Origin: Parcubacteria group bacterium | GTDB lineage: Bacteria; Patescibacteriota; Minisyncoccia; 2-02-FULL-40-12 | Direction of reading: 5' to 3' | DNA: 64,000 bases | Assembly (NCBI GenBank): GCA_016186395.1 | Contig: JACPLU010000006.1 | Coordinates: 7,948 to 71,947 of the forward strand | In this document: in pieces, positions 1 to 64,000 of the stretch | Layout of the letters: the number at the start of each line of letters is the position of its first letter | Position numbering within the stretch: the first letter of the stretch is position 1 | The notes under the pieces: generated by a model | What the model was told of the DNA's origin: nothing | What the model saw: only the letters and a program-made list of their open reading frames with translations | Databases searched by the model: none | Program-made: the position numbers and the translations under genes

Positions 1-177
1 GAAACCATTCAAAAAATGGCGGAAGTGCTTAACAATGAAGAAATATCTAAAATTTCTCACTCCGATATTCTGTGGGATGAAATCAAAGAAATTAAATCTG
101 TTGGTTTAGAAAAAACATATGATCTGGAAATAGAAGGAACCCACAATTTTGTTGCCAATGACTTTATTGTTCACAAT
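1..177 (+). mobile_element. C-terminal end of an intein embedded in dnaE (blocks F/G); splice junction HN|S at 172-180
   Basis: Translation LWDEIKEIKSVGLEKTYDLEIEGTHNFVANDFIVHN followed by S. This is the canonical intein C-terminal motif: His-Asn followed by a Ser/Cys/Thr at extein position +1. Confidence 0.7.
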
Positions 178-1128
178 TCCCATGCCGCATGTTACGGCCG
201 TGTTGCTTATCAAACCGCGTATATGAAAGCAAACTTTCCCATCGACTATATGTGTGCCGTTTTACGAGCAGAAGCTGGTAACATAGAAAGAATTGCCGAG
301 ATAATTGACGAATGCCAACGAATGAAAATAGAAGTTCTACCACCGGATATAAACGAAAGTTTTGATAATTTTTCTATCCCCTCCCTTCAGGAACAAAAGA
401 TACGTTTTGGTTTATTGGCAATCAAAAATGTAGGAGAAAACCTAATTAAATCTATAATTGAACAAAGAACGAGTAATGGAGAATTTAAATCAATAGAAGA
501 TTTGGTCAACCGCATTCAAAATAAAGACTTAAATAAAAAATCCCTAGAATCATTAATTCGTTGTGGAGCACTTGATCAGCTAGGTGAACGAAATCAGCTT
601 CTGGCAAATGTTGACCAGCTTTTAAATTACGGCAGAGAAACACAAAAAAACTCAAGCGGCGGACAAATTAGTCTTTTCGGCGCGAACGAAGAGGTCCCGT
701 TACCCTCAATTAGACTAGTGTCTGCGGAACCGGCATCTAAAAATGAACGTTTAACCTGGGAAAAAGAACTTTTAGGGTTATTTATTTCTGACCACCCAGT
801 TAAAGATTACCAACTAAAACTTCAACTTGATTTTGGCACAACTGATATTAGACTCGCTACCCAAAGACAAGGCTCAAATGTAAAAATAGGCGGACTGCTC
901 ACAAAACTTCAAAGAATAACGACTCGAACCGGCCAACTAATGCTTTTTGGCTGGCTGGAAGATTTAACGTCTAAAGTTGAGCTAGTTATATTCCCTAAAG
1001 TTATAGAAAAAAATCCTGCTGTATGGCAGGAAAACAAAATCATCGTAGTCAGAGGACGCGTTAACGAAAAAGACGGAATCCCAAAGATTATTTGCGATGA
1101 AGCAACATTAGTTGCGAGCTTAATTTAA
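1..1128 (+). CDS. dnaE: DNA polymerase III alpha subunit (DnaE), C-terminal part; the 5' end lies outside the window. The first ~59 codons belong to an intein.
   Basis: The reading frame is open from base 1. After the intein junction the protein reads SHAACYGRVAYQTAYMKANFPIDYMCAVL, which matches the conserved FNKSHSAAYALVSYQT region of DnaE. Confidence 0.8.
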   Translation, partial: ETIQKMAEVLNNEEISKISHSDILWDEIKEIKSVGLEKTYDLEIEGTHNFVANDFIVHNSHAACYGRVAYQTAYMKANFPIDYMCAVLRAEAGNIERIAEIIDECQRMKIEVLPPDINESFDNFSIPSLQEQKIRFGLLAIKNVGENLIKSIIEQRTSNGEFKSIEDLVNRIQNKDLNKKSLESLIRCGALDQLGERNQLLANVDQLLNYGRETQKNSSGGQISLFGANEEVPLPSIRLVSAEPASKNERLTWEKELLGLFISDHPVKDYQLKLQLDFGTTDIRLATQRQGSNVKIGGLLTKLQRITTRTGQLMLFGWLEDLTSKVELVIFPKVIEKNPAVWQENKIIVVRGRVNEKDGIPKIICDEATLVASLI

Positions 1129-1673
1129 AGTATGTCGTTGGGATCCAACTGTGATGTGTCTAAATTCGGGTCCAATTCAATACCATTTTCTACAGCAAAA
1201 CCGGGTAATGGAGTTAGGGTAAGAAAATGCACTTTTCCTAATCCCATATCAGTCAAAACCTTAGCAACAGCCTCCAAGAATATTTTGATAAAGACACTGT
1301 GCCAAATTTCTAAGGTTTTTCTACTTAGTTCCTCAAAATATATCCTTGAAAAAACAATGTATTCCTGAACTTTTGGTTCTTTCAATAATCTAATGAGCCT
1401 ATCCAGATTTTCGTCGGCCAATTCCTGCCAGGAAACTTCAGCCATAGAATAAAAAACTGATTTACTTTTTTGCCCAAGCTCTCCTTCAAAAGCCGATTCT
1501 AAACGCATCATAGCCTCTTTTACTTTATTTGGGTCCTGATTAAATACCGGTAATAAATTAAGGGTTTTTTGGTGTTGAGCTAATACACTAGCTAAATATT
1601 GATCAATAATATCGTTTATGTGAAAAAGTTCTAATGCCTTTTTGACTTTAACGGCTTTAGTTGCTTTTTTCAT
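1125..1673 (-). CDS. hypothetical protein
   Basis: 182-aa ORF that fills the gap between dnaE and thrS. I recognise no motif. Confidence 0.45.
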   Translation of the reverse strand: MKKATKAVKVKKALELFHINDIIDQYLASVLAQHQKTLNLLPVFNQDPNKVKEAMMRLESAFEGELGQKSKSVFYSMAEVSWQELADENLDRLIRLLKEPKVQEYIVFSRIYFEELSRKTLEIWHSVFIKIFLEAVAKVLTDMGLGKVHFLTLTPLPGFAVENGIELDPNLDTSQLDPNDIL

Positions 1674-1777
1674 TTTGATTCTCCGAGGTTTTTAAGTTTC
1701 TACTTTTATCTAACGTTAGAACCTAAAAGTATGGTTGTCAAGATGAGCTTTGACTTAAATTTTAGTATATTTATTCC

Positions 1778-3010
1778 ATGTCATCAGGAGATACAAATTC
1801 CAAGTCACAAACTACCAATTTAACTGATCATCGAGATATCGGCCAAGCACTTGATCTTTTTAGTTTTCACAGTGTTGCCCCAGGAACAGTATTTTGGCAT
1901 GGCAACGGTATGATTATTTGGCGGGAACTTGAAAAATATTTAAGAGAGAAATTAGATACTCTTGGCTATCAAGAAGTTTCAACTCCAATTATGGTAAAAA
2001 AAGAACTTTTTGAAAAATCTGGTCATTGGCAACACTACCGCGAAAACATGTTTACATTAGATGTTGATGACGAAATATATGTTTTAAAACCAATGAATTG
2101 TCCAGAAAGCACATTAATTTATTCGTCTAGAGTGCGATCCTATCGCGACTTACCAATTCGAATGTCAGAAATCACTGATAAAATTCACAGAAAAGAGTTA
2201 TCTGGAACTCTGGGTGGCTTACTTCGAGTAAGACAAATGACTCAAGACGATGCCCATCACTATGTTCGACCAGACCAAATTGGAGAAGAAGTTAGTAATT
2301 TACTCGATTTAATTAAAGAATTCTATTCACATTTCAACATGTCCCTATCTTTCAATCTAGCAACAAAACCGGACAATTCAATGGGCGATCCAAACATCTG
2401 GTCCGAAGCTGAAAAAGATCTAGAATCGGTATTGAAAAAAGCTAAAGTAAAATATCAAATTAAAGAAAAAGATGGAGCATTTTACGGACCCAAAGTTGAT
2501 ATCAACGCGACCGACTCTCAAAACAGAGAATGGACTATTGCAACCATTCAACTTGATTTTCAATTACCGGAAAGGTTTGAATTAGAGTATGTTGCCGAGG
2601 ATGGATCCAAAAAACGACCCGTTATAATCCACAGAGCTATCGCTGGAAGTTTCGAGAGATTTATTGGCGTATTACTTGAACACACTGAAGGTAAACTTCC
2701 AACCTGGCTTTCTCCAACTCAAGCAATTATTATGCCCATCAGTGAAAAACAAACCGACTATGCTAAAAAGGTTTTCAACAATTTTAAAAAAGAAGATATC
2801 CGCGTTCAATTCAACAACTCAAGCGAAACCATTTCCAAAAGAATTCGTGAAGCAGAACTGCAAAAGATTCCATATATTTTGGTTGTTGGCGAGAAAGAAG
2901 AAGACAACAGTAATATAAGTGTTAGACAACGTTCTGTTGGAGATATTGGGGCCATGCAAACCGAAGAAATTCTGAAAAAAATAAAAAAAGAAATAACCGA
3001 TAGGATCTAA
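1778..3010 (+). CDS. thrS: threonyl-tRNA synthetase, minimal form (catalytic core plus anticodon-binding domain; no N-terminal TGS/editing domains)
   Basis: Class II motifs and ThrRS-specific HRDIGQALDLF...APGTVFWHGNGMIIWRELE...GHWQHYRENMF. The ORF is only 410 aa and the upstream intergenic region is about 100 nt, so there is no room for an N-terminal domain. Confidence 0.85.
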   Translation: MSSGDTNSKSQTTNLTDHRDIGQALDLFSFHSVAPGTVFWHGNGMIIWRELEKYLREKLDTLGYQEVSTPIMVKKELFEKSGHWQHYRENMFTLDVDDEIYVLKPMNCPESTLIYSSRVRSYRDLPIRMSEITDKIHRKELSGTLGGLLRVRQMTQDDAHHYVRPDQIGEEVSNLLDLIKEFYSHFNMSLSFNLATKPDNSMGDPNIWSEAEKDLESVLKKAKVKYQIKEKDGAFYGPKVDINATDSQNREWTIATIQLDFQLPERFELEYVAEDGSKKRPVIIHRAIAGSFERFIGVLLEHTEGKLPTWLSPTQAIIMPISEKQTDYAKKVFNNFKKEDIRVQFNNSSETISKRIREAELQKIPYILVVGEKEEDNSNISVRQRSVGDIGAMQTEEILKKIKKEITDRI

Positions 3011-3033
3011 AAACTCGGCTAAAGCCGAGTTTT
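3009..3033. terminator. bidirectional intrinsic terminator hairpin between convergent thrS and the membrane-protein gene
   Basis: aaactcggc-taaa-gccgagttt, a perfect 9-bp stem, followed by aagtttttt. Confidence 0.6.
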
Positions 3034-3694
3034 AAGTTTTTTCGGAATGAATTGTGTTTTTAATATTATCCAAACTCTCCCAGACAGAACCACTATTCAA
3101 ATCTATTTTATCTAAACCAATCAAAGGAATGATTTTTTGCCAAAGATAACTAAATAAGCCAATTTTACATATGTTACCAATCAATAAAATCAAAAGGCCA
3201 TATTGAATGTGATTCAATTTTATAAATCCGATACCTAAATGAAAAAAAGTTGGTATGAGCCCGGAAATGAATACCCCCAAATAATCTTGGTCAAAAACAA
3301 CAACTTTTAAGTTTTTACCAATTATTGACAAGAGGCCGATGGCCAAAATGAGAGAAGCAGAGGCTACTCCAGCTATTTTCAACCGTTTTTTGAAAATACC
3401 AGGCAAACTATAGAATAATCGTTTTTCCTTGTTCAAATACCTTACAAAAAGATAACCTACCCCCACAAACATTAAACTAATAACAACGGCCGGAAATTTA
3501 TGCAAGGTTTTACCCAAAAAACTGCCCCAGAAACCATAGTACCAAAATAACATTTCACATGTTCCCGAAATTGAACTAAAAATAAAAGCCTTAAAAACAC
3601 TAAAACGAGCTATTTGCCAAGCACATGATCCTAATTCTGCGTTTATCAAAGTGACACCAATAGGAATCAAATAACGTTTACTGAATTTACGCAT
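3032..3694 (-). CDS. polytopic membrane protein, hypothetical
   Basis: 220 aa with several hydrophobic segments. Confidence 0.5.
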   Translation of the reverse strand: MRKFSKRYLIPIGVTLINAELGSCAWQIARFSVFKAFIFSSISGTCEMLFWYYGFWGSFLGKTLHKFPAVVISLMFVGVGYLFVRYLNKEKRLFYSLPGIFKKRLKIAGVASASLILAIGLLSIIGKNLKVVVFDQDYLGVFISGLIPTFFHLGIGFIKLNHIQYGLLILLIGNICKIGLFSYLWQKIIPLIGLDKIDLNSGSVWESLDNIKNTIHSEKT

Positions 3695-3758
3695 TCACTC
3701 CCCTCTTTTTTAAAGGTCCAAGTAATAAATTTACTAACTATTAAATAGCATAATTGAT

Positions 3759-5555
3759 TTAATTAGTCACCAATTCTTTCTTCAACAACTCCTCTGCAAC
3801 TTGTGGATTGGCTTTGCCTTTGGTTTCTTTCATTACTTGACCGACAAGAAACTTCAAGGACTCCTGCTTACCTTTTTTATAATCTTCAACTGCTCTTTGA
3901 TTATTGGCAATAACATTTTTAACCGCGATTGTAAGCTCCCCCGAATCTGAAACCTGACCCAGATCTTTTTCTTTCATAATTTGTTCGGGATGCAATCCGG
4001 TTTCAGTCATTTCTTTTAATATAACCTTTGTGGCCGAAGAAGAAAGTTTTTTGTGGAAAAACATAACCATTAACTCGGCAAAGGCTTCCGGTTCAACTTT
4101 TATACCTGACAAATCTTCCAATTCGCTGGCATCTTTCATATTGAACAACACCGGAAATTCAGTAATTATAAAATTGGCCGCAAGCGCATGAAGCCTGCCC
4201 AGCAAATGTTTTTCATCAGAGAATTCTTTGACACTTCCACTTTTCAAATGTTCAACTTTAGCTTCTGAATCAAGTTCTGTGGCAACTTTTTCGTAATAAT
4301 CGCCCAAATGTTTCGCTTTGGTAAAAATTTCAATATCCCGCTCAGGCAGATTATACTGCTTTTTAAATCTATCACGCCTTTGCTGAGGTAGTTCTGGCAG
4401 ACTGACTAATAAACCGTCCACATCAATCTTAGTTGGCGGCACCCCCCCCTTTCTTTGAGAATCTTTTTCAATATTTGAGAATTCATTGGAAATAACCGCT
4501 ACGCTTTCATCACTAGCTTCTTTGAGAAGTTCACGAGAGAAAGAGGGGGGTCCTCGCCTTTGTAGCTTTTCGCTTATGCTCAAAAACAAAGGCGGGAGGT
4601 CCGGCTCCGGGAAATATCTATAATCGTGAGCTTCTTCTTTTGATCTTTGACTAACCGTTACACCTCTTACTTCGTCCCAACCTCTGGTTTCTTGAATAAC
4701 CCGTTCGCCACTATCTAAAAGCTCGCTTTGACGTTTAATTTCATATTCCACCGCTTGCATTGCTACTTTTATAGAGTTCAAATTTTTAATCTCCACTTTT
4801 GTACCTAATTTTTGATTTTTGATTTTTGATTTTTGATTTGAAGAAGTTAATATTTCGCTAAGCGAAATATTAACTTCGACACGCATTTGACCCTTTTCCA
4901 TATTTGCATCAGAAACGTTCAGATAACGTAAAATTAACTGAAATTCCTCGGCAAATTTTTTAACCTCGTTACCATTCTCTAAATCCGGTCTTGTTACTAA
5001 TTCCATTAACGGAACGCCGGCACGATTATAATCGACCAGCGAAGCTGGTCGCCCCGAGCCTGTCGAGAGGCTTTCATGCAAAAGCCTGCCCGCATCTTCT
5101 TCTAAATGAATGCGCTCAATTCTGATGCGCTTAACGTCTAAAGGCGAACGACTAAAGCCAGAGCTATCAATAGCTTTAGTCTTTAGACTTTCGTTGTTAG
5201 CCTTAGTCTTTAGACCTTGGTCATTAGACAGTATCTCTAAATAGCCGTCACGACATAACGGTTTTTGATACTGACTTATTTGATAGCCCTTTGGTAAATC
5301 AGGGTAAAAGTAGTTCTTTCTTTCAAAAAAAGATTCGTCTGCAATCTGGCAATGCAATGCCAAGCCAGCTTGAATCACTTTTTTCACAGCCTCCTGGTTT
5401 ATGACCGGCAATGTCCCTGGATGACCCATACAAATGGGACAAACATTAATATTTGGATGCTTTTCATCCGAATCATTTAAAGAATCGCAAAACATTTTAG
5501 TCTTGGTTTTAAGTTCAGCATGAATCTCCAGGCCGATTGTTGGTTTATAATTCAA
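3759..5555 (-). CDS. gatB: Asp/Glu-tRNA amidotransferase subunit B, expanded to 598 aa by four in-frame insertions
   Basis: N-terminus MNYKPTIGLEIHAEL...CPICMGHPGTLPVIN, plus RIERIHLEEDAGR and DYRYFPEPDLPP motifs. Confidence 0.9.
   Translation of the reverse strand: MNYKPTIGLEIHAELKTKTKMFCDSLNDSDEKHPNINVCPICMGHPGTLPVINQEAVKKVIQAGLALHCQIADESFFERKNYFYPDLPKGYQISQYQKPLCRDGYLEILSNDQGLKTKANNESLKTKAIDSSGFSRSPLDVKRIRIERIHLEEDAGRLLHESLSTGSGRPASLVDYNRAGVPLMELVTRPDLENGNEVKKFAEEFQLILRYLNVSDANMEKGQMRVEVNISLSEILTSSNQKSKIKNQKLGTKVEIKNLNSIKVAMQAVEYEIKRQSELLDSGERVIQETRGWDEVRGVTVSQRSKEEAHDYRYFPEPDLPPLFLSISEKLQRRGPPSFSRELLKEASDESVAVISNEFSNIEKDSQRKGGVPPTKIDVDGLLVSLPELPQQRRDRFKKQYNLPERDIEIFTKAKHLGDYYEKVATELDSEAKVEHLKSGSVKEFSDEKHLLGRLHALAANFIITEFPVLFNMKDASELEDLSGIKVEPEAFAELMVMFFHKKLSSSATKVILKEMTETGLHPEQIMKEKDLGQVSDSGELTIAVKNVIANNQRAVEDYKKGKQESLKFLVGQVMKETKGKANPQVAEELLKKELVTN
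5170..5232. repeat. cluster of short palindromic repeat units (TAGTCTTTAGAC) lying in-frame inside gatB
   Basis: tagtctttagac at 5176-5187, cttagtctttagacc at 5201-5215, cattagac at 5221-5228. On the minus strand these encode LKTKANNESLKTKA. Confidence 0.7.
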
Positions 5556-5582
5556 GGCTCAATGCTTAACGACAAAAGACCA

Positions 5583-5636
5583 AAGTTTAGATATTATTTT
5601 CTAGCCTTAGTCCATAGACTTTAAGCTGTAGTCAAC
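5583..5636. repeat. palindromic repeat-unit cluster, intergenic (gatB/thyX-like)
   Basis: ctagccttagtccatagactttaagctgtagtc, variants of the TAGTCTTTAGACTA unit. Confidence 0.6.
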
Positions 5637-5660
5637 TATTAATTTATCATGATTTTAAAT

Positions 5661-5687
5661 AACAAAAAAGCCCGGTGAACCGAGCTA
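5661..5687 (-). terminator. intrinsic terminator of the thyX-like gene
   Basis: On the minus strand: gctcggttcaccgggc hairpin followed by tttttt. Confidence 0.5.
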
Positions 5688-7337
5688 ACTAACGATTCTG
5701 TTCTCTTTTCTTCTTTGCGCCGCCTCTGACTCTGCACGACTCCAGAAATAGTCGTTATAATCTACAAATTCCATCAAAGGAGCAATTAATAAATCCTGCT
5801 CGCATAACAATCGATGTGCTTTTTGAATTAGTTTACGATACGAAGGATGTCCTTGAGGAATTGTCCGTAGTTCCATCAAATGAAACGCTTCTCTATGATT
5901 CATCCCCATATACCAACGAATGTTAAATAGAAAAAGAACTGCATATTGAGCAACTTTCTTTCCGACGCTAACCAACAACTTATCGTATAAATGATAAGAC
6001 CTTTCAACACAAGTTCGAAATTGTTTCCCCAATCCGGCTTCAATAACTTCTTCTGGTGTAACATATCCAAGGTAAGGATTTAAAAGTTGTCGTTGCTGAG
6101 TAAGCATTCTCTGTCGCTCAAGATCTCTATAAATCCCAAAATCACCTACAAAATCAAAGGTTATCGGATAACCAAATTCTAAACCACGGCCAGGTTTATT
6201 CCGTCTATTGCCCCTAACATCTTTATGCTGACAATATGCTTCCATAATCGCCTTTTTCTGATTAAAGGTGAGTAACTGACTGAAATCATAAAGTTCCCCC
6301 AGAGAAAGACAAGAAAAAGGATACAAAATATGCGCAATCGCCATAGATTCAAAATTCCAGTTACCTCCATAAAAAAGTTCTACTCGTTCTCTAGATACTG
6401 ATTCAATATGACCTAAATATCTATGGGCAATTTCTTCCATCTTTTCATTTACCGTTCGCAAATAAAAGTTAACATTCCCTCTTTTAACATAGTTTTCAAT
6501 AACCACCGATAATGCTCCTTTTGCTCTATCACCTAAATCTTGAAATTCAACCAAATCATGACTCTTTAATTTTGTAAGCATATTCTGATATCCTCTTCCA
6601 TTTCCGGATATACCAACATTTGTTAGAGTTGCTGCTGGCAAAAGTCCTCGAAGAGTATCGCAAGTTTTTGTTTTTATATCAGTTTTATACGTAACCGACC
6701 AAGCTCTTCTTTCTTTATCGTTATCCAACTCTTGAAGTTTATATGCCTTACTATCTCCCGCTCTTACAGCATACTCAGCCTCGTTCTCTGGTTTTAACCG
6801 CTTGAAATATTCTGACATGGGCTGAATTAGTTGAATATAAGTTTCAAGAACATAATCCAGTGTTGTCTCATATTCAGACAACAAACCGGCCTCAACAACT
6901 TCGACTGGTCTAAGATATCTCAACCTACCTTGACGATCTCTTTGGTCATAAACAACATAACGACTTGATTGCTCAATAGGCGAAAGACCGATACGGCAAT
7001 CTTCTATTTCCTTAGTTGCTAAATTAGAAACATTCTCAAGTGCCAAATGGGCATTCTCCAACTCACCAACCGAATCATCACCATAAGCGATTAAAACTCT
7101 TTCGACTAACTCGTTTAATTTGTCTAATTTTAATTTCCCTTTTTCATCTAAAAACTCCTTTAATAGACGAACTCTGGCTCCGCCTGCGGCTCTTGAGTAC
7201 CTGGCAAATACCGCCCCACCAACCCCATATAGGCTTGGCAAAAAAACAAAAATATCAGCACTAGGGTCACTAACATATTCTGCTAATATTTCTACTTCTT
7301 CTTTAGAAAAAATTGGGTCATACTCTGTACCTTGCAT
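5685..7337 (-). CDS. ThyX-family (Thy1 fold) protein, atypically long at 550 aa; possibly a tandem-duplicated fold with a diverged first active-site motif
   Basis: GELENAHLALENVSNLATKEIEDCRIGLSPIEQSSRY aligns to the ThyX [38 protein letters not shown] region. NGRGYQNML and AQYAVLFLFNIRWYMGMNHREAFHLMELRTIPQGHP align to the ThyX NARSLMNFLNLR / SHAQWEIQQYA region. The RHR triad is replaced by DCR. Confidence 0.5.
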   Translation of the reverse strand: MQGTEYDPIFSKEEVEILAEYVSDPSADIFVFLPSLYGVGGAVFARYSRAAGGARVRLLKEFLDEKGKLKLDKLNELVERVLIAYGDDSVGELENAHLALENVSNLATKEIEDCRIGLSPIEQSSRYVVYDQRDRQGRLRYLRPVEVVEAGLLSEYETTLDYVLETYIQLIQPMSEYFKRLKPENEAEYAVRAGDSKAYKLQELDNDKERRAWSVTYKTDIKTKTCDTLRGLLPAATLTNVGISGNGRGYQNMLTKLKSHDLVEFQDLGDRAKGALSVVIENYVKRGNVNFYLRTVNEKMEEIAHRYLGHIESVSRERVELFYGGNWNFESMAIAHILYPFSCLSLGELYDFSQLLTFNQKKAIMEAYCQHKDVRGNRRNKPGRGLEFGYPITFDFVGDFGIYRDLERQRMLTQQRQLLNPYLGYVTPEEVIEAGLGKQFRTCVERSYHLYDKLLVSVGKKVAQYAVLFLFNIRWYMGMNHREAFHLMELRTIPQGHPSYRKLIQKAHRLLCEQDLLIAPLMEFVDYNDYFWSRAESEAAQRRKENRIVS

Positions 7338-7359
7338 AACTTTTCTCCTTGTTTTTAAA

Positions 7360-7386
7360 ATACAAAAAAATCGGGTTTCCCCGATT
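7360..7386 (-). terminator. intrinsic terminator downstream of tmk
   Basis: On the minus strand: aatcggg-gaaa-cccgatt hairpin followed by a run of 7 T. Confidence 0.5.
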
Positions 7387-7395
7387 GTAGCAGAT

Positions 7396-8043
7396 CTATT
7401 TTTGTTTTAACAGCTCTAGTATTTTGTCACGAGCTTTTTGAAAAACATCTTCTGGGCTTAAAGTTGCATCAATCATAAACCAGCGTCTTGGTTCTTGTTG
7501 CAATTGGGCTAAATAGCCCTCCCGAACCACTTGGTGAAAGACTAAACTTTCTTGATCAAATTTATCCAACTCAACTTCCGACCTTCTTAAAATAGTTAAA
7601 CGTGGATCAATATCCAACAAAATTGTAAGACCGGGATATACTCTTTTACGAGCTATAGCCTCTATTGGAGTCATTGCTTCTAACGACAATCCTCTACCAT
7701 AATGCTGATAAGCAAAAGTAGAAGCAGTAAAACGATCACACAAAATTAAATATCCATCTTTTAATTTAGGCGAAATCACATCTACAATATGTTGGCATCT
7801 CCCGGCACAAAGAAGAAAAAATTCAGTCCAAGGATCTATATTTTCTGCGTCTCTAGATTTCAAAACTTGTCTAATTCTTTCCCCGAAATCCGTTCCTCCC
7901 GGTTCTCGCGTAGAAATTACTTTTATTCCAGAACTTAAAAAATATTCGTATAGCGAAGAAACTAGGGTTGTTTTTCCGCTTTTATCACCACCCTCAAAAG
8001 TAATAAATATTCCTGGATTTATCTCTGACATATACTTACTCAC
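7396..8043 (-). CDS. tmk: thymidylate kinase
   Basis: P-loop FITFEGGDKSGKTT, and REPGGT in the LID region. Confidence 0.85.
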   Translation of the reverse strand: MSKYMSEINPGIFITFEGGDKSGKTTLVSSLYEYFLSSGIKVISTREPGGTDFGERIRQVLKSRDAENIDPWTEFFLLCAGRCQHIVDVISPKLKDGYLILCDRFTASTFAYQHYGRGLSLEAMTPIEAIARKRVYPGLTILLDIDPRLTILRRSEVELDKFDQESLVFHQVVREGYLAQLQQEPRRWFMIDATLSPEDVFQKARDKILELLKQK

Positions 8044-8737
8044 TATCTAACTTTTCTTTTTTCCTACCAACTATCTCATAATCACTGTAAAGTCGTGGTA
8101 GCATAGAATAAGGCACCCAACTATTTTTCAAGGTTTCCAAATCTGTACCAGTTTGATACTTACCTTTTACTGAATAATCATCGTCTTCAAGAGGCCTTAC
8201 CTCATAAAATTTAATTTGACCAACACGCATTCCAGTCCTCAGAGGGATGTGATGGCGACAACTATTATTTGTAATCTCCATTGTCCAACGATTTACATAA
8301 CCAACATCACCCATTCCTGCACATTTACAAACTTCTATAAATGATCTACCCAGAGTTGAACGCGCTTTCATTTCAGAAGTGCAACAATTTCTTCCACCTA
8401 TAAATTCTTGTGTATGGGCCAATATTGTCTCACCTGGAGCAAGACATATTATTAAGTCTGATTCGATAAAACCATCTAAAGCAGTAATATTTAAATCCTG
8501 AATAAATTGGAAATAAGGAACTGCTCGTTGGGGTTCCTTTCCCCACACTCTTTCAATACTGGCCCTAGAGAAAGGATTGAAAATTGGTAAACCACCTTTT
8601 GAGTCTTGTTCCCTAAAATAATAATTACCCAAAGTTATATCATAACTGTTAGTACCTAGATTTCTTTCTTGAAAAGGATCAATGAGAATATTACCTAAAT
8701 TCATGTGTTTTAAAATATCCGGCCTTGATAAAAGCAT
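8036..8737 (-). CDS. dcd: dCTP deaminase / dUTPase-family protein
   Basis: ILKHMNLGNILIDPF...TNSYDITLGNYYF, LAPGETILAHTQE, GRSTLGRSFIEV and PLRTGMRVGQIKFYEV all align to E. coli Dcd. The gene overlaps tmk by 8 nt. Confidence 0.75.
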   Translation of the reverse strand: MLLSRPDILKHMNLGNILIDPFQERNLGTNSYDITLGNYYFREQDSKGGLPIFNPFSRASIERVWGKEPQRAVPYFQFIQDLNITALDGFIESDLIICLAPGETILAHTQEFIGGRNCCTSEMKARSTLGRSFIEVCKCAGMGDVGYVNRWTMEITNNSCRHHIPLRTGMRVGQIKFYEVRPLEDDDYSVKGKYQTGTDLETLKNSWVPYSMLPRLYSDYEIVGRKKEKLDSE

Positions 8738-8867
8738 ACTTTTCCTCCTTGTTAAGAAACTAAAAACAACCTAATGGTTGTTTTTAGTATAAAAGAAAAA
8801 GTTTTTATTGCAACTGTAACTATTTTACCTCCAACCTCAAACTCCTAGCTGTCCCTGCAATTTGGAC

Positions 8868-9000
8868 TTGACAGTAGTGCTATCAATATGATATACTTAC
8901 ACTATAGTCAGGACTTTAGCATGCCGGCGACCCAAGTGGCCGCGCTGGAAGCGATCCCTGGCTTAGCCTAGAGTCACGCGAGTGAATCTAGGCGTTTTTT
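8868..9000 (+). ncRNA. candidate small RNA, convergent on rplK; promoter at 8868-8897, transcript roughly 8904-9000
   Basis: TTGACA-18-TATACT promoter, then a GC-rich terminator hairpin cctagagtcacgcgagtgaatctagg and cgttttttatttt. No plus-strand ORF in the interval. Confidence 0.3.
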
Positions 9001-9418
9001 ATTTTATCTCCAATCCGAGACTTTTAGCAGTCCCTTCTACAATCTTCATTGCTCCCTCAATATCATTGGCATTTAAATCCTCCATTTTCATTTCTGCGAT
9101 TTTACGAACATCGTCCTTGCTAACTGAACCAACTTTATTTTTATTTGGCTGTCCAGATCCTTTTTCAATCTTAGCCGCTTGTTTCAATAAAAAGGCGGCT
9201 GGCGGAGTTTTGGTAATAAAAGTAAAACTGCGATCCTCAAAAACAGTAATTTCAACTGGAATCACCTGGCCTTTTCTGTCTTGAGTCGCATCATTAAAAC
9301 GCTTAACAAAATCTTGAATATTTAAACCGTGCGGCCCAAGTGCCGTACCAACTGGCGGAGCAGGCGTTGCTCCCCCACCCACAATCTGAAGTTTTATAAT
9401 TGTTTTGATCTTAGGCAT
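8999..9418 (-). CDS. rplK: 50S ribosomal protein L11
   Basis: [42 protein letters not shown]. The real start is the internal ATG at 9416-9418; the longer ORF upstream is an artefact. Confidence 0.9.
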
Positions 9419-9423
9419 ATTTG

Positions 9424-9455
9424 TGACTAATGACCAAAGTCTAAAGACTAAAGTC
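9424..9455. repeat. palindromic repeat-unit cluster (rplK/IVP-like junction)
   Basis: tgactaatgaccaaagtctaaagactaaagtc. Confidence 0.6.
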
Positions 9456-9465
9456 AAAATTAAAT

Positions 9466-9819
9466 TTATTTTAAACTATTAATTAAACCCTTAAGTTTTG
9501 AAACCACCAAACCACTCATCTGATATAAACTGTCAAAATCTTTACGATTTATAAAATCCAAATCTAAAGCTATATACAAACCAGAAATTACTTCTTCAAT
9601 TGATCCTAAAGACATTCGCAAAAATCTTTTGAACTCGGCATCTGATTTTTTATCGCTTCCTTCTGCTATATTCAATACTATAGAAACAGACACCCTACGA
9701 ATTTGACTTACTAATCCAAAAATTTCTTCTTTTGGAAAACGACTTGTAACTTTATAGATAGCAACAGTAAACTCTCTTGCCAACTTCCATACTTCAAGCT
9801 TTTCAAATCTATAGTACAT
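9466..9819 (-). CDS. four-helix-bundle protein of the 23S rRNA intervening-sequence / Avd family (TIGR02436-like)
   Basis: [51 protein letters not shown] is a textbook match to this family. The gene is flanked on both sides by the TAGTCTTTAGAC repeat clusters. Confidence 0.75.
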
Positions 9820-9834
9820 TTAATATATTACTGC

Positions 9835-9859
9835 CCTAGTCCTTAGACATTAGTCTTTA
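9835..9859. repeat. palindromic repeat-unit cluster (IVP-like/nusG junction)
   Basis: cctagtccttagacattagtcttta. Confidence 0.6.
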
Positions 9860-9870
9860 AGCCCAAAAAG

Positions 9871-10416
9871 CTATAATTTCCTCACCTGCAGAAAGTCCAA
9901 CTCTACCGGGGTTTCTCTACCAAACATTGTAACCAGAACCTTTACTCTACCCCGCTCTTCATCTATTTCGGCCACCTTTCCGTCGAAGTCTTTAAATGGT
10001 CCGTCGGTTATTTTTACGTGATCACCTATTACAAACCCAACTTTATATTTTGGCTCCTCCACACCCATTCTTTCAAATAGCCTCTTTACCTCCTCGTCAA
10101 CTAAGGGCGTTGGAACTGTTCCGGCACCAATAAACCCTGTAACATTTGGTGTATTTCTAACAACGTACCAAGAATCGTCGCTTACTATCATTTCAACCAA
10201 TACGTAACCAGGATAAATCTTTTCTTCAACTGTCTCTCTTTTTCCGCTCTTAATCTTAATTTTTTTTTCTTTTGGAACTAAAACCTGAAAGATTTTATCT
10301 TCCATATCTAATGACCCAATACGCTGTTTAAGATTTCTTGCAACATTTTCCTCATAACCGGCATATGTATGAATCGCGTACCAGCGTTTTTCACCTGTAG
10401 ATATTTGTTTTGGCAT
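9871..10416 (-). CDS. nusG: transcription termination/antitermination factor NusG
   Basis: RWYAIHTYAGYEENV at the N-terminus (NGN domain) and a KOW region GDHVKITDGPFKDFDGKV. Confidence 0.9.
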   Translation of the reverse strand: MPKQISTGEKRWYAIHTYAGYEENVARNLKQRIGSLDMEDKIFQVLVPKEKKIKIKSGKRETVEEKIYPGYVLVEMIVSDDSWYVVRNTPNVTGFIGAGTVPTPLVDEEVKRLFERMGVEEPKYKVGFVIGDHVKITDGPFKDFDGKVAEIDEERGRVKVLVTMFGRETPVELDFLQVRKL

Positions 10417-10427
10417 GATGATCTAAG

Positions 10428-10610
10428 CTAAAAAACTAGTTTTCTTAAAAGGAATCCGAAAAAATAATCCAATCCTCCAAGAAAAACCCCCAATACAATT
10501 GTAAATCCAATAACAACAACGGTGTATTTTAAAAGCTCTTGCTTTGTCGGCCAGTTTACTTTTTTGAGTTCTATTTGTACGTCCTTGAGAAAGGCGAGAA
10601 TTTGGTTCAT
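10428..10610 (-). CDS. secE: preprotein translocase subunit SecE
   Basis: 60 aa ending in one transmembrane helix; FLKDVQIELKKVNWPTKQEL; sits next to nusG as in most bacteria. Confidence 0.8.
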   Translation of the reverse strand: MNQILAFLKDVQIELKKVNWPTKQELLKYTVVVIGFTIVLGVFLGGLDYFFGFLLRKLVF

Positions 10611-10616
10611 AAATTC

Positions 10617-10712
10617 GTCTAAAGACTAGCGTCTGTCTAACGTCTAATGTCTAAGGTCTTAGTCGTTAGACTTTAGTCATTAGTCTATCGTTGGTCATTA
10701 GACTTTAAGCTT
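10617..10712. repeat. large palindromic repeat-unit cluster (about 6 units) downstream of secE
   Basis: aaagactagcgtctgtctaacgtctaatgtctaaggtcttagtcgttagactttagtcattagtctatcgttggtcattagactttaagc. Confidence 0.7.
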
Positions 10713-10919
10713 AATTTAACACTATTTCTTGGATTTTAAAATGGCCCGCAGGCCATTTAAGAATATAGCAAATATTAGAAATTTATACAAGACTTAACTT
10801 TTTACTCGCTCCTGACAAAAACCCGTTCAGGTTCTGGTAAAAAGGTAGTATCAACAATTCTTTCAACTCCATCTTCAAGCTCGGGAGTGGAAAGATTTTG
10901 AGAATAGTACCCTTTTAAA

Positions 10920-12206
10920 CTACGGAACGGGAAAACGAACTACAAATAATCCTCCGCTTTTGTACTCTGGCCTATTATACATATCACTGCCATAACTATA
11001 GCCGCGGTCATCCACATATATACCCCAACAACCGTTAAATCCTCCACTTGGTCCCTGCCAAGTTGGATAATGGCCTGCTTCAAAAGGCTGGTAAGGATTT
11101 GAAACATCAACTACCCTTATACCTTCTGTATACCAAGCACAGGAGAGTAAGTTACCCCTTAACATAAATTGATGCAAAATTGCTTTAGGTGGAATAGACG
11201 GATCGCGAAACTTACTAATTAATTTAATACTTTGAATATCTTGAATATCGTAAGTCAAAAGATGGTTGTTGCTTACCTCGTCCACTGCAAAAAGAAATTT
11301 GCTACCATCTGTTAACCAAATGCTATGAGTAAACTTTTGAGGCGTTTGAATATCAAAAACTTCTTTTAGATTCTGATGATCTTTTACATCAAGGGCTTTG
11401 ACATGTCCGGTATTTATTAAAGCGGCATAATAGATTGAATCACGAATAAAACCATCATGAACGAAATTGTCATAACTGTTGGGACCATAAACACCAAGTT
11501 CTTGGGGTTGGATAGGATTTGATATGTTTAAAATCACCATCCCGGACCCAATCTGGCTTCTGGAACCGTTGAGATATAGCCGAGCATTAACAGGATCAAT
11601 TACCAAAGTATGCGAAGTCAAATACTTTTCGTCTCCGCCAATAGGAATCAATTCGGGACTTTTGTGTGACGGATGATTTTTGTTTTCCGAATTATCTTGT
11701 GGCCAATGAGGTTGGTTTTCCCAGGAAGTCCCGCCAGAAAACAAATCCCCATCCTCGGTTTGTTCACCCCGCCAAAAAGTACTGATCAACTCGGGTTTAG
11801 ACAAGGACAAATCCACGATCTGCAAGCCACCCGGGAAACCTTCGGTTACAATGTAAAGAAATGTATGACCGGAAACCGGATCATAATAATCTTTCATCTC
11901 CCGCCAACTGGAATTTGAGCCCTCAATATAAGCCAACTCTTTACCCGCATGATTTTCGCCCGGCTCTGTTACATCAACAATACTTGTACCGGTAAATGTT
12001 CCCAAAAAGGCTAAATAGCGGCCGTTAACTTTACTCCCCCAATTTGAGGAATATTGAAGTTCAGGACTTTTCTGAAAATGTATAAAAAGTTCTAGTTCTT
12101 GAGAATTTGTACTTGAAATTTCTGTCTTAGTATTAATTGGGAATGCACCAAAAAATAAAGATAATGATACAAAAAATAAAAACGTGAATCTGATTTTAGA
12201 TTTCAT
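10920..12206 (-). CDS. secreted beta-propeller protein with LVIVD-like repeats
   Basis: N-terminal signal peptide MKSKIRFTFLFFVSLSLFFGAF; repeated GLQIVDLS / GIRVVDVSNP blocks. Confidence 0.5.
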   Translation of the reverse strand: MKSKIRFTFLFFVSLSLFFGAFPINTKTEISSTNSQELELFIHFQKSPELQYSSNWGSKVNGRYLAFLGTFTGTSIVDVTEPGENHAGKELAYIEGSNSSWREMKDYYDPVSGHTFLYIVTEGFPGGLQIVDLSLSKPELISTFWRGEQTEDGDLFSGGTSWENQPHWPQDNSENKNHPSHKSPELIPIGGDEKYLTSHTLVIDPVNARLYLNGSRSQIGSGMVILNISNPIQPQELGVYGPNSYDNFVHDGFIRDSIYYAALINTGHVKALDVKDHQNLKEVFDIQTPQKFTHSIWLTDGSKFLFAVDEVSNNHLLTYDIQDIQSIKLISKFRDPSIPPKAILHQFMLRGNLLSCAWYTEGIRVVDVSNPYQPFEAGHYPTWQGPSGGFNGCWGIYVDDRGYSYGSDMYNRPEYKSGGLFVVRFPVP

Positions 12207-12350
12207 ATATTCCTCCGATAAGTTATAAAAGTACAGCTCACAATTAAATCCTAAATCTGTTTACAATTAAAAGTCAACCCTGTTAAATATAAAAAACCGT
12301 TTCTAACACTGCAGTTTAAATAATTTGTTACCCTATGCCAAAAATTGTCC

Positions 12351-12400
12351 GATTCCGCGAGGTTCGACCTCGCGACTCCGAGGTCGAACCTCGCGGAACC
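12351..12400. repeat. perfect 20-bp inverted repeat (cruciform or terminator hairpin) downstream of gyrB
   Basis: ttccgcgaggttcgacctcg - cgactc - cgaggtcgaacctcgcggaa. A second hairpin cccctacgacat-tcaa-atgtcgtagggg lies at 12481-12508. Confidence 0.6.
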
Positions 12401-12516
12401 TCGGAGGGAACCATTCGTATGCACTTTTTGTTAAGTAGTTCCAAAATATTAATAGAAAACAAATAACACATTCCGCTCCCCCTACGACATTCAATGTCGT
12501 AGGGGAACAACAAGTA

Positions 12517-14622
12517 CTATATATCCAAATTCCTGACTTGTTTTGCGTAAGCCTGAATAAACTTCTTTCTGGGCAAAACTTCGTTACCCATTAAAACATC
12601 AAAAATTCTGTCTGCTTCTTCAGCATCTTCCATCGTAACTTGCAAAAGCACTCTCCTTGCCGGATCCATGGTTGTCTCCCAAAGTTCTTCCGAGTTCATC
12701 TCTCCAAGACCCTTATATCGTTGGACCGTAACACCCGGCAATATCTCTTTGGCTTCCTCTTCTGTAGACCCCCCTTCAACCCCATTAGCTTTTTCTTCTT
12801 CTGATTCAATCTCTAAGGTCGCTTCTTTTTCTTTTTTTGCAGACTTTTTCATACTAATCGTCTTAGCTATTTCAGAAAGAATCTTTTCTTTCTCTTGATC
12901 ATTGTATGCGTAATGCGCCTGACCACTTTTTTGAATTTTATAAAGCGGGGGTTGAGCAATATATAAGTGGCCCTGCTCAATAATTGATTTAAAATATCTA
13001 AAAAACAGAGTTAAATAAAGAGTTCTAATATGAGAACCATCCACATCTGCATCTGCCATTAAAATTAACTTGTGATACCTTAACTTAGACAAATCAAACT
13101 CTTCTCCAATGGCCGTGCCCAAAGCAATAATCAGAGCCCTGACTTTATCTGAAGCTAATAATTTATCAATCCTAGTTCTTTCAACATTTAATATTTTGCC
13201 AAATAAAGGAAGAATCGCTTGAGTGCGTCTATCTCTAGCTTGCTTGCTTGACCCACCGGCACTGTCGCCCTCTACAATAAATAATTCTGATTCAGATGCG
13301 TCACGGCTTGAACAATCAGCTAATTTGCCGGGTAAAGCTAATCCATCCATAGCTCCTTTTCTTATAACCGTATCGCGGGCCGCTTTTGCCGCAACCCGTG
13401 CTTTAGATGCCAAAATAACTTTTTCCATTATCTCTTTGGCATCTTGGGGACTTCGTTCCAGCCAATCAGCTAATTCTTCAGCCAATACTCCATCTACTGC
13501 AGTCCTTGCTTCCGGATTTCCAAGTTTTGCCTTTGTCTGACCCTCAAATTGAAGTTCCTTGTTTTTTATCTTTACAGAAATTACTGCGGTCAAACCTTCT
13601 CTTACATCTTCTCCAGTTAAGTTTTCATCCTTCTCCTTCAAATAGCTGTTTTTACGAGCGTAGTCATTTAAAGTCCTAGTAAGAGCGGTTCTAAAACCAG
13701 TCAAATGCATACCACCTTCAAGATTGTAAATATTATTTGCGAAACTTAATTCTTTACTTTGAAACTCTTCTGTGTACTGCATGGCTATCTCAACAAATAT
13801 GCCTTCTTTTTCTTTAGCAGCATAAAAAATCCCGCGATTTTTAACTTCTTCGTTTCTATTAAGATACCCGACATAAGAAACTATCCCACCCTCAAAGTAA
13901 AATCCATACGTAGGCATATTCTTAGATTTACTTCCCTGTTTTTGTACTTTTTCCGAATCAATCTCTATCGGACTCCTCTCATCTGTCACTAATATATGAA
14001 TACCTTTTGTAAGATAGGCTTGCTGGCGGAGATGATCTAAAACTTTATGAAAATCAAAACTAATCTCTTTGAATATTTCCGGGTCTGGTTCAAAGGTTAT
14101 AATTGTTCCTCTGGGAAAATCACTCGGCGCTTTACCAACTTTTTTAACATCTTTCTTTGCTTTACCGCGTTCATACTCTTGTTCATACAAAAAACCGTCG
14201 CGAGAGACTTCGGCTTTTAACCAAACTGATAAAGCATTGACTACCGAAACTCCAACACCATGTAAACCACCGGAAACCTTATACGATTCGCCGCCGAATT
14301 TACCTCCGGCATGTAAAGTGGTCATAACCGTTTCCAGTGCTGATTTTTTAGTTTGCGCATGTTTCTCAACTGGAATACCACGACCATTATCTTTCACTCG
14401 AACTTTGTTTCCCGGTAAAAGAGCAATTTCAATATTCTTGGCATATCCGGCCATTGCCTCGTCGAGCGAATTGTCAAAAACCTCCCATATTAAATGATGC
14501 AAACCGTCTACGCCGGTTGAACCAATATACATACCCGGTCTTTTTCTGACCGGTTCCAAACCCTCTAATACATAAATATCTTTAGCAGTATATGATCCTT
14601 CTTGTTTTACCAATTTTGTCAT
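12517..14622 (-). CDS. gyrB: DNA gyrase subunit B
   Basis: LEGLEPVRKRPGMYIGSTG, GLHHLIWEVFDNSLDEAMAGY, the TOPRIM motif EGDSAGGS and the C-terminal QRYKGLGEM. Confidence 0.95.
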   Translation of the reverse strand: MTKLVKQEGSYTAKDIYVLEGLEPVRKRPGMYIGSTGVDGLHHLIWEVFDNSLDEAMAGYAKNIEIALLPGNKVRVKDNGRGIPVEKHAQTKKSALETVMTTLHAGGKFGGESYKVSGGLHGVGVSVVNALSVWLKAEVSRDGFLYEQEYERGKAKKDVKKVGKAPSDFPRGTIITFEPDPEIFKEISFDFHKVLDHLRQQAYLTKGIHILVTDERSPIEIDSEKVQKQGSKSKNMPTYGFYFEGGIVSYVGYLNRNEEVKNRGIFYAAKEKEGIFVEIAMQYTEEFQSKELSFANNIYNLEGGMHLTGFRTALTRTLNDYARKNSYLKEKDENLTGEDVREGLTAVISVKIKNKELQFEGQTKAKLGNPEARTAVDGVLAEELADWLERSPQDAKEIMEKVILASKARVAAKAARDTVIRKGAMDGLALPGKLADCSSRDASESELFIVEGDSAGGSSKQARDRRTQAILPLFGKILNVERTRIDKLLASDKVRALIIALGTAIGEEFDLSKLRYHKLILMADADVDGSHIRTLYLTLFFRYFKSIIEQGHLYIAQPPLYKIQKSGQAHYAYNDQEKEKILSEIAKTISMKKSAKKEKEATLEIESEEEKANGVEGGSTEEEAKEILPGVTVQRYKGLGEMNSEELWETTMDPARRVLLQVTMEDAEEADRIFDVLMGNEVLPRKKFIQAYAKQVRNLDI

Positions 14623-14640
14623 AAATTATTTAAAATGCTC

Positions 14641-14667
14641 AAGGTCTAAAGACAAACATCTAAAGCT
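14641..14667. repeat. palindromic repeat units (gyrB/RT junction)
   Basis: aaggtctaaagacaaacatctaaagct. Confidence 0.45.
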
Positions 14668-14715
14668 GGGGTGTTTAAGCAGAAAAATGGCCTCAAAATC
14701 TAGTTTTTTATGAGG

Positions 14716-15696
14716 TCATTTTGAGTCATTATTACCCTTTAATTTTACCAGATTTTGTATATAAAAACAATGCTTAAAGCATAGTCTTGAGTGGATAATT
14801 TTAAGTTTTAATTTAATCGTTTCTATACTTTTATTTATTTCCACTCTTTTTAACATCCTTCTCTTAGTGGCTGTTCTCAACACTCTATGGTCTGAAAAGT
14901 GTACCCAACCAAGAAAATCAATCCCGGAATTTAAGGTTTTAATTGATACTTTATGAGGATGTAGCTGTAACCCAAGCCTATTTTGTAAAAAACTACTAAC
15001 TTGTGGCAATAAATCTAAAAGCCAATTCTTATTTTGTGAAAGAAAAACAAAATCATCAGCATAACGAATATAGTATTTAACTTTTAATTTGTGTTTTACA
15101 AACTGATCAAATTCATTCATATAGATATTTACTAATAATTGAGAAGTTAGATTACCAAGAGGCAGACCAATACCAAGATGAATTAAATAAAAACTAGAAA
15201 TAATTTCATTTAATAACTCTATAATATTTGGGTTTGAAATATATTTTTTTAAAATAGCAAGTAGAACTTGATGATCAATATTGGCAAAGAACTTTTTAAT
15301 ATCGCATTTTAAAACCCAGACTGTTTTTGTATTATTTTTTGATTCTTTATAAGAAAAATCTCTAAATCTATTAATTGCTTTATGAGTTCCTTTATTCAAT
15401 CTGGATGAATATGAGTCAGCAATAAATGTTTTGTCGAAAAATGGATAAAGTTGACGATAAATTGCGTGATGAAGTAATCTGTCTCTTACTTTAGCTTTAT
15501 GAATGCTTCTTGGTTTTGGATCAGAGATATTAAATGCTTGATACTCTCCGTGCTTGTAGATATGATTAGTTAAATCGTGATGTAAAGATAAAATATTATC
15601 CATTAGATTTAACTGAAATTCTTGAACATCTTTTCTTTTTCTTTTGCCTTTGATAAATTCTTTCCAGGCTTCAAGTAAATTTTCCAAACTAACCAT
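14716..15696 (-). CDS. diversity-generating retroelement (DGR) reverse transcriptase
   Basis: RT motifs are all present: LENLLEAWKEFIKGKRKRKDVQEFQLNL at the N-terminus, LKCDIKKFFANIDH, LPLGNLTSQLLVNIYMNEFD (the DGR-type [IL]GxxxSQ where group II introns have QGxxxSP), and YIRYADDFVFL. At 326 aa it has no maturase or endonuclease domain. Confidence 0.85.
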   Translation of the reverse strand: MVSLENLLEAWKEFIKGKRKRKDVQEFQLNLMDNILSLHHDLTNHIYKHGEYQAFNISDPKPRSIHKAKVRDRLLHHAIYRQLYPFFDKTFIADSYSSRLNKGTHKAINRFRDFSYKESKNNTKTVWVLKCDIKKFFANIDHQVLLAILKKYISNPNIIELLNEIISSFYLIHLGIGLPLGNLTSQLLVNIYMNEFDQFVKHKLKVKYYIRYADDFVFLSQNKNWLLDLLPQVSSFLQNRLGLQLHPHKVSIKTLNSGIDFLGWVHFSDHRVLRTATKRRMLKRVEINKSIETIKLKLKIIHSRLCFKHCFYIQNLVKLKGNNDSK

Positions 15697-15764
15697 TTCT
15701 TCGAAACTATGACAAAATTCAATTCTTTTACGCCCCCCCCCCCAGCAGCAGTAGCAGCACCTCT

Positions 15765-16112
15765 TTGCCTATTCTTCAGAAACTGATTGTGGTTTACAAA
15801 ATTTGGCATGGTTATTTACCTAGATTCTCAAAAGATCATCGCTATACACTAGGTTTTAAAATTGACTCGCTCTTTGTTGAGGTAATCGAAACCCTCCATC
15901 AAGCACAGTATATTTTTTGGAGACAAAAACAATCGTATTTGACTAAAGCTTCATCAAGACTAGATACGCTAAAATTCTTTCTCCAAATACTTTGGGAAAT
16001 AAACGGTATTGAAAATAAAAAGTATATTCATCTTTCTAAGCATATAGAAGAAATCGGAAAAATGCTTGGCGGATGGATAAAAGAAACAAATTTAAAAAAC
16101 CAAACCCTCTAA
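15765..16112 (+). CDS. avd: DGR accessory variability determinant (Avd)-like four-helix-bundle protein, on the opposite strand from the RT, TR and target
   Basis: 115 aa. YLPRFSKDHRYTLGFKIDSLFVEVIETL and the C-terminal IGKMLGGWIKETNLKN resemble Bordetella-phage bAvd (YPIAQSIPRKHGVAREMFLK... / VGRILGSWIARVNRKG). The template repeat starts 24 nt past its stop. Confidence 0.65.
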   Translation: MPILQKLIVVYKIWHGYLPRFSKDHRYTLGFKIDSLFVEVIETLHQAQYIFWRQKQSYLTKASSRLDTLKFFLQILWEINGIENKKYIHLSKHIEEIGKMLGGWIKETNLKNQTL

Positions 16113-16135
16113 TAAAGAGGGTGGAAATAAGCCAG

Positions 16136-16262
16136 TTGCGAGGAACCACGAGACGATCATTGGAGTTCCAATCATTGTCGAGCCTATTGAAGTTCAAGAT
16201 CCATTCGTCATCGTTCCAGTTCAGATACGGAACGTACCAATTGCCGTTCGAGTCCTGCCATT
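16136..16262 (-). repeat. DGR template repeat (TR), sense strand = minus
   Basis: 127 bp. It matches 16553-16679 at 104 of 127 positions; all 23 mismatches are at plus-strand T (sense-strand A) in this copy. Confidence 0.85.
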
Positions 16263-16472
16263 ACGTACAAAATGCCATCTGTACCACTGTCCTTCGAATT
16301 ATCTTAGGACTGTATCTTATTGGGGATCTTTAAATCCTCTAGCATTCTGAACCAAGTAGCTTTATTTTTTTAGAAATCTGAAAAGATTTCGGAATTGGAT
16401 CGCTTAAAACTTGTTTAGTCGTAAGCTAATTGATCTACTTTCCAAATCATAGTATATCAAAAATATAAAAAA

Positions 16473-16506
16473 ATGCCCGACAGGTTTAACAAACCCTGTC
16501 GGGCAT
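16473..16506 (-). promoter_or_regulatory. perfect 12-bp stem hairpin about 45 nt downstream of the VR/target stop codon (DGR retrohoming hairpin candidate)
   Basis: atgcccgacagg-tttaacaaac-cctgtcgggcat. Confidence 0.55.
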
Positions 16507-16548
16507 AGAGCCAAGGGATCCAAGAACCAAGAGTTCAAGGATCCTTAA

Positions 16549-17097
16549 CTACTTGCGAGGAACCACGAGACGATCACGGGAGTGCCAAGCACGGCCGAGC
16601 CTATAGAAGCGCAAGACCCATCCGCCAACGCGCCAGTGCAGATACGGAACGTACCAACGGCCGTCCGAGCCCTGCCAAATGGTGCCCGGAAAAACCAGGT
16701 AGTACTTCCGAAGTTCTTTTGAAATCTTGCTTTGGTTTTCCAAAAGCCACTCGGCATCTTCCTGGCCGTAGTTAGCGTTAAACTCTCTCCTGGCTCGAAG
16801 TACCATCTCTTCGCCGTTAACATAGGTCTCACCCTCTTTCAGGAACGAGATCCCATCGACGGCAGAGAAAATACGATGCGGAACACTCTCTAGAAGCGTC
16901 CAGCCTTCTTTGCGCATGTCACGCTTGAAGGTGGCCACGATAGGGCCGAAGCGACCCTCAATGGCAAACTGGAGATGTACCTTGAGCTGAAAGGGGTCAA
17001 ATGGGTAACCGCTCGGCTGCCTCATCTGACGCTTTATCTCCCAGAGTTGACCGTCCAACTCTTGGTAGAGATCGCCTGCGACCATGATATTGGCCAT
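16549..17097 (-). CDS. DGR target protein (182 aa) carrying the variable repeat in its last ~43 codons; no signal peptide
   Basis: The C-terminus TIWQGSDGRWYVPYLHWRVGGWVLRFYRLGRAWHSRDRLVVPRK is encoded by the VR. The VR abuts the TAG stop. Confidence 0.8.
   Translation of the reverse strand: MANIMVAGDLYQELDGQLWEIKRQMRQPSGYPFDPFQLKVHLQFAIEGRFGPIVATFKRDMRKEGWTLLESVPHRIFSAVDGISFLKEGETYVNGEEMVLRARREFNANYGQEDAEWLLENQSKISKELRKYYLVFPGTIWQGSDGRWYVPYLHWRVGGWVLRFYRLGRAWHSRDRLVVPRK
16553..16679 (-). repeat. DGR variable repeat (VR)
   Basis: Counterpart of the TR. The first 24 nt (ttgcgaggaaccacgagacgatca), next to the stop codon, are invariant and GC-rich, consistent with an IMH-like element. Confidence 0.85.
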
Positions 17098-17171
17098 GAC
17101 GATTTTCCTCCGTTAAACAAATTTCCTATGAAATTTGTTTACTTGCTGTTTGATTTTGGTTCAGCCTTTGC

Positions 17172-17222
17172 TTTGCCACAGCAGAAAGTGGCCCGCATAA
17201 AGTCACTTTCTGCTGTGGCAAA
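17172..17222. promoter_or_regulatory. perfect 19-bp inverted repeat hairpin between the DGR target start and the upstream gene
   Basis: tttgccacagcagaaagtg - gcccgcataaagt - cactttctgctgtggcaaa. Confidence 0.5.
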
Positions 17223-17326
17223 ATTATCATAAAATCGCTTTATAAATGTACTATTTCTATACCACAATTATACCATATATAACATAACTACGCAAGGTTT
17301 TAAAAAATGGCTTAAAAAGAGTAATT

Positions 17327-17878
17327 TTACGACAATTTTCGAGCTAAAACTTTCTCGTGATTTGCATCAAAATCATATCTATAAATTGCCACGACTTTAC
17401 GAACCGGTTCGCCATCTTTGGTGCCATAAGTATAATGATGTTTAATTGGCTGACTAACTTTATAATAGGTACTTACTGCCTCATCACTGCCAATGTAAAA
17501 AGCTGCATGGTTTCTTTCTTCGTCACCTTCCTCCTGAAATTTCTTTGTTTCATACACAAGCACATCACCAGGTTCTGGTTTCCCTGCTTTTTCCCAATCG
17601 CTTGATTCTAAATCCCGCACAACCTCATAAACACTCGCATGCAGATCGTGAATGAGTTTGAACATAAATAAAATGCGCGAAACAAAAACCGCGCACGATC
17701 GCCTTCCGTTTTGTAAAATATCGGTCTTTTCTCCATCAACTTCAGCATATAAATTCTGAAATAAATTTGCGCCAACACTTTTTTTAATCACCTCAATATA
17801 ACTTTCTTTTATCAAAAGTTTTATACTTTTCTTAGGCGTACTTAATTCCTGAACTGGATTGTTTGGAGAATCACTCAT
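17327..17878 (-). CDS. hypothetical protein, possible papain-like (NlpC/P60-type) Cys/His hydrolase
   Basis: RSCAVFVSRIL (Cys) and NHAAFYIG (His) resemble the DCSG and HVGIY catalytic blocks. The match is weak. Confidence 0.35.
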   Translation of the reverse strand: MSDSPNNPVQELSTPKKSIKLLIKESYIEVIKKSVGANLFQNLYAEVDGEKTDILQNGRRSCAVFVSRILFMFKLIHDLHASVYEVVRDLESSDWEKAGKPEPGDVLVYETKKFQEEGDEERNHAAFYIGSDEAVSTYYKVSQPIKHHYTYGTKDGEPVRKVVAIYRYDFDANHEKVLARKLS

Positions 17879-17880
17879 TT

Positions 17881-18333
17881 CTATTTGTTATTCTTTATAT
17901 ATTTTGCCAGTAGCCACGAACTGGATTGAACCTTGCCTCCATCTCCTACATTAAATGCCATTTTGATACCATATTTCTTACAAACCGACTCCTCTGGTAT
18001 ATTACCCAGTTTTCGATCACCGCCATTTGCAAAAATATTAGGTTTTATCTTTTTCAATTCAGCACAAACACTCATATCTTTGGGGTTTTCTTTGTGACTG
18101 GTCAGCACAACTCTATCTACTCCGCTTACAGCTTCGATAATTTCTTTGCGTTCTTCTTCATTCATGAATACCTTCCCTTTCTTTTTCTTAAGCCAATTAT
18201 CGTTATTTAAAATAACCACAAGTTTAGTTCCCAACTTTTTTGCTTCTTGAATGAGACGAACGTGCCCAATATGAAGAGGATCCATCCCTCCTGATATGGC
18301 TACAACTAACGGATCTTTTAATTTATTTTTCAT
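17881..18333 (-). CDS. cytidylyltransferase-like nucleotidyltransferase (HIGH-motif family)
   Basis: VVAISGGMDPLHIGHVRLIQEAKKLG has the HxGH signature; the protein is 150 aa. Confidence 0.6.
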   Translation of the reverse strand: MKNKLKDPLVVAISGGMDPLHIGHVRLIQEAKKLGTKLVVILNNDNWLKKKKGKVFMNEEERKEIIEAVSGVDRVVLTSHKENPKDMSVCAELKKIKPNIFANGGDRKLGNIPEESVCKKYGIKMAFNVGDGGKVQSSSWLLAKYIKNNK

Positions 18334-18343
18334 AGTTTAATCT

Positions 18344-18709
18344 TTACTCCAAAGATATAGCAATCAATCCATATTTTTTTATTTTTTCTTTATATCCTGG
18401 GAAACTATACCACATACTGTATGCTTCTTTGGTGGTATAAGTATTAGGATTGATTGTCTCCGGCCGGTACTTCTTCAAAATAGCGCCCACGGATTTAAAA
18501 AACTCTACTTTTTTAACTTTTTTCTTGAATCTTGAGCTAGCACATATAAACACTATTGTATCGTTTGTCTTAATATTTTGATATTTTTTTGTTGCCGCCC
18601 GAGTTTCTATCTTTTTCTTTCCATTTTTAATCGCGATAAATATATCACTATTTACTTCCCTAAAACGCAAAATATATTCTTTAGTTTTTGGAATTATCAT
18701 TTTTTTCAT
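18344..18709 (-). CDS. ASCH (PUA-like) domain protein
   Basis: 121 aa; KIETRAATKKYQNIKTNDTIVF looks like an ASCH core. Confidence 0.45.
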   Translation of the reverse strand: MKKMIIPKTKEYILRFREVNSDIFIAIKNGKKKIETRAATKKYQNIKTNDTIVFICASSRFKKKVKKVEFFKSVGAILKKYRPETINPNTYTTKEAYSMWYSFPGYKEKIKKYGLIAISLE

Positions 18710-18740
18710 CTCTAGGTTAAAACCAGTTTCATATAATTAA

Positions 18741-18899
18741 TGTGTTGTCAGTGCCCATCTTATTTTAAAATGTTTGAACGACGAGCGGCCATGGTGCCAT
18801 TATTTTTTAAAATAATGGCGAGCGAGGAGTTCAGACAATGAGCAAAATCACGGTGGGGTTTTGCAAAGTTTTTAAAATAAGATGGGCACTGACAACACT
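18741..18899. repeat. intergenic element of ~158 bp bounded by perfect 29-bp terminal inverted repeats, with nested inner palindromes (MITE-like or structured RNA)
   Basis: Left arm 18742-18770 gtgttgtcagtgcccatcttattttaaaa; right arm 18870-18898 is its reverse complement. Inner palindrome gccattatttttt/aaaataatggc. Confidence 0.55.
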
Positions 18900-18904
18900 T
18901 TCTC

Positions 18905-20059
18905 CTACCTCAACTCTGCCTTAAATTGTTCCGCGGTCTGTTTATAAATTTTATCTTGGATTGCGTCGACTTCCTCGCTTCTTAGTGTCCTACCCATACT
19001 CCTGTAAATAATGTGATATGTATAACTAACTTTGTCTTGACCGAATTTTTTTGAATCCTCATATTTATCTATTAGTTCAACCTGCTCAACCAAGTCGCCT
19101 CCCAGATCACGAATTAATTCAAAGTAATTGTTGGGAACAAAGTCTTTACTAACAACAAAAGAAATATCCCGAGTTATTGGTGGATATTTTGAAACCTCTT
19201 TGTATTCTTGCCCTAGTTTTAACTGCTTTTTGACCCTTTCATCTTGAGACCAGAAAAGACGCATATCGGGAACATCCATACTAACCATAGCCAGTCGCTC
19301 CAGACCAAAACCAAACGCCCATCCATTGTATTCATTTGGGTCAACGCCAAAATTTTTCAAAACACTTCCCCGCACAATCCCACAACCAAGCACTTCCATC
19401 CATTTTCCTTTAATCTCTATCTCCATCTCAACGCTTGGATCGGTATATGGAAATTGATCAATGTTAAAACGATATTTTACACTTTCTCCAAAAATGACTT
19501 TAGCAATTTCTATTAAAACACCTTGCAAGTCTTGAATGGTTATAACATGGTCTTCTTTGGGGCACAGATACCAGCCGTCGATCTGATGAAACACCGGCAG
19601 ATGGAAACGATCAATTTCGTCTTTTCTGTATACCTTGCCGTAGCTCAACGCCCCAACCGACTGATGTTTTTTTATTTTTTCTTTGACTTCTGGCAGATTT
19701 AGATGATAATACCACATCACAGTGGTATGGGTGCGCAAAATATTATTATCATCAAGAAAGTATGTGTCCGACCTACTACGGGCTGGGTGATCAAGGGGAA
19801 AATTAAATAAATCAAAACTTAAACTATAACCGACTATCTCCGGCACGTTAAGAACATCAAAATCATGAAACCGAGGCAAAGTAATTATGCGCTCGGCGAG
19901 TTCCGCTATCGGACTGCCTTTCTGTCTGGATAAATCCGGCATAGCCAAAAAACGCTTTAATCTTAAAGCGTCTGAATCACTTCTTTTGTCTAGGGTTTCT
20001 AAGACTTTCGCCTCGTCAGTAGATTTTATTTGAATAATTTGTTTTTTATTAGATAGCAT
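18905..20059 (-). CDS. pheS: phenylalanyl-tRNA synthetase alpha subunit
   Basis: FPYTDPSVEMEI, GCGIVRGSVLKNFG and WAFGFGLERLAMV class II motifs. Confidence 0.9.
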   Translation of the reverse strand: MLSNKKQIIQIKSTDEAKVLETLDKRSDSDALRLKRFLAMPDLSRQKGSPIAELAERIITLPRFHDFDVLNVPEIVGYSLSFDLFNFPLDHPARSRSDTYFLDDNNILRTHTTVMWYYHLNLPEVKEKIKKHQSVGALSYGKVYRKDEIDRFHLPVFHQIDGWYLCPKEDHVITIQDLQGVLIEIAKVIFGESVKYRFNIDQFPYTDPSVEMEIEIKGKWMEVLGCGIVRGSVLKNFGVDPNEYNGWAFGFGLERLAMVSMDVPDMRLFWSQDERVKKQLKLGQEYKEVSKYPPITRDISFVVSKDFVPNNYFELIRDLGGDLVEQVELIDKYEDSKKFGQDKVSYTYHIIYRSMGRTLRSEEVDAIQDKIYKQTAEQFKAELR

Positions 20060-20061
20060 AC

Positions 20062-20313
20062 TTACTGCAATGTTCCACCTAACAAACTAAATAATGCCAC
20101 TAAAGCAATCGCGACCCAAACAAGATTTAATACTGCCGGCTGATAGGCTTTCTTATAGAAAGATATGATTGTTATACCGGTCGCACCGGTTATATTTAAA
20201 AATATATATATTGGGCTAATGACTGAAATTATTCTAAAATTGGCCAGAAAATAAGCAACCAAAACCGCTATAAAACCGTACCACCCATATATTTCAAGCA
20301 CTGTTTTTTTCAC
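20062..20313 (-). CDS. small membrane protein (about 83 aa), probable GTG start
   Basis: Three hydrophobic segments. Its stop lies 2 nt from the pheS start, suggesting translational coupling. The longer ORF upstream overlaps tRNA-Asp, so the start was moved to GTG at 20313. Confidence 0.35.
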   Translation of the reverse strand: MKKTVLEIYGWYGFIAVLVAYFLANFRIISVISPIYIFLNITGATGITIISFYKKAYQPAVLNLVWVAIALVALFSLLGGTLQ

Positions 20314-20315
20314 TG

Positions 20316-20391
20316 CGCGGGCGACCGGATTTGAACCGGCGATTTCCTCCGTGACAGGGAGGCGTCTTGAACCAGGCTGGACCACGCCCGC
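20316..20391 (-). tRNA. tRNA-Asp (GTC)
   Basis: GCGGGCG acceptor stem, anticodon arm CCTCC-CTGTCAC-GGAGG, T arm GCCGG-TTCAAAT-CCGGT, discriminator G. Confidence 0.85.
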
Positions 20392-20518
20392 AAACTCAAA
20401 ACTTTAAATTTATGTTACCAAAGCGAAACGAAAATTAAAACCCCGTCACCAAATCAAGCGCATAATGCCTCGAGCTTGACTCGATGCGGGGTAAAGATTC
20501 ATCCAACTCTTGGAGGGT

Positions 20519-21268
20519 TTAACGCAATACTGATTCTTGAGAAAAATAAATAAGTGAACCAACTTCCTCTCCAGCTAAAACTTTTTCCAGATTTCCTTCC
20601 TTGAAAAAATCAAATATTCTAATTGGCATTCCTTGATCCTTGGCTAATTTAATTGCCGCAAAATCCATTACGTTATACTGATCCTGCAAATATCGCTCGT
20701 AAGAAACGAATGACAAAAATTTTGCGTTAGAGTCTCTACTAGGATCTCCATCATAAACTCCGTCTATATTTGTCCCCTTAAGAACAATCTCTGCTCTAAC
20801 TTCAATCGCCCTTTCAACTGTTGCATAATCCGTACTGCAAAATGGAATTCCTAAACCACACGCTAATATGACAACCCTCCCCTTATCTAGATGGCTTCTG
20901 GCTACTCTGACTTTATAAAATTCAGCGACCTCATCAACTCTTAAACTGCTCATCACCCTAACCTCTACCCCATTGGCTTCAAGCTCTCTTTGTAAGGCTA
21001 AACCGTTTATTAAAGTTCCTAACATGCCCATCTGATCAATAGGAACTCGATCGTACTTATCTTCAGATGGAAAATTCCTTCCTCTTATTATGTTTCCGCC
21101 ACCCAAAACTATAGCCAAACTGGTGGACTTATTTTCTAACACCCGAATCAACAACTTTGCCAAATGACCAATCCTCTTTACATCAATCCCGTTGTCCCCA
21201 CATACTTTACCGCTAAGTTTTAAAAGTACTCGGCTAAAGACTTGACCCATTTTTTCTCTCCTAGACAA
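20519..21268 (-). CDS. pyrH: uridylate (UMP) kinase
   Basis: VLLKLSGKVCG, VLGGGNIIRG and GDPSRDSNAKFL motifs. Confidence 0.9.
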   Translation of the reverse strand: MSRREKMGQVFSRVLLKLSGKVCGDNGIDVKRIGHLAKLLIRVLENKSTSLAIVLGGGNIIRGRNFPSEDKYDRVPIDQMGMLGTLINGLALQRELEANGVEVRVMSSLRVDEVAEFYKVRVARSHLDKGRVVILACGLGIPFCSTDYATVERAIEVRAEIVLKGTNIDGVYDGDPSRDSNAKFLSFVSYERYLQDQYNVMDFAAIKLAKDQGMPIRIFDFFKEGNLEKVLAGEEVGSLIYFSQESVLR

Positions 21269-21349
21269 ATAGTCTTAATTTTGGCTATTTATATAAAATT
21301 TGATGACATCTGTCAAGCGACTAACTGGTACATTCAACCTTCGAAGGGC

Positions 21350-21376
21350 GTCTTTCCGAGGTCCGACCTCGGAAAG
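21350..21376. promoter_or_regulatory. perfect 11-bp stem hairpin just downstream of guaB, sharing the CGAGGT-CGACCTCG-type palindrome core
   Basis: tctttccgagg-tccga-cctcggaaaga. Confidence 0.5.
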
Positions 21377-21404
21377 AACTTACTTGTTGAACCTAAGGCT
21401 AAAT

Positions 21405-22910
21405 TTATCTCTCGTAAGATTCCCTTCGAGCTGATTCTGAAAGTATTTGAAAACCGGTCTCTGAATTAAACGGATCAAATTGCCTTTTTACATGGTCTAA
21501 ACTTAAAACCCCTCTATGGCTTATGCCGGAACGTACCCCACCAATAAGATTTCTAACTACATCCTCCACCGATCCTCTTATCTCAACTTCCCTGTCTAAA
21601 CCTTCAGGACTTTTCTTTAATGCCTCTGCTATTGGATCATCAATTCCTTCTGATTCATATCTAGAAATTAATGCTTCGGTAGAAGCCATGCCTCGAAAAC
21701 GTTTAAATTTCCTACCATCCTCCTTTGTATAAATAGACCCGGGCGTATCTTGCGTGCCGGAAAGCATTGTCCCCGTCATAACACTTGATGCACCGGCCAA
21801 AAGTGCATAAAGTATATCTGCTCCGTAACGAATATTGCCGTCAGCGTTAAGCGGTGGAATATCTTTTTCTTTCCAACCATATTTAAATCTTAGTCCGTAA
21901 TAAGTTTCCATTATTGCGTAAAGTTGAGGCACGCCAATACCTGTATTGCGCCGTGTAGTACACGCTCCTCCGGGTCCGACACCAATTTTAATTCCATCTA
22001 CGCCGAGTTTAATTAAAAAATCTGCCTGTTGTGAAGTTCCAATATTCCCAACAACCAACTCTGTATCACCTAACTTCTTATGAAATTCTTTAACTGCTTT
22101 TTCTACGATTTTTGAGTGACAGGATGTTACATCAAGCACAATTACGTCCACACCAGCTTTTTTAAGTTCCTGTGAACGCTCAAGATAATCCCCAACTGCA
22201 CCGATTGCTGCACCAACCCTTAAACGACCAGTTGGGTCTAGTGTTGCATCTGGATGTTTTTGAAGACGTAACGCATCTTTTGAAGTCACTAAACCTAAAA
22301 TATTTCTTTTACCATCAACTAACGGCAGTTTTTTAACCTTTGTTTTAATAAACTTTTGCATTATTTGCTCTAATGTCACCTTGGGACCGGCTGTAACTAA
22401 TTTACTAAAAGGAGTCATGCGGTCTTTTACCTTTGATACATAGTCAACAAATCTAATATCACGCTTTGTTAAAATACCCAAAAGTTTATTTTTCCCGTTA
22501 TGAACAAGTAGACTTCCGACATCATGTTTTTTCATTAACTCCTTTGCTTCTGATAGTTTTCTGTCAGGCGTTATTTTGTATGGATCATTAATAATAAAAT
22601 TATGGGCTCTTTTTACTTTACGGATTTCGTCCGCCTGAAAATTGACCGGACAAAAACGGTGTATTACTCCGATACCGCCTAGAAAAGCCATCGCAATTGC
22701 CATTTCTGATTCAGTAATATCAAGCATATTTGCCGATACTAGAGGAATTTTTAAGTCAATGTTCTTTGAAAATTTCGTGGCCAAAGAAACCATAGATCGT
22801 GATTCGGCTATATTGATCCCCTTTGGAGGAACAATAACCCCGCCGTAAGTTACACCGGAAAACTTTTCTAAAAGTTTATTATAATTTGATTTATTTATTG
22901 TTTCATTCAT
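21405..22910 (-). CDS. guaB: IMP dehydrogenase, with CBS domain pair
   Basis: GVGPGGACTTRRNTGIGVPQ catalytic loop, CBS segment (HDVGSLLVHNGKNKLLGILTKRDIRF) and GGVRSGISH near the C-terminus. Confidence 0.9.
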   Translation of the reverse strand: MNETINKSNYNKLLEKFSGVTYGGVIVPPKGINIAESRSMVSLATKFSKNIDLKIPLVSANMLDITESEMAIAMAFLGGIGVIHRFCPVNFQADEIRKVKRAHNFIINDPYKITPDRKLSEAKELMKKHDVGSLLVHNGKNKLLGILTKRDIRFVDYVSKVKDRMTPFSKLVTAGPKVTLEQIMQKFIKTKVKKLPLVDGKRNILGLVTSKDALRLQKHPDATLDPTGRLRVGAAIGAVGDYLERSQELKKAGVDVIVLDVTSCHSKIVEKAVKEFHKKLGDTELVVGNIGTSQQADFLIKLGVDGIKIGVGPGGACTTRRNTGIGVPQLYAIMETYYGLRFKYGWKEKDIPPLNADGNIRYGADILYALLAGASSVMTGTMLSGTQDTPGSIYTKEDGRKFKRFRGMASTEALISRYESEGIDDPIAEALKKSPEGLDREVEIRGSVEDVVRNLIGGVRSGISHRGVLSLDHVKRQFDPFNSETGFQILSESARRESYER

Positions 22911-23171
22911 GCGTTCCTATTGTACGCGGAATATAAGATTTTTCAATCCTTCAGCTCCATTGACCTTAAATTATAATGAATGGGCCAATTCTAAAAACAA
23001 CCCATTCGGGTTGTTTTTAGAATTGAAGCTGTCTACAGATAACGCCGGCGGCAAAATTCGTTTGTTTTTATCAACAAACACCGAGCTAATTGGTTCCGCA
23101 ATCTTACGGAACATCAATTCGCCCTTCTCATCCCAACGCAAGCAAAGCAATTTGCTTGCTCCCCTTCCTAA

Positions 23172-23245
23172 TGTCAGGGGTGGGATTCGAACCCACGACC
23201 TCTTCTTTATGAGGGAAGCGCTCTTACCAACTGAGCTACCCTGAC
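23172..23245 (-). tRNA. tRNA-Met (CAT) elongator type; could instead be a tRNA-Ile2 precursor
   Basis: GTCAGGG acceptor stem, anticodon loop CTCATAA, T arm GTGGG-TTCGAAT-CCCAC. There is a C31-A39 mismatch in the anticodon stem. Confidence 0.8.
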
Positions 23246-23299
23246 TTTTTATTTTCTCTTTAAACCTTAACTTTCTTTACACATTTTTTCAAGACTGTT

Positions 23300-23405
23300 A
23301 TAATAGCCAAGCGACTTTAAATCGCAGTACTGCGGGGTGGAGTCCCGATATCCCGCAAAGCGGGAATCGTGGATGCTCGATTCGCCTTTGGCGATATCGG
23401 CACAG
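23300..23405 (+). ncRNA. candidate structured RNA: a closing helix ccgatatc/gatatcgg around three hairpins
   Basis: cccgc-aaa-gcggg, gaatcg-tggatgct-cgattc and gcc-ttt-ggc sit inside the 23331-23339 / 23393-23401 helix. The strand is uncertain. Confidence 0.2.
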
Positions 23406-23426
23406 TAATTAAGTATAAATATAAAT

Positions 23427-23612
23427 ATGTTTTGTGTTTACGTTTTAAAAAGTTCTAAAACTGGAAAATACTATATTGGTCAAACAAATAATCTTTCTGA
23501 AAGATTTAATAGTCACAATAAAGGGAAAAATGCTTCAACAAAAACTGGAGTTCCATGGAACTTAGCGGCCAGTAAAGAATTTGCAACTAGAATAGAACCA
23601 ATGAAAGTCTAA
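23427..23612 (+). CDS. small GIY-YIG nuclease-domain protein
   Basis: VYVLKSSKTGKYYIGQTNNLSERFNSHNKGK is the GIY-YIG core (UPF0213/YhbQ-like). At 61 aa it is shorter than typical family members. Confidence 0.65.
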   Translation: MFCVYVLKSSKTGKYYIGQTNNLSERFNSHNKGKNASTKTGVPWNLAASKEFATRIEPMKV

Positions 23613-23660
23613 AAATATATAAAATCACTGAAAAGTAAAAATAGAGTAAATAAATTTATC

Positions 23661-23768
<108 letters not shown>

Positions 23769-23776
23769 CATCCTTC

Positions 23777-23810
23777 GCCAAAACCGCCATTCAGGCGGTT
23801 TTGGCTTCGG
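23777..23810 (+). terminator. intrinsic terminator after the tRNA-fMet repeat
   Basis: gccaaaaccgcc-attca-ggcggttttggc, a perfect 12-bp stem, then ttcgg. Confidence 0.5.
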
Positions 23811-23970
23811 AATGATTTAAATTGAGCCCGTAGAAGTGTTTCACAAAAAGATGGTTGCAGAAATTGGAGTTCTGAAACTTTAGTGAAGGACAACCTCGCA
23901 ATAGATTTACAAAATACCATGAGAGTGGTATTTTGTTTTTGGTATATTGAAATACAAGTAAAGGAGACTT

Positions 23971-25407
23971 TTGATTATGGGTCTAGTGCCATTGGAGCGA
24001 CTTGATTTGCGCAAATGTGACAGTGTTGGAGATATCGTAAAAGCTATGAGCAAGTGCTCATTTGGTGCACGCATGCTTGGCGAGGTTTGTCTGAAAGTTT
24101 TTGACTGGGTTCAAAGAGGAAAACATATCCGCATTGTATATGACGGAGAAAAACTTCTGGACATTTTTGACAGAATGAAGAATAACCGATGGATTGAGGA
24201 AGTTATCCATTCTGATCAGGTTGAGAATCTCTCCGGTTGGCACACCCACAAAACCATTGTCGTGGGACGGTATTCAGAAGCCGCTGACAAGCACATTAAC
24301 AAGCTGGGAGACGCTGTTTTTATTAACAAGGAAGAACTTTGTCGTCCCGGCCAGATCAAAGACGGATATTTCCCCGATGTTGTTTTTGCCGAGCCGACAT
24401 TCGTTATCCCCATCCTCTATTGTGCCTTAGATAATTGGCTTGAAGATCGGCGGCACTCTATTGAAGCTCTATTTACTGAACTAGAAAAAGATCAATTCGG
24501 ACACACAGTTGTTAGCGGTGGGTTAACCTTGGAAAAAATGGTCAAAGATCCCGACTGTTCGGTTTTTCTAACCTTGAGCGGAGCCATGACTATTGCTAAA
24601 ATGGGATTAGTTATTTGCGACATGGTTGATCTTGATATGATCCAGCTTATCTCTTCAACAGGAGCGTTGATGGCTCATGGACTGATAGAAAGTGTCGGAC
24701 TGCAGCACTTTAAGCATAACCCAGCACATGACGATCAATTCCTGGCGCAGCAGAAACTTAATCGGGTTACTGACACGCTTGAACCGGAGAAAAATTTCAC
24801 ACACATTGAGAAAATCGTGAATGAAATTTTATGGTCCTTTGAAAGCGGTGAGATAATTGGCCCGAGTGTTTTTCATCGACGCGTTGGTGAGTATCTCGCG
24901 CGAGAATTTACTACTGAACGTGGTGTTTTGAAGTCAGCGTTTGAAAAAAATGTTCCCGTTCTCTGCCCGGCCTTCGTAGATTCAGAAATCGGCAACGACC
25001 TATTTGCACACAACCAGCGGAGAATGCAGATAGGACAAAAACGGTTAATTGTAGATCCAGAACTTGATTCAGAGGTGCTTATTCGGATGATGATTCAAAC
25101 TTCGAAAGTTGGAATCTTCTCGGTGGGTGGCGGAGTGCCACGCAATAACACCCAAAACGTGGCTCCACTGATTGAGATCACAAATGAACGCCTTAGCTAC
25201 AATTGGCCTGAAAAAATGTACCTTTACGGATGCCGGATCGCTCCGGACGCTATGCATTATGGCCACCTTTCAGGTTGCACATACTCTGAAAATGCATCTT
25301 GGAGAAAAATGGACACCAAACTAGGAACATTTGCTGAAATCCGTGGCGATGCTACGCAGATTTGGCCATTTTTAGTCAAATATGTCATGGATTCAAAAAA
25401 TTTTTAA
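23971..25407 (+). CDS. deoxyhypusine synthase (DHS)-like protein with an N-terminal extension of about 100 aa
   Basis: TLSGAMTIAKMGLVICDMVDLDMIQLISSTGALMAHGLIE, SVGGGVPRNNTQNVAPLIEI and ASWRKMDTKLGTFAEIRGDAT align to the DHS NAD-binding and C-terminal regions. Confidence 0.75.
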   Translation: MIMGLVPLERLDLRKCDSVGDIVKAMSKCSFGARMLGEVCLKVFDWVQRGKHIRIVYDGEKLLDIFDRMKNNRWIEEVIHSDQVENLSGWHTHKTIVVGRYSEAADKHINKLGDAVFINKEELCRPGQIKDGYFPDVVFAEPTFVIPILYCALDNWLEDRRHSIEALFTELEKDQFGHTVVSGGLTLEKMVKDPDCSVFLTLSGAMTIAKMGLVICDMVDLDMIQLISSTGALMAHGLIESVGLQHFKHNPAHDDQFLAQQKLNRVTDTLEPEKNFTHIEKIVNEILWSFESGEIIGPSVFHRRVGEYLAREFTTERGVLKSAFEKNVPVLCPAFVDSEIGNDLFAHNQRRMQIGQKRLIVDPELDSEVLIRMMIQTSKVGIFSVGGGVPRNNTQNVAPLIEITNERLSYNWPEKMYLYGCRIAPDAMHYGHLSGCTYSENASWRKMDTKLGTFAEIRGDATQIWPFLVKYVMDSKNF

Positions 25408-25425
25408 AATCAAGTAGTTCGCTAA

Positions 25426-25456
25426 AGCGGCATGATAATATCAAGCCGCTTTTTTC
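25426..25456 (+). terminator. intrinsic terminator of the DHS-like gene
   Basis: agcggc-(13 nt loop)-gccgct followed by tttttt. Confidence 0.6.
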
Positions 25457-25560
25457 TTGCAGTAGAAGATAATTTACTATAGACTCATTATCCAAAATAT
25501 AATTATACGTTTCTTTCAAGGAAATACTAAATATTTGCTCACTTATTGAAGGGTTATAAC

Positions 25561-25776
25561 CTAACTCAATTCTTCTAGTTGAATTTCGGCATCCTTGAGA
25601 ATACTTGAGAAAATTTTTGGATGCAAGATTTTATTATCATGAAACGGCACAGTCGTTCTCTTACCTTCAGAGTTTCTATAAATCTTATGACTGCCGCTTT
25701 GTCTGACCAACTTAAAACCACGCTTTTCCAAGATTGAAATAATCTGCTTGGCAGTTAACCTTAGTAGGCGTGGCAT
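25561..25776 (-). CDS. hicA: type II toxin HicA (mRNA interferase)
   Basis: MPRLLRLTAKQIISILEKRGFKLVRQSGSHKIYRNSEGKRTTVPFHDNKIL is the HicA signature. The start is placed at the internal Met. Confidence 0.8.
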   Translation of the reverse strand: MPRLLRLTAKQIISILEKRGFKLVRQSGSHKIYRNSEGKRTTVPFHDNKILHPKIFSSILKDAEIQLEELS

Positions 25777-25777
25777 T

Positions 25778-26002
25778 TTAAAGAGTAATATGGACAGTAG
25801 ATAAACTGACTGACTTAGTCGTTGGAATTTCTTCTTTCTCGGCAATTCTGTCTTGAAGATGTAGATTTATCACATCTTTAATATTAGACATTGCTTCTTC
25901 ATATGTCTCGCCCTGACTATAACAGCCCTGCAGTTCTGGACAGGTAGCAAAATAGCCATCATCGTCCTGCTTTATAATAATAGGAAAATCATATTGTTTC
26001 AT
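25778..26002 (-). CDS. hicB: antitoxin HicB (UPF0150 family)
   Basis: DDDGYFATCPELQGCYSQGETYEEAMSNIKDVINLHL. The stop abuts the hicA start with a 1-nt gap. Confidence 0.8.
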   Translation of the reverse strand: MKQYDFPIIIKQDDDGYFATCPELQGCYSQGETYEEAMSNIKDVINLHLQDRIAEKEEIPTTKSVSLSTVHITL

Positions 26003-26142
26003 AAAACCATGATAGCATAAATACCATTAAAAACAAACCATTGTGTGAGGCCACCCACTTTTGTAGTCTTGAGAGTTTTTAATCGTTTGTTCTTCTTAGT
26101 ATAGCATATATTGAACTGAGGAGTATTTGTTCTTAAAAGCAC

Positions 26143-26232
26143 AGTGGACTCGTCTGGTATTGTACCAGACGAGTCAGTCCATTAAGTTATGTTTGTGATA
26201 ACGAGAGTAGTTCTCTCGTTTTTTATTTTTTA
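26143..26232 (+). terminator. two consecutive strong hairpins, the second followed by a T-run: a plus-strand terminator with no plus-strand gene upstream (possible sRNA 3' end)
   Basis: ggactcgtctggt-attgt-accagacgagtc (12-bp stem), then aacgagag-tagtt-ctctcgtt followed by ttttattttttat. Confidence 0.4.
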
Positions 26233-26310
26233 TAAATTATCGTATCATTGATATAACATTATAAACATTGATAGCGTTTTTATTAATAGTTAGTAATGTT
26301 TGATTAAAAT

Positions 26311-27033
26311 TTACCTTATTAAGTCACTCCATCTATAGTATTTTACAATCCCATTTATCCAGCCGGAAATTTGCCGAGCAAGCATTGAACTGGCCCTTAC
26401 TCTAATTCTTAATAATCCGAAATTAACTTTTTTAGTAATATTTCTTTGATTTTTCTTCCGAGCCGTCTTTTGAAAATAAATTTGAGAAAAATACTTCTTT
26501 GGTGAGTTAGTAACTTGCGACCAATAATCAATAACTTTTTCAACTGATCGTTTCTGACTCTTTTTTAAAAAGATGTCAAAACTTATTTCTTCATCTTTTA
26601 ACCCCCCTATTCCTTGAAGCCACTTCAAAAATAATTTTATCAAATAAGGATCTGAACTTGTAAATCTTACACCTTTACGCAAGTCATTTACATTTTTCTG
26701 AATATATCTTTCTCGCCAATATAACGCGATTCCCATCAGCCATAATTCGCGATCAGAAATTTTTTTAATGTCGTTACCAGCCGCCTCTTGAATTATCCGA
26801 ATTGACTCTGCTATACTAGCACTTTTTTTCTGTGAAGCTTTCTTTGCCGCCTCTTTACGCTTCCGTTTTAATCTTAAAAGTTGGTTATCGGATAATTTTA
26901 TACCCTTAAGCCAATAAGATAATGTTGATTTTGGAACCAAAACAGACCTTAATATTTCGGAAAATGAAAAGCCCCGCCTTCTTAAAGCCTTAGCAGTACT
27001 TTTATTACCGTTTTGGTTGTTATGGACTACCAT
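26311..27033 (-). CDS. hypothetical protein with an N-terminal HTH; possibly a degenerate homing-endonuclease-like protein
   Basis: GFSFSEILRSVLVPKSTLSYWLKGIK is HTH-like. The gene sits in strongly AT-rich DNA. Confidence 0.35.
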   Translation of the reverse strand: MVVHNNQNGNKSTAKALRRRGFSFSEILRSVLVPKSTLSYWLKGIKLSDNQLLRLKRKRKEAAKKASQKKSASIAESIRIIQEAAGNDIKKISDRELWLMGIALYWRERYIQKNVNDLRKGVRFTSSDPYLIKLFLKWLQGIGGLKDEEISFDIFLKKSQKRSVEKVIDYWSQVTNSPKKYFSQIYFQKTARKKNQRNITKKVNFGLLRIRVRASSMLARQISGWINGIVKYYRWSDLIR

Positions 27034-27413
27034 ATTAGTTTATTAGTAATATATTAACATATTTCTAATACATATTTATCAACACGCTAAATAACCTAAT
27101 GTTTAAGCCGTTTTTAAATATATTATATACTCCCCCATTTTAGACATGTATATTTTAATAATTTTTTCTAAATAATTTATACCAAAATAAATTGATAAAT
27201 CCCCTAAATACTCGATATTAACCGATGCCAACTGACAAAAAAGAAAGCTTGGGGTGTTGTACTCGCAACCACCAAGCAAATTGATGGCAAAGTTAATCCT
27301 TACCGTTTGCTTTATTTTATTTTTTGGAAGCTAAGGACTAACTAATTTGATTTATGTCATAAAATATGCTATGATTAACATTGTAGTAAATCCCAAAAAG
27401 AGAGGTATATGTT

Positions 27414-27638
27414 ATGTCAAGAGTACATCAAGATGTTGGTGACACGGAAGTCAACGATGTCACCGAGTACGAGGGGTTCAAAATTGGTCAGCCCCTGAAC
27501 CCTCATCTTGAACTTGAACTCGGGGTAAACCTTGAAGTAGTGGGTTTTTCCCCGAGAGGAGAGGTGGTCGTGCAAATAAACAATATACGATGTTTTTCTG
27601 CATGGCCACGCCGTCTTCTAGCCTCAAACGGGATTTAA
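27414..27638 (+). CDS. small hypothetical protein (74 aa)
   Basis: Good RBS agagaggt 8 nt upstream of the ATG; hairpin plus T-run terminator at 27640-27700. Confidence 0.4.
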   Translation: MSRVHQDVGDTEVNDVTEYEGFKIGQPLNPHLELELGVNLEVVGFSPRGEVVVQINNIRCFSAWPRRLLASNGI

Positions 27639-27759
27639 CCCCCGCACATAGAAAAGCCCCACAGCTTTCATCTAGTGCGGGGCTTTTCTATTTTTTAGAC
27701 CTAGCTCACACACTTTGACCACGCTCCTTCAACCTTGTTCAGAACAAGTCAGAGTAAAT

Positions 27760-27940
27760 GAAGCTCCACGGGCTCACGCCCGTGGTATCTCTGGATACCT
27801 TCGGTACCAGAGATACCCGCGTAGCGGCCATCCGGCCCCGCATAATTACGACGCGGAGCTTTAAGCTTAAACCCCTACGTGCGCCAAAAGCGCACTCCGG
27901 GGCTTGGCTTCATCCTTGGGCTTACGCCCAAGGTTTTCGC
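27760..27940 (+). ncRNA. candidate structured small RNA, GC-rich, with five near-perfect hairpins and its own terminator
   Basis: ccacgggc-tcac-gcccgtgg; gtatctctgg(a)tacc-ttc-ggtaccagagatac; ccgcgt...acgcgg enclosing ggcc-atcc-ggcc; gtgcgc-caaaa-gcgcac; ccttgggc-ttac-gcccaagg followed by ttttcgcc. It lies upstream of the metK promoter. Confidence 0.4.
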
Positions 27941-27984
27941 CTAAGGTTTAATAAATTTAAATATCTATCCCAATTAATATATGG

Positions 27985-28013
27985 TTGACCAACAAAATTT
28001 ATTCTTCTATACT
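27985..28013 (+). promoter_or_regulatory. sigma70-type promoter of metK
   Basis: TTGACC - 17 nt - TATACT. Confidence 0.55.
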
Positions 28014-28019
28014 TAAACC

Positions 28020-28208
28020 AATTAACAACGATTAAGTTAAGATATATTAAGAATGATAGAAAAGTTCGCTTAGCGAACGGGAGACCTAGCTCCCTTTTAT
28101 CTATCTGGCAACCTACCTAAAAAGGAAAGGTGCTTAATCTAGCCCTTCGGGGAAAGATGTGTCGGATCAAAAAGATACGCAAATCTCCCTTAAGGAGGTT
28201 TTTATTTT
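28020..28208 (+). promoter_or_regulatory. structured 5' leader of metK, about 190 nt; candidate riboswitch, class unassigned
   Basis: gataga/tctatc helix enclosing gttcgc-ttag-gcgaac and gggag-acctag-ctccc; later ccc-ttcg-ggg; the segment tctccctt could pair with the SD aaggagg. Confidence 0.35.
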
Positions 28209-29261
28209 ATGCCTAGACTCCTAACTGCCGAGAGTGTAACCTCTGGCCATCCGGATAAAATCTGCGATCAGATCTCTGATGGAATTTTAGACGGCTATTT
28301 ATCTCAAGACCCGCAAAGTCGGGTAGCAATTGAAACTTTTGGGACTAAAGGACTAATTGTTGTCGGTGGCGAGGCTACAACTAACAATCCGATCAATATA
28401 AAAGTACTAGTAAAAAAGATTTATCGAGAAATAGGTTACAAAGATAACCCCAGAATCCTAGTAAATATTCATCAACAATCTCCGGATATAAAAATTGGGG
28501 TTGACAGTGGAGGCGCTGGCGACCAAGGAATTATGTATGGCTACGCCACAAATGAAACAAAAGAATTTCTTCCTTTACCAATTGTATTGGCCCACAAACT
28601 TACACATGGTTTAGAGAATCTACGCCGGAATAATCCCCTATTTAGTTGGCTTGGTCCGGATGGCAAATCCCAAGTTACTGTCTTGGGCAATAAAATTCAT
28701 AAAGTTCTCATTTCTTGCCAACACTCTGAAAAAATAGATTTAAACCAAATAAAAAAACTTCTGATAAAATTCCTTGTAAATCCAACAATCGGTCCTGGCA
28801 AATATGAACTTCTTATAAATCCGACAGGGCGTTTTACTGTTGGAGGATTTCAAGCTGACACTGGCTTAACCGGTAGAAAGATAATGGTAGACACATATGG
28901 GGGGTTAATTTCTCACGGCGGGGGCTGTTTTTCCGGAAAAGATCCATCAAAAGTAGATCGGTCCGCAGCTTATATGGCCCGTTTCGCCGCTAAAAACATT
29001 GTCGCCAACAATTATGCGTCCCGATGCCAAGTGAGTGTTGCCTATGCCATAGGCAGAAGCGAACCGCTAATGCTGGAGACAGAAACCTTTGGAACTGGAG
29101 ACCCCAAAAAAACAAAACAACTATTGAAAAGGAATTTTAACTTTTCACCAAGAGAAATTATAAAAACTTTGGGTCTCCTTAAACCTATTTATAAATCAAC
29201 TGCGGTATACGGACATTTTGGCAATAAAGATTATCCTTGGGAACAAATAGTAAAAATCTAA
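28209..29261 (+). CDS. metK: S-adenosylmethionine synthetase
   Basis: TAESVTSGHPDKICDQISD, GAGDQGIMYGYATNET, GRFTVGGFQADTGLTGRKIMVDTYGG and GKDPSKVDRSAAY motifs. Confidence 0.9.
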   Translation: MPRLLTAESVTSGHPDKICDQISDGILDGYLSQDPQSRVAIETFGTKGLIVVGGEATTNNPINIKVLVKKIYREIGYKDNPRILVNIHQQSPDIKIGVDSGGAGDQGIMYGYATNETKEFLPLPIVLAHKLTHGLENLRRNNPLFSWLGPDGKSQVTVLGNKIHKVLISCQHSEKIDLNQIKKLLIKFLVNPTIGPGKYELLINPTGRFTVGGFQADTGLTGRKIMVDTYGGLISHGGGCFSGKDPSKVDRSAAYMARFAAKNIVANNYASRCQVSVAYAIGRSEPLMLETETFGTGDPKKTKQLLKRNFNFSPREIIKTLGLLKPIYKSTAVYGHFGNKDYPWEQIVKI

Positions 29262-29271
29262 TGTTCTTGTC

Positions 29272-31113
29272 TTAAGTATTGGTCTTTTTGCTTCTGGCCC
29301 TATCATTTTTAGTAAGAGACTTTTTACGCAAACGAATAGACTTTGGAGTAACTTCCAAAAGCTCATCATCTTCTATAAAATCTAAGGCTTCTTCAAGCGT
29401 AAAAATAGTTGGTGGTGCAAGGGTAATCGCGTCGTCTGAAGATTTTGAACGCATATTAGTTAAAACCTTTCCTTTGCAAACATTTATTTCAATATCTTCT
29501 TTCCTACTATTAAGACCTACTATCATGCCCTCATAAACCTGTGTTGTTGGTTCAACAAAAGTAATGCCCCTGCCTTGAGCGACCTCCAATCCAAACGCAA
29601 CCGCTTTTCCTGTTTCAGAAGCGAGCAAAACACCATTTCTCATTCTTGGTAATTGGGCGCCAAGTTTTCTGTATCCTAATAGAACACTATTTATAACCGC
29701 CGTACCCTTTGTTTCTCTGACGAGAATACTTCTTAAACCAAGGAAATTCTGTGTACTGACGTGATACACCAGTCTTGAATAACCGTTATTATGATTCACT
29801 AAATCAACCAAGTCGGATTTTCTTTTTCCAAATTCGGTTGTTATAACCCCGACAAATTCTTCAGGTATATCAATTGTAATTTCTTCAAACGGTTCTTGCT
29901 TTTCTCCATTCACTTCTTTAACGATCACCTCGGGTCTGGAAATTTCCAATTCAAAACCCTCACGACGCAAAGTTTCAATTAGAATAGACAAATGCAACTC
30001 ACCTCTACCGGAAACTAAAAAATCTGTGCCTCCGACATCGACCATACGCATACCAACATTAGTCTCTATTTCCCTATGCAAACGTTCGCCTATTTGGCGA
30101 GATGTAACATAACTTCCCTCTTGCCCTTTAAACGGCGACGTATTGGGTCCAATTCTGATTCTCAAAGTTGGCTCCTCAATCTTAATTGTCGGCAATGCTT
30201 CAGGATTATTGGGATCAGCAACGGTCATGCCGATATGAGAATCCGACAAACCAGTAACAGCCACAATTTCTCCAGCACTTGCACCCTGAACTTCAAGTTT
30301 TTTCAGTCCATCAAATAAAAATATTTTATCAACCTGGGCATTGGTCTTAAAACCGTCATGGCCTATTACAGTAACGGATTGCCCCGGTTTAATACTGCCT
30401 CTTAAAATTCTACCGATTGTATACTTGCCCTGATAACTGTCTTGATCAAGATTAGTAACCAGCATCTGTAAAGACAAATCAACATCAACTTCCGGGGCCG
30501 GTATAAAATTTATTATTTCTTCAAAAAGAGGTTTTAAATCGGCAGCACCTAATACTTCTTCGTTGCTTGGAATATGATTCCAAGCCTTTCCCTCACGGCC
30601 TATGGCATAAATAACTGGAAAATCTAAATGGTGATCTTCTTCTGATAAGTGCAAAAAAAGATTTCCGACTTCATCTACGGTACGTTTTATATCAGCTCCG
30701 GATTTATCAATTTTATTTATGACAACAATAATCCTAAGATTTAATTCTATTGCCTTTTTAAGAACAAATTTTGTCTGAGGCATAGGCCCTTCTTGAGCGT
30801 CAACTAAAAGCAAAGCTCCGTCTGCCATATTTAAGGTGCGCTCTACCTCCCCTCCGAAATCAGCATGGCCAGGCGTATCAATTATATTAATTTTTATCCC
30901 GTTATACTTTACAGATGTATTTTTAGCCAAAATCGTTATTCCCCTCTCACGTTCCAAGTCATTTGAGTCCATAATTAAATCTTTGGTTAATTCCTCTGCT
31001 TTCGCATGAAAAGTATTTGACTGTTTCAACAAAAAATCAACCAGAGTTGTTTTTCCATGGTCTACGTGGGCAATGATAGCAATATTTCTTAAATTTGATA
31101 CTTTTTCTTTCAT
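29272..31113 (-). CDS. typA: translational GTPase TypA/BipA
   Basis: RNIAIIAHVDHGKTTLVDFLLKQSNTF, DTPGHADFGGEVER, NKIDK. Convergent with metK across a 10-bp gap. Confidence 0.9.
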   Translation of the reverse strand: MKEKVSNLRNIAIIAHVDHGKTTLVDFLLKQSNTFHAKAEELTKDLIMDSNDLERERGITILAKNTSVKYNGIKINIIDTPGHADFGGEVERTLNMADGALLLVDAQEGPMPQTKFVLKKAIELNLRIIVVINKIDKSGADIKRTVDEVGNLFLHLSEEDHHLDFPVIYAIGREGKAWNHIPSNEEVLGAADLKPLFEEIINFIPAPEVDVDLSLQMLVTNLDQDSYQGKYTIGRILRGSIKPGQSVTVIGHDGFKTNAQVDKIFLFDGLKKLEVQGASAGEIVAVTGLSDSHIGMTVADPNNPEALPTIKIEEPTLRIRIGPNTSPFKGQEGSYVTSRQIGERLHREIETNVGMRMVDVGGTDFLVSGRGELHLSILIETLRREGFELEISRPEVIVKEVNGEKQEPFEEITIDIPEEFVGVITTEFGKRKSDLVDLVNHNNGYSRLVYHVSTQNFLGLRSILVRETKGTAVINSVLLGYRKLGAQLPRMRNGVLLASETGKAVAFGLEVAQGRGITFVEPTTQVYEGMIVGLNSRKEDIEINVCKGKVLTNMRSKSSDDAITLAPPTIFTLEEALDFIEDDELLEVTPKSIRLRKKSLTKNDRARSKKTNT

Positions 31114-31269
31114 TTGTAACTTAAGACCCCGTCGTTAAGGGGTCAGTTGCTTTTATTATAACACACTTAGAAATACTAAACAACGTCAAAATCAGGGGTA
31201 TTCCACGCACATATTATGCCTTAAAACCTAATTTCTTCCACAATATGTATGTGAATAGAGCTTAATAAA

Positions 31270-31298
31270 TTTGACAACAATACCACATAGTGCTACTA
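31270..31298 (+). promoter_or_regulatory. sigma70-type promoter
   Basis: TTGACA - 17 nt - TACTAT. Confidence 0.5.
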
Positions 31299-31335
31299 TT
31301 TCTTTAAATCTTTTAAGCGTTACGGAGGAATGTGT

Positions 31336-31591
31336 GATGAAAAAAGAAAAAATCACCCACACATACGATGAAATTAATGCCTTAAAAAACCCCTATTTTG
31401 TGGACTGGCTGAAGAACTATGATAAAGAATTGAAACGCCTTTCAAATTTTGAACTCTTGTCTGAACATGCGAACTCTGCTATTCGTGATGGGGGAACATC
31501 CGAAGTACTTGGCTTTCGAAGCCTACAAAAAAAACATGCTGAAAATGAAATACTTAGACGAATGAATCAGAAGAGGGTCAAAAAGCAATAA
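31336..31591 (+). CDS. small hypothetical protein (85 aa)
   Basis: The ATG at 31336 is 8 nt after the SD ggagga. The longer ORF from 31271 overlaps its own promoter and is not used here. Confidence 0.45.
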
Positions 31592-31615
31592 ATAATCGAT
31601 ATTTGAACAAAGATT

Positions 31616-31642
31616 GGCAAAAGCGCAAATGCGCTTTTTTTC
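31616..31642 (+). terminator. intrinsic terminator
   Basis: aaaagcgc-aaat-gcgctttt followed by ttttc. Confidence 0.6.
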
Positions 31643-31735
31643 TTTCCAAACTTAAGATACATACAGAACTTTAAAAATGATTATTTAAGAAAATGGACAT
31701 TTGAATAAATATAAACTTAATCCTATAATATTCTT

Positions 31736-32191
31736 ATGGCTAAACCCTTAAGTCTTGAAGAGGTTAGGAAACATCATAAGCCGATAAGAAACGTTAATCT
31801 TGAACACAAAGAGAAACTTTCTAGATTAGAAAGATTTGCCGTTTGGATTACAGAACATATAGGTTCAATGGGTTTTTTCCTTCTAATTTTAGCCTGGACC
31901 ATTTTTTGGCTGTTATGGAACACGGTTGGACCAGAAGAGTCACAATTTGATCCATTTCCTGCTTTTGTTTTTTGGCTTTTTATTTCCAACATGATTCAGC
32001 TTCTTTTAATGCCCCTGATAATGATCGGACAAAACCTACAAGGCCGGCATTCAGAAGCAAGAGCGTCCGAGGATTTTGAAGTGAACATCAAAGCAGAAAA
32101 AGAAATAGAAGTCATAGTACAGCATCTTGAGAATCAGGGCGAACTAATACAGAAGATTGCCAGTGACCTTGAGTCACTAAAACAAAAGTAA
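31736..32191 (+). CDS. DUF1003-family membrane protein
   Basis: LSRLERFAVWITEHIGSMGFFLLILAWTIFWLLWN...DPFPAFVFWLFISNMIQLLLMPLIMIGQNLQGRH fits the DUF1003 pattern. Confidence 0.55.
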   Translation: MAKPLSLEEVRKHHKPIRNVNLEHKEKLSRLERFAVWITEHIGSMGFFLLILAWTIFWLLWNTVGPEESQFDPFPAFVFWLFISNMIQLLLMPLIMIGQNLQGRHSEARASEDFEVNIKAEKEIEVIVQHLENQGELIQKIASDLESLKQK

Positions 32192-32236
32192 TTTACCGTC
32201 CTAAATAAAAAACCCCACGGCTAAGTCAGGAGGTTT

Positions 32237-32806
32237 TTATTGTAAAACATGCAACTCCTTGAGAACCTTTTCAAAATTGGTAATTGCTTCTATTGAGTCC
32301 GACTGTGTAATTTTAAATTCCGGATTATGAGCAATCTGATTTCTAATCTTATGGGCAAACCACAAACCATCTATTGATTGGATCTGGTCTCGCGTAATAA
32401 GCATAAGCTTTTCTCCCATTGTTTCACCCGGATAACCGGCTTTTTCAAGAATATTGTTCACCAACGCATCAGCTTCAATTACAGCAAGTTTCCACTGGGC
32501 TTCTTTGTCTGAATCTATGTGGCGCTTAATTTCTTCCCATCTAGCCATTAATGGCCCGCCTTCGTCTGGTTTTACTGGTGTCGCTTTTAGTTGCCTTAAG
32601 CGCTCGGCAACAAACTTTCTTAATTTAATTACTAAAATTATAAAGGCGACTCCAAAAACAATTGAAATAAAAAGAGATAGCTTTTTTATGAAAATTAATA
32701 AATCTGAACTAAAACCGCCGTCCTGAAACGTCCCAACTGCTTGGGCAACATAAAACTTACCTGAATCTAAAAGTGAAATTAAATCTGGAGAAAAATTCGT
32801 AGGCAT
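32237..32806 (-). CDS. hypothetical membrane-anchored protein
   Basis: One transmembrane helix (LFISIVFGVAFIILVIKL). Its start overlaps the gatA stop region. Confidence 0.45.
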   Translation of the reverse strand: MPTNFSPDLISLLDSGKFYVAQAVGTFQDGGFSSDLLIFIKKLSLFISIVFGVAFIILVIKLRKFVAERLRQLKATPVKPDEGGPLMARWEEIKRHIDSDKEAQWKLAVIEADALVNNILEKAGYPGETMGEKLMLITRDQIQSIDGLWFAHKIRNQIAHNPEFKITQSDSIEAITNFEKVLKELHVLQ

Positions 32807-34230
32807 TATTGTGGGTTCAATGATTGTTCCAATGAATATGCTGTTTTTAAAATTGTAGCCTCATCAAAAGGTTTTCCTATTATCTGAAAACCAACAGGAA
32901 GATCTTTATTTTCAATTCTAACACTTCCGCAAGGAATAGAAATTGCCGGCAAACCAGCCAAATTAACTGGAACAGTATAAATATCAGATAAATACATTGA
33001 AACTGGATCTTCTGCTTTCTCTCCTATTTTAAAAGCGGTTGTTGGAGCAGTTGGCCCAACAATTACGTCCACTTTTAAAAACGCATCGTCAAAATCTTTT
33101 TTAATTAGTGCACGGACTTTTTGAGCTTTTAAATAATAGGCATCGTAATAGCCGGAAGATAGAGCAAAGGCACCAAGCATAATACGACGTTTAGTTTCTT
33201 GCCCAAATCCTTCACCACGGCTTTTAGCATAGACTTCAAACAAATCTTTTGCGTGTGTTGACGAATGGCCATAACGAATTCCATCAAGACGGGCCAAATT
33301 TGCAGAAACTTCCGATGGTAAAATTATATAATAAGCCGCTAAAGCATACTCAGAATGAGGCAAAGAAATGTCTATTATTTCTGCGCCCAAAGACTTTAAC
33401 TTAGAAATCGCTGATTCCACTTTTATTTTTACTTCCGGATCTAAACCTTTGCCAAAGTATTCTTTGGGTACACCAACTTTTAATCCTTTAATAATTCCGT
33501 CTAAACCTTTTGTAAAATCCGGCACATTTAAATCTATCGTTGTGGAATCAAACACATCTTTACCAACTATAACGCTTAAAACTGTGGCTGAATCATAAAC
33601 CTTTTTTGTAAATGAACCAATCTGATCCAAAGACGAAGCAAGAGCGATCAGACCATGCCGCGATACCCGACCATAAGTTGGTTTTAATCCGACCACGCCA
33701 CAAAAAGAAGCCGGCTGACGAATTGATCCACCAGTATCAGAACCAAGAGCAAAAACACATAAATCTGCGGCTACGGCCGCGGCTGAACCACCAGAGCTTC
33801 CACCCGGGACACGCGACACATCGTGTGGATTCTTGCTTGGTCCAAAAGCAGAATTCTCTGTTGATGAACCCATGGCAAATTCATCCATATTTGTTTTACC
33901 TAAAAAAGTCACACCTGACATTTTTAATTTTGAAATAACCGTAGCATCGTAAGCTGAAACGTAATTTTCCAGAATCTTTGAACCGGCAGTACAAATAGTC
34001 CCGTCAATTAAAATATTGTCCTTAACGGCACATGGAACACCAGACAACGGCATAGCCGCTGAATTTTCAATTTTCAATTTACAATTTTCAAATATAGATA
34101 AATAAGCATTTAATTCTTTATTCTCTTTTTCTATTTTTTTATAGTAATGCTTAAAAATTTCTTCAGCTGAAAAATCGCCTTTTTTAAGACCTTCCTTGAC
34201 TGATTCAATTGTAAAACTTATATTTAGCAT
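32806..34230 (-). CDS. gatA: Glu/Asp-tRNA amidotransferase subunit A
   Basis: Amidase signature [45 protein letters not shown]. Confidence 0.9.
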
Positions 34231-34246
34231 AATTGCTGTTTAAAAA

Positions 34247-34576
34247 TTGGAGGCACGAAATATGGTATCGCATCTCAGAAAACCCACCATACCACTTACT
34301 AAAAAACAAATTAAAATGGGACCGCCTCGTTTCATAAATAAAACTGAATTTAAAAATTTACTGAGAAAAGAACTAAAGAAAAAATATGATGGACCTGTTG
34401 GTTTTGATATAGTATCCATTGCTGATATTTATCGTAAGTTAAAAAAGAAGCATCGTCACATCAATTTAACCAGTGAAGAAATTTCAAAATTTATAAATAT
34501 TCTTATTGAAAACTGGGTTATCGACTTAAAACTTGATATAGTAACAAGGGAAGTTTATTTTTGTTTTAACGAATAA
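34247..34576 (+). CDS. hypothetical small protein on the opposite strand, exactly filling the gatC-gatA gap
   Basis: 109-aa basic AT-rich ORF with no minus-strand alternative. It could instead be a non-coding spacer. Confidence 0.3.
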   Translation: MEARNMVSHLRKPTIPLTKKQIKMGPPRFINKTEFKNLLRKELKKKYDGPVGFDIVSIADIYRKLKKKHRHINLTSEEISKFINILIENWVIDLKLDIVTREVYFCFNE

Positions 34577-34578
34577 CT

Positions 34579-34893
34579 CTATTTCTTATGCTCCAAAACA
34601 GATTTAACTTTAACAAATCTACCTTCGTGTTCCGGAGTCTGACCAATTAATTTATTTGTTAAATCCTCGTCCATTACAAAACTATTTCTTGGTTCATCGC
34701 TTCGATAAGAATTTGATAATCCAGTTGTTTGATACAATGGCTCTATGTTTTCAGTATCTACCTTATTTAACTGATCTATAAAATCTAAAATCTTCGCCAA
34801 TTCCTTGGCGAATTTTTCTTTTTCAACTTCAGTTAATTCAATCCTGGCGAGTCTTGCAATATGCTCTACATCAATAACAGATTTAGAACTCAA
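34579..34893 (-). CDS. gatC: Glu/Asp-tRNA amidotransferase subunit C
   Basis: IDVEHIARLARIELTEVEKEKFAKELAKILDFIDQL. Confidence 0.85.
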   Translation of the reverse strand: MSSKSVIDVEHIARLARIELTEVEKEKFAKELAKILDFIDQLNKVDTENIEPLYQTTGLSNSYRSDEPRNSFVMDEDLTNKLIGQTPEHEGRFVKVKSVLEHKK

Positions 34894-34975
34894 AGCTAAA
34901 TGACTAATGACTAAAGACTAGGGCTTTTTTGATATTTTTAACTTTAGTCTTTGGACTTTAGACGCTAGACTACAA
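34893..34975. repeat. palindromic repeat-unit cluster downstream of gatC
   Basis: atgactaatgactaaagactagggc...actttagtctttggactttagacgctagac. Confidence 0.65.
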
Positions 34976-35080
34976 TTACTAATTTACCATGATTTTCCCA
35001 AACAAAAAAGCCCAGCCGTATTTTGGAAAACTTCTCAAAATACGGCTGGGTCAAGAGCCAAAACCCAAGAATCCAAGTGC

Positions 35081-35605
35081 CTATACTTTCCCGCTTCGCC
35101 AAAGCTCCAGCGAGGCGAGTCCGCTTCGCCTTCGGCTCAGCGAGACAAGCGAAACAATCTGGCCGCTAGCAACCCAATCATGCGGGTAATCAAAAGAGTT
35201 AGCATAGACGCACCATCCGTCACGGCTGACCGGGCCATAACCTCGACTCACGCTCACGGCCCACAGTTCCCCATTTAGACCTCGAAGGAAAAAAATGAAC
35301 CACGCTTGAGTTTCACGCCTACTCGCAAGAAATTGCTTAAATTGAGAAACTGACAACTCGACTTTAACGCCAAGCAATTTAAGGATTAGGGCACTAGATG
35401 CTTGGCTTCCAAGATTATGAATGTCGAATTCGCCTTTATCTTTATTAGTTTCTTTGATTTCCAGACCCAAGAACTGAGTTTGAAAATTTTTGTCCATAAA
35501 AACTATTCCGGCTTCCTCAAAATATTCCTTAGAGGTGATGCGAGGTTGAACGCCAACCCTTATCGTACCCAAACGTTTAAGTATCCCGTCCTTAGATTTA
35601 GCCAT
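35081..35605 (-). CDS. hypothetical protein
   Basis: 174-aa ORF; no recognised motif. Confidence 0.4.
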   Translation of the reverse strand: MAKSKDGILKRLGTIRVGVQPRITSKEYFEEAGIVFMDKNFQTQFLGLEIKETNKDKGEFDIHNLGSQASSALILKLLGVKVELSVSQFKQFLASRRETQAWFIFFLRGLNGELWAVSVSRGYGPVSRDGWCVYANSFDYPHDWVASGQIVSLVSLSRRRSGLASLELWRSGKV

Positions 35606-35922
35606 TTTTACTTCTTCCTCCTATAAAAATGATTATTTGAACGTGCCCTTACTCAATACCATATCTACTGGGATAACGCAATAGCTAGCATGTGGTTTAT
35701 TTTTAAGGAAATCGAGGGACGCAGAACAGGATAACATAAATTAAAGAAGCGAAGTTCTATATTTTCAGGTATTTGTAACTTGAGATTGCTTGGCTCTTTT
35801 CTGCAGGCAGAAAAGAAATCTAAAGTTACACATAGCAAATTTCTCGCAGGTCAAGGCGAAGGTTCACGCAAAACGGGAATCGCCTCAAGAAATTTGCGTG
35901 CCTGAAAGTATAGGACGAGCGA

Positions 35923-37980
<2,058 letters not shown>

Positions 37981-37996
37981 CTACGAAAAATTTTAA

Positions 37997-38371
37997 TTAG
38001 AAAGCCTCATTAACCTCAAGTGCTCTGTTAATACCGTTTACAATTCCCACTGACCTGAGGCTTTGAGAACCAAGTGGTATAATTTGAAACTGAACTCCAT
38101 TAGATAAAGTAACTGGAACTGAAACACCGGGACAATTAGATATGGATTGTGGCGGTGTTTGCTGTTTTCTTACACTGTAAAGACAGGACTCAATTCCGCT
38201 ATCTGCCGCGAAGATTGACTCCAATGAATCCGATGATTCTTTAATCAGCTTCAACTTACCTATAAAAATAGTAGATAGCACAAAAACAATAGCCAACGCA
38301 ACGCTCACTAACAAAAGTGTATATATAATTGCTATACCTTGTGACTGGTTAAAAAATATTTTATCTTTCAA
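37997..38371 (-). CDS. minor pilin-like protein
   Basis: N-terminal hydrophobic helix; lies in the pseudopilin block. Confidence 0.45.
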   Translation of the reverse strand: MKDKIFFNQSQGIAIIYTLLLVSVALAIVFVLSTIFIGKLKLIKESSDSLESIFAADSGIESCLYSVRKQQTPPQSISNCPGVSVPVTLSNGVQFQIIPLGSQSLRSVGIVNGINRALEVNEAF

Positions 38372-38937
38372 TCTTTTACAAATCTTGGGGAAAGTGAAGT
38401 TTGTAAATCAATACTGACTTCATCTTTACCTATACCGGCACTAAATCCAATTAAAACTGTAATTCGCGGTTGAGCCAAATCATTATAAGCATTGTTTTTA
38501 ACACAGAAATTAAGCGACTTTACCTGAACGTCGTTAGAGGTTAGCTGACCAGTTAAACCACCAACGGTTCTGTTAATTACCTGACCGGCCAAAGAGTAAA
38601 CCACGGTTCCATTAATCGGATGCTGAAAGGTTAAAGAAGTTTGAGAAGAAGCACTAGTACAGGAAGTATCAGGAATTCTCTGAAAATTATCTTGACACGC
38701 AGGATCGGTTGATATGCAATTTGCAACTCTTAATTCTCTGCCCATGATCTCAAAAATAAATTGAGCATTTTCTTGTATCTTTTGTATATTCAATGATTTG
38801 CCTTGCGTTCTAATCATAGATACAAAAATCGCACCCGTTATCGTCACTAAAATCCCTAGTGCAAACATGCCTATTATAAGTTCAACAAGAGAAAATCCTT
38901 TACTGAATATGAAATATTTTTTGAAAATTCCTTTCAT
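38368..38937 (-). CDS. type IV pilin-like / pseudopilin
   Basis: Prepilin N-methylation motif GFSLVELIIGMFALGIL. Confidence 0.65.
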   Translation of the reverse strand: MKGIFKKYFIFSKGFSLVELIIGMFALGILVTITGAIFVSMIRTQGKSLNIQKIQENAQFIFEIMGRELRVANCISTDPACQDNFQRIPDTSCTSASSQTSLTFQHPINGTVVYSLAGQVINRTVGGLTGQLTSNDVQVKSLNFCVKNNAYNDLAQPRITVLIGFSAGIGKDEVSIDLQTSLSPRFVKD

Positions 38938-38951
38938 AGCTGTACTTTAAG

Positions 38952-39455
38952 TTACTTCCAATCAAAAAGCCTAAGTTCAGCGGGTATAGTTTTTATTCCG
39001 CCTCTAACCGGCCAACTGACCGAAACAACAATCTTCTTTTCAGATAAAGATACGTCGGTAATAGTAATTTTTCTTTTAAATTTCGTACTAGTCCCACTTG
39101 TGTATTGATAAATGCCATCCACAGAAAATTTTAAAGCTTGATTTGAATCTGGAGCTAAACTAAAACTATCCCATTGAACCTGCCAAACGCCGACTGGCAA
39201 AGCAGAACTAAAAGTTCCACCACTTATCCATTTAGAATCTCTAATATTACGAACTACTTCTAAACCTTCTTGGGCCAAATTTATGGCGACTGTTTGATCC
39301 TGAATAAGGGTGGTAATACGAGAATTTGAACTAACAAATAATGTTAGCCCCGTTGAGACAAAAGCGAGAATACCCAAAGCAACCAAAGTTTCAACTAAGG
39401 AAAACCCCACACTAAACTTTTGACTTTTGACTTTTGACTTTTGACTTTTTATCAT
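38952..39455 (-). CDS. type IV pilin-like / pseudopilin
   Basis: GFSLVETLVALGILAFV. The N-terminus is KSQKSKVKSQK, encoded by a (TTTTGAC)x4 tandem repeat at 39421-39448. Confidence 0.65.
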   Translation of the reverse strand: MIKSQKSKVKSQKFSVGFSLVETLVALGILAFVSTGLTLFVSSNSRITTLIQDQTVAINLAQEGLEVVRNIRDSKWISGGTFSSALPVGVWQVQWDSFSLAPDSNQALKFSVDGIYQYTSGTSTKFKRKITITDVSLSEKKIVVSVSWPVRGGIKTIPAELRLFDWK

Positions 39456-40075
39456 TGTACTTCCGCTCTTCCACTTGTGTAAACAAAAATAATTTTACAG
39501 TCAGTGGTATTTATATAGCATAATTTTATTTGAAGAGGAGCAATATTAAGATTAGAATTATTATTTATATAAATTTTTGGATCAGGCGGCTCAAAAAAAA
39601 CATCTAAAAATGAAACCGAAAAGTTAACATTTTTTTCTAGAATAACTAAGGTTTGAAAAATCGTGTCTATTCCTGCCTGATAATTGTGGTTTGTATTTAA
39701 ACAATTAAGACTTTCTGTTGACCCCTTATAAATCTGATAATGAGTTGTGTCCAAGTACCGCATCCCATAACCGCAAATTTGGTTTGCTGCAAAACCTCTT
39801 CCGGCAATAGCTAATTCTTGAATCCTCCTCAAATCAGCCTGAATAGCCACAGCAGAACGTCTTACGGCCTGAAGCCTCCTTGCTTTGCTTCCAAAAGCGG
39901 ATAACAAAAATCCTGTCATCATAACAGTAATGGTAGCGATTATAATCACCTCTAAAAGAGTGAACCCCGTATCATTTTTTTGAAAAAAGTGGTGCTGGGC
40001 AAGTCCCGCCGCACTTTTTAGCTCTTTTTTGAATAATTCTGGTTTATTAAATGAAGTACTCATAGCATTAAACAC
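39452..40075 (-). CDS. type IV pilin-like / pseudopilin
   Basis: GFTLLEVIIIATITVMM. Confidence 0.6.
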   Translation of the reverse strand: MFNAMSTSFNKPELFKKELKSAAGLAQHHFFQKNDTGFTLLEVIIIATITVMMTGFLLSAFGSKARRLQAVRRSAVAIQADLRRIQELAIAGRGFAANQICGYGMRYLDTTHYQIYKGSTESLNCLNTNHNYQAGIDTIFQTLVILEKNVNFSVSFLDVFFEPPDPKIYINNNSNLNIAPLQIKLCYINTTDCKIIFVYTSGRAEVQ

Positions 40076-40162
40076 CTAATTGTTTTAAAAACCAAAAAGG
40101 GGCAACTAAGTATAGTATACCCCTCCATAAACCAAAAAAGAATACCCAGATTAGATAAAATA

Positions 40163-40633
40163 CTAATACAAAAACATAGAATTTTGTTCTAATCTTACTT
40201 CTATTAAATCTCCAGGGTTAAGCATGTGTTTGTCTAGGAGCCCACCAGAAATTACCTCCCCATTAACATACACCCTCCATGAACGTCCGTGATTATCTAA
40301 AACATTATTCAATTTAACAATGGTGATTTTACCACTTTCGTCTGTAAAACCAAACTGGATTTTATTAATAGTCGTAGCTTCAATAATGGCCCCCAAGACT
40401 GAAACCGGTTGTTCAAGCTCTCGTTGGAACTCTCTAGTATGGTCACCAAAATTGAAAACCAAAGAAACATTGCTATTTCTATTACCAAATATGGGAGAAT
40501 AAGGCACTTTAAAATACACCAAAAATAAAAATATAAATATGGCTAAAATTAAATACCAGACCAATTTAGAATTGTCGGATTTGATATTTTTTTTCTGAGC
40601 TGTAAATTCTGCAATTACTTGATCTAGTTCCAT
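40163..40633 (-). CDS. hypothetical membrane-anchored protein in the pilus cluster
   Basis: One N-terminal transmembrane helix. Confidence 0.4.
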   Translation of the reverse strand: MELDQVIAEFTAQKKNIKSDNSKLVWYLILAIFIFLFLVYFKVPYSPIFGNRNSNVSLVFNFGDHTREFQRELEQPVSVLGAIIEATTINKIQFGFTDESGKITIVKLNNVLDNHGRSWRVYVNGEVISGGLLDKHMLNPGDLIEVRLEQNSMFLY

Positions 40634-40650
40634 GGATTTAAAAATTTAAG

Positions 40651-41427
40651 TTAAAATTGCGACAATAAACTGATTGGAAAAATTAAAAGGAAAATAGAGG
40701 CAATAACAATAAACGTACCTAGTGGCAGTGGTGTTTTGCGATCGGCTTTCCTAAAAATAAGCAACAATATTCCCACCAAAGCCCCAAGAAAAAAAGTTAA
40801 ATAAAATACGTTAATAATTCTGGGAAAACCGAACAAAAAACCAATCCAGATTGCTAACTTTACATCGCCAAACCCAATCCATTGTCCAGAAGAAATAAAG
40901 AAAATCATTCCTAAAATACCCGCAAAAAACAACACCCCCCAAAAAGAACTCAACCAACTACAACTTAAATTTGAACAAATTATGTCTAAACTAACTCCAA
41001 ACTTAGTTAAAAATATGGCTATTAATGAAACCACAAAACCACTTATAATTATTTTGTCTAGGATTAAAAAATTAAATAAATCGACAAATGCTACCACAAT
41101 CAACAAACTTATCAGTATCCAGCTGTAAAAAATACTTAGAGTACCCAGATTACCAATAAAAATTGCTGACAAAAGAAAAAGGCATGCAGTGATAATCTCT
41201 ATTATCGAATAGCTTTTTGAAAATCCCTTTTTACAGTACCGGCACTTAGCCCTAAGCCATATAAAACTAAATACCGGTATTAAATCTTTCCAAGATAAAC
41301 TATGGTTACAATTCTCACACCTTGATCTACTCCATACCGTATCTTTATTCCTAGGTAATCTATAAATCAAACAACCCAAATAACTACCCACCACAAGTCC
41401 AACCAATACGCTAACTATTAAAATCAT
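40651..41427 (-). CDS. pilD: prepilin peptidase (A24 family)
   Basis: Zinc ribbon CENCNHSLSWKDLIPVFSFIWLRAKCRYCKK, then a polytopic membrane domain. Confidence 0.8.
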   Translation of the reverse strand: MILIVSVLVGLVVGSYLGCLIYRLPRNKDTVWSRSRCENCNHSLSWKDLIPVFSFIWLRAKCRYCKKGFSKSYSIIEIITACLFLLSAIFIGNLGTLSIFYSWILISLLIVVAFVDLFNFLILDKIIISGFVVSLIAIFLTKFGVSLDIICSNLSCSWLSSFWGVLFFAGILGMIFFISSGQWIGFGDVKLAIWIGFLFGFPRIINVFYLTFFLGALVGILLLIFRKADRKTPLPLGTFIVIASIFLLIFPISLLSQF

Positions 41428-41436
41428 CTAACTAGT

Positions 41437-41991
41437 TTATAGTGCTCCTACGTCGTATATACAGTCCTTGTCAAACGCTGTTGTGGCACAAACCTCTGAA
41501 GCGGCGGCGGAACCATCCACTTCAGCGCCACTGCCAGCCCAACCAGTTGAGTTAATATCAAAATCAGTATTTACTGCTTGAGCATTTTTAAGTTCCAATT
41601 CAGCCCATAAGTGAAATTGGGTTGGATTAGCAAGCGGAGCCCATTCATAACCATAACAACCAGCAGAACCACCATATACAGTACATCCGCTAGTTAAAGG
41701 ATCTTGAGGTAATCTAACTAAATATTTTGACACCAAAACGGTGGTAAGATCTGTAGTAACAGGATAACCTCCATTATCATCAAAATATTGCTCAACAGCA
41801 CCACGCACCTGGTTAATGTCAGCAATACGCTTAGCGTCTCTTGCCTTCCTACGAGCAGTGCCTAACTGAACAAGAAGTAAGGTCGCTAATGTCCCAATAA
41901 TGGCGATAACAACAAGCAATTCGACCAGAGTAAATCCCCTTCTGCCGTCGGCTCTCACTGCCGGCGAACGGAATAAATCTAAAATACGCAT
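41437..41991 (-). CDS. pilA: type IV major pilin
   Basis: Leader [19 protein letters not shown] | [21 protein letters not shown], a class III signal. The start is moved to the internal ATG. Confidence 0.75.
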
Positions 41992-42084
41992 AAAAATGTG
42001 ACACAATAATTAACTTTTACAACTCACGAAGTTCGTCATAAAAACTAACTATTTATGGCTAATTAAAGTTTATTAAATTTAAGA

Positions 42085-43287
42085 CTATCCAGCTCCTACT
42101 AAATTATAAATCGGCAACAAAATACTTGCAACTAAGATAGCCACACCTATTCCTATTAACAAAACTAGTATTGGTTCTAGTAAAGTCGATAAACTCTGGA
42201 GGGTTGTCTCTGCTTGAGTTTTATAAAACTTAGCCATATGTTCTAACATGAAATCTATTTTACCTGTTTTTTCACCAATTAAGACCATTTGAGAAACTAA
42301 CGGAGGAATTTCGGAATAATTCACAAAAACCGAGGAAATCGTACCCCCAGTGCTAACTTTTTCTTTTGCCTCCAATATTATCTTTTTATATACCGAATTA
42401 CTCACAACTTCTGAAGAAATTCTTAAAGCCTCGAGAATTGGTACGCCTGCTTTAATAAGGGTTGCTAAAGACTCGGCAAGCCTTGATATAAATATTCCTT
42501 TTGCGACTTCACCAATAATTGGGAATCGCAGTAAGTTCCTGTCAAAAAATTCTATGCCTGAATCGGTTTTAAAATATCTATAAGAAAATACTATTAGCCC
42601 GATAAAACCAATTACAATAAACCACAAAAACCTTTGAATAAAATGAGAAGTAAAAATTAAAACCCTAGTAGTAAACGGCAAGTCGGTTACTCCCGCTTCT
42701 TCTAAAACTCCTAATAATTGTGGGATAACGGTAACCATTAAAAATATGGTTACGCCTATAAGCGCAAACAATATAAATATTGGATAAGAGAGAGCTCCCT
42801 TTGTTTTAGATTTTAATTCCTGTGATCTTTCCAAATGATCTGCCAAGTAAAGCAATACGTCATGCAGTTTCCCGGAGGCTTCGCCGGATCTGACTAAACT
42901 TATATAAAAATCAGAAAATATATCTTGATGGACTGAAAGCGCTTTTGAAAAAGAGGCCCCGGCTTCTACTTCAGCGGCTAGTTGAACAAGCACTTTTTGT
43001 AAAGCCGGATTAGTTGCTTGACGGGCCAAAGTATTTAAACTATCAACAAAAGGAACATCTGCATCAACTAGAGTGGCTAACTGTCTTGTAAATTCTGCCA
43101 AATCTTTCTCTTTAACTCTGTGAAAAAACGTGCCTACATCTTTTGCGAACACCTTGTTAGCTTCCAAACTTAGTATAACTAGTCCTCTTTGATGTAATAC
43201 AGAAACGGCTTCTTCTTCAGAAGAAGCTTCTACCCTGCCTGATAAAATCTTACCATCTATAGATTTGGCTTGATAAGAATATTCCAT
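42085..43287 (-). CDS. pilC: type IV pilus assembly platform protein PilC (GspF family)
   Basis: Two T2SS-F repeats and three transmembrane segments. Confidence 0.85.
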   Translation of the reverse strand: MEYSYQAKSIDGKILSGRVEASSEEEAVSVLHQRGLVILSLEANKVFAKDVGTFFHRVKEKDLAEFTRQLATLVDADVPFVDSLNTLARQATNPALQKVLVQLAAEVEAGASFSKALSVHQDIFSDFYISLVRSGEASGKLHDVLLYLADHLERSQELKSKTKGALSYPIFILFALIGVTIFLMVTVIPQLLGVLEEAGVTDLPFTTRVLIFTSHFIQRFLWFIVIGFIGLIVFSYRYFKTDSGIEFFDRNLLRFPIIGEVAKGIFISRLAESLATLIKAGVPILEALRISSEVVSNSVYKKIILEAKEKVSTGGTISSVFVNYSEIPPLVSQMVLIGEKTGKIDFMLEHMAKFYKTQAETTLQSLSTLLEPILVLLIGIGVAILVASILLPIYNLVGAG

Positions 43288-43289
43288 CC

Positions 43290-44372
43290 TTACAATAAAT
43301 CCTTTAATCCTCTCGGGTTAACAGAATGAAATTCTGCTTGTTCTATTGTGATTTCTCCTCTTTTTACCAGTTCGGCTAAAGATCGATTTAAAGAAATCAT
43401 TCCTTCTTCATTACTTGTATCAATGACTGTGTTTAGTTGTTGAATACGATTCTCACGTATTAAATTTCTAACAGCGTTGTTTGCAATTAGAATTTCGGCT
43501 GCCGGAATAAGTCCCCCCTTTATTCTTGGGATCAATCGTTGAGAAATTATACCTGAAAGAGTATTTGAAAGCTGGACCCTGACTTGAGACTGTTGAGCCG
43601 GCGGAAAACTGTCAATTATTCTGTCTATCGTTTGAACGGCACTATTAGTATGCAAAGAGGCAAAAACCAAATGACCGGTTTCAGCAGCTGTTACAGCGGC
43701 ACTCATGGTTTCATAATCTCTCATCTCTCCAACCATAATGACATTAACATTTTGTCTGAAAGTCGAACGCAAGGCTTTATGAAAAGACAAAGTATCTAAA
43801 AAGAGTTCTCTCTGATCTATAATTCCGTTTATTGGAGTAAACAGGTATTCAATTGGATCTTCAATGGTAACAACTTTATCCGCCCTCTCACGATTAATTA
43901 TATCTATTAGAGAAGCCATTGTGGTTGATTTCCCGTGACCGTTTGGCCCAACAACTAAAACAAATCCTTGGGATATTTTACTAAATATTTTGATTATTGG
44001 TGGCAAATTTAATTCCTCAATAGTTGGAATTTTATTCGGGATATATCGGAGGGTCGAGCTTATGTAGCCCTTGGTATAATAAACATTAACCCTGAATCTA
44101 AAATCATTATCAAATATATATGAGAAATCTAATTCTTTTTCTCCTAGAAAACGGTTTTTTCTTGCGTCCCCAAGCAATGCAAAAGCTAAACCAGCAGACG
44201 CGTCTGGATCCAAAATGGGATACTGTTCCAGCGGTATTAGCCTTGAATCAACCCTAACCATAGGTTTATTGCCGGGCGATAAATGCAAATCCGATGCTCC
44301 TGCTTGAGCGGTATCATGCATAATTCTTTGAAGCAACTCCTGATAATTCTGACTCATAAATAAGGTGAGCAA
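43290..44372 (-). CDS. pilT: twitching-motility / retraction ATPase PilT
   Basis: VVGPNGHGKSTT Walker A, VTIEDPIEY, and the His box. Confidence 0.85.
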   Translation of the reverse strand: MLTLFMSQNYQELLQRIMHDTAQAGASDLHLSPGNKPMVRVDSRLIPLEQYPILDPDASAGLAFALLGDARKNRFLGEKELDFSYIFDNDFRFRVNVYYTKGYISSTLRYIPNKIPTIEELNLPPIIKIFSKISQGFVLVVGPNGHGKSTTMASLIDIINRERADKVVTIEDPIEYLFTPINGIIDQRELFLDTLSFHKALRSTFRQNVNVIMVGEMRDYETMSAAVTAAETGHLVFASLHTNSAVQTIDRIIDSFPPAQQSQVRVQLSNTLSGIISQRLIPRIKGGLIPAAEILIANNAVRNLIRENRIQQLNTVIDTSNEEGMISLNRSLAELVKRGEITIEQAEFHSVNPRGLKDLL

Positions 44373-44467
44373 TAATTCGTGAAACGTGAATCACGATGCT
44401 TTAAAAATGTGCGTGAACCAAGTTTCATGTTTTATGCCTCACGTTTTAAGTTTTATATTCCATATCT

Positions 44468-46213
44468 TCAAGCATTTCCCAATTCGGCTACTTGGAATAA
44501 TTCTTCCAAAGAAACCATACCTTCCAACACCTTAAGTATACCGTCCAAAAACATAGAAGTCATCCCCTGTCGTTGAGCCTCCTTTCTAATAGCCGTTTCC
44601 GATAAATCGGTTGAAATAATTTGTTCAAGCTGTTGTGTAATTTCCAAAACCTCAAAAATAGCAATCCGTCCTTTGTAAGCTTTACCACCACATTCTTTAC
44701 AACCCTTTTCACTTGCTTTCCATATAGCAAAGCCAGAAGAAGGATATTTTTTCCTGTCCGCTGGGGTTAGCTCTTCCAATGCTTGTTGAATTGTCTTTTC
44801 TTCAGCCACATTTGCCTTGTCTTTTACTCTACAATTTGGGCAAAGCCGTCTTAAAAGTCTTTGGGCAAGCCCTAAGTTCAGAGTTGGAGCAATAAGGTAT
44901 CTTTGCACACCCATATCAACAAATCTTGGAATAATTCCAATAGCGTCGTTAGTATGCAAAGTTGAAAATACCAAATGCCCGGTTAGGGCGGCATGTGTAG
45001 CCAATGAAGCCGTCTCACCATCTCTTATCTCCCCTACCATAATCATATCTGGGTCTTGCCTTAAAATGTGACGCAATCCAGAAGAAAAAGTGTAACCAAT
45101 TTCTTCTTGAACTTGAGATTGGCTTATTCCCTCAATTAAAAATTCAATTGGATCTTCAAGGGTAACGATATTTATTCCCTCTTCGTTAACCATTCTAAGC
45201 ATTGCATACAAAGTAGTAGTCTTACCAGAACCGGTTGGTCCAGTAATTAAAATGCTTCCAAATGGTTTTTTAAGATTCTCTTCAACCAACTTTAAATTTC
45301 TCCCGCTAAGACCCAATTCTGGCAAACTGACCAAACCCACAAGAGGATCTAAAATTCTTAAAACCACCTTTTCCCCGTGACGAGTCGGAAAGGTCGACAC
45401 CCGAAAATCAATCTTTTTATCATCTACATGGGTACTAAAACGCCCATCTTGGGGTAAACGCGTTTCATCTATCTTAAGATCAGATAAAATTTTAATCCTT
45501 GTACTAATTGAGGAGTGCAAAGACTTTGGCAAAATAATTGCCGTTGTCAAAAAACCATCAATTCTGAAACGAATTCTTAGTTTATCTTCTTGAGGTTCAA
45601 TATGAATATCACTTGCCCTACCTTCTACGGCATGCCTTATAATAACCGCCACGGCTTTAGTAATTGGGGCTTCTTCGGTAAGTGTTTCTGGGATGGACTT
45701 AGCTTGAGCCTTAACTTCTCCCTTACCTAATTCTTGCTTTAAAGATTCTAATGCCTCTTTAACCTCTCCTGTTAAAGTTGAATACCCTTTAACAATCGCT
45801 TGATAATTTTTATAACCAAGGAGATATTTTTCAAGCTTCAAACCATTATCTGCAGCGATAAACTTTAATGCCTCCATTGCATCTAAATCTTCGGGGTTTA
45901 ATATGCCCACTTTCAATACACTTTCCACTTTTTCAAGAGGAACTACTTTATAAAAGCGTGCAACGTCTTCTGAAACAAACCTCAAAACGTCCGAAGATAT
46001 TTGTTGAGGATCAAAAGTAACTTTAGGTATTTTATATAACTGACTTTTAACTTCTAAAAGATCTTCGTCCGTTATTAATTCTTTTTCTATCAATAACTGA
46101 CCAAAATCTTTTTCGAATTTTTGAGCCTCCTGAATAATGGCTTCCGAGGTTTTCTCGTCAGTGACTCCTTGCTTAATAAAATAGTTAAGAAGAGTTTGAG
46201 GAATTTTAATCAA
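44468..46213 (-). CDS. pilB: type IV pilus assembly ATPase PilB (GspE family)
   Basis: N-terminal GspE_N domains, ITGPTGSGKTTT Walker A, and a C-terminal zinc motif CPNC...CKECGG. Confidence 0.9.
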   Translation of the reverse strand: MIKIPQTLLNYFIKQGVTDEKTSEAIIQEAQKFEKDFGQLLIEKELITDEDLLEVKSQLYKIPKVTFDPQQISSDVLRFVSEDVARFYKVVPLEKVESVLKVGILNPEDLDAMEALKFIAADNGLKLEKYLLGYKNYQAIVKGYSTLTGEVKEALESLKQELGKGEVKAQAKSIPETLTEEAPITKAVAVIIRHAVEGRASDIHIEPQEDKLRIRFRIDGFLTTAIILPKSLHSSISTRIKILSDLKIDETRLPQDGRFSTHVDDKKIDFRVSTFPTRHGEKVVLRILDPLVGLVSLPELGLSGRNLKLVEENLKKPFGSILITGPTGSGKTTTLYAMLRMVNEEGINIVTLEDPIEFLIEGISQSQVQEEIGYTFSSGLRHILRQDPDMIMVGEIRDGETASLATHAALTGHLVFSTLHTNDAIGIIPRFVDMGVQRYLIAPTLNLGLAQRLLRRLCPNCRVKDKANVAEEKTIQQALEELTPADRKKYPSSGFAIWKASEKGCKECGGKAYKGRIAIFEVLEITQQLEQIISTDLSETAIRKEAQRQGMTSMFLDGILKVLEGMVSLEELFQVAELGNA

Positions 46214-46251
46214 TTTCGTAAAATGCCGCTATAGCAGGCGTTAATTTTTGA

Positions 46252-46415
46252 ATTTGGTGAATAATACTCTTGAACGGGTTTTGAGCCCGTAGCGGGCATG
46301 GTTTACCCCCACCTGATATTAAATCAGATGGGGGTAAGAGCGAAGGGCTCAACCCCTGAGCAAACCACGCTGGGGTTTGCGAAGAAAGAGAAAGAGTGTT
46401 ATTCACCAAATTCAC
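46252..46415. repeat. inverted-repeat-bounded element (about 21-bp arms, 1 mismatch) with a GC-rich structured core, between pilB and the upstream ORF
   Basis: gaatttggtgaataatactct ... agagtgttattcaccaaattc; core cccccacctgatattaaatcagatggggg. Confidence 0.5.
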
Positions 46416-46429
46416 TTTAGTCATTATGG

Positions 46430-46708
46430 CTAGAAAGGAGCAAACAAATCTACCTTACCGGCACCTCCAGGCTTAACCGGCGATTCACCAAAAATAGTAG
46501 ATTCCTTAAATTCCTTTCTATCAAATAAAGAAAAGTCTAATTTAAGGTCTTTAAATTGAGGAGACACTTCTTTGCCTTCTAACTGTATAACAGGCGGCTG
46601 AATGTCCGGCTTTATAATTTGAGAAAAATATAAATAACCGCCTACAGCTCCCAAAACTATGAGAAGTAGAATTATGGTTAAACTTGGTTGTATTATTCTA
46701 GAATCCAT
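46430..46708 (-). CDS. hypothetical membrane-anchored protein
   Basis: 92 aa with one transmembrane helix. Confidence 0.4.
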   Translation of the reverse strand: MDSRIIQPSLTIILLLIVLGAVGGYLYFSQIIKPDIQPPVIQLEGKEVSPQFKDLKLDFSLFDRKEFKESTIFGESPVKPGGAGKVDLFAPF

Positions 46709-46854
46709 CCCGTAGTAGAAATTCGAATAATGCTTTATGATTTTTAGAATCTGTTAACATTACCCGAACTCTTTTTGTTTTACATCTTTTAAACCCCGTA
46801 GTGATTTAGCATATGTAAATCCTTTCGAATTTTCACTACAGGATCCGTGAAAGT

Positions 46855-47388
46855 TTATTTGTTTAGTGAAACAGGAATATAATAAGCTCTCAACTGAACG
46901 GATATGGCTAAAAGACCAGAACCTGGTGTTTGAGACATTTTAATATTGGTTGCGTTTATTAATCTTGTATTTTTTTCCAACAACCTAAGAAAGTTTCTTG
47001 TTGCCAGATAATTGCCAGACATTTTTAAATCAATCTGGATTTCCTTAAAAACAGTTTCGGCCTGAATTAAAACATCTCCAAAATTTAAATCATTAACCGC
47101 AAGCCCGGCTTGACCACTTATTTCAGTCAAACTAGAAATTAGTTCAGGAACACTCTTTTTATCAGGAATTAATTCGTTTAGTTTTTTAATATCGTTAGTT
47201 TTACTGTTAATTTGGTCTTTCAACGTTTTTATAGAAGCAAAAATCTGCTGCCGATCCTGTAATTCTTTTTCCTGGGCTTTAATAGCCTCATTAACTAATT
47301 TTATTCTTTCGTATTTTGGAAAAAGCAACACAAAAACAAAAAATGCAGAAAGCGCTAATAAAAGTGGCGGTAATAAACGATTATTCAT
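46855..47388 (-). CDS. pilO: PilO-like pilus assembly protein
   Basis: N-terminal transmembrane helix plus coiled-coil region; sits beside pilN/pilM. Confidence 0.5.
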   Translation of the reverse strand: MNNRLLPPLLLALSAFFVFVLLFPKYERIKLVNEAIKAQEKELQDRQQIFASIKTLKDQINSKTNDIKKLNELIPDKKSVPELISSLTEISGQAGLAVNDLNFGDVLIQAETVFKEIQIDLKMSGNYLATRNFLRLLEKNTRLINATNIKMSQTPGSGLLAISVQLRAYYIPVSLNK

Positions 47389-47531
47389 CCCGTTAGAAGT
47401 TTACCGGTATAATAGTGGCGGCGCCAAGGGCGAATAGCCCTGCCACAATTTCGGCACGGCGCCGCTATCGATAACACAGTAAATATTAATTTAGTTGATT
47501 GCATATTTGATTTGAGTAAACTTCTAACGGG
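47386..47531. repeat. inverted-repeat-bounded element (18-bp perfect arms) with a nested GC-rich palindrome, filling the pilN-pilO gap
   Basis: atcccgttagaagtttac ... gtaaacttctaacgggat; inner tggcggcgcc ... ggcgccgcta. Confidence 0.5.
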
Positions 47532-47543
47532 ATTCATCTACAA

Positions 47544-48092
47544 CTAACGAGCGAAAAATTTTTGTGGATTAAATATAATTGTCATAAAAAAACTAACTCT
47601 ACCATTGGCCAAAGACTTCACTTGATTTAATTCAATATTCACAATTGAATCATCCGCTAAAAGCCCAGAAACCTGACGGGCAACACTTATAAAACCAGAG
47701 GCTTGGGCCGAAAAATTAATTGAATTTTGTGAAAGCTCTAAGTTCAAATTGTCCAACTGAACATCTCCTTGAATCAGTCTTTCGATCCGTCCGAGACCCA
47801 AAGACCAAAAGGTATGATTTGATATCAAAGCAGTACTGGCGGATATTTGTTTTACAACCTTAAGAATTTCTGTTTCTGTGTTTTTATTTCTTGTCTTTTC
47901 CAAATCCGAAATTTGACCAGAGACAACCCCTAAAGCATTTTCCTTGGTATCTAAATAAAATCCTAAAACAAAATAAAAAACAAAAACTACTACCAGAATA
48001 CCCAAACCTAAAAAGAATTGCCTCCTCTCTTTGGGCCTTATAACTTGAATGCTTTTACGTGTTTCCGGTAGTAATTGAATTCCGTCAGCCAA
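47544..48092 (-). CDS. pilN: PilN-like pilus assembly protein
   Basis: N-terminal transmembrane helix; lies between pilM and pilO. Confidence 0.5.
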   Translation of the reverse strand: MADGIQLLPETRKSIQVIRPKERRQFFLGLGILVVVFVFYFVLGFYLDTKENALGVVSGQISDLEKTRNKNTETEILKVVKQISASTALISNHTFWSLGLGRIERLIQGDVQLDNLNLELSQNSINFSAQASGFISVARQVSGLLADDSIVNIELNQVKSLANGRVSFFMTIIFNPQKFFAR

Positions 48093-48308
48093 TGATTTAA
48101 TAGTCTTGTCATTAATTCATGACCAACTTGAGGTCTTGAATTAATGACTACTCCTAATAATTAGTATAGCATTTTTAGAATCCAAACCCTGGAACCATTG
48201 TCCACACCCCCACCTAATTTTGACCATCCTGGTTAACTTCACGTATTAAAATGAAGGTGCCAATTAAAAAAATAAAAATTAATTTTTAACCTGAAAATTA
48301 GATGGGGG

Positions 48309-49361
48309 CTATATTTCCCTCATTGCCAAACCGATTGATACAGAAAGAGTTGGAGTTAACTCTTTAATTACTGGACTCAAACCCTGCGGAGCAATAACCC
48401 TGGCAAAAGGATCACCCACACTTACCGGGTAATGAAGTTTTGATTCAAAATATTTATGTATACCCGGCATTGTTCCTAGTCCGCCAGTTAAAATTATTTT
48501 CTCTACTTTTATCTTTTTCTGGTCTTCAAATGTTTCAATCGTTCTCTCCCCCTCAACTATGAGGCGATCAAGTTCTGTATTAATAGCCTTCAAAACAGTA
48601 CCCCCTTCATTTCCCTCTATTCCAATCTTTTTCTTCATACTCTCTGCTCTATCAACACTCACCTTTAAGGACCTGGCCAAAGCCTGAGTTATCTCAAAAC
48701 CGCCAACTTCATAGTTACGACTCAACCTAACCACCCCCTTGTAAGCTACGAAGATAGACGTACTTCTTCCTCCCATATTAACAACACCAATGGAACTTTG
48801 GTCATTACCGATCAAGGCTCTAATTAAAGCCGCATTCTCCAACTCAAGGGCCTTTAGTCTTAAACCCACACGGTTAAAAATAATTCTATATCTCTCTACA
48901 GTATCTTTTGGAACTGCGGCTATAAAAACCTCAACGCTAGGATATTGGACATTTGATGAAGTGCTGTCTTTAACACTTAAAATTGACCAATCAAGATTTA
49001 CCTCCTGTAACGGAAGTGGGATATATTTCTTTGCCTCAAATGGAATTGCTCTGGCAATATCTTTTTCAGAAAGATAAGGCAACTCGATAACAGTAGAAAA
49101 CGTATTAAAAGAAGGGATTGAAGCAACACAATCTTTAGAAGAAAAATTTGATTTTTTGATTAGTTCTTTAAGTGCAGCAGAAATAGCATCGTCCGCAAAA
49201 CCATCTTTCAAACTAACTGGATCTGGAATAGCTATAATACCGTAATTCTTCAACACCCACCGTCCCCCCTCTTTCCCAACTTCGGTTACTTTTATTGCGG
49301 CAGTACCGATATCAACACCCAGCATTGTTTTAGATCTAAATTTAAACCATTGAAAAGCCAT
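48309..49361 (-). CDS. pilM: type IV pilus assembly ATPase-like protein PilM (actin fold)
   Basis: LGVDIGTAAIKVTEV and DIGGGTT-like GGRSTSIFV blocks. Confidence 0.8.
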   Translation of the reverse strand: MAFQWFKFRSKTMLGVDIGTAAIKVTEVGKEGGRWVLKNYGIIAIPDPVSLKDGFADDAISAALKELIKKSNFSSKDCVASIPSFNTFSTVIELPYLSEKDIARAIPFEAKKYIPLPLQEVNLDWSILSVKDSTSSNVQYPSVEVFIAAVPKDTVERYRIIFNRVGLRLKALELENAALIRALIGNDQSSIGVVNMGGRSTSIFVAYKGVVRLSRNYEVGGFEITQALARSLKVSVDRAESMKKKIGIEGNEGGTVLKAINTELDRLIVEGERTIETFEDQKKIKVEKIILTGGLGTMPGIHKYFESKLHYPVSVGDPFARVIAPQGLSPVIKELTPTLSVSIGLAMREI

Positions 49362-49387
49362 GTTACTTTAAAGTATACTCCTAAAAT

Positions 49388-50143
49388 ATGTTGAATAATA
49401 TCAACAGGATTACTGCTTCAATCAACCATACATCCAATTACTTTCTAGAGTTATTATTTCCGCCTATTTGTTTGATCTGTAAAAAAGACACCTCAAACAT
49501 GCCTAAGAATAAATTTATATGTAGCGACTGTTTAAAGGGCTTGAAACCGACTACCAAGTTTATCTGTGCCAACTGTTCAGCAAAAACAATAAATGGAAAA
49601 ACTTGTATTAACTGTAAAAATAACTGCCCACTAGATAGATTTTTCTCATTATATCCCTACGATAACGAAACAGTTAAAGAGATCATTCATGCTTTTAAAT
49701 ACAGATTTATTAAAGATCTGGCACCAACTGTAGACAAGTTCACCAGTACTTATATTTCTAACAACGACATTACTGAAACACTTTCAGCCGTAGACTTTAT
49801 TGAGGCAGTACCCTTAACAAGAGTCCGTTTTAACTGGCGAGGGTACAATCAATCCGAACTAATTGCTCATGGGATCAGTAAAATAATTAACAAACCATTA
49901 ATATATTCTCTTAAAAGAAAAGGGTTGCTGTCAGTCCCCCAAGCCGAAATTAAAGATCATATTCAAAGAACCAAAAATGTAAAAAATCTCTTTACCTGTA
50001 AAAGTCAATTAGAGATAAAAAACAAAACTCTACTTTTAGTAGATGATGTTTATACAAGCGGTGCAACCATGCAAGAATGCGCACGAGTGTTGAAAGACGC
50101 CGGCGCAAAAGAAGTCTGGGGATTTGCGATTGCCAGAGGATAA
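49388..50143 (+). CDS. comFC: ComF-family competence protein (double zinc ribbon plus phosphoribosyltransferase domain)
   Basis: CLICKK...CSDC...CANC...CINC and LLLVDDVYTSGATMQECARVLKDAG. Confidence 0.75.
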   Translation: MLNNINRITASINHTSNYFLELLFPPICLICKKDTSNMPKNKFICSDCLKGLKPTTKFICANCSAKTINGKTCINCKNNCPLDRFFSLYPYDNETVKEIIHAFKYRFIKDLAPTVDKFTSTYISNNDITETLSAVDFIEAVPLTRVRFNWRGYNQSELIAHGISKIINKPLIYSLKRKGLLSVPQAEIKDHIQRTKNVKNLFTCKSQLEIKNKTLLLVDDVYTSGATMQECARVLKDAGAKEVWGFAIARG

Positions 50144-50312
50144 AGCCATAAAACATTAAGCCTGAACCTTAAATCTTATAACTTGGAGAAATATCCGTTC
50201 ACTTAAACTTTAGCATTCTATAAAAAGTTTGGCTTCAAAAAGGAGGGTTTTTGTGTTAAGATTTTCGTGACTCAAGATTCAAGTTCCATGATACAGTAAC
50301 GATGTAAAAACT

Positions 50313-50402
50313 GGAGAGGTGGCCGAGCGGTTTAAGGCGACAGGTTGCTAACCTGTGACTCCGAAAGGAGTCTCGTGGGTTCGAATCCCACCCTCTCCGC
50401 CA
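50313..50402 (+). tRNA. tRNA-Ser (GCT), type II with long variable arm, CCA encoded
   Basis: GGAGAGG acceptor stem, anticodon arm ACAGG-TTGCTAA-CCTGT, variable arm TGACTCCGAAAGGAGTCTC, T arm GTGGG-TTCGAAT-CCCAC, then G and CCA. Confidence 0.9.
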
Positions 50403-50738
50403 GTTGGGAAAATGCAAGTTTGAAGAGGTCAGCTCGCGGCGCGGAACGCGCCGCTTGTATAGAATCTGAAAGGGCTTTTTTGGCGAAAAGGAAAAGGATT
50501 TATCAATCCGTTCTACAAGCTCAAGACAAGTAATACTCTCGGCTTCCCGCCTTCGCCGAGGCTTCGGCGGACAGGCAGAATTCATTTTGCCCGCGTAGAG
50601 CAGCATGGCCGCCACACGGCTTTACGCCGCCCGCTCAGAATTTCGCTGTGCCCGTCCGTAGCTTTCTTTGGCCTTCGTAGCTTTAGCGAAGTAGGTAATG
50701 AAGGAGGATTCGAGCTATTTTTAGAATACACAGCAACA

Positions 50739-52316
50739 ATGAAATACACTAAAAACTTCAAACTTTGGTTATCTTTACTACTCATTGTTATGACTTTTTT
50801 GGGTATCTCCTCTTTTGCCAATTTCAGGTCTCCGGACATCTACGACCCTGACAGTTTTTATCATATTCGTCACTCCCAGATTTATGGGGAAAAGAGCATT
50901 TTTTACAGCGACTTTCCTTGGGCTCAATATTCAATCATAAAAGATTTAAAAGCTGATCTTTGGTACGGTTTCCACATTTTTTTGTTACCATTTACATATT
51001 TTAGTGATCTGGGGCTTGGTATTAAAGTGGCTGGATTCTTTATAACATTATTTGTTCTAGGTTCATTCTATTTTGCTTTAAGAAACCTGAATATTTCATT
51101 ACCTTGGCTTTGGTCATCTTTTTTTGTTTTTTCTTCACCCATGATTTTATATCGAATGGCTATGACCCGTCCGCATCCCTTATCATTAGGTATTTTTATT
51201 CTTATTTTCAGTTTTATCATTAAGGGACCGTGGTGGCCGCTGTTAATCTTTGGTTTTCTTGTATCTTGGATCCACTCTGCTTTATTTTGGTTTCCACTAA
51301 TGATATTCGCCGTTGTTGTCGTAGCTAAAAAAATCTATCATCAAGAGATAAATCTGATGAAACTTGGTGCTTCAGCCGGAGGAATAATAATCGGTTTATT
51401 TGTTCGTCCTAATCCAGTGGCCAATTTAAAACTTATTTTTATTCAAATAGTCGAACTTTATGTATCGAAAAAAGAGGTTTTAGATCAAATAATCGGGGGC
51501 GAACTTCGATCGCCGAGTTTTAAAAACGTCGAGACTTATGCTCTTTTGTTAGTAATTTTGTTAATCATAGCGACCATTCTTTTGGGGCGCATATTTTACA
51601 AAAAAGAAGTCCTAGCAGTTAATAAAAAAATAGTTATCTTAAGCTCCGGTATACTGACTATAGTTACACTAATAATGTATATGAACGCTAATAGAGCAAT
51701 CGATATTGCCGCTGCTTTTATAGTTATTTTTAGTGCAATGATACTAAGTTATTATTATGAATTGATAAAAAATAAAAACTATCTGTCTAGTTTTTCAAAA
51801 AAGACTCTGAACATTAGCGTCTCACTCTTGTTTTTGTTTATGATCTTTACGGCCTATAATTCCATTAAAGTTTCGGATAAGAATTTTATAACCAACGCCA
51901 AGCCAAGAACAACCTTTAAAGAACCCGCTTTATGGCTCAAAGAAAATACCAAAGAAGGTGAAATAGTTTTCCATTTGGGCTGGAGCCAATTTCCTATACT
52001 TTTTTTCTGGAATCAACACAATTACTATATCAACGGCATGGACCCGATATTCCTTTATAGTTATAACCCCGGCTTATACTGGAAAGCTTTTTATATGCTT
52101 GATAAAGACACATCCGGTTTCACTTGTGGTTTTATTAACTGTGAACCGAAACAAATGGAGTCAATCTACGATGTTCTGAAAAACGACTTTAAGGTTTCAT
52201 ATATTTTTTTAAGAAAAGTAGCTAATCCAAGATTTTTAGATTATGTGGAATCGGATAAAAACCACTTTAAAAAAGTCTATATTGATGAGTCAAATTTAAT
52301 CTATACGGTTCTGTGA
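50739..52316 (+). CDS. polytopic membrane protein, possibly a GT-C-type glycosyltransferase
   Basis: 525 aa with about 12 transmembrane segments and an early periplasmic-loop acidic motif. Family not firmly recognised. Confidence 0.4.
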   Translation: MKYTKNFKLWLSLLLIVMTFLGISSFANFRSPDIYDPDSFYHIRHSQIYGEKSIFYSDFPWAQYSIIKDLKADLWYGFHIFLLPFTYFSDLGLGIKVAGFFITLFVLGSFYFALRNLNISLPWLWSSFFVFSSPMILYRMAMTRPHPLSLGIFILIFSFIIKGPWWPLLIFGFLVSWIHSALFWFPLMIFAVVVVAKKIYHQEINLMKLGASAGGIIIGLFVRPNPVANLKLIFIQIVELYVSKKEVLDQIIGGELRSPSFKNVETYALLLVILLIIATILLGRIFYKKEVLAVNKKIVILSSGILTIVTLIMYMNANRAIDIAAAFIVIFSAMILSYYYELIKNKNYLSSFSKKTLNISVSLLFLFMIFTAYNSIKVSDKNFITNAKPRTTFKEPALWLKENTKEGEIVFHLGWSQFPILFFWNQHNYYINGMDPIFLYSYNPGLYWKAFYMLDKDTSGFTCGFINCEPKQMESIYDVLKNDFKVSYIFLRKVANPRFLDYVESDKNHFKKVYIDESNLIYTVL

Positions 52317-52511
52317 TTCAAAAACAATATCAATGGATTGCCCGCATTCTAACCCGAGGCAGATTAGGGTTTGTTGTATATGCCATATACATAGCAAGTT
52401 ACACCCCTGGGTGGTCACAAGCTATTGAACCATGACACTTAGTTGACTTGTTTTAGAGAGTAAAGTACAATATTAGCTAGCATTAATTTTTTAAAAACCA
52501 CGGGAGACGAC

Positions 52512-52769
52512 ATGGCTAAGAAAAAAACAGATAAAAAAAATCTAAACAACGTTGACCTGAATATTAAGGCTATGCTCTCTTTTGATAAGAGTGGCGAAAG
52601 AATTTTATGCCTCATACTAGAAGCTCAAGATTCCCAAAGCGAAGAAATCCTAAGTGATATACTAAATGGCAAAATTAAGGGACTTGAGTACTGCAAAGAT
52701 AAACGTATTAAAATGGCTGCCGGCGGAGGTAATACTTATTGTTTTGTAATAAGTGAGCCCCAGCGATAG
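52512..52769 (+). CDS. small hypothetical protein (85 aa) with its own promoter and terminator
   Basis: TTGACT - 17 nt - TACAAT promoter at 52452-52480, SD gggaga, terminator at 52770-52792. Confidence 0.45.
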   Translation: MAKKKTDKKNLNNVDLNIKAMLSFDKSGERILCLILEAQDSQSEEILSDILNGKIKGLEYCKDKRIKMAAGGGNTYCFVISEPQR

Positions 52770-52792
52770 GCCGACTAACCGTCGGCTTTTTG
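52770..52792 (+). terminator. intrinsic terminator
   Basis: gccgac-taacc-gtcggc followed by ttttt. Confidence 0.6.
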
Positions 52793-52928
52793 ATTTCGCA
52801 AAACCAACTCAAAATTTAAATCTACCAAATTTTCCTCAAAAGTTCGTAATAACTGCTAAACAAATATTTTCCAACTGTCCCTCACGACATCACCAGTTAG
52901 GAAATGAAAAAACGCCTACAAAAGCGTT

Positions 52929-53351
52929 TTATTTTTCTGGATTAAGAATTTGGGCATAAACTTCTTGTTTCAGTAGTTCTTCATCCTGCTGGCTTAAAAT
53001 TTCTCGTTTAGCGCATTGGCTACACACAACTTTATATAATTGTTTTAATAACTGAACAAGTTGAGCCTCATCCTCATTGTTATATTTTCTGCTAAATCCC
53101 TTAGTTTGCGGTTCGGATAAAACCAAAATATCCAGCTTCCCTTTTTTTCTTAACTCCAAAGAAGTAAATCGCAGATAAATTATTTCACCAAGACCCCGAC
53201 TCTGAACTAGATAAAGCCAAATATCAACTTGTCTTTCCGTATTTTCATGCAATTTAGTAATGTACGGACCGTCTTCATTTCTATGCCAGAAAACATTATT
53301 TGACTGGGTATTTTGCAACAAATGTGAAACGACAAAAACATCGGAAATCAT
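52929..53351 (-). CDS. hypothetical protein
   Basis: 140-aa ORF with hairpin plus T-run immediately downstream (52895-52935). Confidence 0.4.
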   Translation of the reverse strand: MISDVFVVSHLLQNTQSNNVFWHRNEDGPYITKLHENTERQVDIWLYLVQSRGLGEIIYLRFTSLELRKKGKLDILVLSEPQTKGFSRKYNNEDEAQLVQLLKQLYKVVCSQCAKREILSQQDEELLKQEVYAQILNPEK

Positions 53352-53468
53352 AACTTATCCCCCAATTATTTTTGTTAAGATTGCAATTTAAAGCTATTGT
53401 TCTAAATCCATTCCTATTTACAATCAAACAAATCCTCTGATAAATTTTGATTGAGTGCAATACTTTAT

Positions 53469-54278
53469 TTATTCTCCAATCTGTTTATACGGGCGAAGGC
53501 TTTTCTTAATTTCTCCCCAAGAACCCGGATTTTTTACAAGACAGTAAACACTGGTAATAAGCATGGTAATTATGGCTCCCGAAGTAGCGAGTAACATGTC
53601 TTTTTGAGCATCCCAAATATCTCCTTGGGCACCCAAAAAAGCAAGACCAGCTTCTGGATCAACCGCTGCCGCTGCCAACCATTCAATAATTTCATAAATT
53701 GCAGAAAAAGCAAGCGTAAGCTCAACGGGCAAATAATAGTTCCAAAATCCTCTAGCACGCCCAATCACCATAAACATTTCACGTAAGGGATAAGCCAAAA
53801 GCAAACCGAAAGAAAAATGCACAAGACGGTCATACATATTACGGTCTGCGCCCAAAAAGTTCTGAAGCTTAAAACCAAATGGAACTTCAGCATAAGTATA
53901 ATGAGAACCAACAACGTGTAAAATCATAAATGCGGTCAAAAAAACATAAGACAAATTAGAAAGTTTAAAGTACAGTCCGACCAATAGAATGATTGGCACG
54001 AAAAAGAAAATTAAATAATTTTCAAGCAACCAAGCATGCGGGAAAAGAGGATTAACAGCTGACCAAACCCAAACAATATTAAAAGCAGTAAAAAGAATTA
54101 GTTGAAACTTAGAAAGAAGATACCTGGCAGATAAAACCGTTAATGGGACAAAAATAAAAATCAGATAAACCTGCTGAATTGGCAATTGAACCTGATTTAA
54201 ACTAGCCACCATTCCTGTCCAAACCCAAGTCAAAATAAGTATTGAGTAAAGCAAAAAACGAGCTCTAGGTTTTGTCAT
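53469..54278 (-). CDS. polytopic membrane protein (DUF2238/YjdF-like)
   Basis: About 7 transmembrane segments; family assignment tentative. Confidence 0.4.
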   Translation of the reverse strand: MTKPRARFLLYSILILTWVWTGMVASLNQVQLPIQQVYLIFIFVPLTVLSARYLLSKFQLILFTAFNIVWVWSAVNPLFPHAWLLENYLIFFFVPIILLVGLYFKLSNLSYVFLTAFMILHVVGSHYTYAEVPFGFKLQNFLGADRNMYDRLVHFSFGLLLAYPLREMFMVIGRARGFWNYYLPVELTLAFSAIYEIIEWLAAAAVDPEAGLAFLGAQGDIWDAQKDMLLATSGAIITMLITSVYCLVKNPGSWGEIKKSLRPYKQIGE

Positions 54279-54297
54279 AATTGAATAAGACTAAATT

Positions 54298-55347
54298 TTA
54301 CTTCTCAATCTTTATTGAATAAACGGTGTCATCGGAGTTTTTTATTATAAGGATATCCTCCAAAGAAGAAGCTAAAATTTTAATAGGCTTAAGAGAAAAA
54401 GTTACCATAGTTTGATATTCGCCTGTTTCTAGGTCTAATTTCCCTATTTCCCCGTCTTTCCCACAAAAAACACTTTTAGTATTCAAAGACCATAAACAAG
54501 AAAGGACACCAGAAACTGAAAAGGTTTTAAGCAATCTTCCATCTTGAGATCTTAATTCAAATCTTTCCTTACCATCTGATTTATATGAGATTAGATATGA
54601 ATTGCCGTCTTTAGACCAAAAAATATTGGGTTCGGAGATGTTTGGCATAATTTTCTTAAAATCAGATCCGTCTGTGTTAAGAGAAAATAAGTCAGTCGCA
54701 TCCTGTTTATTCGTTGGATAGAAAAATAGTCTATTATTTTGCGACCAAAATAAATTTAATGCTGAAATTTTAGTTTTATAAACAATTCTATAATTCCCTC
54801 CGTCTGGATCAGAAATGGCAAGGTTCCCCTCTTCCTTTTGATCTTCAAAAAAGTGATATACGATTTTTTCGCTACTCGGCGAAAAAGTAATAAATTTAAT
54901 AGCTGGGTGCAAGTTGGACGATACTTTATCAGAAAGCCTGAAATAACGCGGAGCGGAACTAAAGCCAAACTTTTCTATTAAACTACTTCCACCCACTGAC
55001 CAGACAGCTTCCGAAACCGGCTTATCGGCCTTACGAACTACTTTCCTATCTTTACCGTCGAAACCAACTCCTTCTATCATCCCATTCTCATCAACATAAA
55101 CTATGCCTTTATTTTCACTATTAATCTGAAAATCAACTATCTTTTTAGAGGTTAATTTAACCGGAGTAAATAAAGGTTGTTCATCAAGTGACCTCGTTTT
55201 TGGTAAAGTATCGTCTGAAGTTTGGTCAAAAATTTGAGCTTTTTGATATTTCACTACATCCGGACGCTTTAAATTTAAAACAACCAAAACCAGGGCAAGC
55301 CCAGAAAGAATTACTATAAGAGCTTTCAAATTACTTTTAGAAAACAT
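54298..55347 (-). CDS. membrane-anchored beta-propeller protein (TolB/PD40-like repeats)
   Basis: N-terminal transmembrane anchor; repeated DGxxxxF/Y blocks. Confidence 0.45.
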   Translation of the reverse strand: MFSKSNLKALIVILSGLALVLVVLNLKRPDVVKYQKAQIFDQTSDDTLPKTRSLDEQPLFTPVKLTSKKIVDFQINSENKGIVYVDENGMIEGVGFDGKDRKVVRKADKPVSEAVWSVGGSSLIEKFGFSSAPRYFRLSDKVSSNLHPAIKFITFSPSSEKIVYHFFEDQKEEGNLAISDPDGGNYRIVYKTKISALNLFWSQNNRLFFYPTNKQDATDLFSLNTDGSDFKKIMPNISEPNIFWSKDGNSYLISYKSDGKERFELRSQDGRLLKTFSVSGVLSCLWSLNTKSVFCGKDGEIGKLDLETGEYQTMVTFSLKPIKILASSLEDILIIKNSDDTVYSIKIEK

Positions 55348-55348
55348 T

Positions 55349-55762
55349 TTACGGAGGAGTAATCGCCGGCAATTTAGTAGTTTGACCCACTAAATCCGGA
55401 TTAATAACGTTTAAGATAAGCCAAGCGGAAAGAACTAAAGCAAAACCCAAAAGCGCATTACTCATTTTTTCTTTAGCCGATTGGACTTTTGTTAAATTTG
55501 GTCCGGCAAAAAACCAATCAATTCCAGCCCTTAGAAACTGAACAAACATGGCCAAACCGACTACCCAAATCCCAAGAGTAAATAAATAATTAAACAGACC
55601 ACCTAAATCCTGAATGTTTGCTGGATCCAAAGATCCACTTCCTAATTTTGGCAGATAACGAACAAAAGCAACCTCTGCAGAAGCCTTAGAAACTAAAATT
55701 AAAAATGACCCAAAAAGAATAAATAGGATGCTGAATATATTTTGTAATTTAATCTTTTTCAT
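55349..55762 (-). CDS. VirB2/TrbC-like pilin, putative
   Basis: 137 aa: long signal peptide, then two hydrophobic helices. Sits just upstream of the VirB4-like ATPase. Confidence 0.4.
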   Translation of the reverse strand: MKKIKLQNIFSILFILFGSFLILVSKASAEVAFVRYLPKLGSGSLDPANIQDLGGLFNYLFTLGIWVVGLAMFVQFLRAGIDWFFAGPNLTKVQSAKEKMSNALLGFALVLSAWLILNVINPDLVGQTTKLPAITPP

Positions 55763-57569
55763 TTGAATTTTTTTCTTGTATCCACTGCTTTTTGGCCTCC
55801 TGAATTTCCAAAATTTGTCTCGGATCAGAAGTAATAATCTGATCTTCAGTATAAGATGCGACTACTCTAATTGCAATGTGATTTTGGGAGGCAAAAAATA
55901 AACCATGGCCGACTTTTGACTCCAACAGGATAAATTTTTCCGCATCTGTAAGATTAAAAGCATCTTTTACCTGTTCTGCGGCCGCAGGTGATTGCTTCAT
56001 TAATATCTGCATGGATGAATTAGTTATAATCGGCTTACCCATTGGGGAGTCTAAAAAATCTGGAACATCTTGGGAGATTGTAGTTAATCCCAAAAAATAT
56101 TTCCTAGCTCTTTTGGCAACATTCAACATAAAGTTAGCTCCAGTCTGATTACGCATAAGCCACCAGGCCTCATCAACCGCAAGAATACGTTTTCTAAGTT
56201 TTGATCTAATCTTTGCCCAAATATGATTCAAAACCAAGTACATAGCTATTGGTTTTAGTTCGTCTTCCATATCGCGAATGCTAAAAACAACCAGTGGATT
56301 ATCCAAGGACGTATTTGTAGGTTGATTCAAAAAACCAGCCAAAGTTCCTTCGGTAAATCTTTTCAAACGGGCAACTAGAGATTCCGCCCCAACCATACCT
56401 TCCAGAACAGATTGCAAATCAGAAAGTAACGGCGGTTCTAATTTTGAAAAATCAGACTCCGGCGTTATATCTTTTATTGCATAGGTCTGTCTTAAACCCT
56501 CGTCAACAATTGACTCTTCCTCTGGAGTAAAGTTACCCAACATTACTCTTAAAAGTCCGGTTAAATCAAGAATATGAGTACGGAACACATCTCCCGGCTT
56601 TTCATCCTCTCTGGGGGTAGGCAAATCAAATGGATTAATGTGTTGGTCTGAAGAAATAGAAATTTTCACAAAAGAACCCCCCATTGTTTCGGATAAATAT
56701 TTATACTCATTTTCAGGATCAATCACAAAGACCTGTGTTCCAAACATCAAACTTCTTAAAATTTCCAATTTTACGGTATAACTTTTACCGCCTCCGGATT
56801 TACCAAAAACAACTTCATTCGCATTTTCCAAACTAAACCTGTCAAAAAGTACTAAAGAATTATTATGCAAATTTATTCCATAAAGCAAGCCCTTGGTTTG
56901 AGTTAAATCGTAAGAAACAAACGGAAAGCTTGAAGAAAGAGGTTCGGTATTTAAAGAAGTGTGGAGAAGCAATTGATCACTACCAAGAGGCACGGTTGAC
57001 ATAAAACCTTGGGCCATTCTGAAAGTCGCCGGCTTTACATAAACCAACTGGGACTCCAAAATTCCTCTGATTCTACGTTCCAATTCGTCCAACTCCTTGA
57101 TTGATTCACCGTAAATCGTGATGTAAAAACCGGCCTGAAAAAAACGATCCGTTCCCTGCTGTAATTTGTCCCTAAGGACTTCAATATCTCCAACGGCTGT
57201 CTCAAGAATTGGATCCCGAACCTTTCCCTGCTCTGCTTCTTCGATCCGTTGAGCTTCAAGTCTGGTAAGTTTATCACGTAATTTTTTTAAAATTGCAGGC
57301 GTATCCGCAGGATGAATGTGAATTGCCGCATCTATTTGTTGATCAAGATTAATAATTTGAGAAAGCCAATTTGTATTTAAAAATCTTGGAAAAGAAGAAA
57401 TAAAAAATGTCCGGCCGACAATTGCACCCACTTGAAAATCGTTTGAACCGATATTTATAGCTGCCGGCGCTAAAAGTTCAACCAATCCTTTTGGTTTTGG
57501 GGATTCAATTTTTTCTTTTTTCTTTCCAAAAAACGGTAAAGCCAATGCTACTTTTGAAACACGGGACAT
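55749..57569 (-). CDS. VirB4/TrbE-family conjugation ATPase, middle and C-terminal ATPase portion
   Basis: LVELLAPAAINIG...VGRTFFISSFPRF, Walker A VVFGKSGGGKSYTVKLEILRSL, VFVIDPENEY, Walker B RILAVDEAWWLM. Confidence 0.8.
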   Translation of the reverse strand: MSRVSKVALALPFFGKKKEKIESPKPKGLVELLAPAAINIGSNDFQVGAIVGRTFFISSFPRFLNTNWLSQIINLDQQIDAAIHIHPADTPAILKKLRDKLTRLEAQRIEEAEQGKVRDPILETAVGDIEVLRDKLQQGTDRFFQAGFYITIYGESIKELDELERRIRGILESQLVYVKPATFRMAQGFMSTVPLGSDQLLLHTSLNTEPLSSSFPFVSYDLTQTKGLLYGINLHNNSLVLFDRFSLENANEVVFGKSGGGKSYTVKLEILRSLMFGTQVFVIDPENEYKYLSETMGGSFVKISISSDQHINPFDLPTPREDEKPGDVFRTHILDLTGLLRVMLGNFTPEEESIVDEGLRQTYAIKDITPESDFSKLEPPLLSDLQSVLEGMVGAESLVARLKRFTEGTLAGFLNQPTNTSLDNPLVVFSIRDMEDELKPIAMYLVLNHIWAKIRSKLRKRILAVDEAWWLMRNQTGANFMLNVAKRARKYFLGLTTISQDVPDFLDSPMGKPIITNSSMQILMKQSPAAAEQVKDAFNLTDAEKFILLESKVGHGLFFASQNHIAIRVVASYTEDQIITSDPRQILEIQEAKKQWIQEKNSNEKD

Positions 57570-57658
57570 GGAACTTGAAACTCAAGATTTACGATTCACG
57601 ATTCAAGATTCAGGTTTCATGATTCAAGTTTCATATTCTATGGTTCAAGTTTTATGTT
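57570..57658. repeat. low-complexity, hairpin-forming repeat spacer (TTCAAG/CTTGAA and GTTTCATG motifs) between the two VirB4 ORFs
   Basis: gaacttgaaactcaagatttacgattcacgattcaagattcaggtttcatgattcaagtttcatattctatggttcaag. Confidence 0.6.
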
Positions 57659-58318
57659 TTATGTTACAGGTTTCACCTCCTCCAGTTTAATGGTTTCTGG
57701 TGATCTCGGATTATAAAGCTGATAATAAAGATTTGCTAATTCGTCCTTAGAAAGTAAACGCGTCTTTAAACTCATTGACGATAGCCCTTCTTCCACTAAA
57801 GCCAGTCTTTGTCTTAATTGCCCGCTAAAAGTTTGGAACTGTTCATCGCTTAACTGTTGAACACCCGAAGCAGAAGAAGTTTTAAAAATTCCGCTAAGAT
57901 TTTTTAAAAATCCGCCTTTTGAAATTGATTCAACAAAGTAAAAAGGGACAACTATATAAAAATGCCTGCTCATAATATTTGCCAGTTCCACCAAACCTTT
58001 GATGTATCTTGAGTACTCTATCGCCTGAATTCTCAATAATTCGTTGTCCAAATTTTTAATTAATTCTTCCAACTCCTGAAGATAAGACTTTATGTTAAGT
58101 TTTCTTGAACTAACAACAATTTGAGCAGGAAAATCAAGTGAGTTTAAAAACTCCTGAAATCTGTGCAAAATGGCCACTTGTTCATCTTGCGATCTCAATT
58201 CAAAGTTAATCGAGCCGACTTCTAATACGGCACGAAGAGTGCCGTTTTTTAATATCACAATGTCGTCTCTTATATCCGCGATTTCTATAAATTGTAAAGT
58301 TGATTGATTTTCAGCCAT
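57659..58318 (-). CDS. VirB4 N-terminal-domain-like protein (separate ORF)
   Basis: LQFIEIADIRDDIVILKNGTLRAVLEVGSINFELRSQDEQVAILHRFQEFLNSL resembles the VirB4/TraC N-terminal region. The combined length with the downstream ORF is 219 + 606 aa, close to a full VirB4. Confidence 0.45.
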   Translation of the reverse strand: MAENQSTLQFIEIADIRDDIVILKNGTLRAVLEVGSINFELRSQDEQVAILHRFQEFLNSLDFPAQIVVSSRKLNIKSYLQELEELIKNLDNELLRIQAIEYSRYIKGLVELANIMSRHFYIVVPFYFVESISKGGFLKNLSGIFKTSSASGVQQLSDEQFQTFSGQLRQRLALVEEGLSSMSLKTRLLSKDELANLYYQLYNPRSPETIKLEEVKPVT

Positions 58319-58421
58319 GATACTTGAGACATGAAACCTGAAACATAGAATATGAAACTTGAAACTTAGAACTCGAGATTCAAGATTCAGGTTTCATGTT
58401 TCATGGTTCATGATTCATGAT
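58319..58421. repeat. palindromic member of the same repeat-spacer family
   Basis: catgaaacctgaaacatagaatatgaaacttgaaac ... caggtttcatgtttcatggttcatg; the two halves are near reverse complements. Confidence 0.6.
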
Positions 58422-58757
58422 TTATACTTCCGGTTTGTTTGTTCCCTGAATAAATGACTGCACATCTAAGTCAGATTTTTCTTCTTTTCTAAAAAAGTAT
58501 CTTTTTGGACCAAAAGTATAAGAAATAGCTAATGACATGTACTGAATTAATGGCAAACCTTCAATCCTAACAAAGGCCATAGATCCGAAAAAAGCGATCA
58601 CAAAAACTGCAATTGTAAAAAATAAAACCCCGCTAAGCAATCGAAACAGTAACAGCAGAAGTCCGACACCCAAGGCTACCCAAATAAACTGTTGGATCGT
58701 AAATGGACCAACTACTTTAACTTCTGTTTCTATAAATTGTGGGACTTGGAATCTCAT
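58422..58757 (-). CDS. small membrane protein, VirB3-like by position
   Basis: 111 aa with two transmembrane helices, directly upstream of the VirB4 pieces. Confidence 0.3.
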   Translation of the reverse strand: MRFQVPQFIETEVKVVGPFTIQQFIWVALGVGLLLLLFRLLSGVLFFTIAVFVIAFFGSMAFVRIEGLPLIQYMSLAISYTFGPKRYFFRKEEKSDLDVQSFIQGTNKPEV

Positions 58758-58833
58758 TGGGGCTTAAAACATAAAACTTAAATCTTGAAACCTGAATCTT
58801 GAATCTCAAGTTCTAAGTTCCAAGTTTCATAAT
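58758..58833. repeat. third member of the repeat-spacer family
   Basis: aacataaaacttaaatcttgaaacctgaatcttgaatctcaagttctaagttccaagtttcat. Confidence 0.55.
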
Positions 58834-59391
58834 CTATGGTTTGTTTCTCAGGTCTACTACATTATTTGACGGTTTTGGTTGTGCAATAACCGGCGGCCGA
58901 GGCGGCAATGGTCTTGGTACTTCTGGATTTCTAAATTCATTTTGTAATGATTTTGCCTGGGACTGGTTTGACACTCCAGGAGTTGCCTGAACGGAAAACT
59001 TCTGAATGTGCATTTGTTTCAATTGCGGCAGAATGGGTTGAAAAATTTGATTAATCACAATTGCCGCGATTTGTTTTGCTGTTTCCTGATCAAGTTGCAG
59101 CCTTTCCCCTATTTGTTTAATAACATCTCCCAAATAAACCCAGCCCAAAATAATTTCCATTAACAATTTAGCCAATTCCGAACTTTTCTTTTCATCTAAT
59201 TTAAACGGTATAGCAATTGAATCTTTAAGTTGATGCGGCATTTCTGATTCAAAAATAAAGGTCCGAATATATTGACTCAACCCCATCAAAGCATCCATAA
59301 ATTTGGCAGACTTAAAACTATTGCCTTTAATTTCTGAGGTGTAAACGTTGTATGGGTCAAAATTTATTAATTCTGAAATAGAAACTGGCAT
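58834..59391 (-). CDS. hypothetical protein with a Pro-rich C-terminus
   Basis: 185 aa; EVPRPLPPRPPVIAQPKPS. Confidence 0.4.
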   Translation of the reverse strand: MPVSISELINFDPYNVYTSEIKGNSFKSAKFMDALMGLSQYIRTFIFESEMPHQLKDSIAIPFKLDEKKSSELAKLLMEIILGWVYLGDVIKQIGERLQLDQETAKQIAAIVINQIFQPILPQLKQMHIQKFSVQATPGVSNQSQAKSLQNEFRNPEVPRPLPPRPPVIAQPKPSNNVVDLRNKP

Positions 59392-59409
59392 AATAATAGA
59401 TTTAAAGAA

Positions 59410-61524
59410 TTACTCGCCTTGCGCTTGTCGCAATATGTCTAATTCGTCTTCATTCTCTTCTTGAGTATTTGGCGTTGATGGAAAAACATCATCTCGAATT
59501 TTTTCAAAGTACTCTCTTCTACCAGCATTTTCTTCGGCTACTTTTTGTTCTAGAGTTCTAAACAGATTTGTGGCTGATTTCTCATTTTTATTCTTAGCTT
59601 GCACAAAACGATTGACAATATCTTCTCTAACATTTTTTAGTTCCTCCTCACTAAGATTAGCAAGAGCAGAAGGAGAAAGACCATTTACAATTTTAAATCT
59701 TTCGGTTTCTTCGGTCAGTCGTTCTTTCAACGGGATGTTTGAATCCTTTGAATTTGAAGCAGAAGCTCTGGCTTTTGCAACTACTGATGGCGCAATCTTA
59801 CTCATTGCGGATGCAAAAGCTCCTTCATCTTTAACTTTTTCGGAAGTGTTCGGTTTTTCACCCATAACTTGTAGGGCGGTAACATAGGTGTCTAAATCCT
59901 GCATCATTGTAGCAGCAGTTCGCTTGGCTTGTTTACTATCAGACTGAAGCCAAGAGTAAAAAGTTTTTCTTGCATTTAAATCTGTTTGTAAAATACCGCC
60001 CTTGCCAAAAGTTCTTTCTAAAAGTTCCTTTGATACCTTAGCAAAGTCCTTATCCTTCATCTTAGATACTAAATCATTAATAACCTGGGTTTGACTGCCA
60101 TAATCATTTAGAGTGCGCTGGAATGTCGCGTCATCCATAATTCCCTCTTCTGCGGCTTTCATCATTAACGCCAGATGCCTTTCTTTATTTATACCCTTCC
60201 TATTAAGCTCTGACTTAATATATGCCTGCATTTCTTCTTTGGTCGTGAAACCTTTTTGGGCTATTTCATCATTTAATACTTCTTTAGTGTGCTTACCTGC
60301 CTGGCTTACTAATACTCTTTGATCCTGAAGACTTGGAATGCCGGCAAGCCCTCCAATAAGTCCGCCAACTTTTGCTTCGGCCCTTTCTTTGCCTTGCGGA
60401 CCAAACAGTCTTCTTTGAGTACCGGGAATGCGAACACCCTGTTCTTTAATGCCTTTCCATGCCATTTTCGCACCGCCCGGAATACCAGTTAATCCCCAAA
60501 TCCCACCTGCGGCACCGATTGTAACTTTCGCCGCCATTCCGCCTATTGAGTTGGCCGCCATATAGCCTGCAACTAGAGTTACGACTGCAAGAACGAATTT
60601 CCCTATGGAAGCAGAAATTGCCGTACCCAAACCCGTCTCACCACTTGCTAATTGGGCTATTATGGTTTCATCCGACCTAACCAGAAAAGTAATGCCGATG
60701 TACATAAAGAAAAGATAAATGGGCAAAAAATAGTTCCAATATAAGAATTTGTCCCACCACCATTTTTTATAGCGCTCCAAATACGGAAACGCATAGGCCA
60801 AGAATGCAAAGGGAGCGAATACAAGCAAAGTCCATAGAAATGGCAAACGGATAAAAATAACAAGCGCAGACAATATTAAAGCCAAAGCCCAAATGGCTAG
60901 AAATATCGTGCCGATCGTAAGATTAATAAAACCAATGCTTGCCGCATCAACCACGGCATTGGCTATTCTTACAAAGAAATTCTGATCGGCATTTGAATTA
61001 ATATCTGCAGAAGCAATTCTAAAAGCTTGAGATACGGCTGAAAGCTTATACCCTGGATTGCCAATGGCTTTTGCAAAAACGTCTGCCAGGAAATTAAAAC
61101 CGTCAATTATTACTTGGCCGATTACAAGACTAAAATTAATTAACAAAGCGGCAATAATAATTTTTGGCAGTAGTGTTTTAGCATTATAGCGCTTAACATC
61201 AAAGATTGTGCTAAAAGCAACGACCAATAAAAGCAGAATAAAAAACATATTCATAAAATCCCGAACAATGGACCACATATCAAAAAGTACCTTGGAATTT
61301 GTAAAATTATTTAAAAAATCACTGGTTAGCAAATAACCAATGAAATCTCCAAACGCCTGAATCAAACCGGCTAACATTGCATTTACGGCAACCAACAAAG
61401 CGGTTTCAAGGACAAGTGCGTTAGCGAATTTAGGCAACATTAAAAGAACGATAGAAAAACACACAACCCCCATTTTGAAAGTTGTTTTTTTATGAGATTG
61501 TTTTAAATTATTCTGGGTAGGCAT
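59410..61524 (-). CDS. VirB6/TrbL-like polytopic membrane protein with a long hydrophilic C-terminal extension
   Basis: At least 8 transmembrane segments in the first ~350 aa, followed by about 350 aa of charged coiled-coil-like sequence. Called by position and topology only. Confidence 0.4.
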   Translation of the reverse strand: MPTQNNLKQSHKKTTFKMGVVCFSIVLLMLPKFANALVLETALLVAVNAMLAGLIQAFGDFIGYLLTSDFLNNFTNSKVLFDMWSIVRDFMNMFFILLLLVVAFSTIFDVKRYNAKTLLPKIIIAALLINFSLVIGQVIIDGFNFLADVFAKAIGNPGYKLSAVSQAFRIASADINSNADQNFFVRIANAVVDAASIGFINLTIGTIFLAIWALALILSALVIFIRLPFLWTLLVFAPFAFLAYAFPYLERYKKWWWDKFLYWNYFLPIYLFFMYIGITFLVRSDETIIAQLASGETGLGTAISASIGKFVLAVVTLVAGYMAANSIGGMAAKVTIGAAGGIWGLTGIPGGAKMAWKGIKEQGVRIPGTQRRLFGPQGKERAEAKVGGLIGGLAGIPSLQDQRVLVSQAGKHTKEVLNDEIAQKGFTTKEEMQAYIKSELNRKGINKERHLALMMKAAEEGIMDDATFQRTLNDYGSQTQVINDLVSKMKDKDFAKVSKELLERTFGKGGILQTDLNARKTFYSWLQSDSKQAKRTAATMMQDLDTYVTALQVMGEKPNTSEKVKDEGAFASAMSKIAPSVVAKARASASNSKDSNIPLKERLTEETERFKIVNGLSPSALANLSEEELKNVREDIVNRFVQAKNKNEKSATNLFRTLEQKVAEENAGRREYFEKIRDDVFPSTPNTQEENEDELDILRQAQGE

Positions 61525-61531
61525 AAATGTA

Positions 61532-62641
61532 TTAGTTACAAGTTATCTTAGAAGAAGTACTGCTACTTTGATCAATTGTACAAGTGGGATTGGGTAGTGC
61601 TGTAGGAACCGGTGTCGGAATGTTTAAATTTATGTTACAGTTTTCTATATTACCGCTTTTAATCTGTGCCTCCGAACACTCGGGCAAAGGAGTGGTTGGT
61701 AAAGGTGCCGGATTACCAAGGCTAGCATTAGGACCCAACAATTTATCTACAACTAAAGAAACTATCAAACCGCCCAGTTCTCCAATCTCATCCGCGCTTA
61801 TTAAATTTTCCAGGTTCGCTCTTATTGCCTCCGAGGTTGAATCACTTAGAACACTGCCGGGAATACCAATTGTGTTTTTAATAATACAGGAGGCATAACT
61901 AAAGTTTTGTTCTCCTCCCTGAATATTATATATACAGCCACTACCCGGTCTTTTACTTAAAAAGCCCCCACCGGCCTCGGCTTCAGATTTATTTGCTTCT
62001 TTATTGACTTGCTTTTGTTTTTCTAACTCATTGGCGCTTAAAAATACTATGCCGCCCAAGGTATTGCCCGGAGCAAAAAGTTCAGTTAACCTGTTCCAGT
62101 TTTTCCCACTAAATAAGTCCTTTTCGATTTCGTCCGCAGACTTATTTGCAAAGTCAGAGCATCTAACTTGAGTTAAAAAACTTGAAATATCGGTTTTGTC
62201 TTGATTTATGCGACCAAACTGACTTGTATTAACAAGATTTAAATTAAGATTTGTAAAAATGTGTCCCACTATTTCTCTGTATTTATCGCAAATCACAGCA
62301 CCACCACCCCTAAAATTTCCTCCCCCTTCTAATGCTCTTTTTAACTCTATGGCAAAAATGTTCTCACCTCTTAATTCTGAATTAAGTAAAAACTTACGCC
62401 AATCAAATACTATTGCCGCTTCTTTACCCCCTATACCGCCGGTTTTAACGCTATCTATCATCTTAGATACTGTTTTATTTAAAAAAGTTGTACCAAGGGT
62501 TTTTACAATCTGATCAAGAACTAATTCTTTAAGTATCAACGGATTTAAAAAAGCCATAATTGCTCCACCGTTTACAACTGAAGGCAAGAAAAAAGTCAAA
62601 ATGATTATTACCGCTAAGATTTTTTGAGAGTATTTTTTCAT
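61532..62641 (-). CDS. secreted Cys-containing hypothetical protein
   Basis: Signal peptide MKKYSQKILAVIIILTFFLPSVVNG. Confidence 0.4.
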   Translation of the reverse strand: MKKYSQKILAVIIILTFFLPSVVNGGAIMAFLNPLILKELVLDQIVKTLGTTFLNKTVSKMIDSVKTGGIGGKEAAIVFDWRKFLLNSELRGENIFAIELKRALEGGGNFRGGGAVICDKYREIVGHIFTNLNLNLVNTSQFGRINQDKTDISSFLTQVRCSDFANKSADEIEKDLFSGKNWNRLTELFAPGNTLGGIVFLSANELEKQKQVNKEANKSEAEAGGGFLSKRPGSGCIYNIQGGEQNFSYASCIIKNTIGIPGSVLSDSTSEAIRANLENLISADEIGELGGLIVSLVVDKLLGPNASLGNPAPLPTTPLPECSEAQIKSGNIENCNINLNIPTPVPTALPNPTCTIDQSSSTSSKITCN

Positions 62642-62642
62642 T

Positions 62643-63599
62643 CTATTTGGTCAAAGATAAAAGGAATAAAAGATTATTGGTTGGCAATTCTAATTGAGAG
62701 TTGCTGATTTTTATTAAAATATCGGTGATTACAGTTTTTAATTCTTCATTAAGTTGTGGGTACATGCTTACTGAAAATATTGCTTTAAGAGGATCCTCGT
62801 TCTGCTGACGAATACCCTCAAAAAGTGTTTTATATTTTCTAGTTATGACAATGATGGCTTTATGATTTGAGGCCCAAGAACTAGGCACAATAATTGAAAG
62901 CTCCTCTTGATATAAGCCTTCTAATACTTTAACAAAGTTCACCCCAAGTTCCACCGGATTTATTGCAGCTTGTATTTGAGCAAATTGAGGATTAACGCTT
63001 AAAATTTTCTCGGCAAGGGTTGAAAGTTTAATTATGTAATCTTTAACTACTTGAGGAGAGTTATCATCTGAAGTTGGAAAATTTATTTCTTCTTCGATGG
63101 TAAAAAGTTTCTGATTTATACCCGCAATTCCGTTAGCAAGATTTTCTATGTTCGTTCTAACTGAATCAGAATCACCATTCTGACGACTTATGTCACCGGA
63201 TAAAATTGCTCCGGCCGTTAAATTAGAGGCTAACTCCGTAAGATTTTGCGTGTCTTTGACTGCCTGATTTTTTGATTCAACAAATTTACCAAAAGATAAT
63301 GGGCAGTCGTCTGTTGAATTTAACGGATTGCAGTTGGCCGTGACCTCGTCTCCATCTAGAAAACCATCTCCATCAGTATCAGAATTATACGGATCAGTAT
63401 TAAAATAGGACTCTTCCCTGTCGTATAAACCGTCGTTGTCGCTATCAATTTTGGTTGGGTCTTGAGTTGTCTCTGGGTCAGTTATTTTAAAAGCTACGCC
63501 AGTTGAATTTCTAGAAACAGATTGAACTATCAAATAAACTAAAACTACCGCCAGTACAGCCAGCGCTCCTAAAACAATCTTTATTTTGTTGGGGATCAT
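62643..63599 (-). CDS. membrane-anchored or secreted protein with thrombospondin type 3-like Ca-binding Asp-rich repeats
   Basis: DSDNDGLYDREESYFNTDPYNSDTDGDGFLDGDEV. Confidence 0.45.
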   Translation of the reverse strand: MIPNKIKIVLGALAVLAVVLVYLIVQSVSRNSTGVAFKITDPETTQDPTKIDSDNDGLYDREESYFNTDPYNSDTDGDGFLDGDEVTANCNPLNSTDDCPLSFGKFVESKNQAVKDTQNLTELASNLTAGAILSGDISRQNGDSDSVRTNIENLANGIAGINQKLFTIEEEINFPTSDDNSPQVVKDYIIKLSTLAEKILSVNPQFAQIQAAINPVELGVNFVKVLEGLYQEELSIIVPSSWASNHKAIIVITRKYKTLFEGIRQQNEDPLKAIFSVSMYPQLNEELKTVITDILIKISNSQLELPTNNLLFLLSLTK

Positions 63600-64000
63600 C
63601 TTTTACTTTTCAGACTTCTGCGAAATCTTAAAGCGAAAAACCCAAATATTAAAGCTAAAATTAGGGGCCAATCGCCTAATTTATTATACAATGTTTTAGC
63701 TGAATTAGGCACAACCGTCCCTGTGAATAACTGCGGTTCTTGATTCTTGGTACTTTTTATAACCTTTCCTTGAAAATCTATTATATAAGATATGCCAAAA
63801 TTAGCTGACAAAATAATAGGTTTTCTATTTTCAATTGCTCGAATTTGCGCTATCGCAATATTTTGATCTATAAGATCGTTAGCTCCCTTAAAAATGCCAG
63901 TGCTGGCAAGAACAATTATAAAATCCGGCTCTTTTGAAGATAATTCTCTTAAAAGTCCTGGGCTGAAAAGACCAGAACAAACTACGGCACTGGTTTTTAC
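63596..64000 (-). CDS. lnt: apolipoprotein N-acyltransferase, C-terminal part; the 5' end lies outside the window
   Basis: The frame is open to the window edge: ...IRAIENRKPIILSANFGISYIIDFQGKVI...TLYNKLGDWPLILALIFGFFALRFRRS. This matches the Lnt CN-hydrolase domain and the C-terminal transmembrane helix. Confidence 0.65.
   Translation of the reverse strand, partial: VKTSAVVCSGLFSPGLLRELSSKEPDFIIVLASTGIFKGANDLIDQNIAIAQIRAIENRKPIILSANFGISYIIDFQGKVIKSTKNQEPQLFTGTVVPNSAKTLYNKLGDWPLILALIFGFFALRFRRSLKSKR

Follow-up and report, generated by a model that had tools for sequence, protein, structure and literature searches.

The window, by which we mean the whole 64-kb stretch of DNA that was analysed, contains a Patescibacteria-type diversity-generating retroelement (DGR) with its parts in the usual order, target(VR) - TR - (avd reversed) - RT. 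The RT gene lies on the minus strand at 14716-15696 and encodes 326 aa from an ATG at 15696; its product matches RVT_1 with an E value of 2e-25, and LGNLTSQ and YADD are found in the translation. RTs of the DGR clade have as their signature an [ILV]GxxxSQ motif plus YxDD. Divergent from the RT gene, on the plus strand, is avd (accessory variability determinant; 15765-16112), which encodes 115 aa from a TTG start, and the two genes are separated by a spacer of 68 nt (15697-15764). TR (16136-16259) and VR (16553-16676) are direct repeats, both on the minus strand, and the gap from the avd stop to the TR end is 24-27 nt. The VR codes for the C-terminal ~42 residues of the target gene (16549-17097, minus strand), whose 182-aa product is soluble and leaderless. 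The RT, avd, a run of 11 cytosines in the spacer, TR, VR and target were all found at the coordinates given for them by the first-pass annotation of this DNA.

Over a core of 121 nt, TR and VR have 21 mismatches, and all 21 fall at TR adenines (21 of 31 A's); the TR codons at the varied positions are Asn/Asp-rich. The 3' 23 nt of TR (16136-16158), the GC-rich segment GATCGTCTCGTGGTTCCTCGCAA, are the same at the end of VR, as expected for an IMH-type segment, and divergence begins straight after. The locus has the parts by which DGRs are recognised: a DGR-clade RT, an adenine-specific TR/VR pair with the VR at a gene 3' end, an Avd, a common GC-rich 3' segment (IMH/IMH*) and an inverted repeat downstream of VR. 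The TR/VR pattern fits ongoing mutagenic retrohoming by a DGR that has recently been active. A search of the 64-kb window found no further VR or TR copies, and an Rfam scan of 14500-17400 with E values up to 1 returned chance miRNA and lncRNA matches only. Because the cassette is flanked by gyrB-like and other housekeeping-type ORFs, it is chromosomal and not obviously phage-borne.

The RT is 100% identical to a protein of a Parcubacteria-group MAG. The Avd protein matches PF22296 bAvd with E 9e-15 and 55.5 bits (cut-off 40) over profile positions 3-106 of 107, and NCBIfam NF033474 (DivGenRetAVD) with E 2e-22 and 79.3 bits, marginally below the cut-off of 80; in the latter alignment Avd residues 1-106 lie on profile positions 1-104 of 104, so that the family profile begins exactly at the TTG of the window. 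The first-pass annotation had named an avd-like ORF on the minus strand as grounds for doubting its account. Between 15697 and 16135 we found none; the sole minus-strand ORF there (15609-15809) has no family match.

Layout shared with relatives

For comparison we fetched 80 genome loci, those closest to the window by homology, with RTs 62-73% identical to that of the window, all from Patescibacteria-type MAGs and all set in TR/VR cassettes. Layout could be counted in 73 relatives with enough upstream DNA and, where a repeat pair was required, in 62 loci with a findable pair, window included. An Avd homolog is encoded on the opposite strand directly upstream of RT in 73 of the 73 relatives, and the order target(VR)-TR-(avd)-RT holds in all 62 testable loci. 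In these 62 loci VR precedes TR on the RT strand at a distance of 360-730 nt, mostly 400-530, and at least 80% of TR/VR mismatches are at TR adenines in 60.

The first-pass annotation had read the locus as an atypical DGR, with avd inverted, a long TR-RT transcript running antisense to avd and an unusually small, cytoplasmic target. The orientations and coordinates do match that description. The layout itself, however, is a published one: architecture B3 of Wu et al. (2018, NAR, PMC5758913) is TR-(avd)-RT, with parentheses for the reverse strand, and accounts for 90% of the DGRs in their CPR set. The window has exactly this arrangement: avd is reversed and is the sole accessory gene. Set against that survey nothing in the layout is atypical, and since it is both the published norm and universal among the relatives, the claim of an unusual architecture is not supported; the locus follows the known norm for the candidate phyla radiation and is no oddity. 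We consider the atypical reading very unlikely, and two further points against it, from the end of TR and from the target family, are given below. The comparison also shows that a reversed avd should not be thought odd.

The closest known systems include the B3 DGRs of CPR genomes (PMC5758913), which have in common with the window the gene order and orientation, a single upstream target on the RT strand, a CPR host, an Avd, A-to-N differences between TR and VR and a target without recognisable domain; in architecture itself there is no difference. "DGR clade 2" of Roux et al. (2021, PMC8144416), which is restricted to Patescibacteria, is also among them. The prototype DGR of Bordetella phage BPP-1 (mtd-avd-TR-brt) is built of the same parts, namely an RT, an Avd of the pentamer-type family and a TR/VR pair, and shares with the window adenine-specific mutagenesis, an identical GC-rich 3' segment in TR and VR and a hairpin downstream of VR. 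In BPP-1, however, all parts are co-directional with avd before TR, and the DGR RNA takes in the avd 3' end and the spacer before brt, whereas in the window avd is reversed between TR and RT and TR apparently ends at a terminator of its own. The protein targeted in BPP-1 is a phage tail fibre, that of the window a small soluble cellular protein, and the window has, unlike BPP-1, a hypermutable repeat in the avd/RT control region.

Probable ends of the TR RNA and of the target transcript

A terminator scan found a 7-bp GC-containing hairpin (16122-16104) that lies 14 nt past TR on the TR strand and is followed by TTGGTTTTTT (16122-16094 for hairpin and T-run together), overlapping the avd stop. 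A hairpin with T-run occurs at this post-TR site in 59 of 72 loci, with stems that differ in sequence and stay complementary. It is probably an intrinsic terminator or a 3' structure of the TR RNA; it could instead be a functional part of the DGR RNA. The portion of the Wu et al. survey available to us (PMC5758913) holds no mention of such an element. A second hairpin and T-run (16458-16506, minus strand) follows the target: its 12-bp GC-rich stem (16506-16473) stands ~40 nt after the target stop and is likely to be the terminator of the target gene, the post-VR hairpin known from some DGRs, or both.

A conserved hairpin and T-run directly after TR makes a long TR-RT transcript antisense to avd, as the first-pass annotation had proposed, unlikely, and many relatives have in addition a -10-like box of the RT's own right after the spacer tract. 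As the simplest reading we infer four transcription units: target, TR RNA, avd and RT. The target gene would end at its own terminator, TR would probably be made as a short RNA ending at the conserved hairpin and U-run just before avd, and avd and RT would be expressed divergently from the spacer, which measures 68 nt in the window and 27-187 nt (mostly 50-90) in the relatives.

The target protein

The 182-aa target has neither a hydrophobic N-terminal nor a transmembrane-like segment, its top 19-aa Kyte-Doolittle window reaching 0.9. The first-pass description of a small target without a signal peptide is therefore correct, but it marks no peculiarity of this locus, because the target belongs to a large family of similar small leaderless proteins: at least 150 members of 165-205 aa, all from Patescibacteria-type sources, among which we found no Pfam match and no leader. 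The hypervariable columns of the family alignment fall on the VR. According to Roux et al. (2021, PMC8144416), cellular DGR targets mostly carry a signal peptide or a transmembrane stretch, so the leaderless target is of a minority type overall, though standard in its family. DGR targets characteristically display their variable residues on a C-type lectin (or Ig) fold. An AF2 model of the window's target (mean pLDDT 88) predicts a helical hairpin at the N-terminus and an alpha/beta domain at the C-terminus, and its best PDB matches are C-type-lectin-like domains, all weak (E 0.15-4). One target paralog (P0214) adjoins an arginyl-tRNA synthetase gene, with RT or avd absent within 1.6 kb.

A conserved repeat between avd and RT

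The spacer contains a simple-sequence repeat at 15733-15743, which is C11 on the avd strand and G11 on the RT strand. It ends 21 nt upstream of the avd start and lies 36 nt upstream of the RT ATG, less than 1 kb from VR. The 21-nt linker between tract and avd start (15744-15764, plus strand) is rich in AGC/AGT; clade relatives have a linker of 9 nt, 12 nt shorter. The first-pass annotation had reported an 11-C homopolymer and CAG-type triplets in the 68-bp RT/avd region; the spacer does hold C11, and AGC/AGT triplets follow it. The next-longest G/C run in the window's 64 kb is a C8, which falls within a coding region.

A tract of G6-G14 is present in the avd/RT spacer of 67 of the 73 relatives (68 of 74 with the window), and in all 68 tracts the G's are on the RT strand. 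Tract lengths in these 68 spacers have a mode of 10-11, a mean of 10.0 and an SD of 1.8. In most loci the tract stands 5-12 nt from Avd codon 1, compared with 21 nt in the window. Three further loci have a dinucleotide repeat at the tract site, (GT)8 in L007, (GA)10 in L011 and (GT)10 in L040, and three of the 73 relatives have no repeat there. Elsewhere such runs are rare: the rest of the fetched loci (~545-547 kb) hold only two of at least 8 units, both of them G10, promoter-proximal and in a single locus, L010. That locus also carries a second DGR of canonical architecture, and 24 relatives of this second DGR have no such tract beside RT. The G(n)/C(n) repeat is a conserved, strand-specific hallmark of the family.

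We regard it as extremely improbable that the tract is an error of sequencing or assembly, or a neutral by-product of mutation. Sequencing of homopolymers is prone to error and the tract of the window is known from two assemblies, but an assembly made independently (Logan SRR12113422), with 99.2% identity to the window over 1077 nt, gives the same length of 11, and kindred tracts of matching position and strand recur in 67 of 73 loci, which stem from many different projects and assemblers, with only two comparable tracts in ~545 kb of other sequence. This recurrence, together with the independent assembly, excludes artefact and chance, and so disposes of the possibility, raised by the first-pass annotation against itself, that the homopolymer might be of the assembler's making.

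The TR/VR differences of two tract-less loci, L025 and L059, are still A-biased, with 16 of 16 and 10 of 14 at TR adenines. The tract is thus accessory and no part of the core mechanism, as would be the case for a regulator.

Length variation within populations

We compared tract lengths among contigs of separate samples whose encoded RT or target protein is identical, which gave seven populations. In four of them the tract differs by exactly one unit between contigs with near-identical flanks: G11 in three contigs and G10 in two (P0090), G9 in five and G10 in two (P0065), G9 in one and G10 in three (P0067), and a (TG)n repeat one unit apart in four and three contigs (P0113). The other three are monomorphic, with G8 in three contigs (P0011), G12 in five (P0101) and G9 in nine (P0165), and both assemblies of the window's own lineage have 11. 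Outside VR the contig alignments of 2-4 kb have only 3-4 variable sites, the tract among them.

Homopolymer lengths taken from short-read assemblies carry some error, and the dinucleotide case is free of that problem; as the (TG)n repeat of P0113 also varies, the variation there is not an error of homopolymer calling. These contigs indicate that in natural populations the repeat is hypermutable, gaining or losing units by slipped-strand mispairing. Samples of related populations (the P0090 and P0113 groups) also show differences confined to VR, which fits ongoing DGR activity in those populations.

Putative promoter context of the repeat

In 19 of 68 loci the hexamer TANNNT begins immediately where the tract stops; any other offset has 2.2 loci on average. 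Among the 21 loci with TANNNT at offset 0-1, an RT ATG or GTG follows exactly 7 nt later in 11, and a TANNNT with a start 7 nt on has the geometry of a putative -10 box driving a leaderless mRNA. The mean distance from TGGYAA, the complement of avd codons 1-2, to TANNNT is 17.5 nt in the 19 loci; promoters with a repeat as spacer, of the porA/hif type, have their -35 and -10 hexamers near 17 bp apart. In these same loci tract and flank lengths partly compensate, a modest negative correlation (rho -0.44, permutation p 0.03; subgroup and test were chosen post hoc), and over all loci tract length shows no correlation with flank lengths. At another gene, L010 has a textbook promoter that contains a run of this kind, TTGCCA-N8-G10-TATAAT-N6-ATG.

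The geometry is clear in about a quarter of the family only. TGGYAA is a poor match to a -35 box, and the window clade, with its 21-nt linker, falls outside the TGGYAA-tract-TANNNT arrangement, as do several other subclades; after the tract the window clade reads G11-CG-TAAAAG, which is not a good -10 box. A generic sigma-70 scan returned 8 sites against 8.5 expected, and zero in the RT/avd spacer.

The start of the RT gene also differs between clades. Most relatives have an RT ATG 33-36 nt upstream of the equivalent of the window's M1, at the head of a segment MKIQLxHxFED. In the window the 36 nt between tract and RT ATG (15697-15732, minus strand) read KRIEFCHSFEE in the RT frame, with no upstream start codon; this stretch corresponds to the N-terminal segment that is translated in other clades. 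In the window clade the ATG that usually begins RT is gone, while the 11 codons upstream still vary in synonymous fashion. On the other side of the tract, Avd codon 1 is TTG in 30 of 56 relatives checked and TTA, CTN or ATH in the other 26, only one of which has a canonical start between the tract and this codon. The start codons assigned to Avd and RT are provisional in many family members, as is that of RT in the window clade.

Possible function of the repeat

Our main reading, to which we give a probability of roughly 55%, is that the repeat may act as a slipped-strand switch or dial on the expression of RT, of Avd or of both. We infer the effect and its direction from the promoter context and the length polymorphism, which point to a simple-sequence-repeat (SSR) type of switch or dial like those of porA or hifA/hifB. 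For RT the tract would be the promoter spacer immediately before the -10 box; for avd it would fall in the 5' leader, 5-21 nt ahead of the start codon, where the leader or ribosome-binding region would be. Shifts in RT and Avd output would then set how often a cell hypermutates its target. The suggestion that a slippage-prone tract could gate expression of either gene had already been made by the first-pass annotation; the family lends it real support through conservation, strand specificity, replacement by dinucleotides (3 loci) and one-unit polymorphism, with the gating itself still a proposal.

Several observations weigh against a switch or dial. No single promoter geometry fits all subclades: the window clade lacks the usual RT ATG, reads G11-CG-TAAAAG and has its tract 21 nt, not 5-12, from the avd start. 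TGGYAA is weak as a -35 element, and both the TANNNT subgroup and the spacing test were picked after the data had been seen. Three of the seven populations (G8, G9 and G12) and the window's pair of assemblies are monomorphic, and the narrow length distribution could mean a fixed structural requirement.

That last point leads to a second explanation, in which the repeat is a fixed structural element kept by selection at ~10-11 units, and its length polymorphism is incidental noise. Such an element could be a promoter spacer, an element of the avd leader, or G-rich RNA or DNA that is bound by RT or Avd or that blocks read-through. The narrow lengths (mean 10.0, SD 1.8), the strict orientation in 68 of 68 tracts, the three monomorphic populations and the continued activity of tract-less loci, which makes the tract accessory, would all agree with this. 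Its difficulty lies in the three loci with (GT)n or (GA)n at the tract site, since such replacement implies that repetitiveness matters and not G-specific chemistry. The dinucleotide substitutes moreover change length too, as the (TG)n of P0113 does; lengths range from 6 to 14 across loci, and one-unit variants coexist in four of seven populations. On balance we think a fixed element unlikely, if well worth keeping in view.

A third explanation places the repeat inside coding sequence, as a translational frameshift switch in which upstream starts join Avd (through poly-Pro) or RT (through poly-Gly) at permissive tract lengths. In the window the avd start would be ATG 15709, the RT start ATG 15809, and the permissive length 12 or 9. 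Several features of the family could be accommodated in this way. A window-clade tract of 3n units would put both upstream ATGs in frame, so that in this clade the repeat might gate both proteins, with the upstream starts fused in frame at 3n lengths. Avd codon 1 is no start in 26 of 56 relatives, with a canonical start after the tract in only one of them, and the window-clade RT is without its usual ATG while its upstream codons remain coding-like. All 71 loci counted have an ATG on the avd strand upstream of the tract with a frame open up to it, the antisense phase has few stop codons (6 in 287 codons; the other two phases have 17 in 276 and 39 in 244), and the distance from tract to RT ATG is 13, 16, 19 or 22 nt in 29 of 51 loci.

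Other observations speak against a frameshift switch. In-frame status is at or below chance, being found in 19 of 71 loci and, with ATG starts alone counted, in 1 of 8 alleles of the polymorphic populations. No member of the window clade has both ORFs in frame at a 3n length: its tracts measure 8, 10, 10, 10, 10/11, 11, 11 and 13, and a lone tract of 9 has an upstream stop. VRs vary from sample to sample even in populations lacking any in-frame allele, and the Avd family profile begins precisely at the TTG of the window. Shared ancestry and the overlap with RT coding sequence confound the phase statistics; shared ancestry also confounds the suggestive tract-to-ATG distances. Taken over upstream ATGs, alleles, stop phase and near-cognate starts, the tests appear, if anything, unfavourable, and we consider a frameshift switch improbable.

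Relation to phase-variable repeats

To our knowledge, the regulation of DGR activity is poorly understood. A cell with a useful variant needs a means to stop randomising it, and a slippage-prone repeat would be a simple, heritable and reversible answer. Repeats of this sort underlie SSR phase variation at the poly-C tracts of opc and of the Bordetella fim genes and at the (TA)n of the divergent hifA/hifB promoter of Haemophilus influenzae. A poly-G tract in the promoter of Neisseria meningitidis porA is described in PMC3639595. Like those of the porA, opc, fim and hif type, the DGR repeat is a mono- or dinucleotide tract of ~8-14 units directly upstream of a -10-like box; it sits in a short control region, here a divergent one, and one-unit variants coexist in populations. 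SSR contingency loci have a slippable tract of at least about 7 units in a promoter, a leader or the 5' part of a gene, with lengths that differ within one population and that alter, reversibly and often, the output of neighbouring genes; the tracts of the DGR family have 6-14 units in the avd/RT control region, and their lengths differ within four of the seven populations of relatives. The porA, opc, fim and hif systems act on surface antigens of host-associated pathogens and their effect on expression has been shown experimentally, whereas the DGR repeat would control hypermutation enzymes in uncultivated Patescibacteria.

More tentatively, and at somewhat less than even odds, we propose that Patescibacteria DGRs carry a built-in contingency switch, in which the repeat would stochastically turn hypermutation on and off, or up and down. 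A population would then always hold a minority of "diversifying" cells, with the majority keeping the current variant. This would amount to a second-order control of evolvability, heritable but reversible, and a single locus would then link two hypermutation mechanisms of different kinds.

As a type, the DGR and its layout are familiar; the conserved, length-variable repeat appears to be the part that is new. We could not find it described in the literature searched, though an earlier description may exist; the survey of Wu et al. (PMC5758913) does not mention it, and the words promoter, homopolymer and intergenic are absent from that text. In combination, the reversed avd, the G-tract and the hairpin after TR provide a practical marker for this clade of DGRs.

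Start sites of avd and RT

Among 56 relatives, 26 carry a non-start codon (TTA, CTN or ATH) at Avd codon 1 (loci L004, L010, L022, L030, L048, L072, L080 and 19 others), and in just one of these 26 does a canonical start lie between that codon and the G/C repeat of the avd/RT spacer, which in the window is a C11 tract at 15733-15743. Avd lengths from gene callers are inconsistent (85 versus 114 aa), and the gene is sometimes missed entirely.

The observations on the RT start concern the window together with L003, L006, L008, L013, L050, L076, L081-L085 and L147-L155. In other clades the usual RT ATG lies 33-36 nt upstream of the equivalent of the window M1. This start is absent from the window clade (in the window, minus-strand region 15697-15732), which lacks approximately 16 nt at the RT start region relative to the other clades. 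The 11 codons upstream of the window-clade RT (RRIEFxHSFEE) remain in frame, with variation that is mostly synonymous, and the ATG at 15696 is found in the window lineage only.

Hairpin following the TR

On the minus strand, a hairpin with a T-run (16094-16122) is located directly 3' of the TR, overlapping the avd stop. At the equivalent position in L001-L080, the loci whose RTs are 62-73% identical to that of the window, the hairpin and T-run are kept in 59 of 72 loci, frequently in the form CTCTCCC...GGGAGAG (TTTTGTTTTG), and variants stay complementary. This element is probably a terminator or the 3' end of a short TR RNA.

Variation among population contigs

Where contigs from different samples encode an identical RT (L081-L092), the differences between them form clusters that lie only within the VR, a direct demonstration that this family undergoes DGR-type diversification in natural populations. 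In L096-L102, contigs that likewise encode an identical RT, a CCAGCT hexanucleotide unit is present or absent at column 1825 of the alignment, on the downstream side of the RT, giving this one population a second length-variable repeat.

Several short-read contigs (L107-L110, L104 and L106) extend only 66-300 nt beyond the RT start on its upstream side, with their ends at the repeat or slightly past it towards avd. Heterogeneity of the tract or of the VR may account for these assembly breaks.

A 185-aa paralog of the target family, P0214, is identical in at least 24 contigs. In L137-L146 its gene adjoins that for arginyl-tRNA synthetase, and the surrounding 1.6 kb contains neither RT nor avd. 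This paralog may represent either a target diversified from a distance or an ancestor-like copy that is not diversified.

Additional tracts and repeats

The metagenome-assembled contig L010 carries a second DGR in the canonical order of target (4306-5148), avd (5275-5676), TR and RT (to 7064), together with two further G10 tracts at 3404-3413 and 5253-5262. One sits in a textbook promoter, TTGCCA-N8-G10-TATAAT-N6-ATG, which precedes a secreted repeat protein and the target of the second DGR, and the other lies 12 nt upstream of the co-directional avd. No RT-adjacent tract of this kind was found in 24 relatives of the second L010 RT.

In the window, two perfectly matched 19-bp arms (TTTGCCACAGCAGAAAGTG and CACTTTCTGCTGTGGCAAA) flank a 13-nt loop to form an inverted repeat at 17172-17222, which lies approximately 75 nt upstream of the minus-strand target start and is not followed by a T-run. 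Apart from the C11 tract, the window has just one long run of G or C, a C8 on the plus strand (4442-4449) inside a minus-strand GatB-like ORF (3759-5555), where it translates in frame to Gly-Gly.

Follow-up and report, generated by a model that had tools for sequence, protein, structure and literature searches.

Type IV secretion systems (T4SSs) of the MPF-FATA-like type have been described in Patescibacteria, where genes for a PrgI/VirB3-like protein, a TrsD-like protein, and VirB4 lie side by side on the chromosome, close to genes for a VirB2-like pilin and a VirB6-like polytopic candidate (Quinonero-Coronel et al. 2025, PMC12102498). TrsD itself is remotely homologous to the VirB4 N-terminus, and TrsD next to virB4, an arrangement described for Patescibacteria and for pGO1-type systems, is the commonest T4SS component in Patescibacteria (PMC12102498); the prototype of the pair is TrsD/TrsE of the staphylococcal plasmid pGO1. 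The locus analyzed here, which lies in a 64-kb stretch of DNA (the window), has the same arrangement and shows no essential difference from these systems, except that this copy adds three repeat-filled junctions, which are not mentioned in PMC12102498 ("intergenic" occurs 0 times in its text). The operon is chromosomal and of a standard kind, from a Paceibacteria (Yanofskybacteria-like) bacterium within the ultra-small Patescibacteria, and its T4SS belongs to the monoderm (MPF-FATA-like) type.

The operon comprises eight genes, all co-directional on the minus strand, with ORFs and gaps at the positions given in a preliminary description of this DNA. The first gene encodes p318 (62643..63599, 318 aa), which has an N-terminal membrane anchor (one hydrophobic segment, residues 8–26) and bacterial TSP3 (calcium-binding) repeats (Pfam TSP3_bac, E 7e-10). 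A p318 homologue was detected in 44 of 80 related loci (BLAST, E<=1e-5), directly upstream of a p369 homologue wherever both were found. p369 (61532..62641, 369 aa), whose position is conserved in related loci, has a signal-peptide-like N-terminus (hydrophobic segment, residues 8–26) and no Pfam or NCBIfam match. Next comes a 704-aa polytopic membrane protein (59410..61524) with about 7–8 hydrophobic segments, within its first 320 residues. It can be called VirB6-like by topology and conserved position only, the homologue sitting upstream of PrgI in most related loci; profile and PDB searches gave no match. The conserved hypothetical protein p185 (58834..59391, 185 aa) likewise has no significant family match among Pfam and NCBIfam profiles; weak homologues (20–38% identity) are encoded at this position in 41 of the 80 loci. 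The remaining genes encode a PrgI family (VirB3-like) small membrane protein (58422..58757, 111 aa; Pfam PF12666, E 2.7e-9, 37.9 bits against a cut-off of 27), a TrsD/TraC-like protein (57659..58318, 219 aa), a VirB4 ATPase (55749..57569, 606 aa), and a VirB2-like T4SS pilin (55349..55762, 137 aa; Pfam PF18895 T4SS_pilin, 28.7 bits against a cut-off of 26.6) with a signal-like segment and hydrophobic segments, whose start overlaps the virB4 stop by 14 nt. Thus, the description of the cluster as T4SS-like is borne out by its PrgI and T4SS_pilin matches and by the match of its VirB4 to the CD1110 family (NF045971 conju_CD1110, positions 189–732 of 752, E 5e-101, 339 bits against a cut-off of 325).

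VirB4 had been proposed to be present as two pieces of 219 and 606 aa, and our searches agree. The 219-aa ORF matches NCBIfam NF045975 at positions 101–233 (E 5e-12), TIGR00929 at positions 5–173, and the TrsD family NF041427 (E 5.5e-7), and the top 14 Foldseek PDB matches of its model are all TrwK/VirB4. It corresponds, as a separate protein, to the first ~180 residues of VirB4 and has 373 homologues; among the 120 matches listed, all are 200–250 aa long with PF26593 (TraC-like). The 606-aa ORF, which lacks these residues, matches the P-loop_TraG profile and PDB 4AG5 (E 3e-38), and its residues 124–545 align to TrwK 301–733. Profile coverage of the two pieces is complementary: when joined in silico, they give one collinear alignment to TIGR00929 positions 5–725 of 792, and together they sum to a normal VirB4 length. 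In this reading, the N-terminal domain of VirB4 gets its first ~180 residues from trsD, and virB4 encodes the remainder, including the ATPase. The split falls within the N-terminal domain, near TrwK residue 175–180, and not at the boundary between the N-terminal and ATPase domains.

The preliminary description offered, as one alternative, that a small insertion had split virB4. A recent split of an intact virB4 into two ORFs would fit the place of spacer 1, exactly where the two pieces meet, and their sum, which is a normal VirB4 length. Comparison with relatives refutes this suggestion, and we give it almost no probability. Of the related Paceibacteria loci, 77 have both pieces, and in every one of these the pieces are separate ORFs (median gap, 5 nt); the gap between trsD and virB4 is <50 nt in 62 of the 77 and usually amounts to a few nucleotides or an overlap. 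In a relative with a 70%-identical TrsD, VirB4 is still split, with a 4-nt gap and no counterpart of the spacer. A Firmicutes (Geobacillus) plasmid carries the order PrgI, TrsD-like gene, DUF87 VirB4, and TrsD beside virB4 is the published arrangement cited above. We conclude that VirB4 is ancestrally encoded as two genes here, that no recent split occurred, and that the split-VirB4 arrangement is already known (PMC12102498).

The feature that sets this copy apart is the filling of three junctions by palindromes of heptamer arrays: spacer 1 between trsD and virB4 (57570..57658, 89 nt), spacer 2 between prgI and trsD (58319..58421, 103 nt), and spacer 3 between p185 and prgI (58758..58833, 76 nt). 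These had been described as built from TTCAAG/CTTGAA/GTTTCATG-type motifs. Such motifs are present, but the actual unit is a degenerate heptamer, NTGAAWC, in an array followed by its reverse complement; Tandem Repeats Finder reports periods 7 and 21 (7/14/21 for spacer 3). Each spacer keeps a single 7-nt register from stop to start, with 12 units in spacer 1, where the periodicity runs into the last trsD and first virB4 codons, and 14 in spacer 2. The elements leave no part of the gap free and extend into the ends of the ORFs on either side. Because NTGAAWC places a stop triplet every 7 nt, the 5' arm has stops in all three frames. The three spacers form one family, as proposed: over 89 nt, spacer 2 is 81% complementary to spacer 3, and an exact 20-mer, TGAAACCTGAATCTTGAATC, is common to all three. 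They are also predicted to fold as hairpins, with minimum free energies of –15.8 (spacer 1, z –2.25), –29.9 (spacer 2, z –4.52), and –21.8 kcal/mol (spacer 3, z –4.21). The predicted stems extend between the stop codon of one gene and the AUG of the next; in spacer 2 this AUG is paired in the basal helix, and the stem of spacer 3 begins at the stop codon and stops 7 nt short of the AUG. Spacer 2, previously called almost perfectly palindromic, is a palindrome, but an imperfect one (47-nt arms 70% complementary, 42-nt arms 76% complementary, 34 pairs in 103 nt).

Hairpin-forming, repetitive sequence in a parasitic-bacterium lineage with TIGR-Tas systems (PMC12045711) might be read as intrinsic terminators or attenuators, or as guide-RNA arrays (CRISPR/TIGR-like). 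We consider this reading very improbable. The stems are AT-rich without a U-tract, and a search for terminator-like sites found none at spacers 1 to 3. In TIGR arrays, each 36-nt unit comprises two 8–12-nt repeats with 9-nt spacers, and the array lies beside a Nop-domain Tas gene (PMC12045711), whereas the arrays here have period 7, no spacers between units, and T4SS genes as flanks; no Rfam family reached gathering score for any spacer.

The spacer elements belong to families dispersed elsewhere in the genome. In the window, TGAA at 7-nt spacing three times in succession occurs 16 times against 1.4 expected (0 of 100 shuffles reach 16), and among periods 3 to 12, only period 7 yields repetitive 42-nt windows. 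A second unit family, GWCTAAA/TTTAGWC, is also present (CTAA at 7-nt spacing, 18 matches against 0.75 expected), and the 64 kb hold at least 12 arrays or palindromes. An NTGAAWC-type palindrome (44373..44467, –16.1 kcal/mol) separates pilB from pilT in a type IV pilus cluster, with T2SSE ATPases as its flanks. Among the GWCTAAA family, a palindrome at 10620..10700 (period-7 identity 0.77–0.86, z –3.83) ends a few nucleotides before the start codon of a gene labelled secE-like from its N-terminal peptide only, another at 34895..34975 (z –2.54) is directly upstream of gatC (identified by Pfam), and an array at 9423..9465 stops 6 nt short of the rplK start codon, with an inverted partner at 9820–9870, beyond an inserted 23S_rRNA_IVP gene. 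Arrays thus precede or sit within the housekeeping genes rplK, secE-like, gatC, gatA, and gatB, and the element types also occur outside operons and inside ORFs. NTGAAWC-type arrays are found in Bacteroidota-like contigs as well.

Two groups of known repeats resemble these elements. Short imperfect intergenic palindromes of about 75–140 nt (REP/BIME, Correia/NEMIS, RUP/BOX, and other MITE-like elements) occupy many sites, including sites inside operons; their copies are similar within a genome, orthologous sites differ between species, and presence is patchy among close relatives. The palindromes here appear to be alike in being dispersed and patchy, with similar copies within a genome, but their arms are tandem heptamer (sometimes 8–10-nt) arrays and the copies overlap flanking stop and start codons. 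Because no target-site duplication or terminal inverted-repeat signature was identified, mobility is suggested from copy similarity and patchy presence only. The second group comprises the long heptanucleotide simple-sequence repeats (Mrazek 2007, as summarized in PMC4679880), cyanobacterial STRR, and the TAACTGA repeats known from Beggiatoaceae, Cyanobacteria, and Bacteroidetes (MacGregor 2015, PMC4679880). Both they and the present arrays consist of tandem 7-nt units far above chance, mostly intergenic, ending a few nucleotides from start codons without a Shine–Dalgarno motif and with occasional in-frame copies in ORFs. They differ in that an array plus its inverted copy here usually makes a long, periodically mismatched hairpin that fills an operon gap (for BOGUAY, 169 direct sets and only one indirect repeat were reported), and in that the units here are degenerate and genome-specific rather than one fixed heptamer.

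Among relatives, the p185–prgI, prgI–trsD, and trsD–virB4 junctions are mostly only a few nucleotides long (prgI–trsD <50 nt in 59 of 76 loci). At these junctions and at other sites, related genomes have analogous palindromes built from different units. Periodicity characterizes 60% of the 45–200-nt gaps inside the operon and 36% of those outside in related loci (13% and 8% after shuffling), with period 7 the commonest. Copies within one genome are up to 97% identical, as in L035, where a 99-nt element occurs at two junctions with 97% identity and includes the last codons and stop of both upstream ORFs. Orthologous sites turn over fast: in strains whose TrsD is 95% identical, spacer 2 is built from the same unit family but differs in unit number and arrangement, and at 96% VirB4 identity the same junction is a 0-nt gap in L002 against a 103-nt spacer in L006. 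Thus, the elements vary in unit number between near-identical strains and are present or absent between close species.

The arrays might instead act as DNA, as binding arrays for a regulator or nucleoid protein or as hypermutable contingency loci in which changes of unit number switch expression of the secretion machine (phase variation). Their palindromic symmetry without strand bias, the strain differences in unit number, and their abutment on start codons, as in the Beggiatoaceae TAACTGA repeats proposed to be regulatory (PMC4679880), speak for such a role. We nevertheless regard it as improbable: arrays at the housekeeping genes named above are unlike the expectation for contingency loci, no candidate binding protein was identified, and unit sequences differ between genomes.

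The hairpins could also be selected mRNA elements, serving as REP-like stabilizers, RNase III/E processing sites, or translational-coupling devices that set PrgI, TrsD, and VirB4 output. The predicted stability of spacers 2 and 3 and the enclosure of stop and start codons by the stems favor this idea. Shine–Dalgarno-like motifs occur in only 13 of 64 genes, and start-site structure should therefore matter. Moreover, hairpins with unrelated units recur at the two trsD-flanking junctions in other species, where spacers of at least 50 nt number 32 of 153 against 6 of 107 at the three upstream junctions (Fisher p = 5.6e-4, for loci that are not phylogenetically independent), an enrichment that hints at selection rather than neutrality. 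Several results speak against selection for an RNA structure. We found that the sense strand has no advantage in stability or G–U pairing: it is the more stable one for 20 elements and the antisense strand for 23 (p = 0.93). Elements of the same types also turn up within ORFs, away from operons, and ahead of unrelated housekeeping genes, and at each of the two trsD junctions most relatives have <50 nt. In addition, the spacer 2 hairpin of a close strain, L081, is no better than shuffles (z –0.09), although this contig is a short-read assembly that ends in the repeat and may be collapsed; on this evidence the structure of spacer 2 is not strictly kept. On balance, we consider selected RNA function unlikely, while leaving it some weight.

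We favor, with a probability of roughly 0.7, an ordinary T4SS operon with an ancestral two-gene VirB4 whose junctions hold dispersed, genome-specific palindromic repeats that are near-neutral. The elements would spread by duplication or gene conversion, and their arrays would grow and shrink by replication slippage, like long simple-sequence repeats or REP/MITE-like elements. At its base, the hairpin would bring the stop codon of the upstream gene close to the start codon of the downstream gene, and the elements may be tolerated because ancestral stop–start coupling can persist in this way. Most likely, then, the spacers are a tolerated dispersed repeat, which may alter translational coupling; any regulatory effect would probably operate through sequestration of the AUG by the hairpin, Shine–Dalgarno motifs being rare.

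Transcription of the T4SS-like cluster runs from 63599 down to 55349, and the eight ORFs named in the preliminary description are all present on the minus strand of the window (GC ~0.33-0.41). The first four encode p318 (318 aa; 63599-62643), which carries TSP3 repeats and is anchored at its N-terminus; p369 (369 aa; 62641-61532), with a signal-like N-terminus; B6, a 704-aa polytopic protein with 7-8 hydrophobic segments (61524-59410); and p185 (185 aa; 59391-58834). These are followed by a 111-aa PrgI-family (VirB3-like) protein (58757-58422), a TrsD/TraC-like 219-aa ORF (58318-57659), the 606-aa VirB4 (57569-55749), and a 137-aa pilin (55762-55349). The assignment to a T4SS-like cluster held up in profile searches, with PrgI (37.9 bits, cut-off 27), T4SS_pilin (28.7 bits, cut-off 26.6), and VirB4 (NF045971, curated cut-off) all scoring above their cut-offs. 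The VirB6-like label of the 704-aa protein stands as far as topology and conserved position go, with no profile or PDB match behind it, and profile searches found no relaxase or coupling protein among the eight genes. With VirB3/PrgI, pilin, and (by topology and position) VirB6-like genes near virB4, the cluster probably represents a patescibacterial MPF-FATA-like T4SS. At five of its junctions the genes nearly touch or overlap (gaps of 1, 7, and 18 nt, an overlap of 14 nt, and 1 nt beyond the pilin), and three are long: spacer 1 between trsD and virB4 (57570-57658, 89 nt), spacer 2 between prgI and trsD (58319-58421, 103 nt), and spacer 3 between p185 and prgI (58758-58833, 76 nt).

The 606-aa ORF matched NF045971, the CD1110 VirB4 family, over positions 189-732 of 752 (339.2 bits, cut-off 325, E 5e-101), and in profile searches also P-loop_TraG (82.7 bits), AAA_10, and DUF87. 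Among PDB sequences it matched 4AG5, the Thermoanaerobacter VirB4 C-terminal domain (E 3e-38), and its residues 124-545 align to TrwK residues 301-733. For the 219-aa ORF, NCBIfam profiles of the VirB4 family gave matches at positions 101-233 of NF045975 (E 5e-12), 12-119 of CD1110, and 5-173 of TIGR00929 (VirB4_CagE), together with NF041427 (TrsD/TraD; E 5.5e-7, 29.6 bits, under the family cut-off of 200). No match to this ORF was found in a Pfam profile search or among PDB sequences; its homologues are assigned to PF26593 "TraC-like" in precomputed Pfam annotation. Because the 606-aa piece begins at CD1110 position 189, the profile coverage of the two pieces is complementary. Fusing them in silico placed residues 4-768 collinear with positions 5-725 of 792 in TIGR00929 and improved the E-value from 5e-33 to 8e-37. 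An AlphaFold model of the 219-aa ORF, built with 25 homologues (pLDDT 76), retrieved R388 TrwK/VirB4 as its top 14 PDB matches, with probabilities up to 0.99, E-values of only 5e-3 to 0.1, and low TM-scores. The NF045975, TIGR00929, and TrsD profiles and the collinear fusion thus bear out the earlier identification of the 219-aa ORF, which is, on sequence evidence, a separately encoded homologue of the VirB4 N-terminus. Whether the junction coincides with a domain boundary or linker, a point raised in the preliminary description, has a negative answer: The split lies at about TrwK residue 175-180, inside the N-terminal domain and short of its border with the ATPase domain.

The preliminary description had also entertained a small insertion as the agent that split virB4. 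The 219-aa ORF has 373 homologues, from Candidatus Yanofskybacteria and other Parcubacteria/Paceibacteria, and the 120 listed are all 200-250 aa long and are therefore stand-alone proteins. The gene order p318-p369-B6-p185-PrgI-TrsD-VirB4 recurs at 80 loci in different Paceibacteria species, and wherever both pieces are present (77/77 loci) trsD and virB4 are two ORFs. The gap between them has a median of 5 nt among these relatives, is below 50 nt in 62 of the 77, and is 4 nt in a relative whose TrsD is 70% identical. On the Geobacillus plasmid pGspE55-1, a PrgI-family gene is followed by a gene annotated as hypothetical, which matches the N-piece, and then by a DUF87 VirB4, so that a stand-alone gene of ~200 aa lies between prgI/virB3 and virB4 in the window, in the 77 related loci, and on this plasmid. 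None of the relatives examined had a single-ORF fused VirB4. The one candidate, a 792-aa ORF in the Moranbacteria locus L073 (5890-9040), proved to be a VirB4 with a separate N-terminal extension of ~200 aa, next to a trsD with an in-frame stop codon where relatives have Ser. In three other loci (L019, L022, and L030) the VirB4 ORFs are 1149-1248 aa, about twice the normal length, suggesting C-terminal fusions. A recent split by insertion is ruled out by the 77 loci, the 4-nt gap in the 70%-identical relative, and the Firmicutes plasmid; relatives without a spacer still have a two-ORF VirB4, the outcome that the preliminary description had named as grounds for refutation. Programmed bypass or fusion across spacer 1 was rejected as well, on sequence alone, as take-off and landing codons do not match, and nothing calls for such a bypass, given that VirB4 is in two pieces even in relatives that have no spacer. 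TrsD has been described as the most abundant T4SS component in Patescibacteria, with 2,272 homologues of which 1,664 adjoin virB4, and appears among the components listed as essential for Southlakia epibionticum (PMC12102498). The two-gene VirB4 and its T4SS cluster are known biology, TrsD plus VirB4 being normal in Patescibacteria and some Gram-positive plasmids, and the split VirB4 should not be annotated as a pseudogene or disrupted gene. We conclude that the spacers are real and form one family, but that they are secondary colonists and not the cause of the VirB4 split.

Read on the transcribed strand, every spacer opens with a series of degenerate heptamers and continues with the reverse complement of that series, all in a single register. 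Spacer 2, for example, reads AT CATGAAT CATGAAC CATGAAA CATGAAA CCTGAAT CTTGAAT CTCGAGT TCTAAGT TTCAAGT TTCATAT TCTATGT TTCAGGT TTCATGT CTCAAGT ATC. Tandem Repeats Finder reported periods of 7 and 21. The three spacers share an exact 20-mer (on the opposite strand in spacer 3), and spacers 2 and 3 are 81% complementary over 89 nt, in agreement with the earlier view of a single family. Their proposed hairpin formation was likewise supported by predicted RNA folds, with z-scores against dinucleotide shuffles of -2.25, -4.52, and -4.21 for spacers 1, 2, and 3, respectively. With flanking codons included, the predicted stems begin 0-9 nt from the stop codon; the downstream AUG falls within the basal helix in spacers 1 and 2, and the stem of spacer 3 ends 7 nt ahead of the AUG. 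Every 5'-arm unit contains TGA, TAA, or TAG, so all three frames are stopped within 21 nt, and the heptamer periodicity reaches into the last trsD codons and the first virB4 codons. No intrinsic terminator or promoter was detected beyond chance in the three spacers, whose AT-rich, periodically mismatched stems lack the GC-rich stem and U-tract of a rho-independent terminator. An Rfam scan of the window returned only four tRNAs, leaving the spacers with no known RNA family. We also considered TIGR or CRISPR guide arrays. TIGR arrays consist of 36-nt units with two 9-nt spacers and adjoin a Tas gene (PMC12045711); here the only periods were 7, 14, and 21, there were no interspersed unique spacers, and the neighbors are T4SS genes, and this candidate was rejected.

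Long gaps in orthologous operons are mostly built in the same way, with an array and its inverted counterpart forming a hairpin that has mismatches at regular intervals, but from other units (TAGGTGA, CAGGTGT, AAAATNN, TACGAAT, TTAACGAR, and others). We surveyed periodic hairpins by a gap-based analysis, since a stricter detector was too insensitive (one element in the window). Among co-directional gaps of 45-200 nt in relatives, 60% inside the operon and 36% outside were periodic, compared with 13% and 8% after shuffling; period 7 was the commonest, and a fold z of -3 or lower was found in 38% and 34%, respectively. Spacers of at least 50 nt occupied 32 of 153 sites at the two trsD-flanking junctions and 6 of 107 at the three upstream junctions (Fisher p = 5.6e-4, ignoring the relatedness of the loci). 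In the Yanofskybacteria locus L035, a 99-nt element occurs with 97% identity at both PrgI/TrsD (5890-5995) and TrsD/VirB4 (6600-6730); it covers the end of both upstream ORFs, stop codon and final codons included, and thus two unrelated proteins share an element-encoded C-terminus. Copies within another genome (L005) are 96% identical over 56 nt. At one and the same junction, two loci with 96% identical VirB4 have a gap of 0 nt (L002) and a spacer of 103 nt (L006), the flanks of these empty and filled sites being too diverged to mark the element ends. Three ENA contigs of 800-965 nt (L081, L082, and L083) encode a TrsD 95% identical to that of the window and carry the unit family of the window in their spacer; the samples holding these near-identical strains are ENA ERZ27254752, ERZ4903055, and ERZ28563803. 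Unit number and arrangement at one junction differ between L081/L082, L083, and the window, these contigs being short-read assemblies that end in the repeat, and in the 95%-identical strains the TrsD ORF extends into the array by another seven codons and stops at a TAG. All three contigs terminate inside heptamer spacers on the virB4 side; short-read assemblies of this lineage are therefore broken by these repeats, whose copies in draft genomes may be collapsed. The spacer elements are thus shown to be palindromic, dispersed, and hypervariable, and to occupy the stop-to-start gap in full.

Across the 64 kb, 7 was the sole period between 3 and 12 with repetitive 42-nt windows, and eight period-7 regions were found, compared with none in a 50-kb E. 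coli control stretch. The tandem 7-nt runs exceed chance length, as in LSSR/STRR repeats, and many similar copies lie at unrelated intergenic sites, as in REP/MITE-like elements. NTGAAWC-type elements have three strong copies in the window and weaker ones at 44373-44467 and 50144-50255. A second unit family, GWCTAAA/TTTAGWC, has 18 matches where 0.75 are expected, with palindromes or arrays at 5556-5684, 9423-9465 (before rplK), 9820-9870, 10620-10700 (before a secE-like start), and 34895-34975 (before gatC). The inverted arrays at 9423-9465 and 9820-9870 bracket a 23S_rRNA_IVP family gene (9466-9819, 117 aa, Pfam E 5.7e-34) between a nusG-like gene and rplK, as if a small cassette had landed in a palindrome or come to be enclosed by one. 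Heptamer arrays also lie in frame within gatB (4808-4839 and 5167-5229), gatA (34062-34091), and a pilin-like gene (39416-39449), and resemble insertions that are tolerated in loops or leaders. The encoded peptides are "NQKSKIKNQK" and "LKTKANNESLKTKA" in GatB, "ENCKLKIEN" in GatA, and "KSQKSKVKSQK" in the type IV pilin-like leader, just ahead of the GFSLVE motif. The type IV pilus cluster (37997-46213) includes PilB (44468-46213), PilT (43290-44372), PilC (42085-43287), and several pilin-like genes, and its pilB/pilT junction (44373-44467) is filled by the NTGAAWC-type palindrome. Elsewhere in the window, the 3' 35 nt of a tRNA-Met (23659-23769) stand in perfect tandem (2.1 copies, 100% identity) with ACCA after the second, either an assembly artefact or a real 3'-half duplication.

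The 20-mer shared by the spacers also occurs in 86 JGI metagenome stretches (L087-L172), most of them long NTGAAWC-type arrays of up to dozens of units on contigs of 43-57% GC (e.g., L088 4395-4435, L089, L110, L120, L087, and L126). One of these contigs encodes a T9SS PorE-family protein, pointing to Bacteroidota; the heptamer is thus common to the JGI contigs and the window despite distant lineages. Many of the JGI arrays end exactly at an ATG, and a few form inverted pairs. These arrays resemble heptanucleotide long simple-sequence repeats, which, in the account of Mrazek 2007 given in PMC4679880, outnumber the other classes of 5-11-nt repeats and are ascribed to slippage of the polymerase. 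They also resemble the TAACTGA repeats of Beggiatoaceae, Cyanobacteria, and Bacteroidetes, which lie just upstream of starts without ribosome-binding sites (PMC4679880). The literature searched contained no description of inverted-heptamer-array palindromes in Patescibacteria, and the spacers fit best among heptanucleotide simple-sequence repeats, as a palindromic variant dispersed in the manner of REP/MITE-like elements.

We propose that the elements spread by duplication or gene conversion, that their length changes by slippage, and that they would be tolerated at junctions originally a few nt long. The hairpin would bring the stop codon next to the start codon, and its 5' arm would end any reading frame. 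In a test of RNA-level selection by strand asymmetry, sense and antisense fold equally well (20 versus 23 elements, p = 0.93), the hairpin is weak in one close strain, and most relatives have no spacer, all of which argues against a selected RNA structure. GGAG, GAGG, or AGGA at -18 to -4 precedes 13 of 64 crude gene starts in the window and none of the eight T4SS genes, and most initiation in this organism seems to proceed without a Shine-Dalgarno motif; given this window-wide scarcity, we rejected a special lack of the motif downstream of spacers. A regulatory effect of the spacer hairpins is possible because such motifs are so rare and the AUGs are paired.

The spacers may exemplify an undescribed class of miniature heptamer-array palindromes in Paceibacteria, with three-frame stops in the 5' arm and start codons in the 3' arm, that insert exactly between, or overlapping, the stop and start codons of packed operon genes. 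They would have been recruited repeatedly, with unrelated units, at the trsD-flanking junctions, where their effect might be to tune the PrgI:TrsD:VirB4 ratio, or to make it phase-variable, in a secretion machine without which related epibionts do not grow on their hosts. We hold this reading, as a whole, to be improbable, at roughly 15%. The repeat may deserve a short follow-up, as it fills stop-to-start gaps, overlaps ORF ends, lies in frame in essential genes (gatA and gatB), breaks short-read assemblies, and turns up in one species after another at the same T4SS junctions. If translation is affected, it would offer a cheap modulation of operon stoichiometry in genomes that rarely use Shine-Dalgarno motifs; if not, it would still be useful as a sign that intergenic regions turn over rapidly, and in practice it is one reason why CPR assemblies are fragmented.
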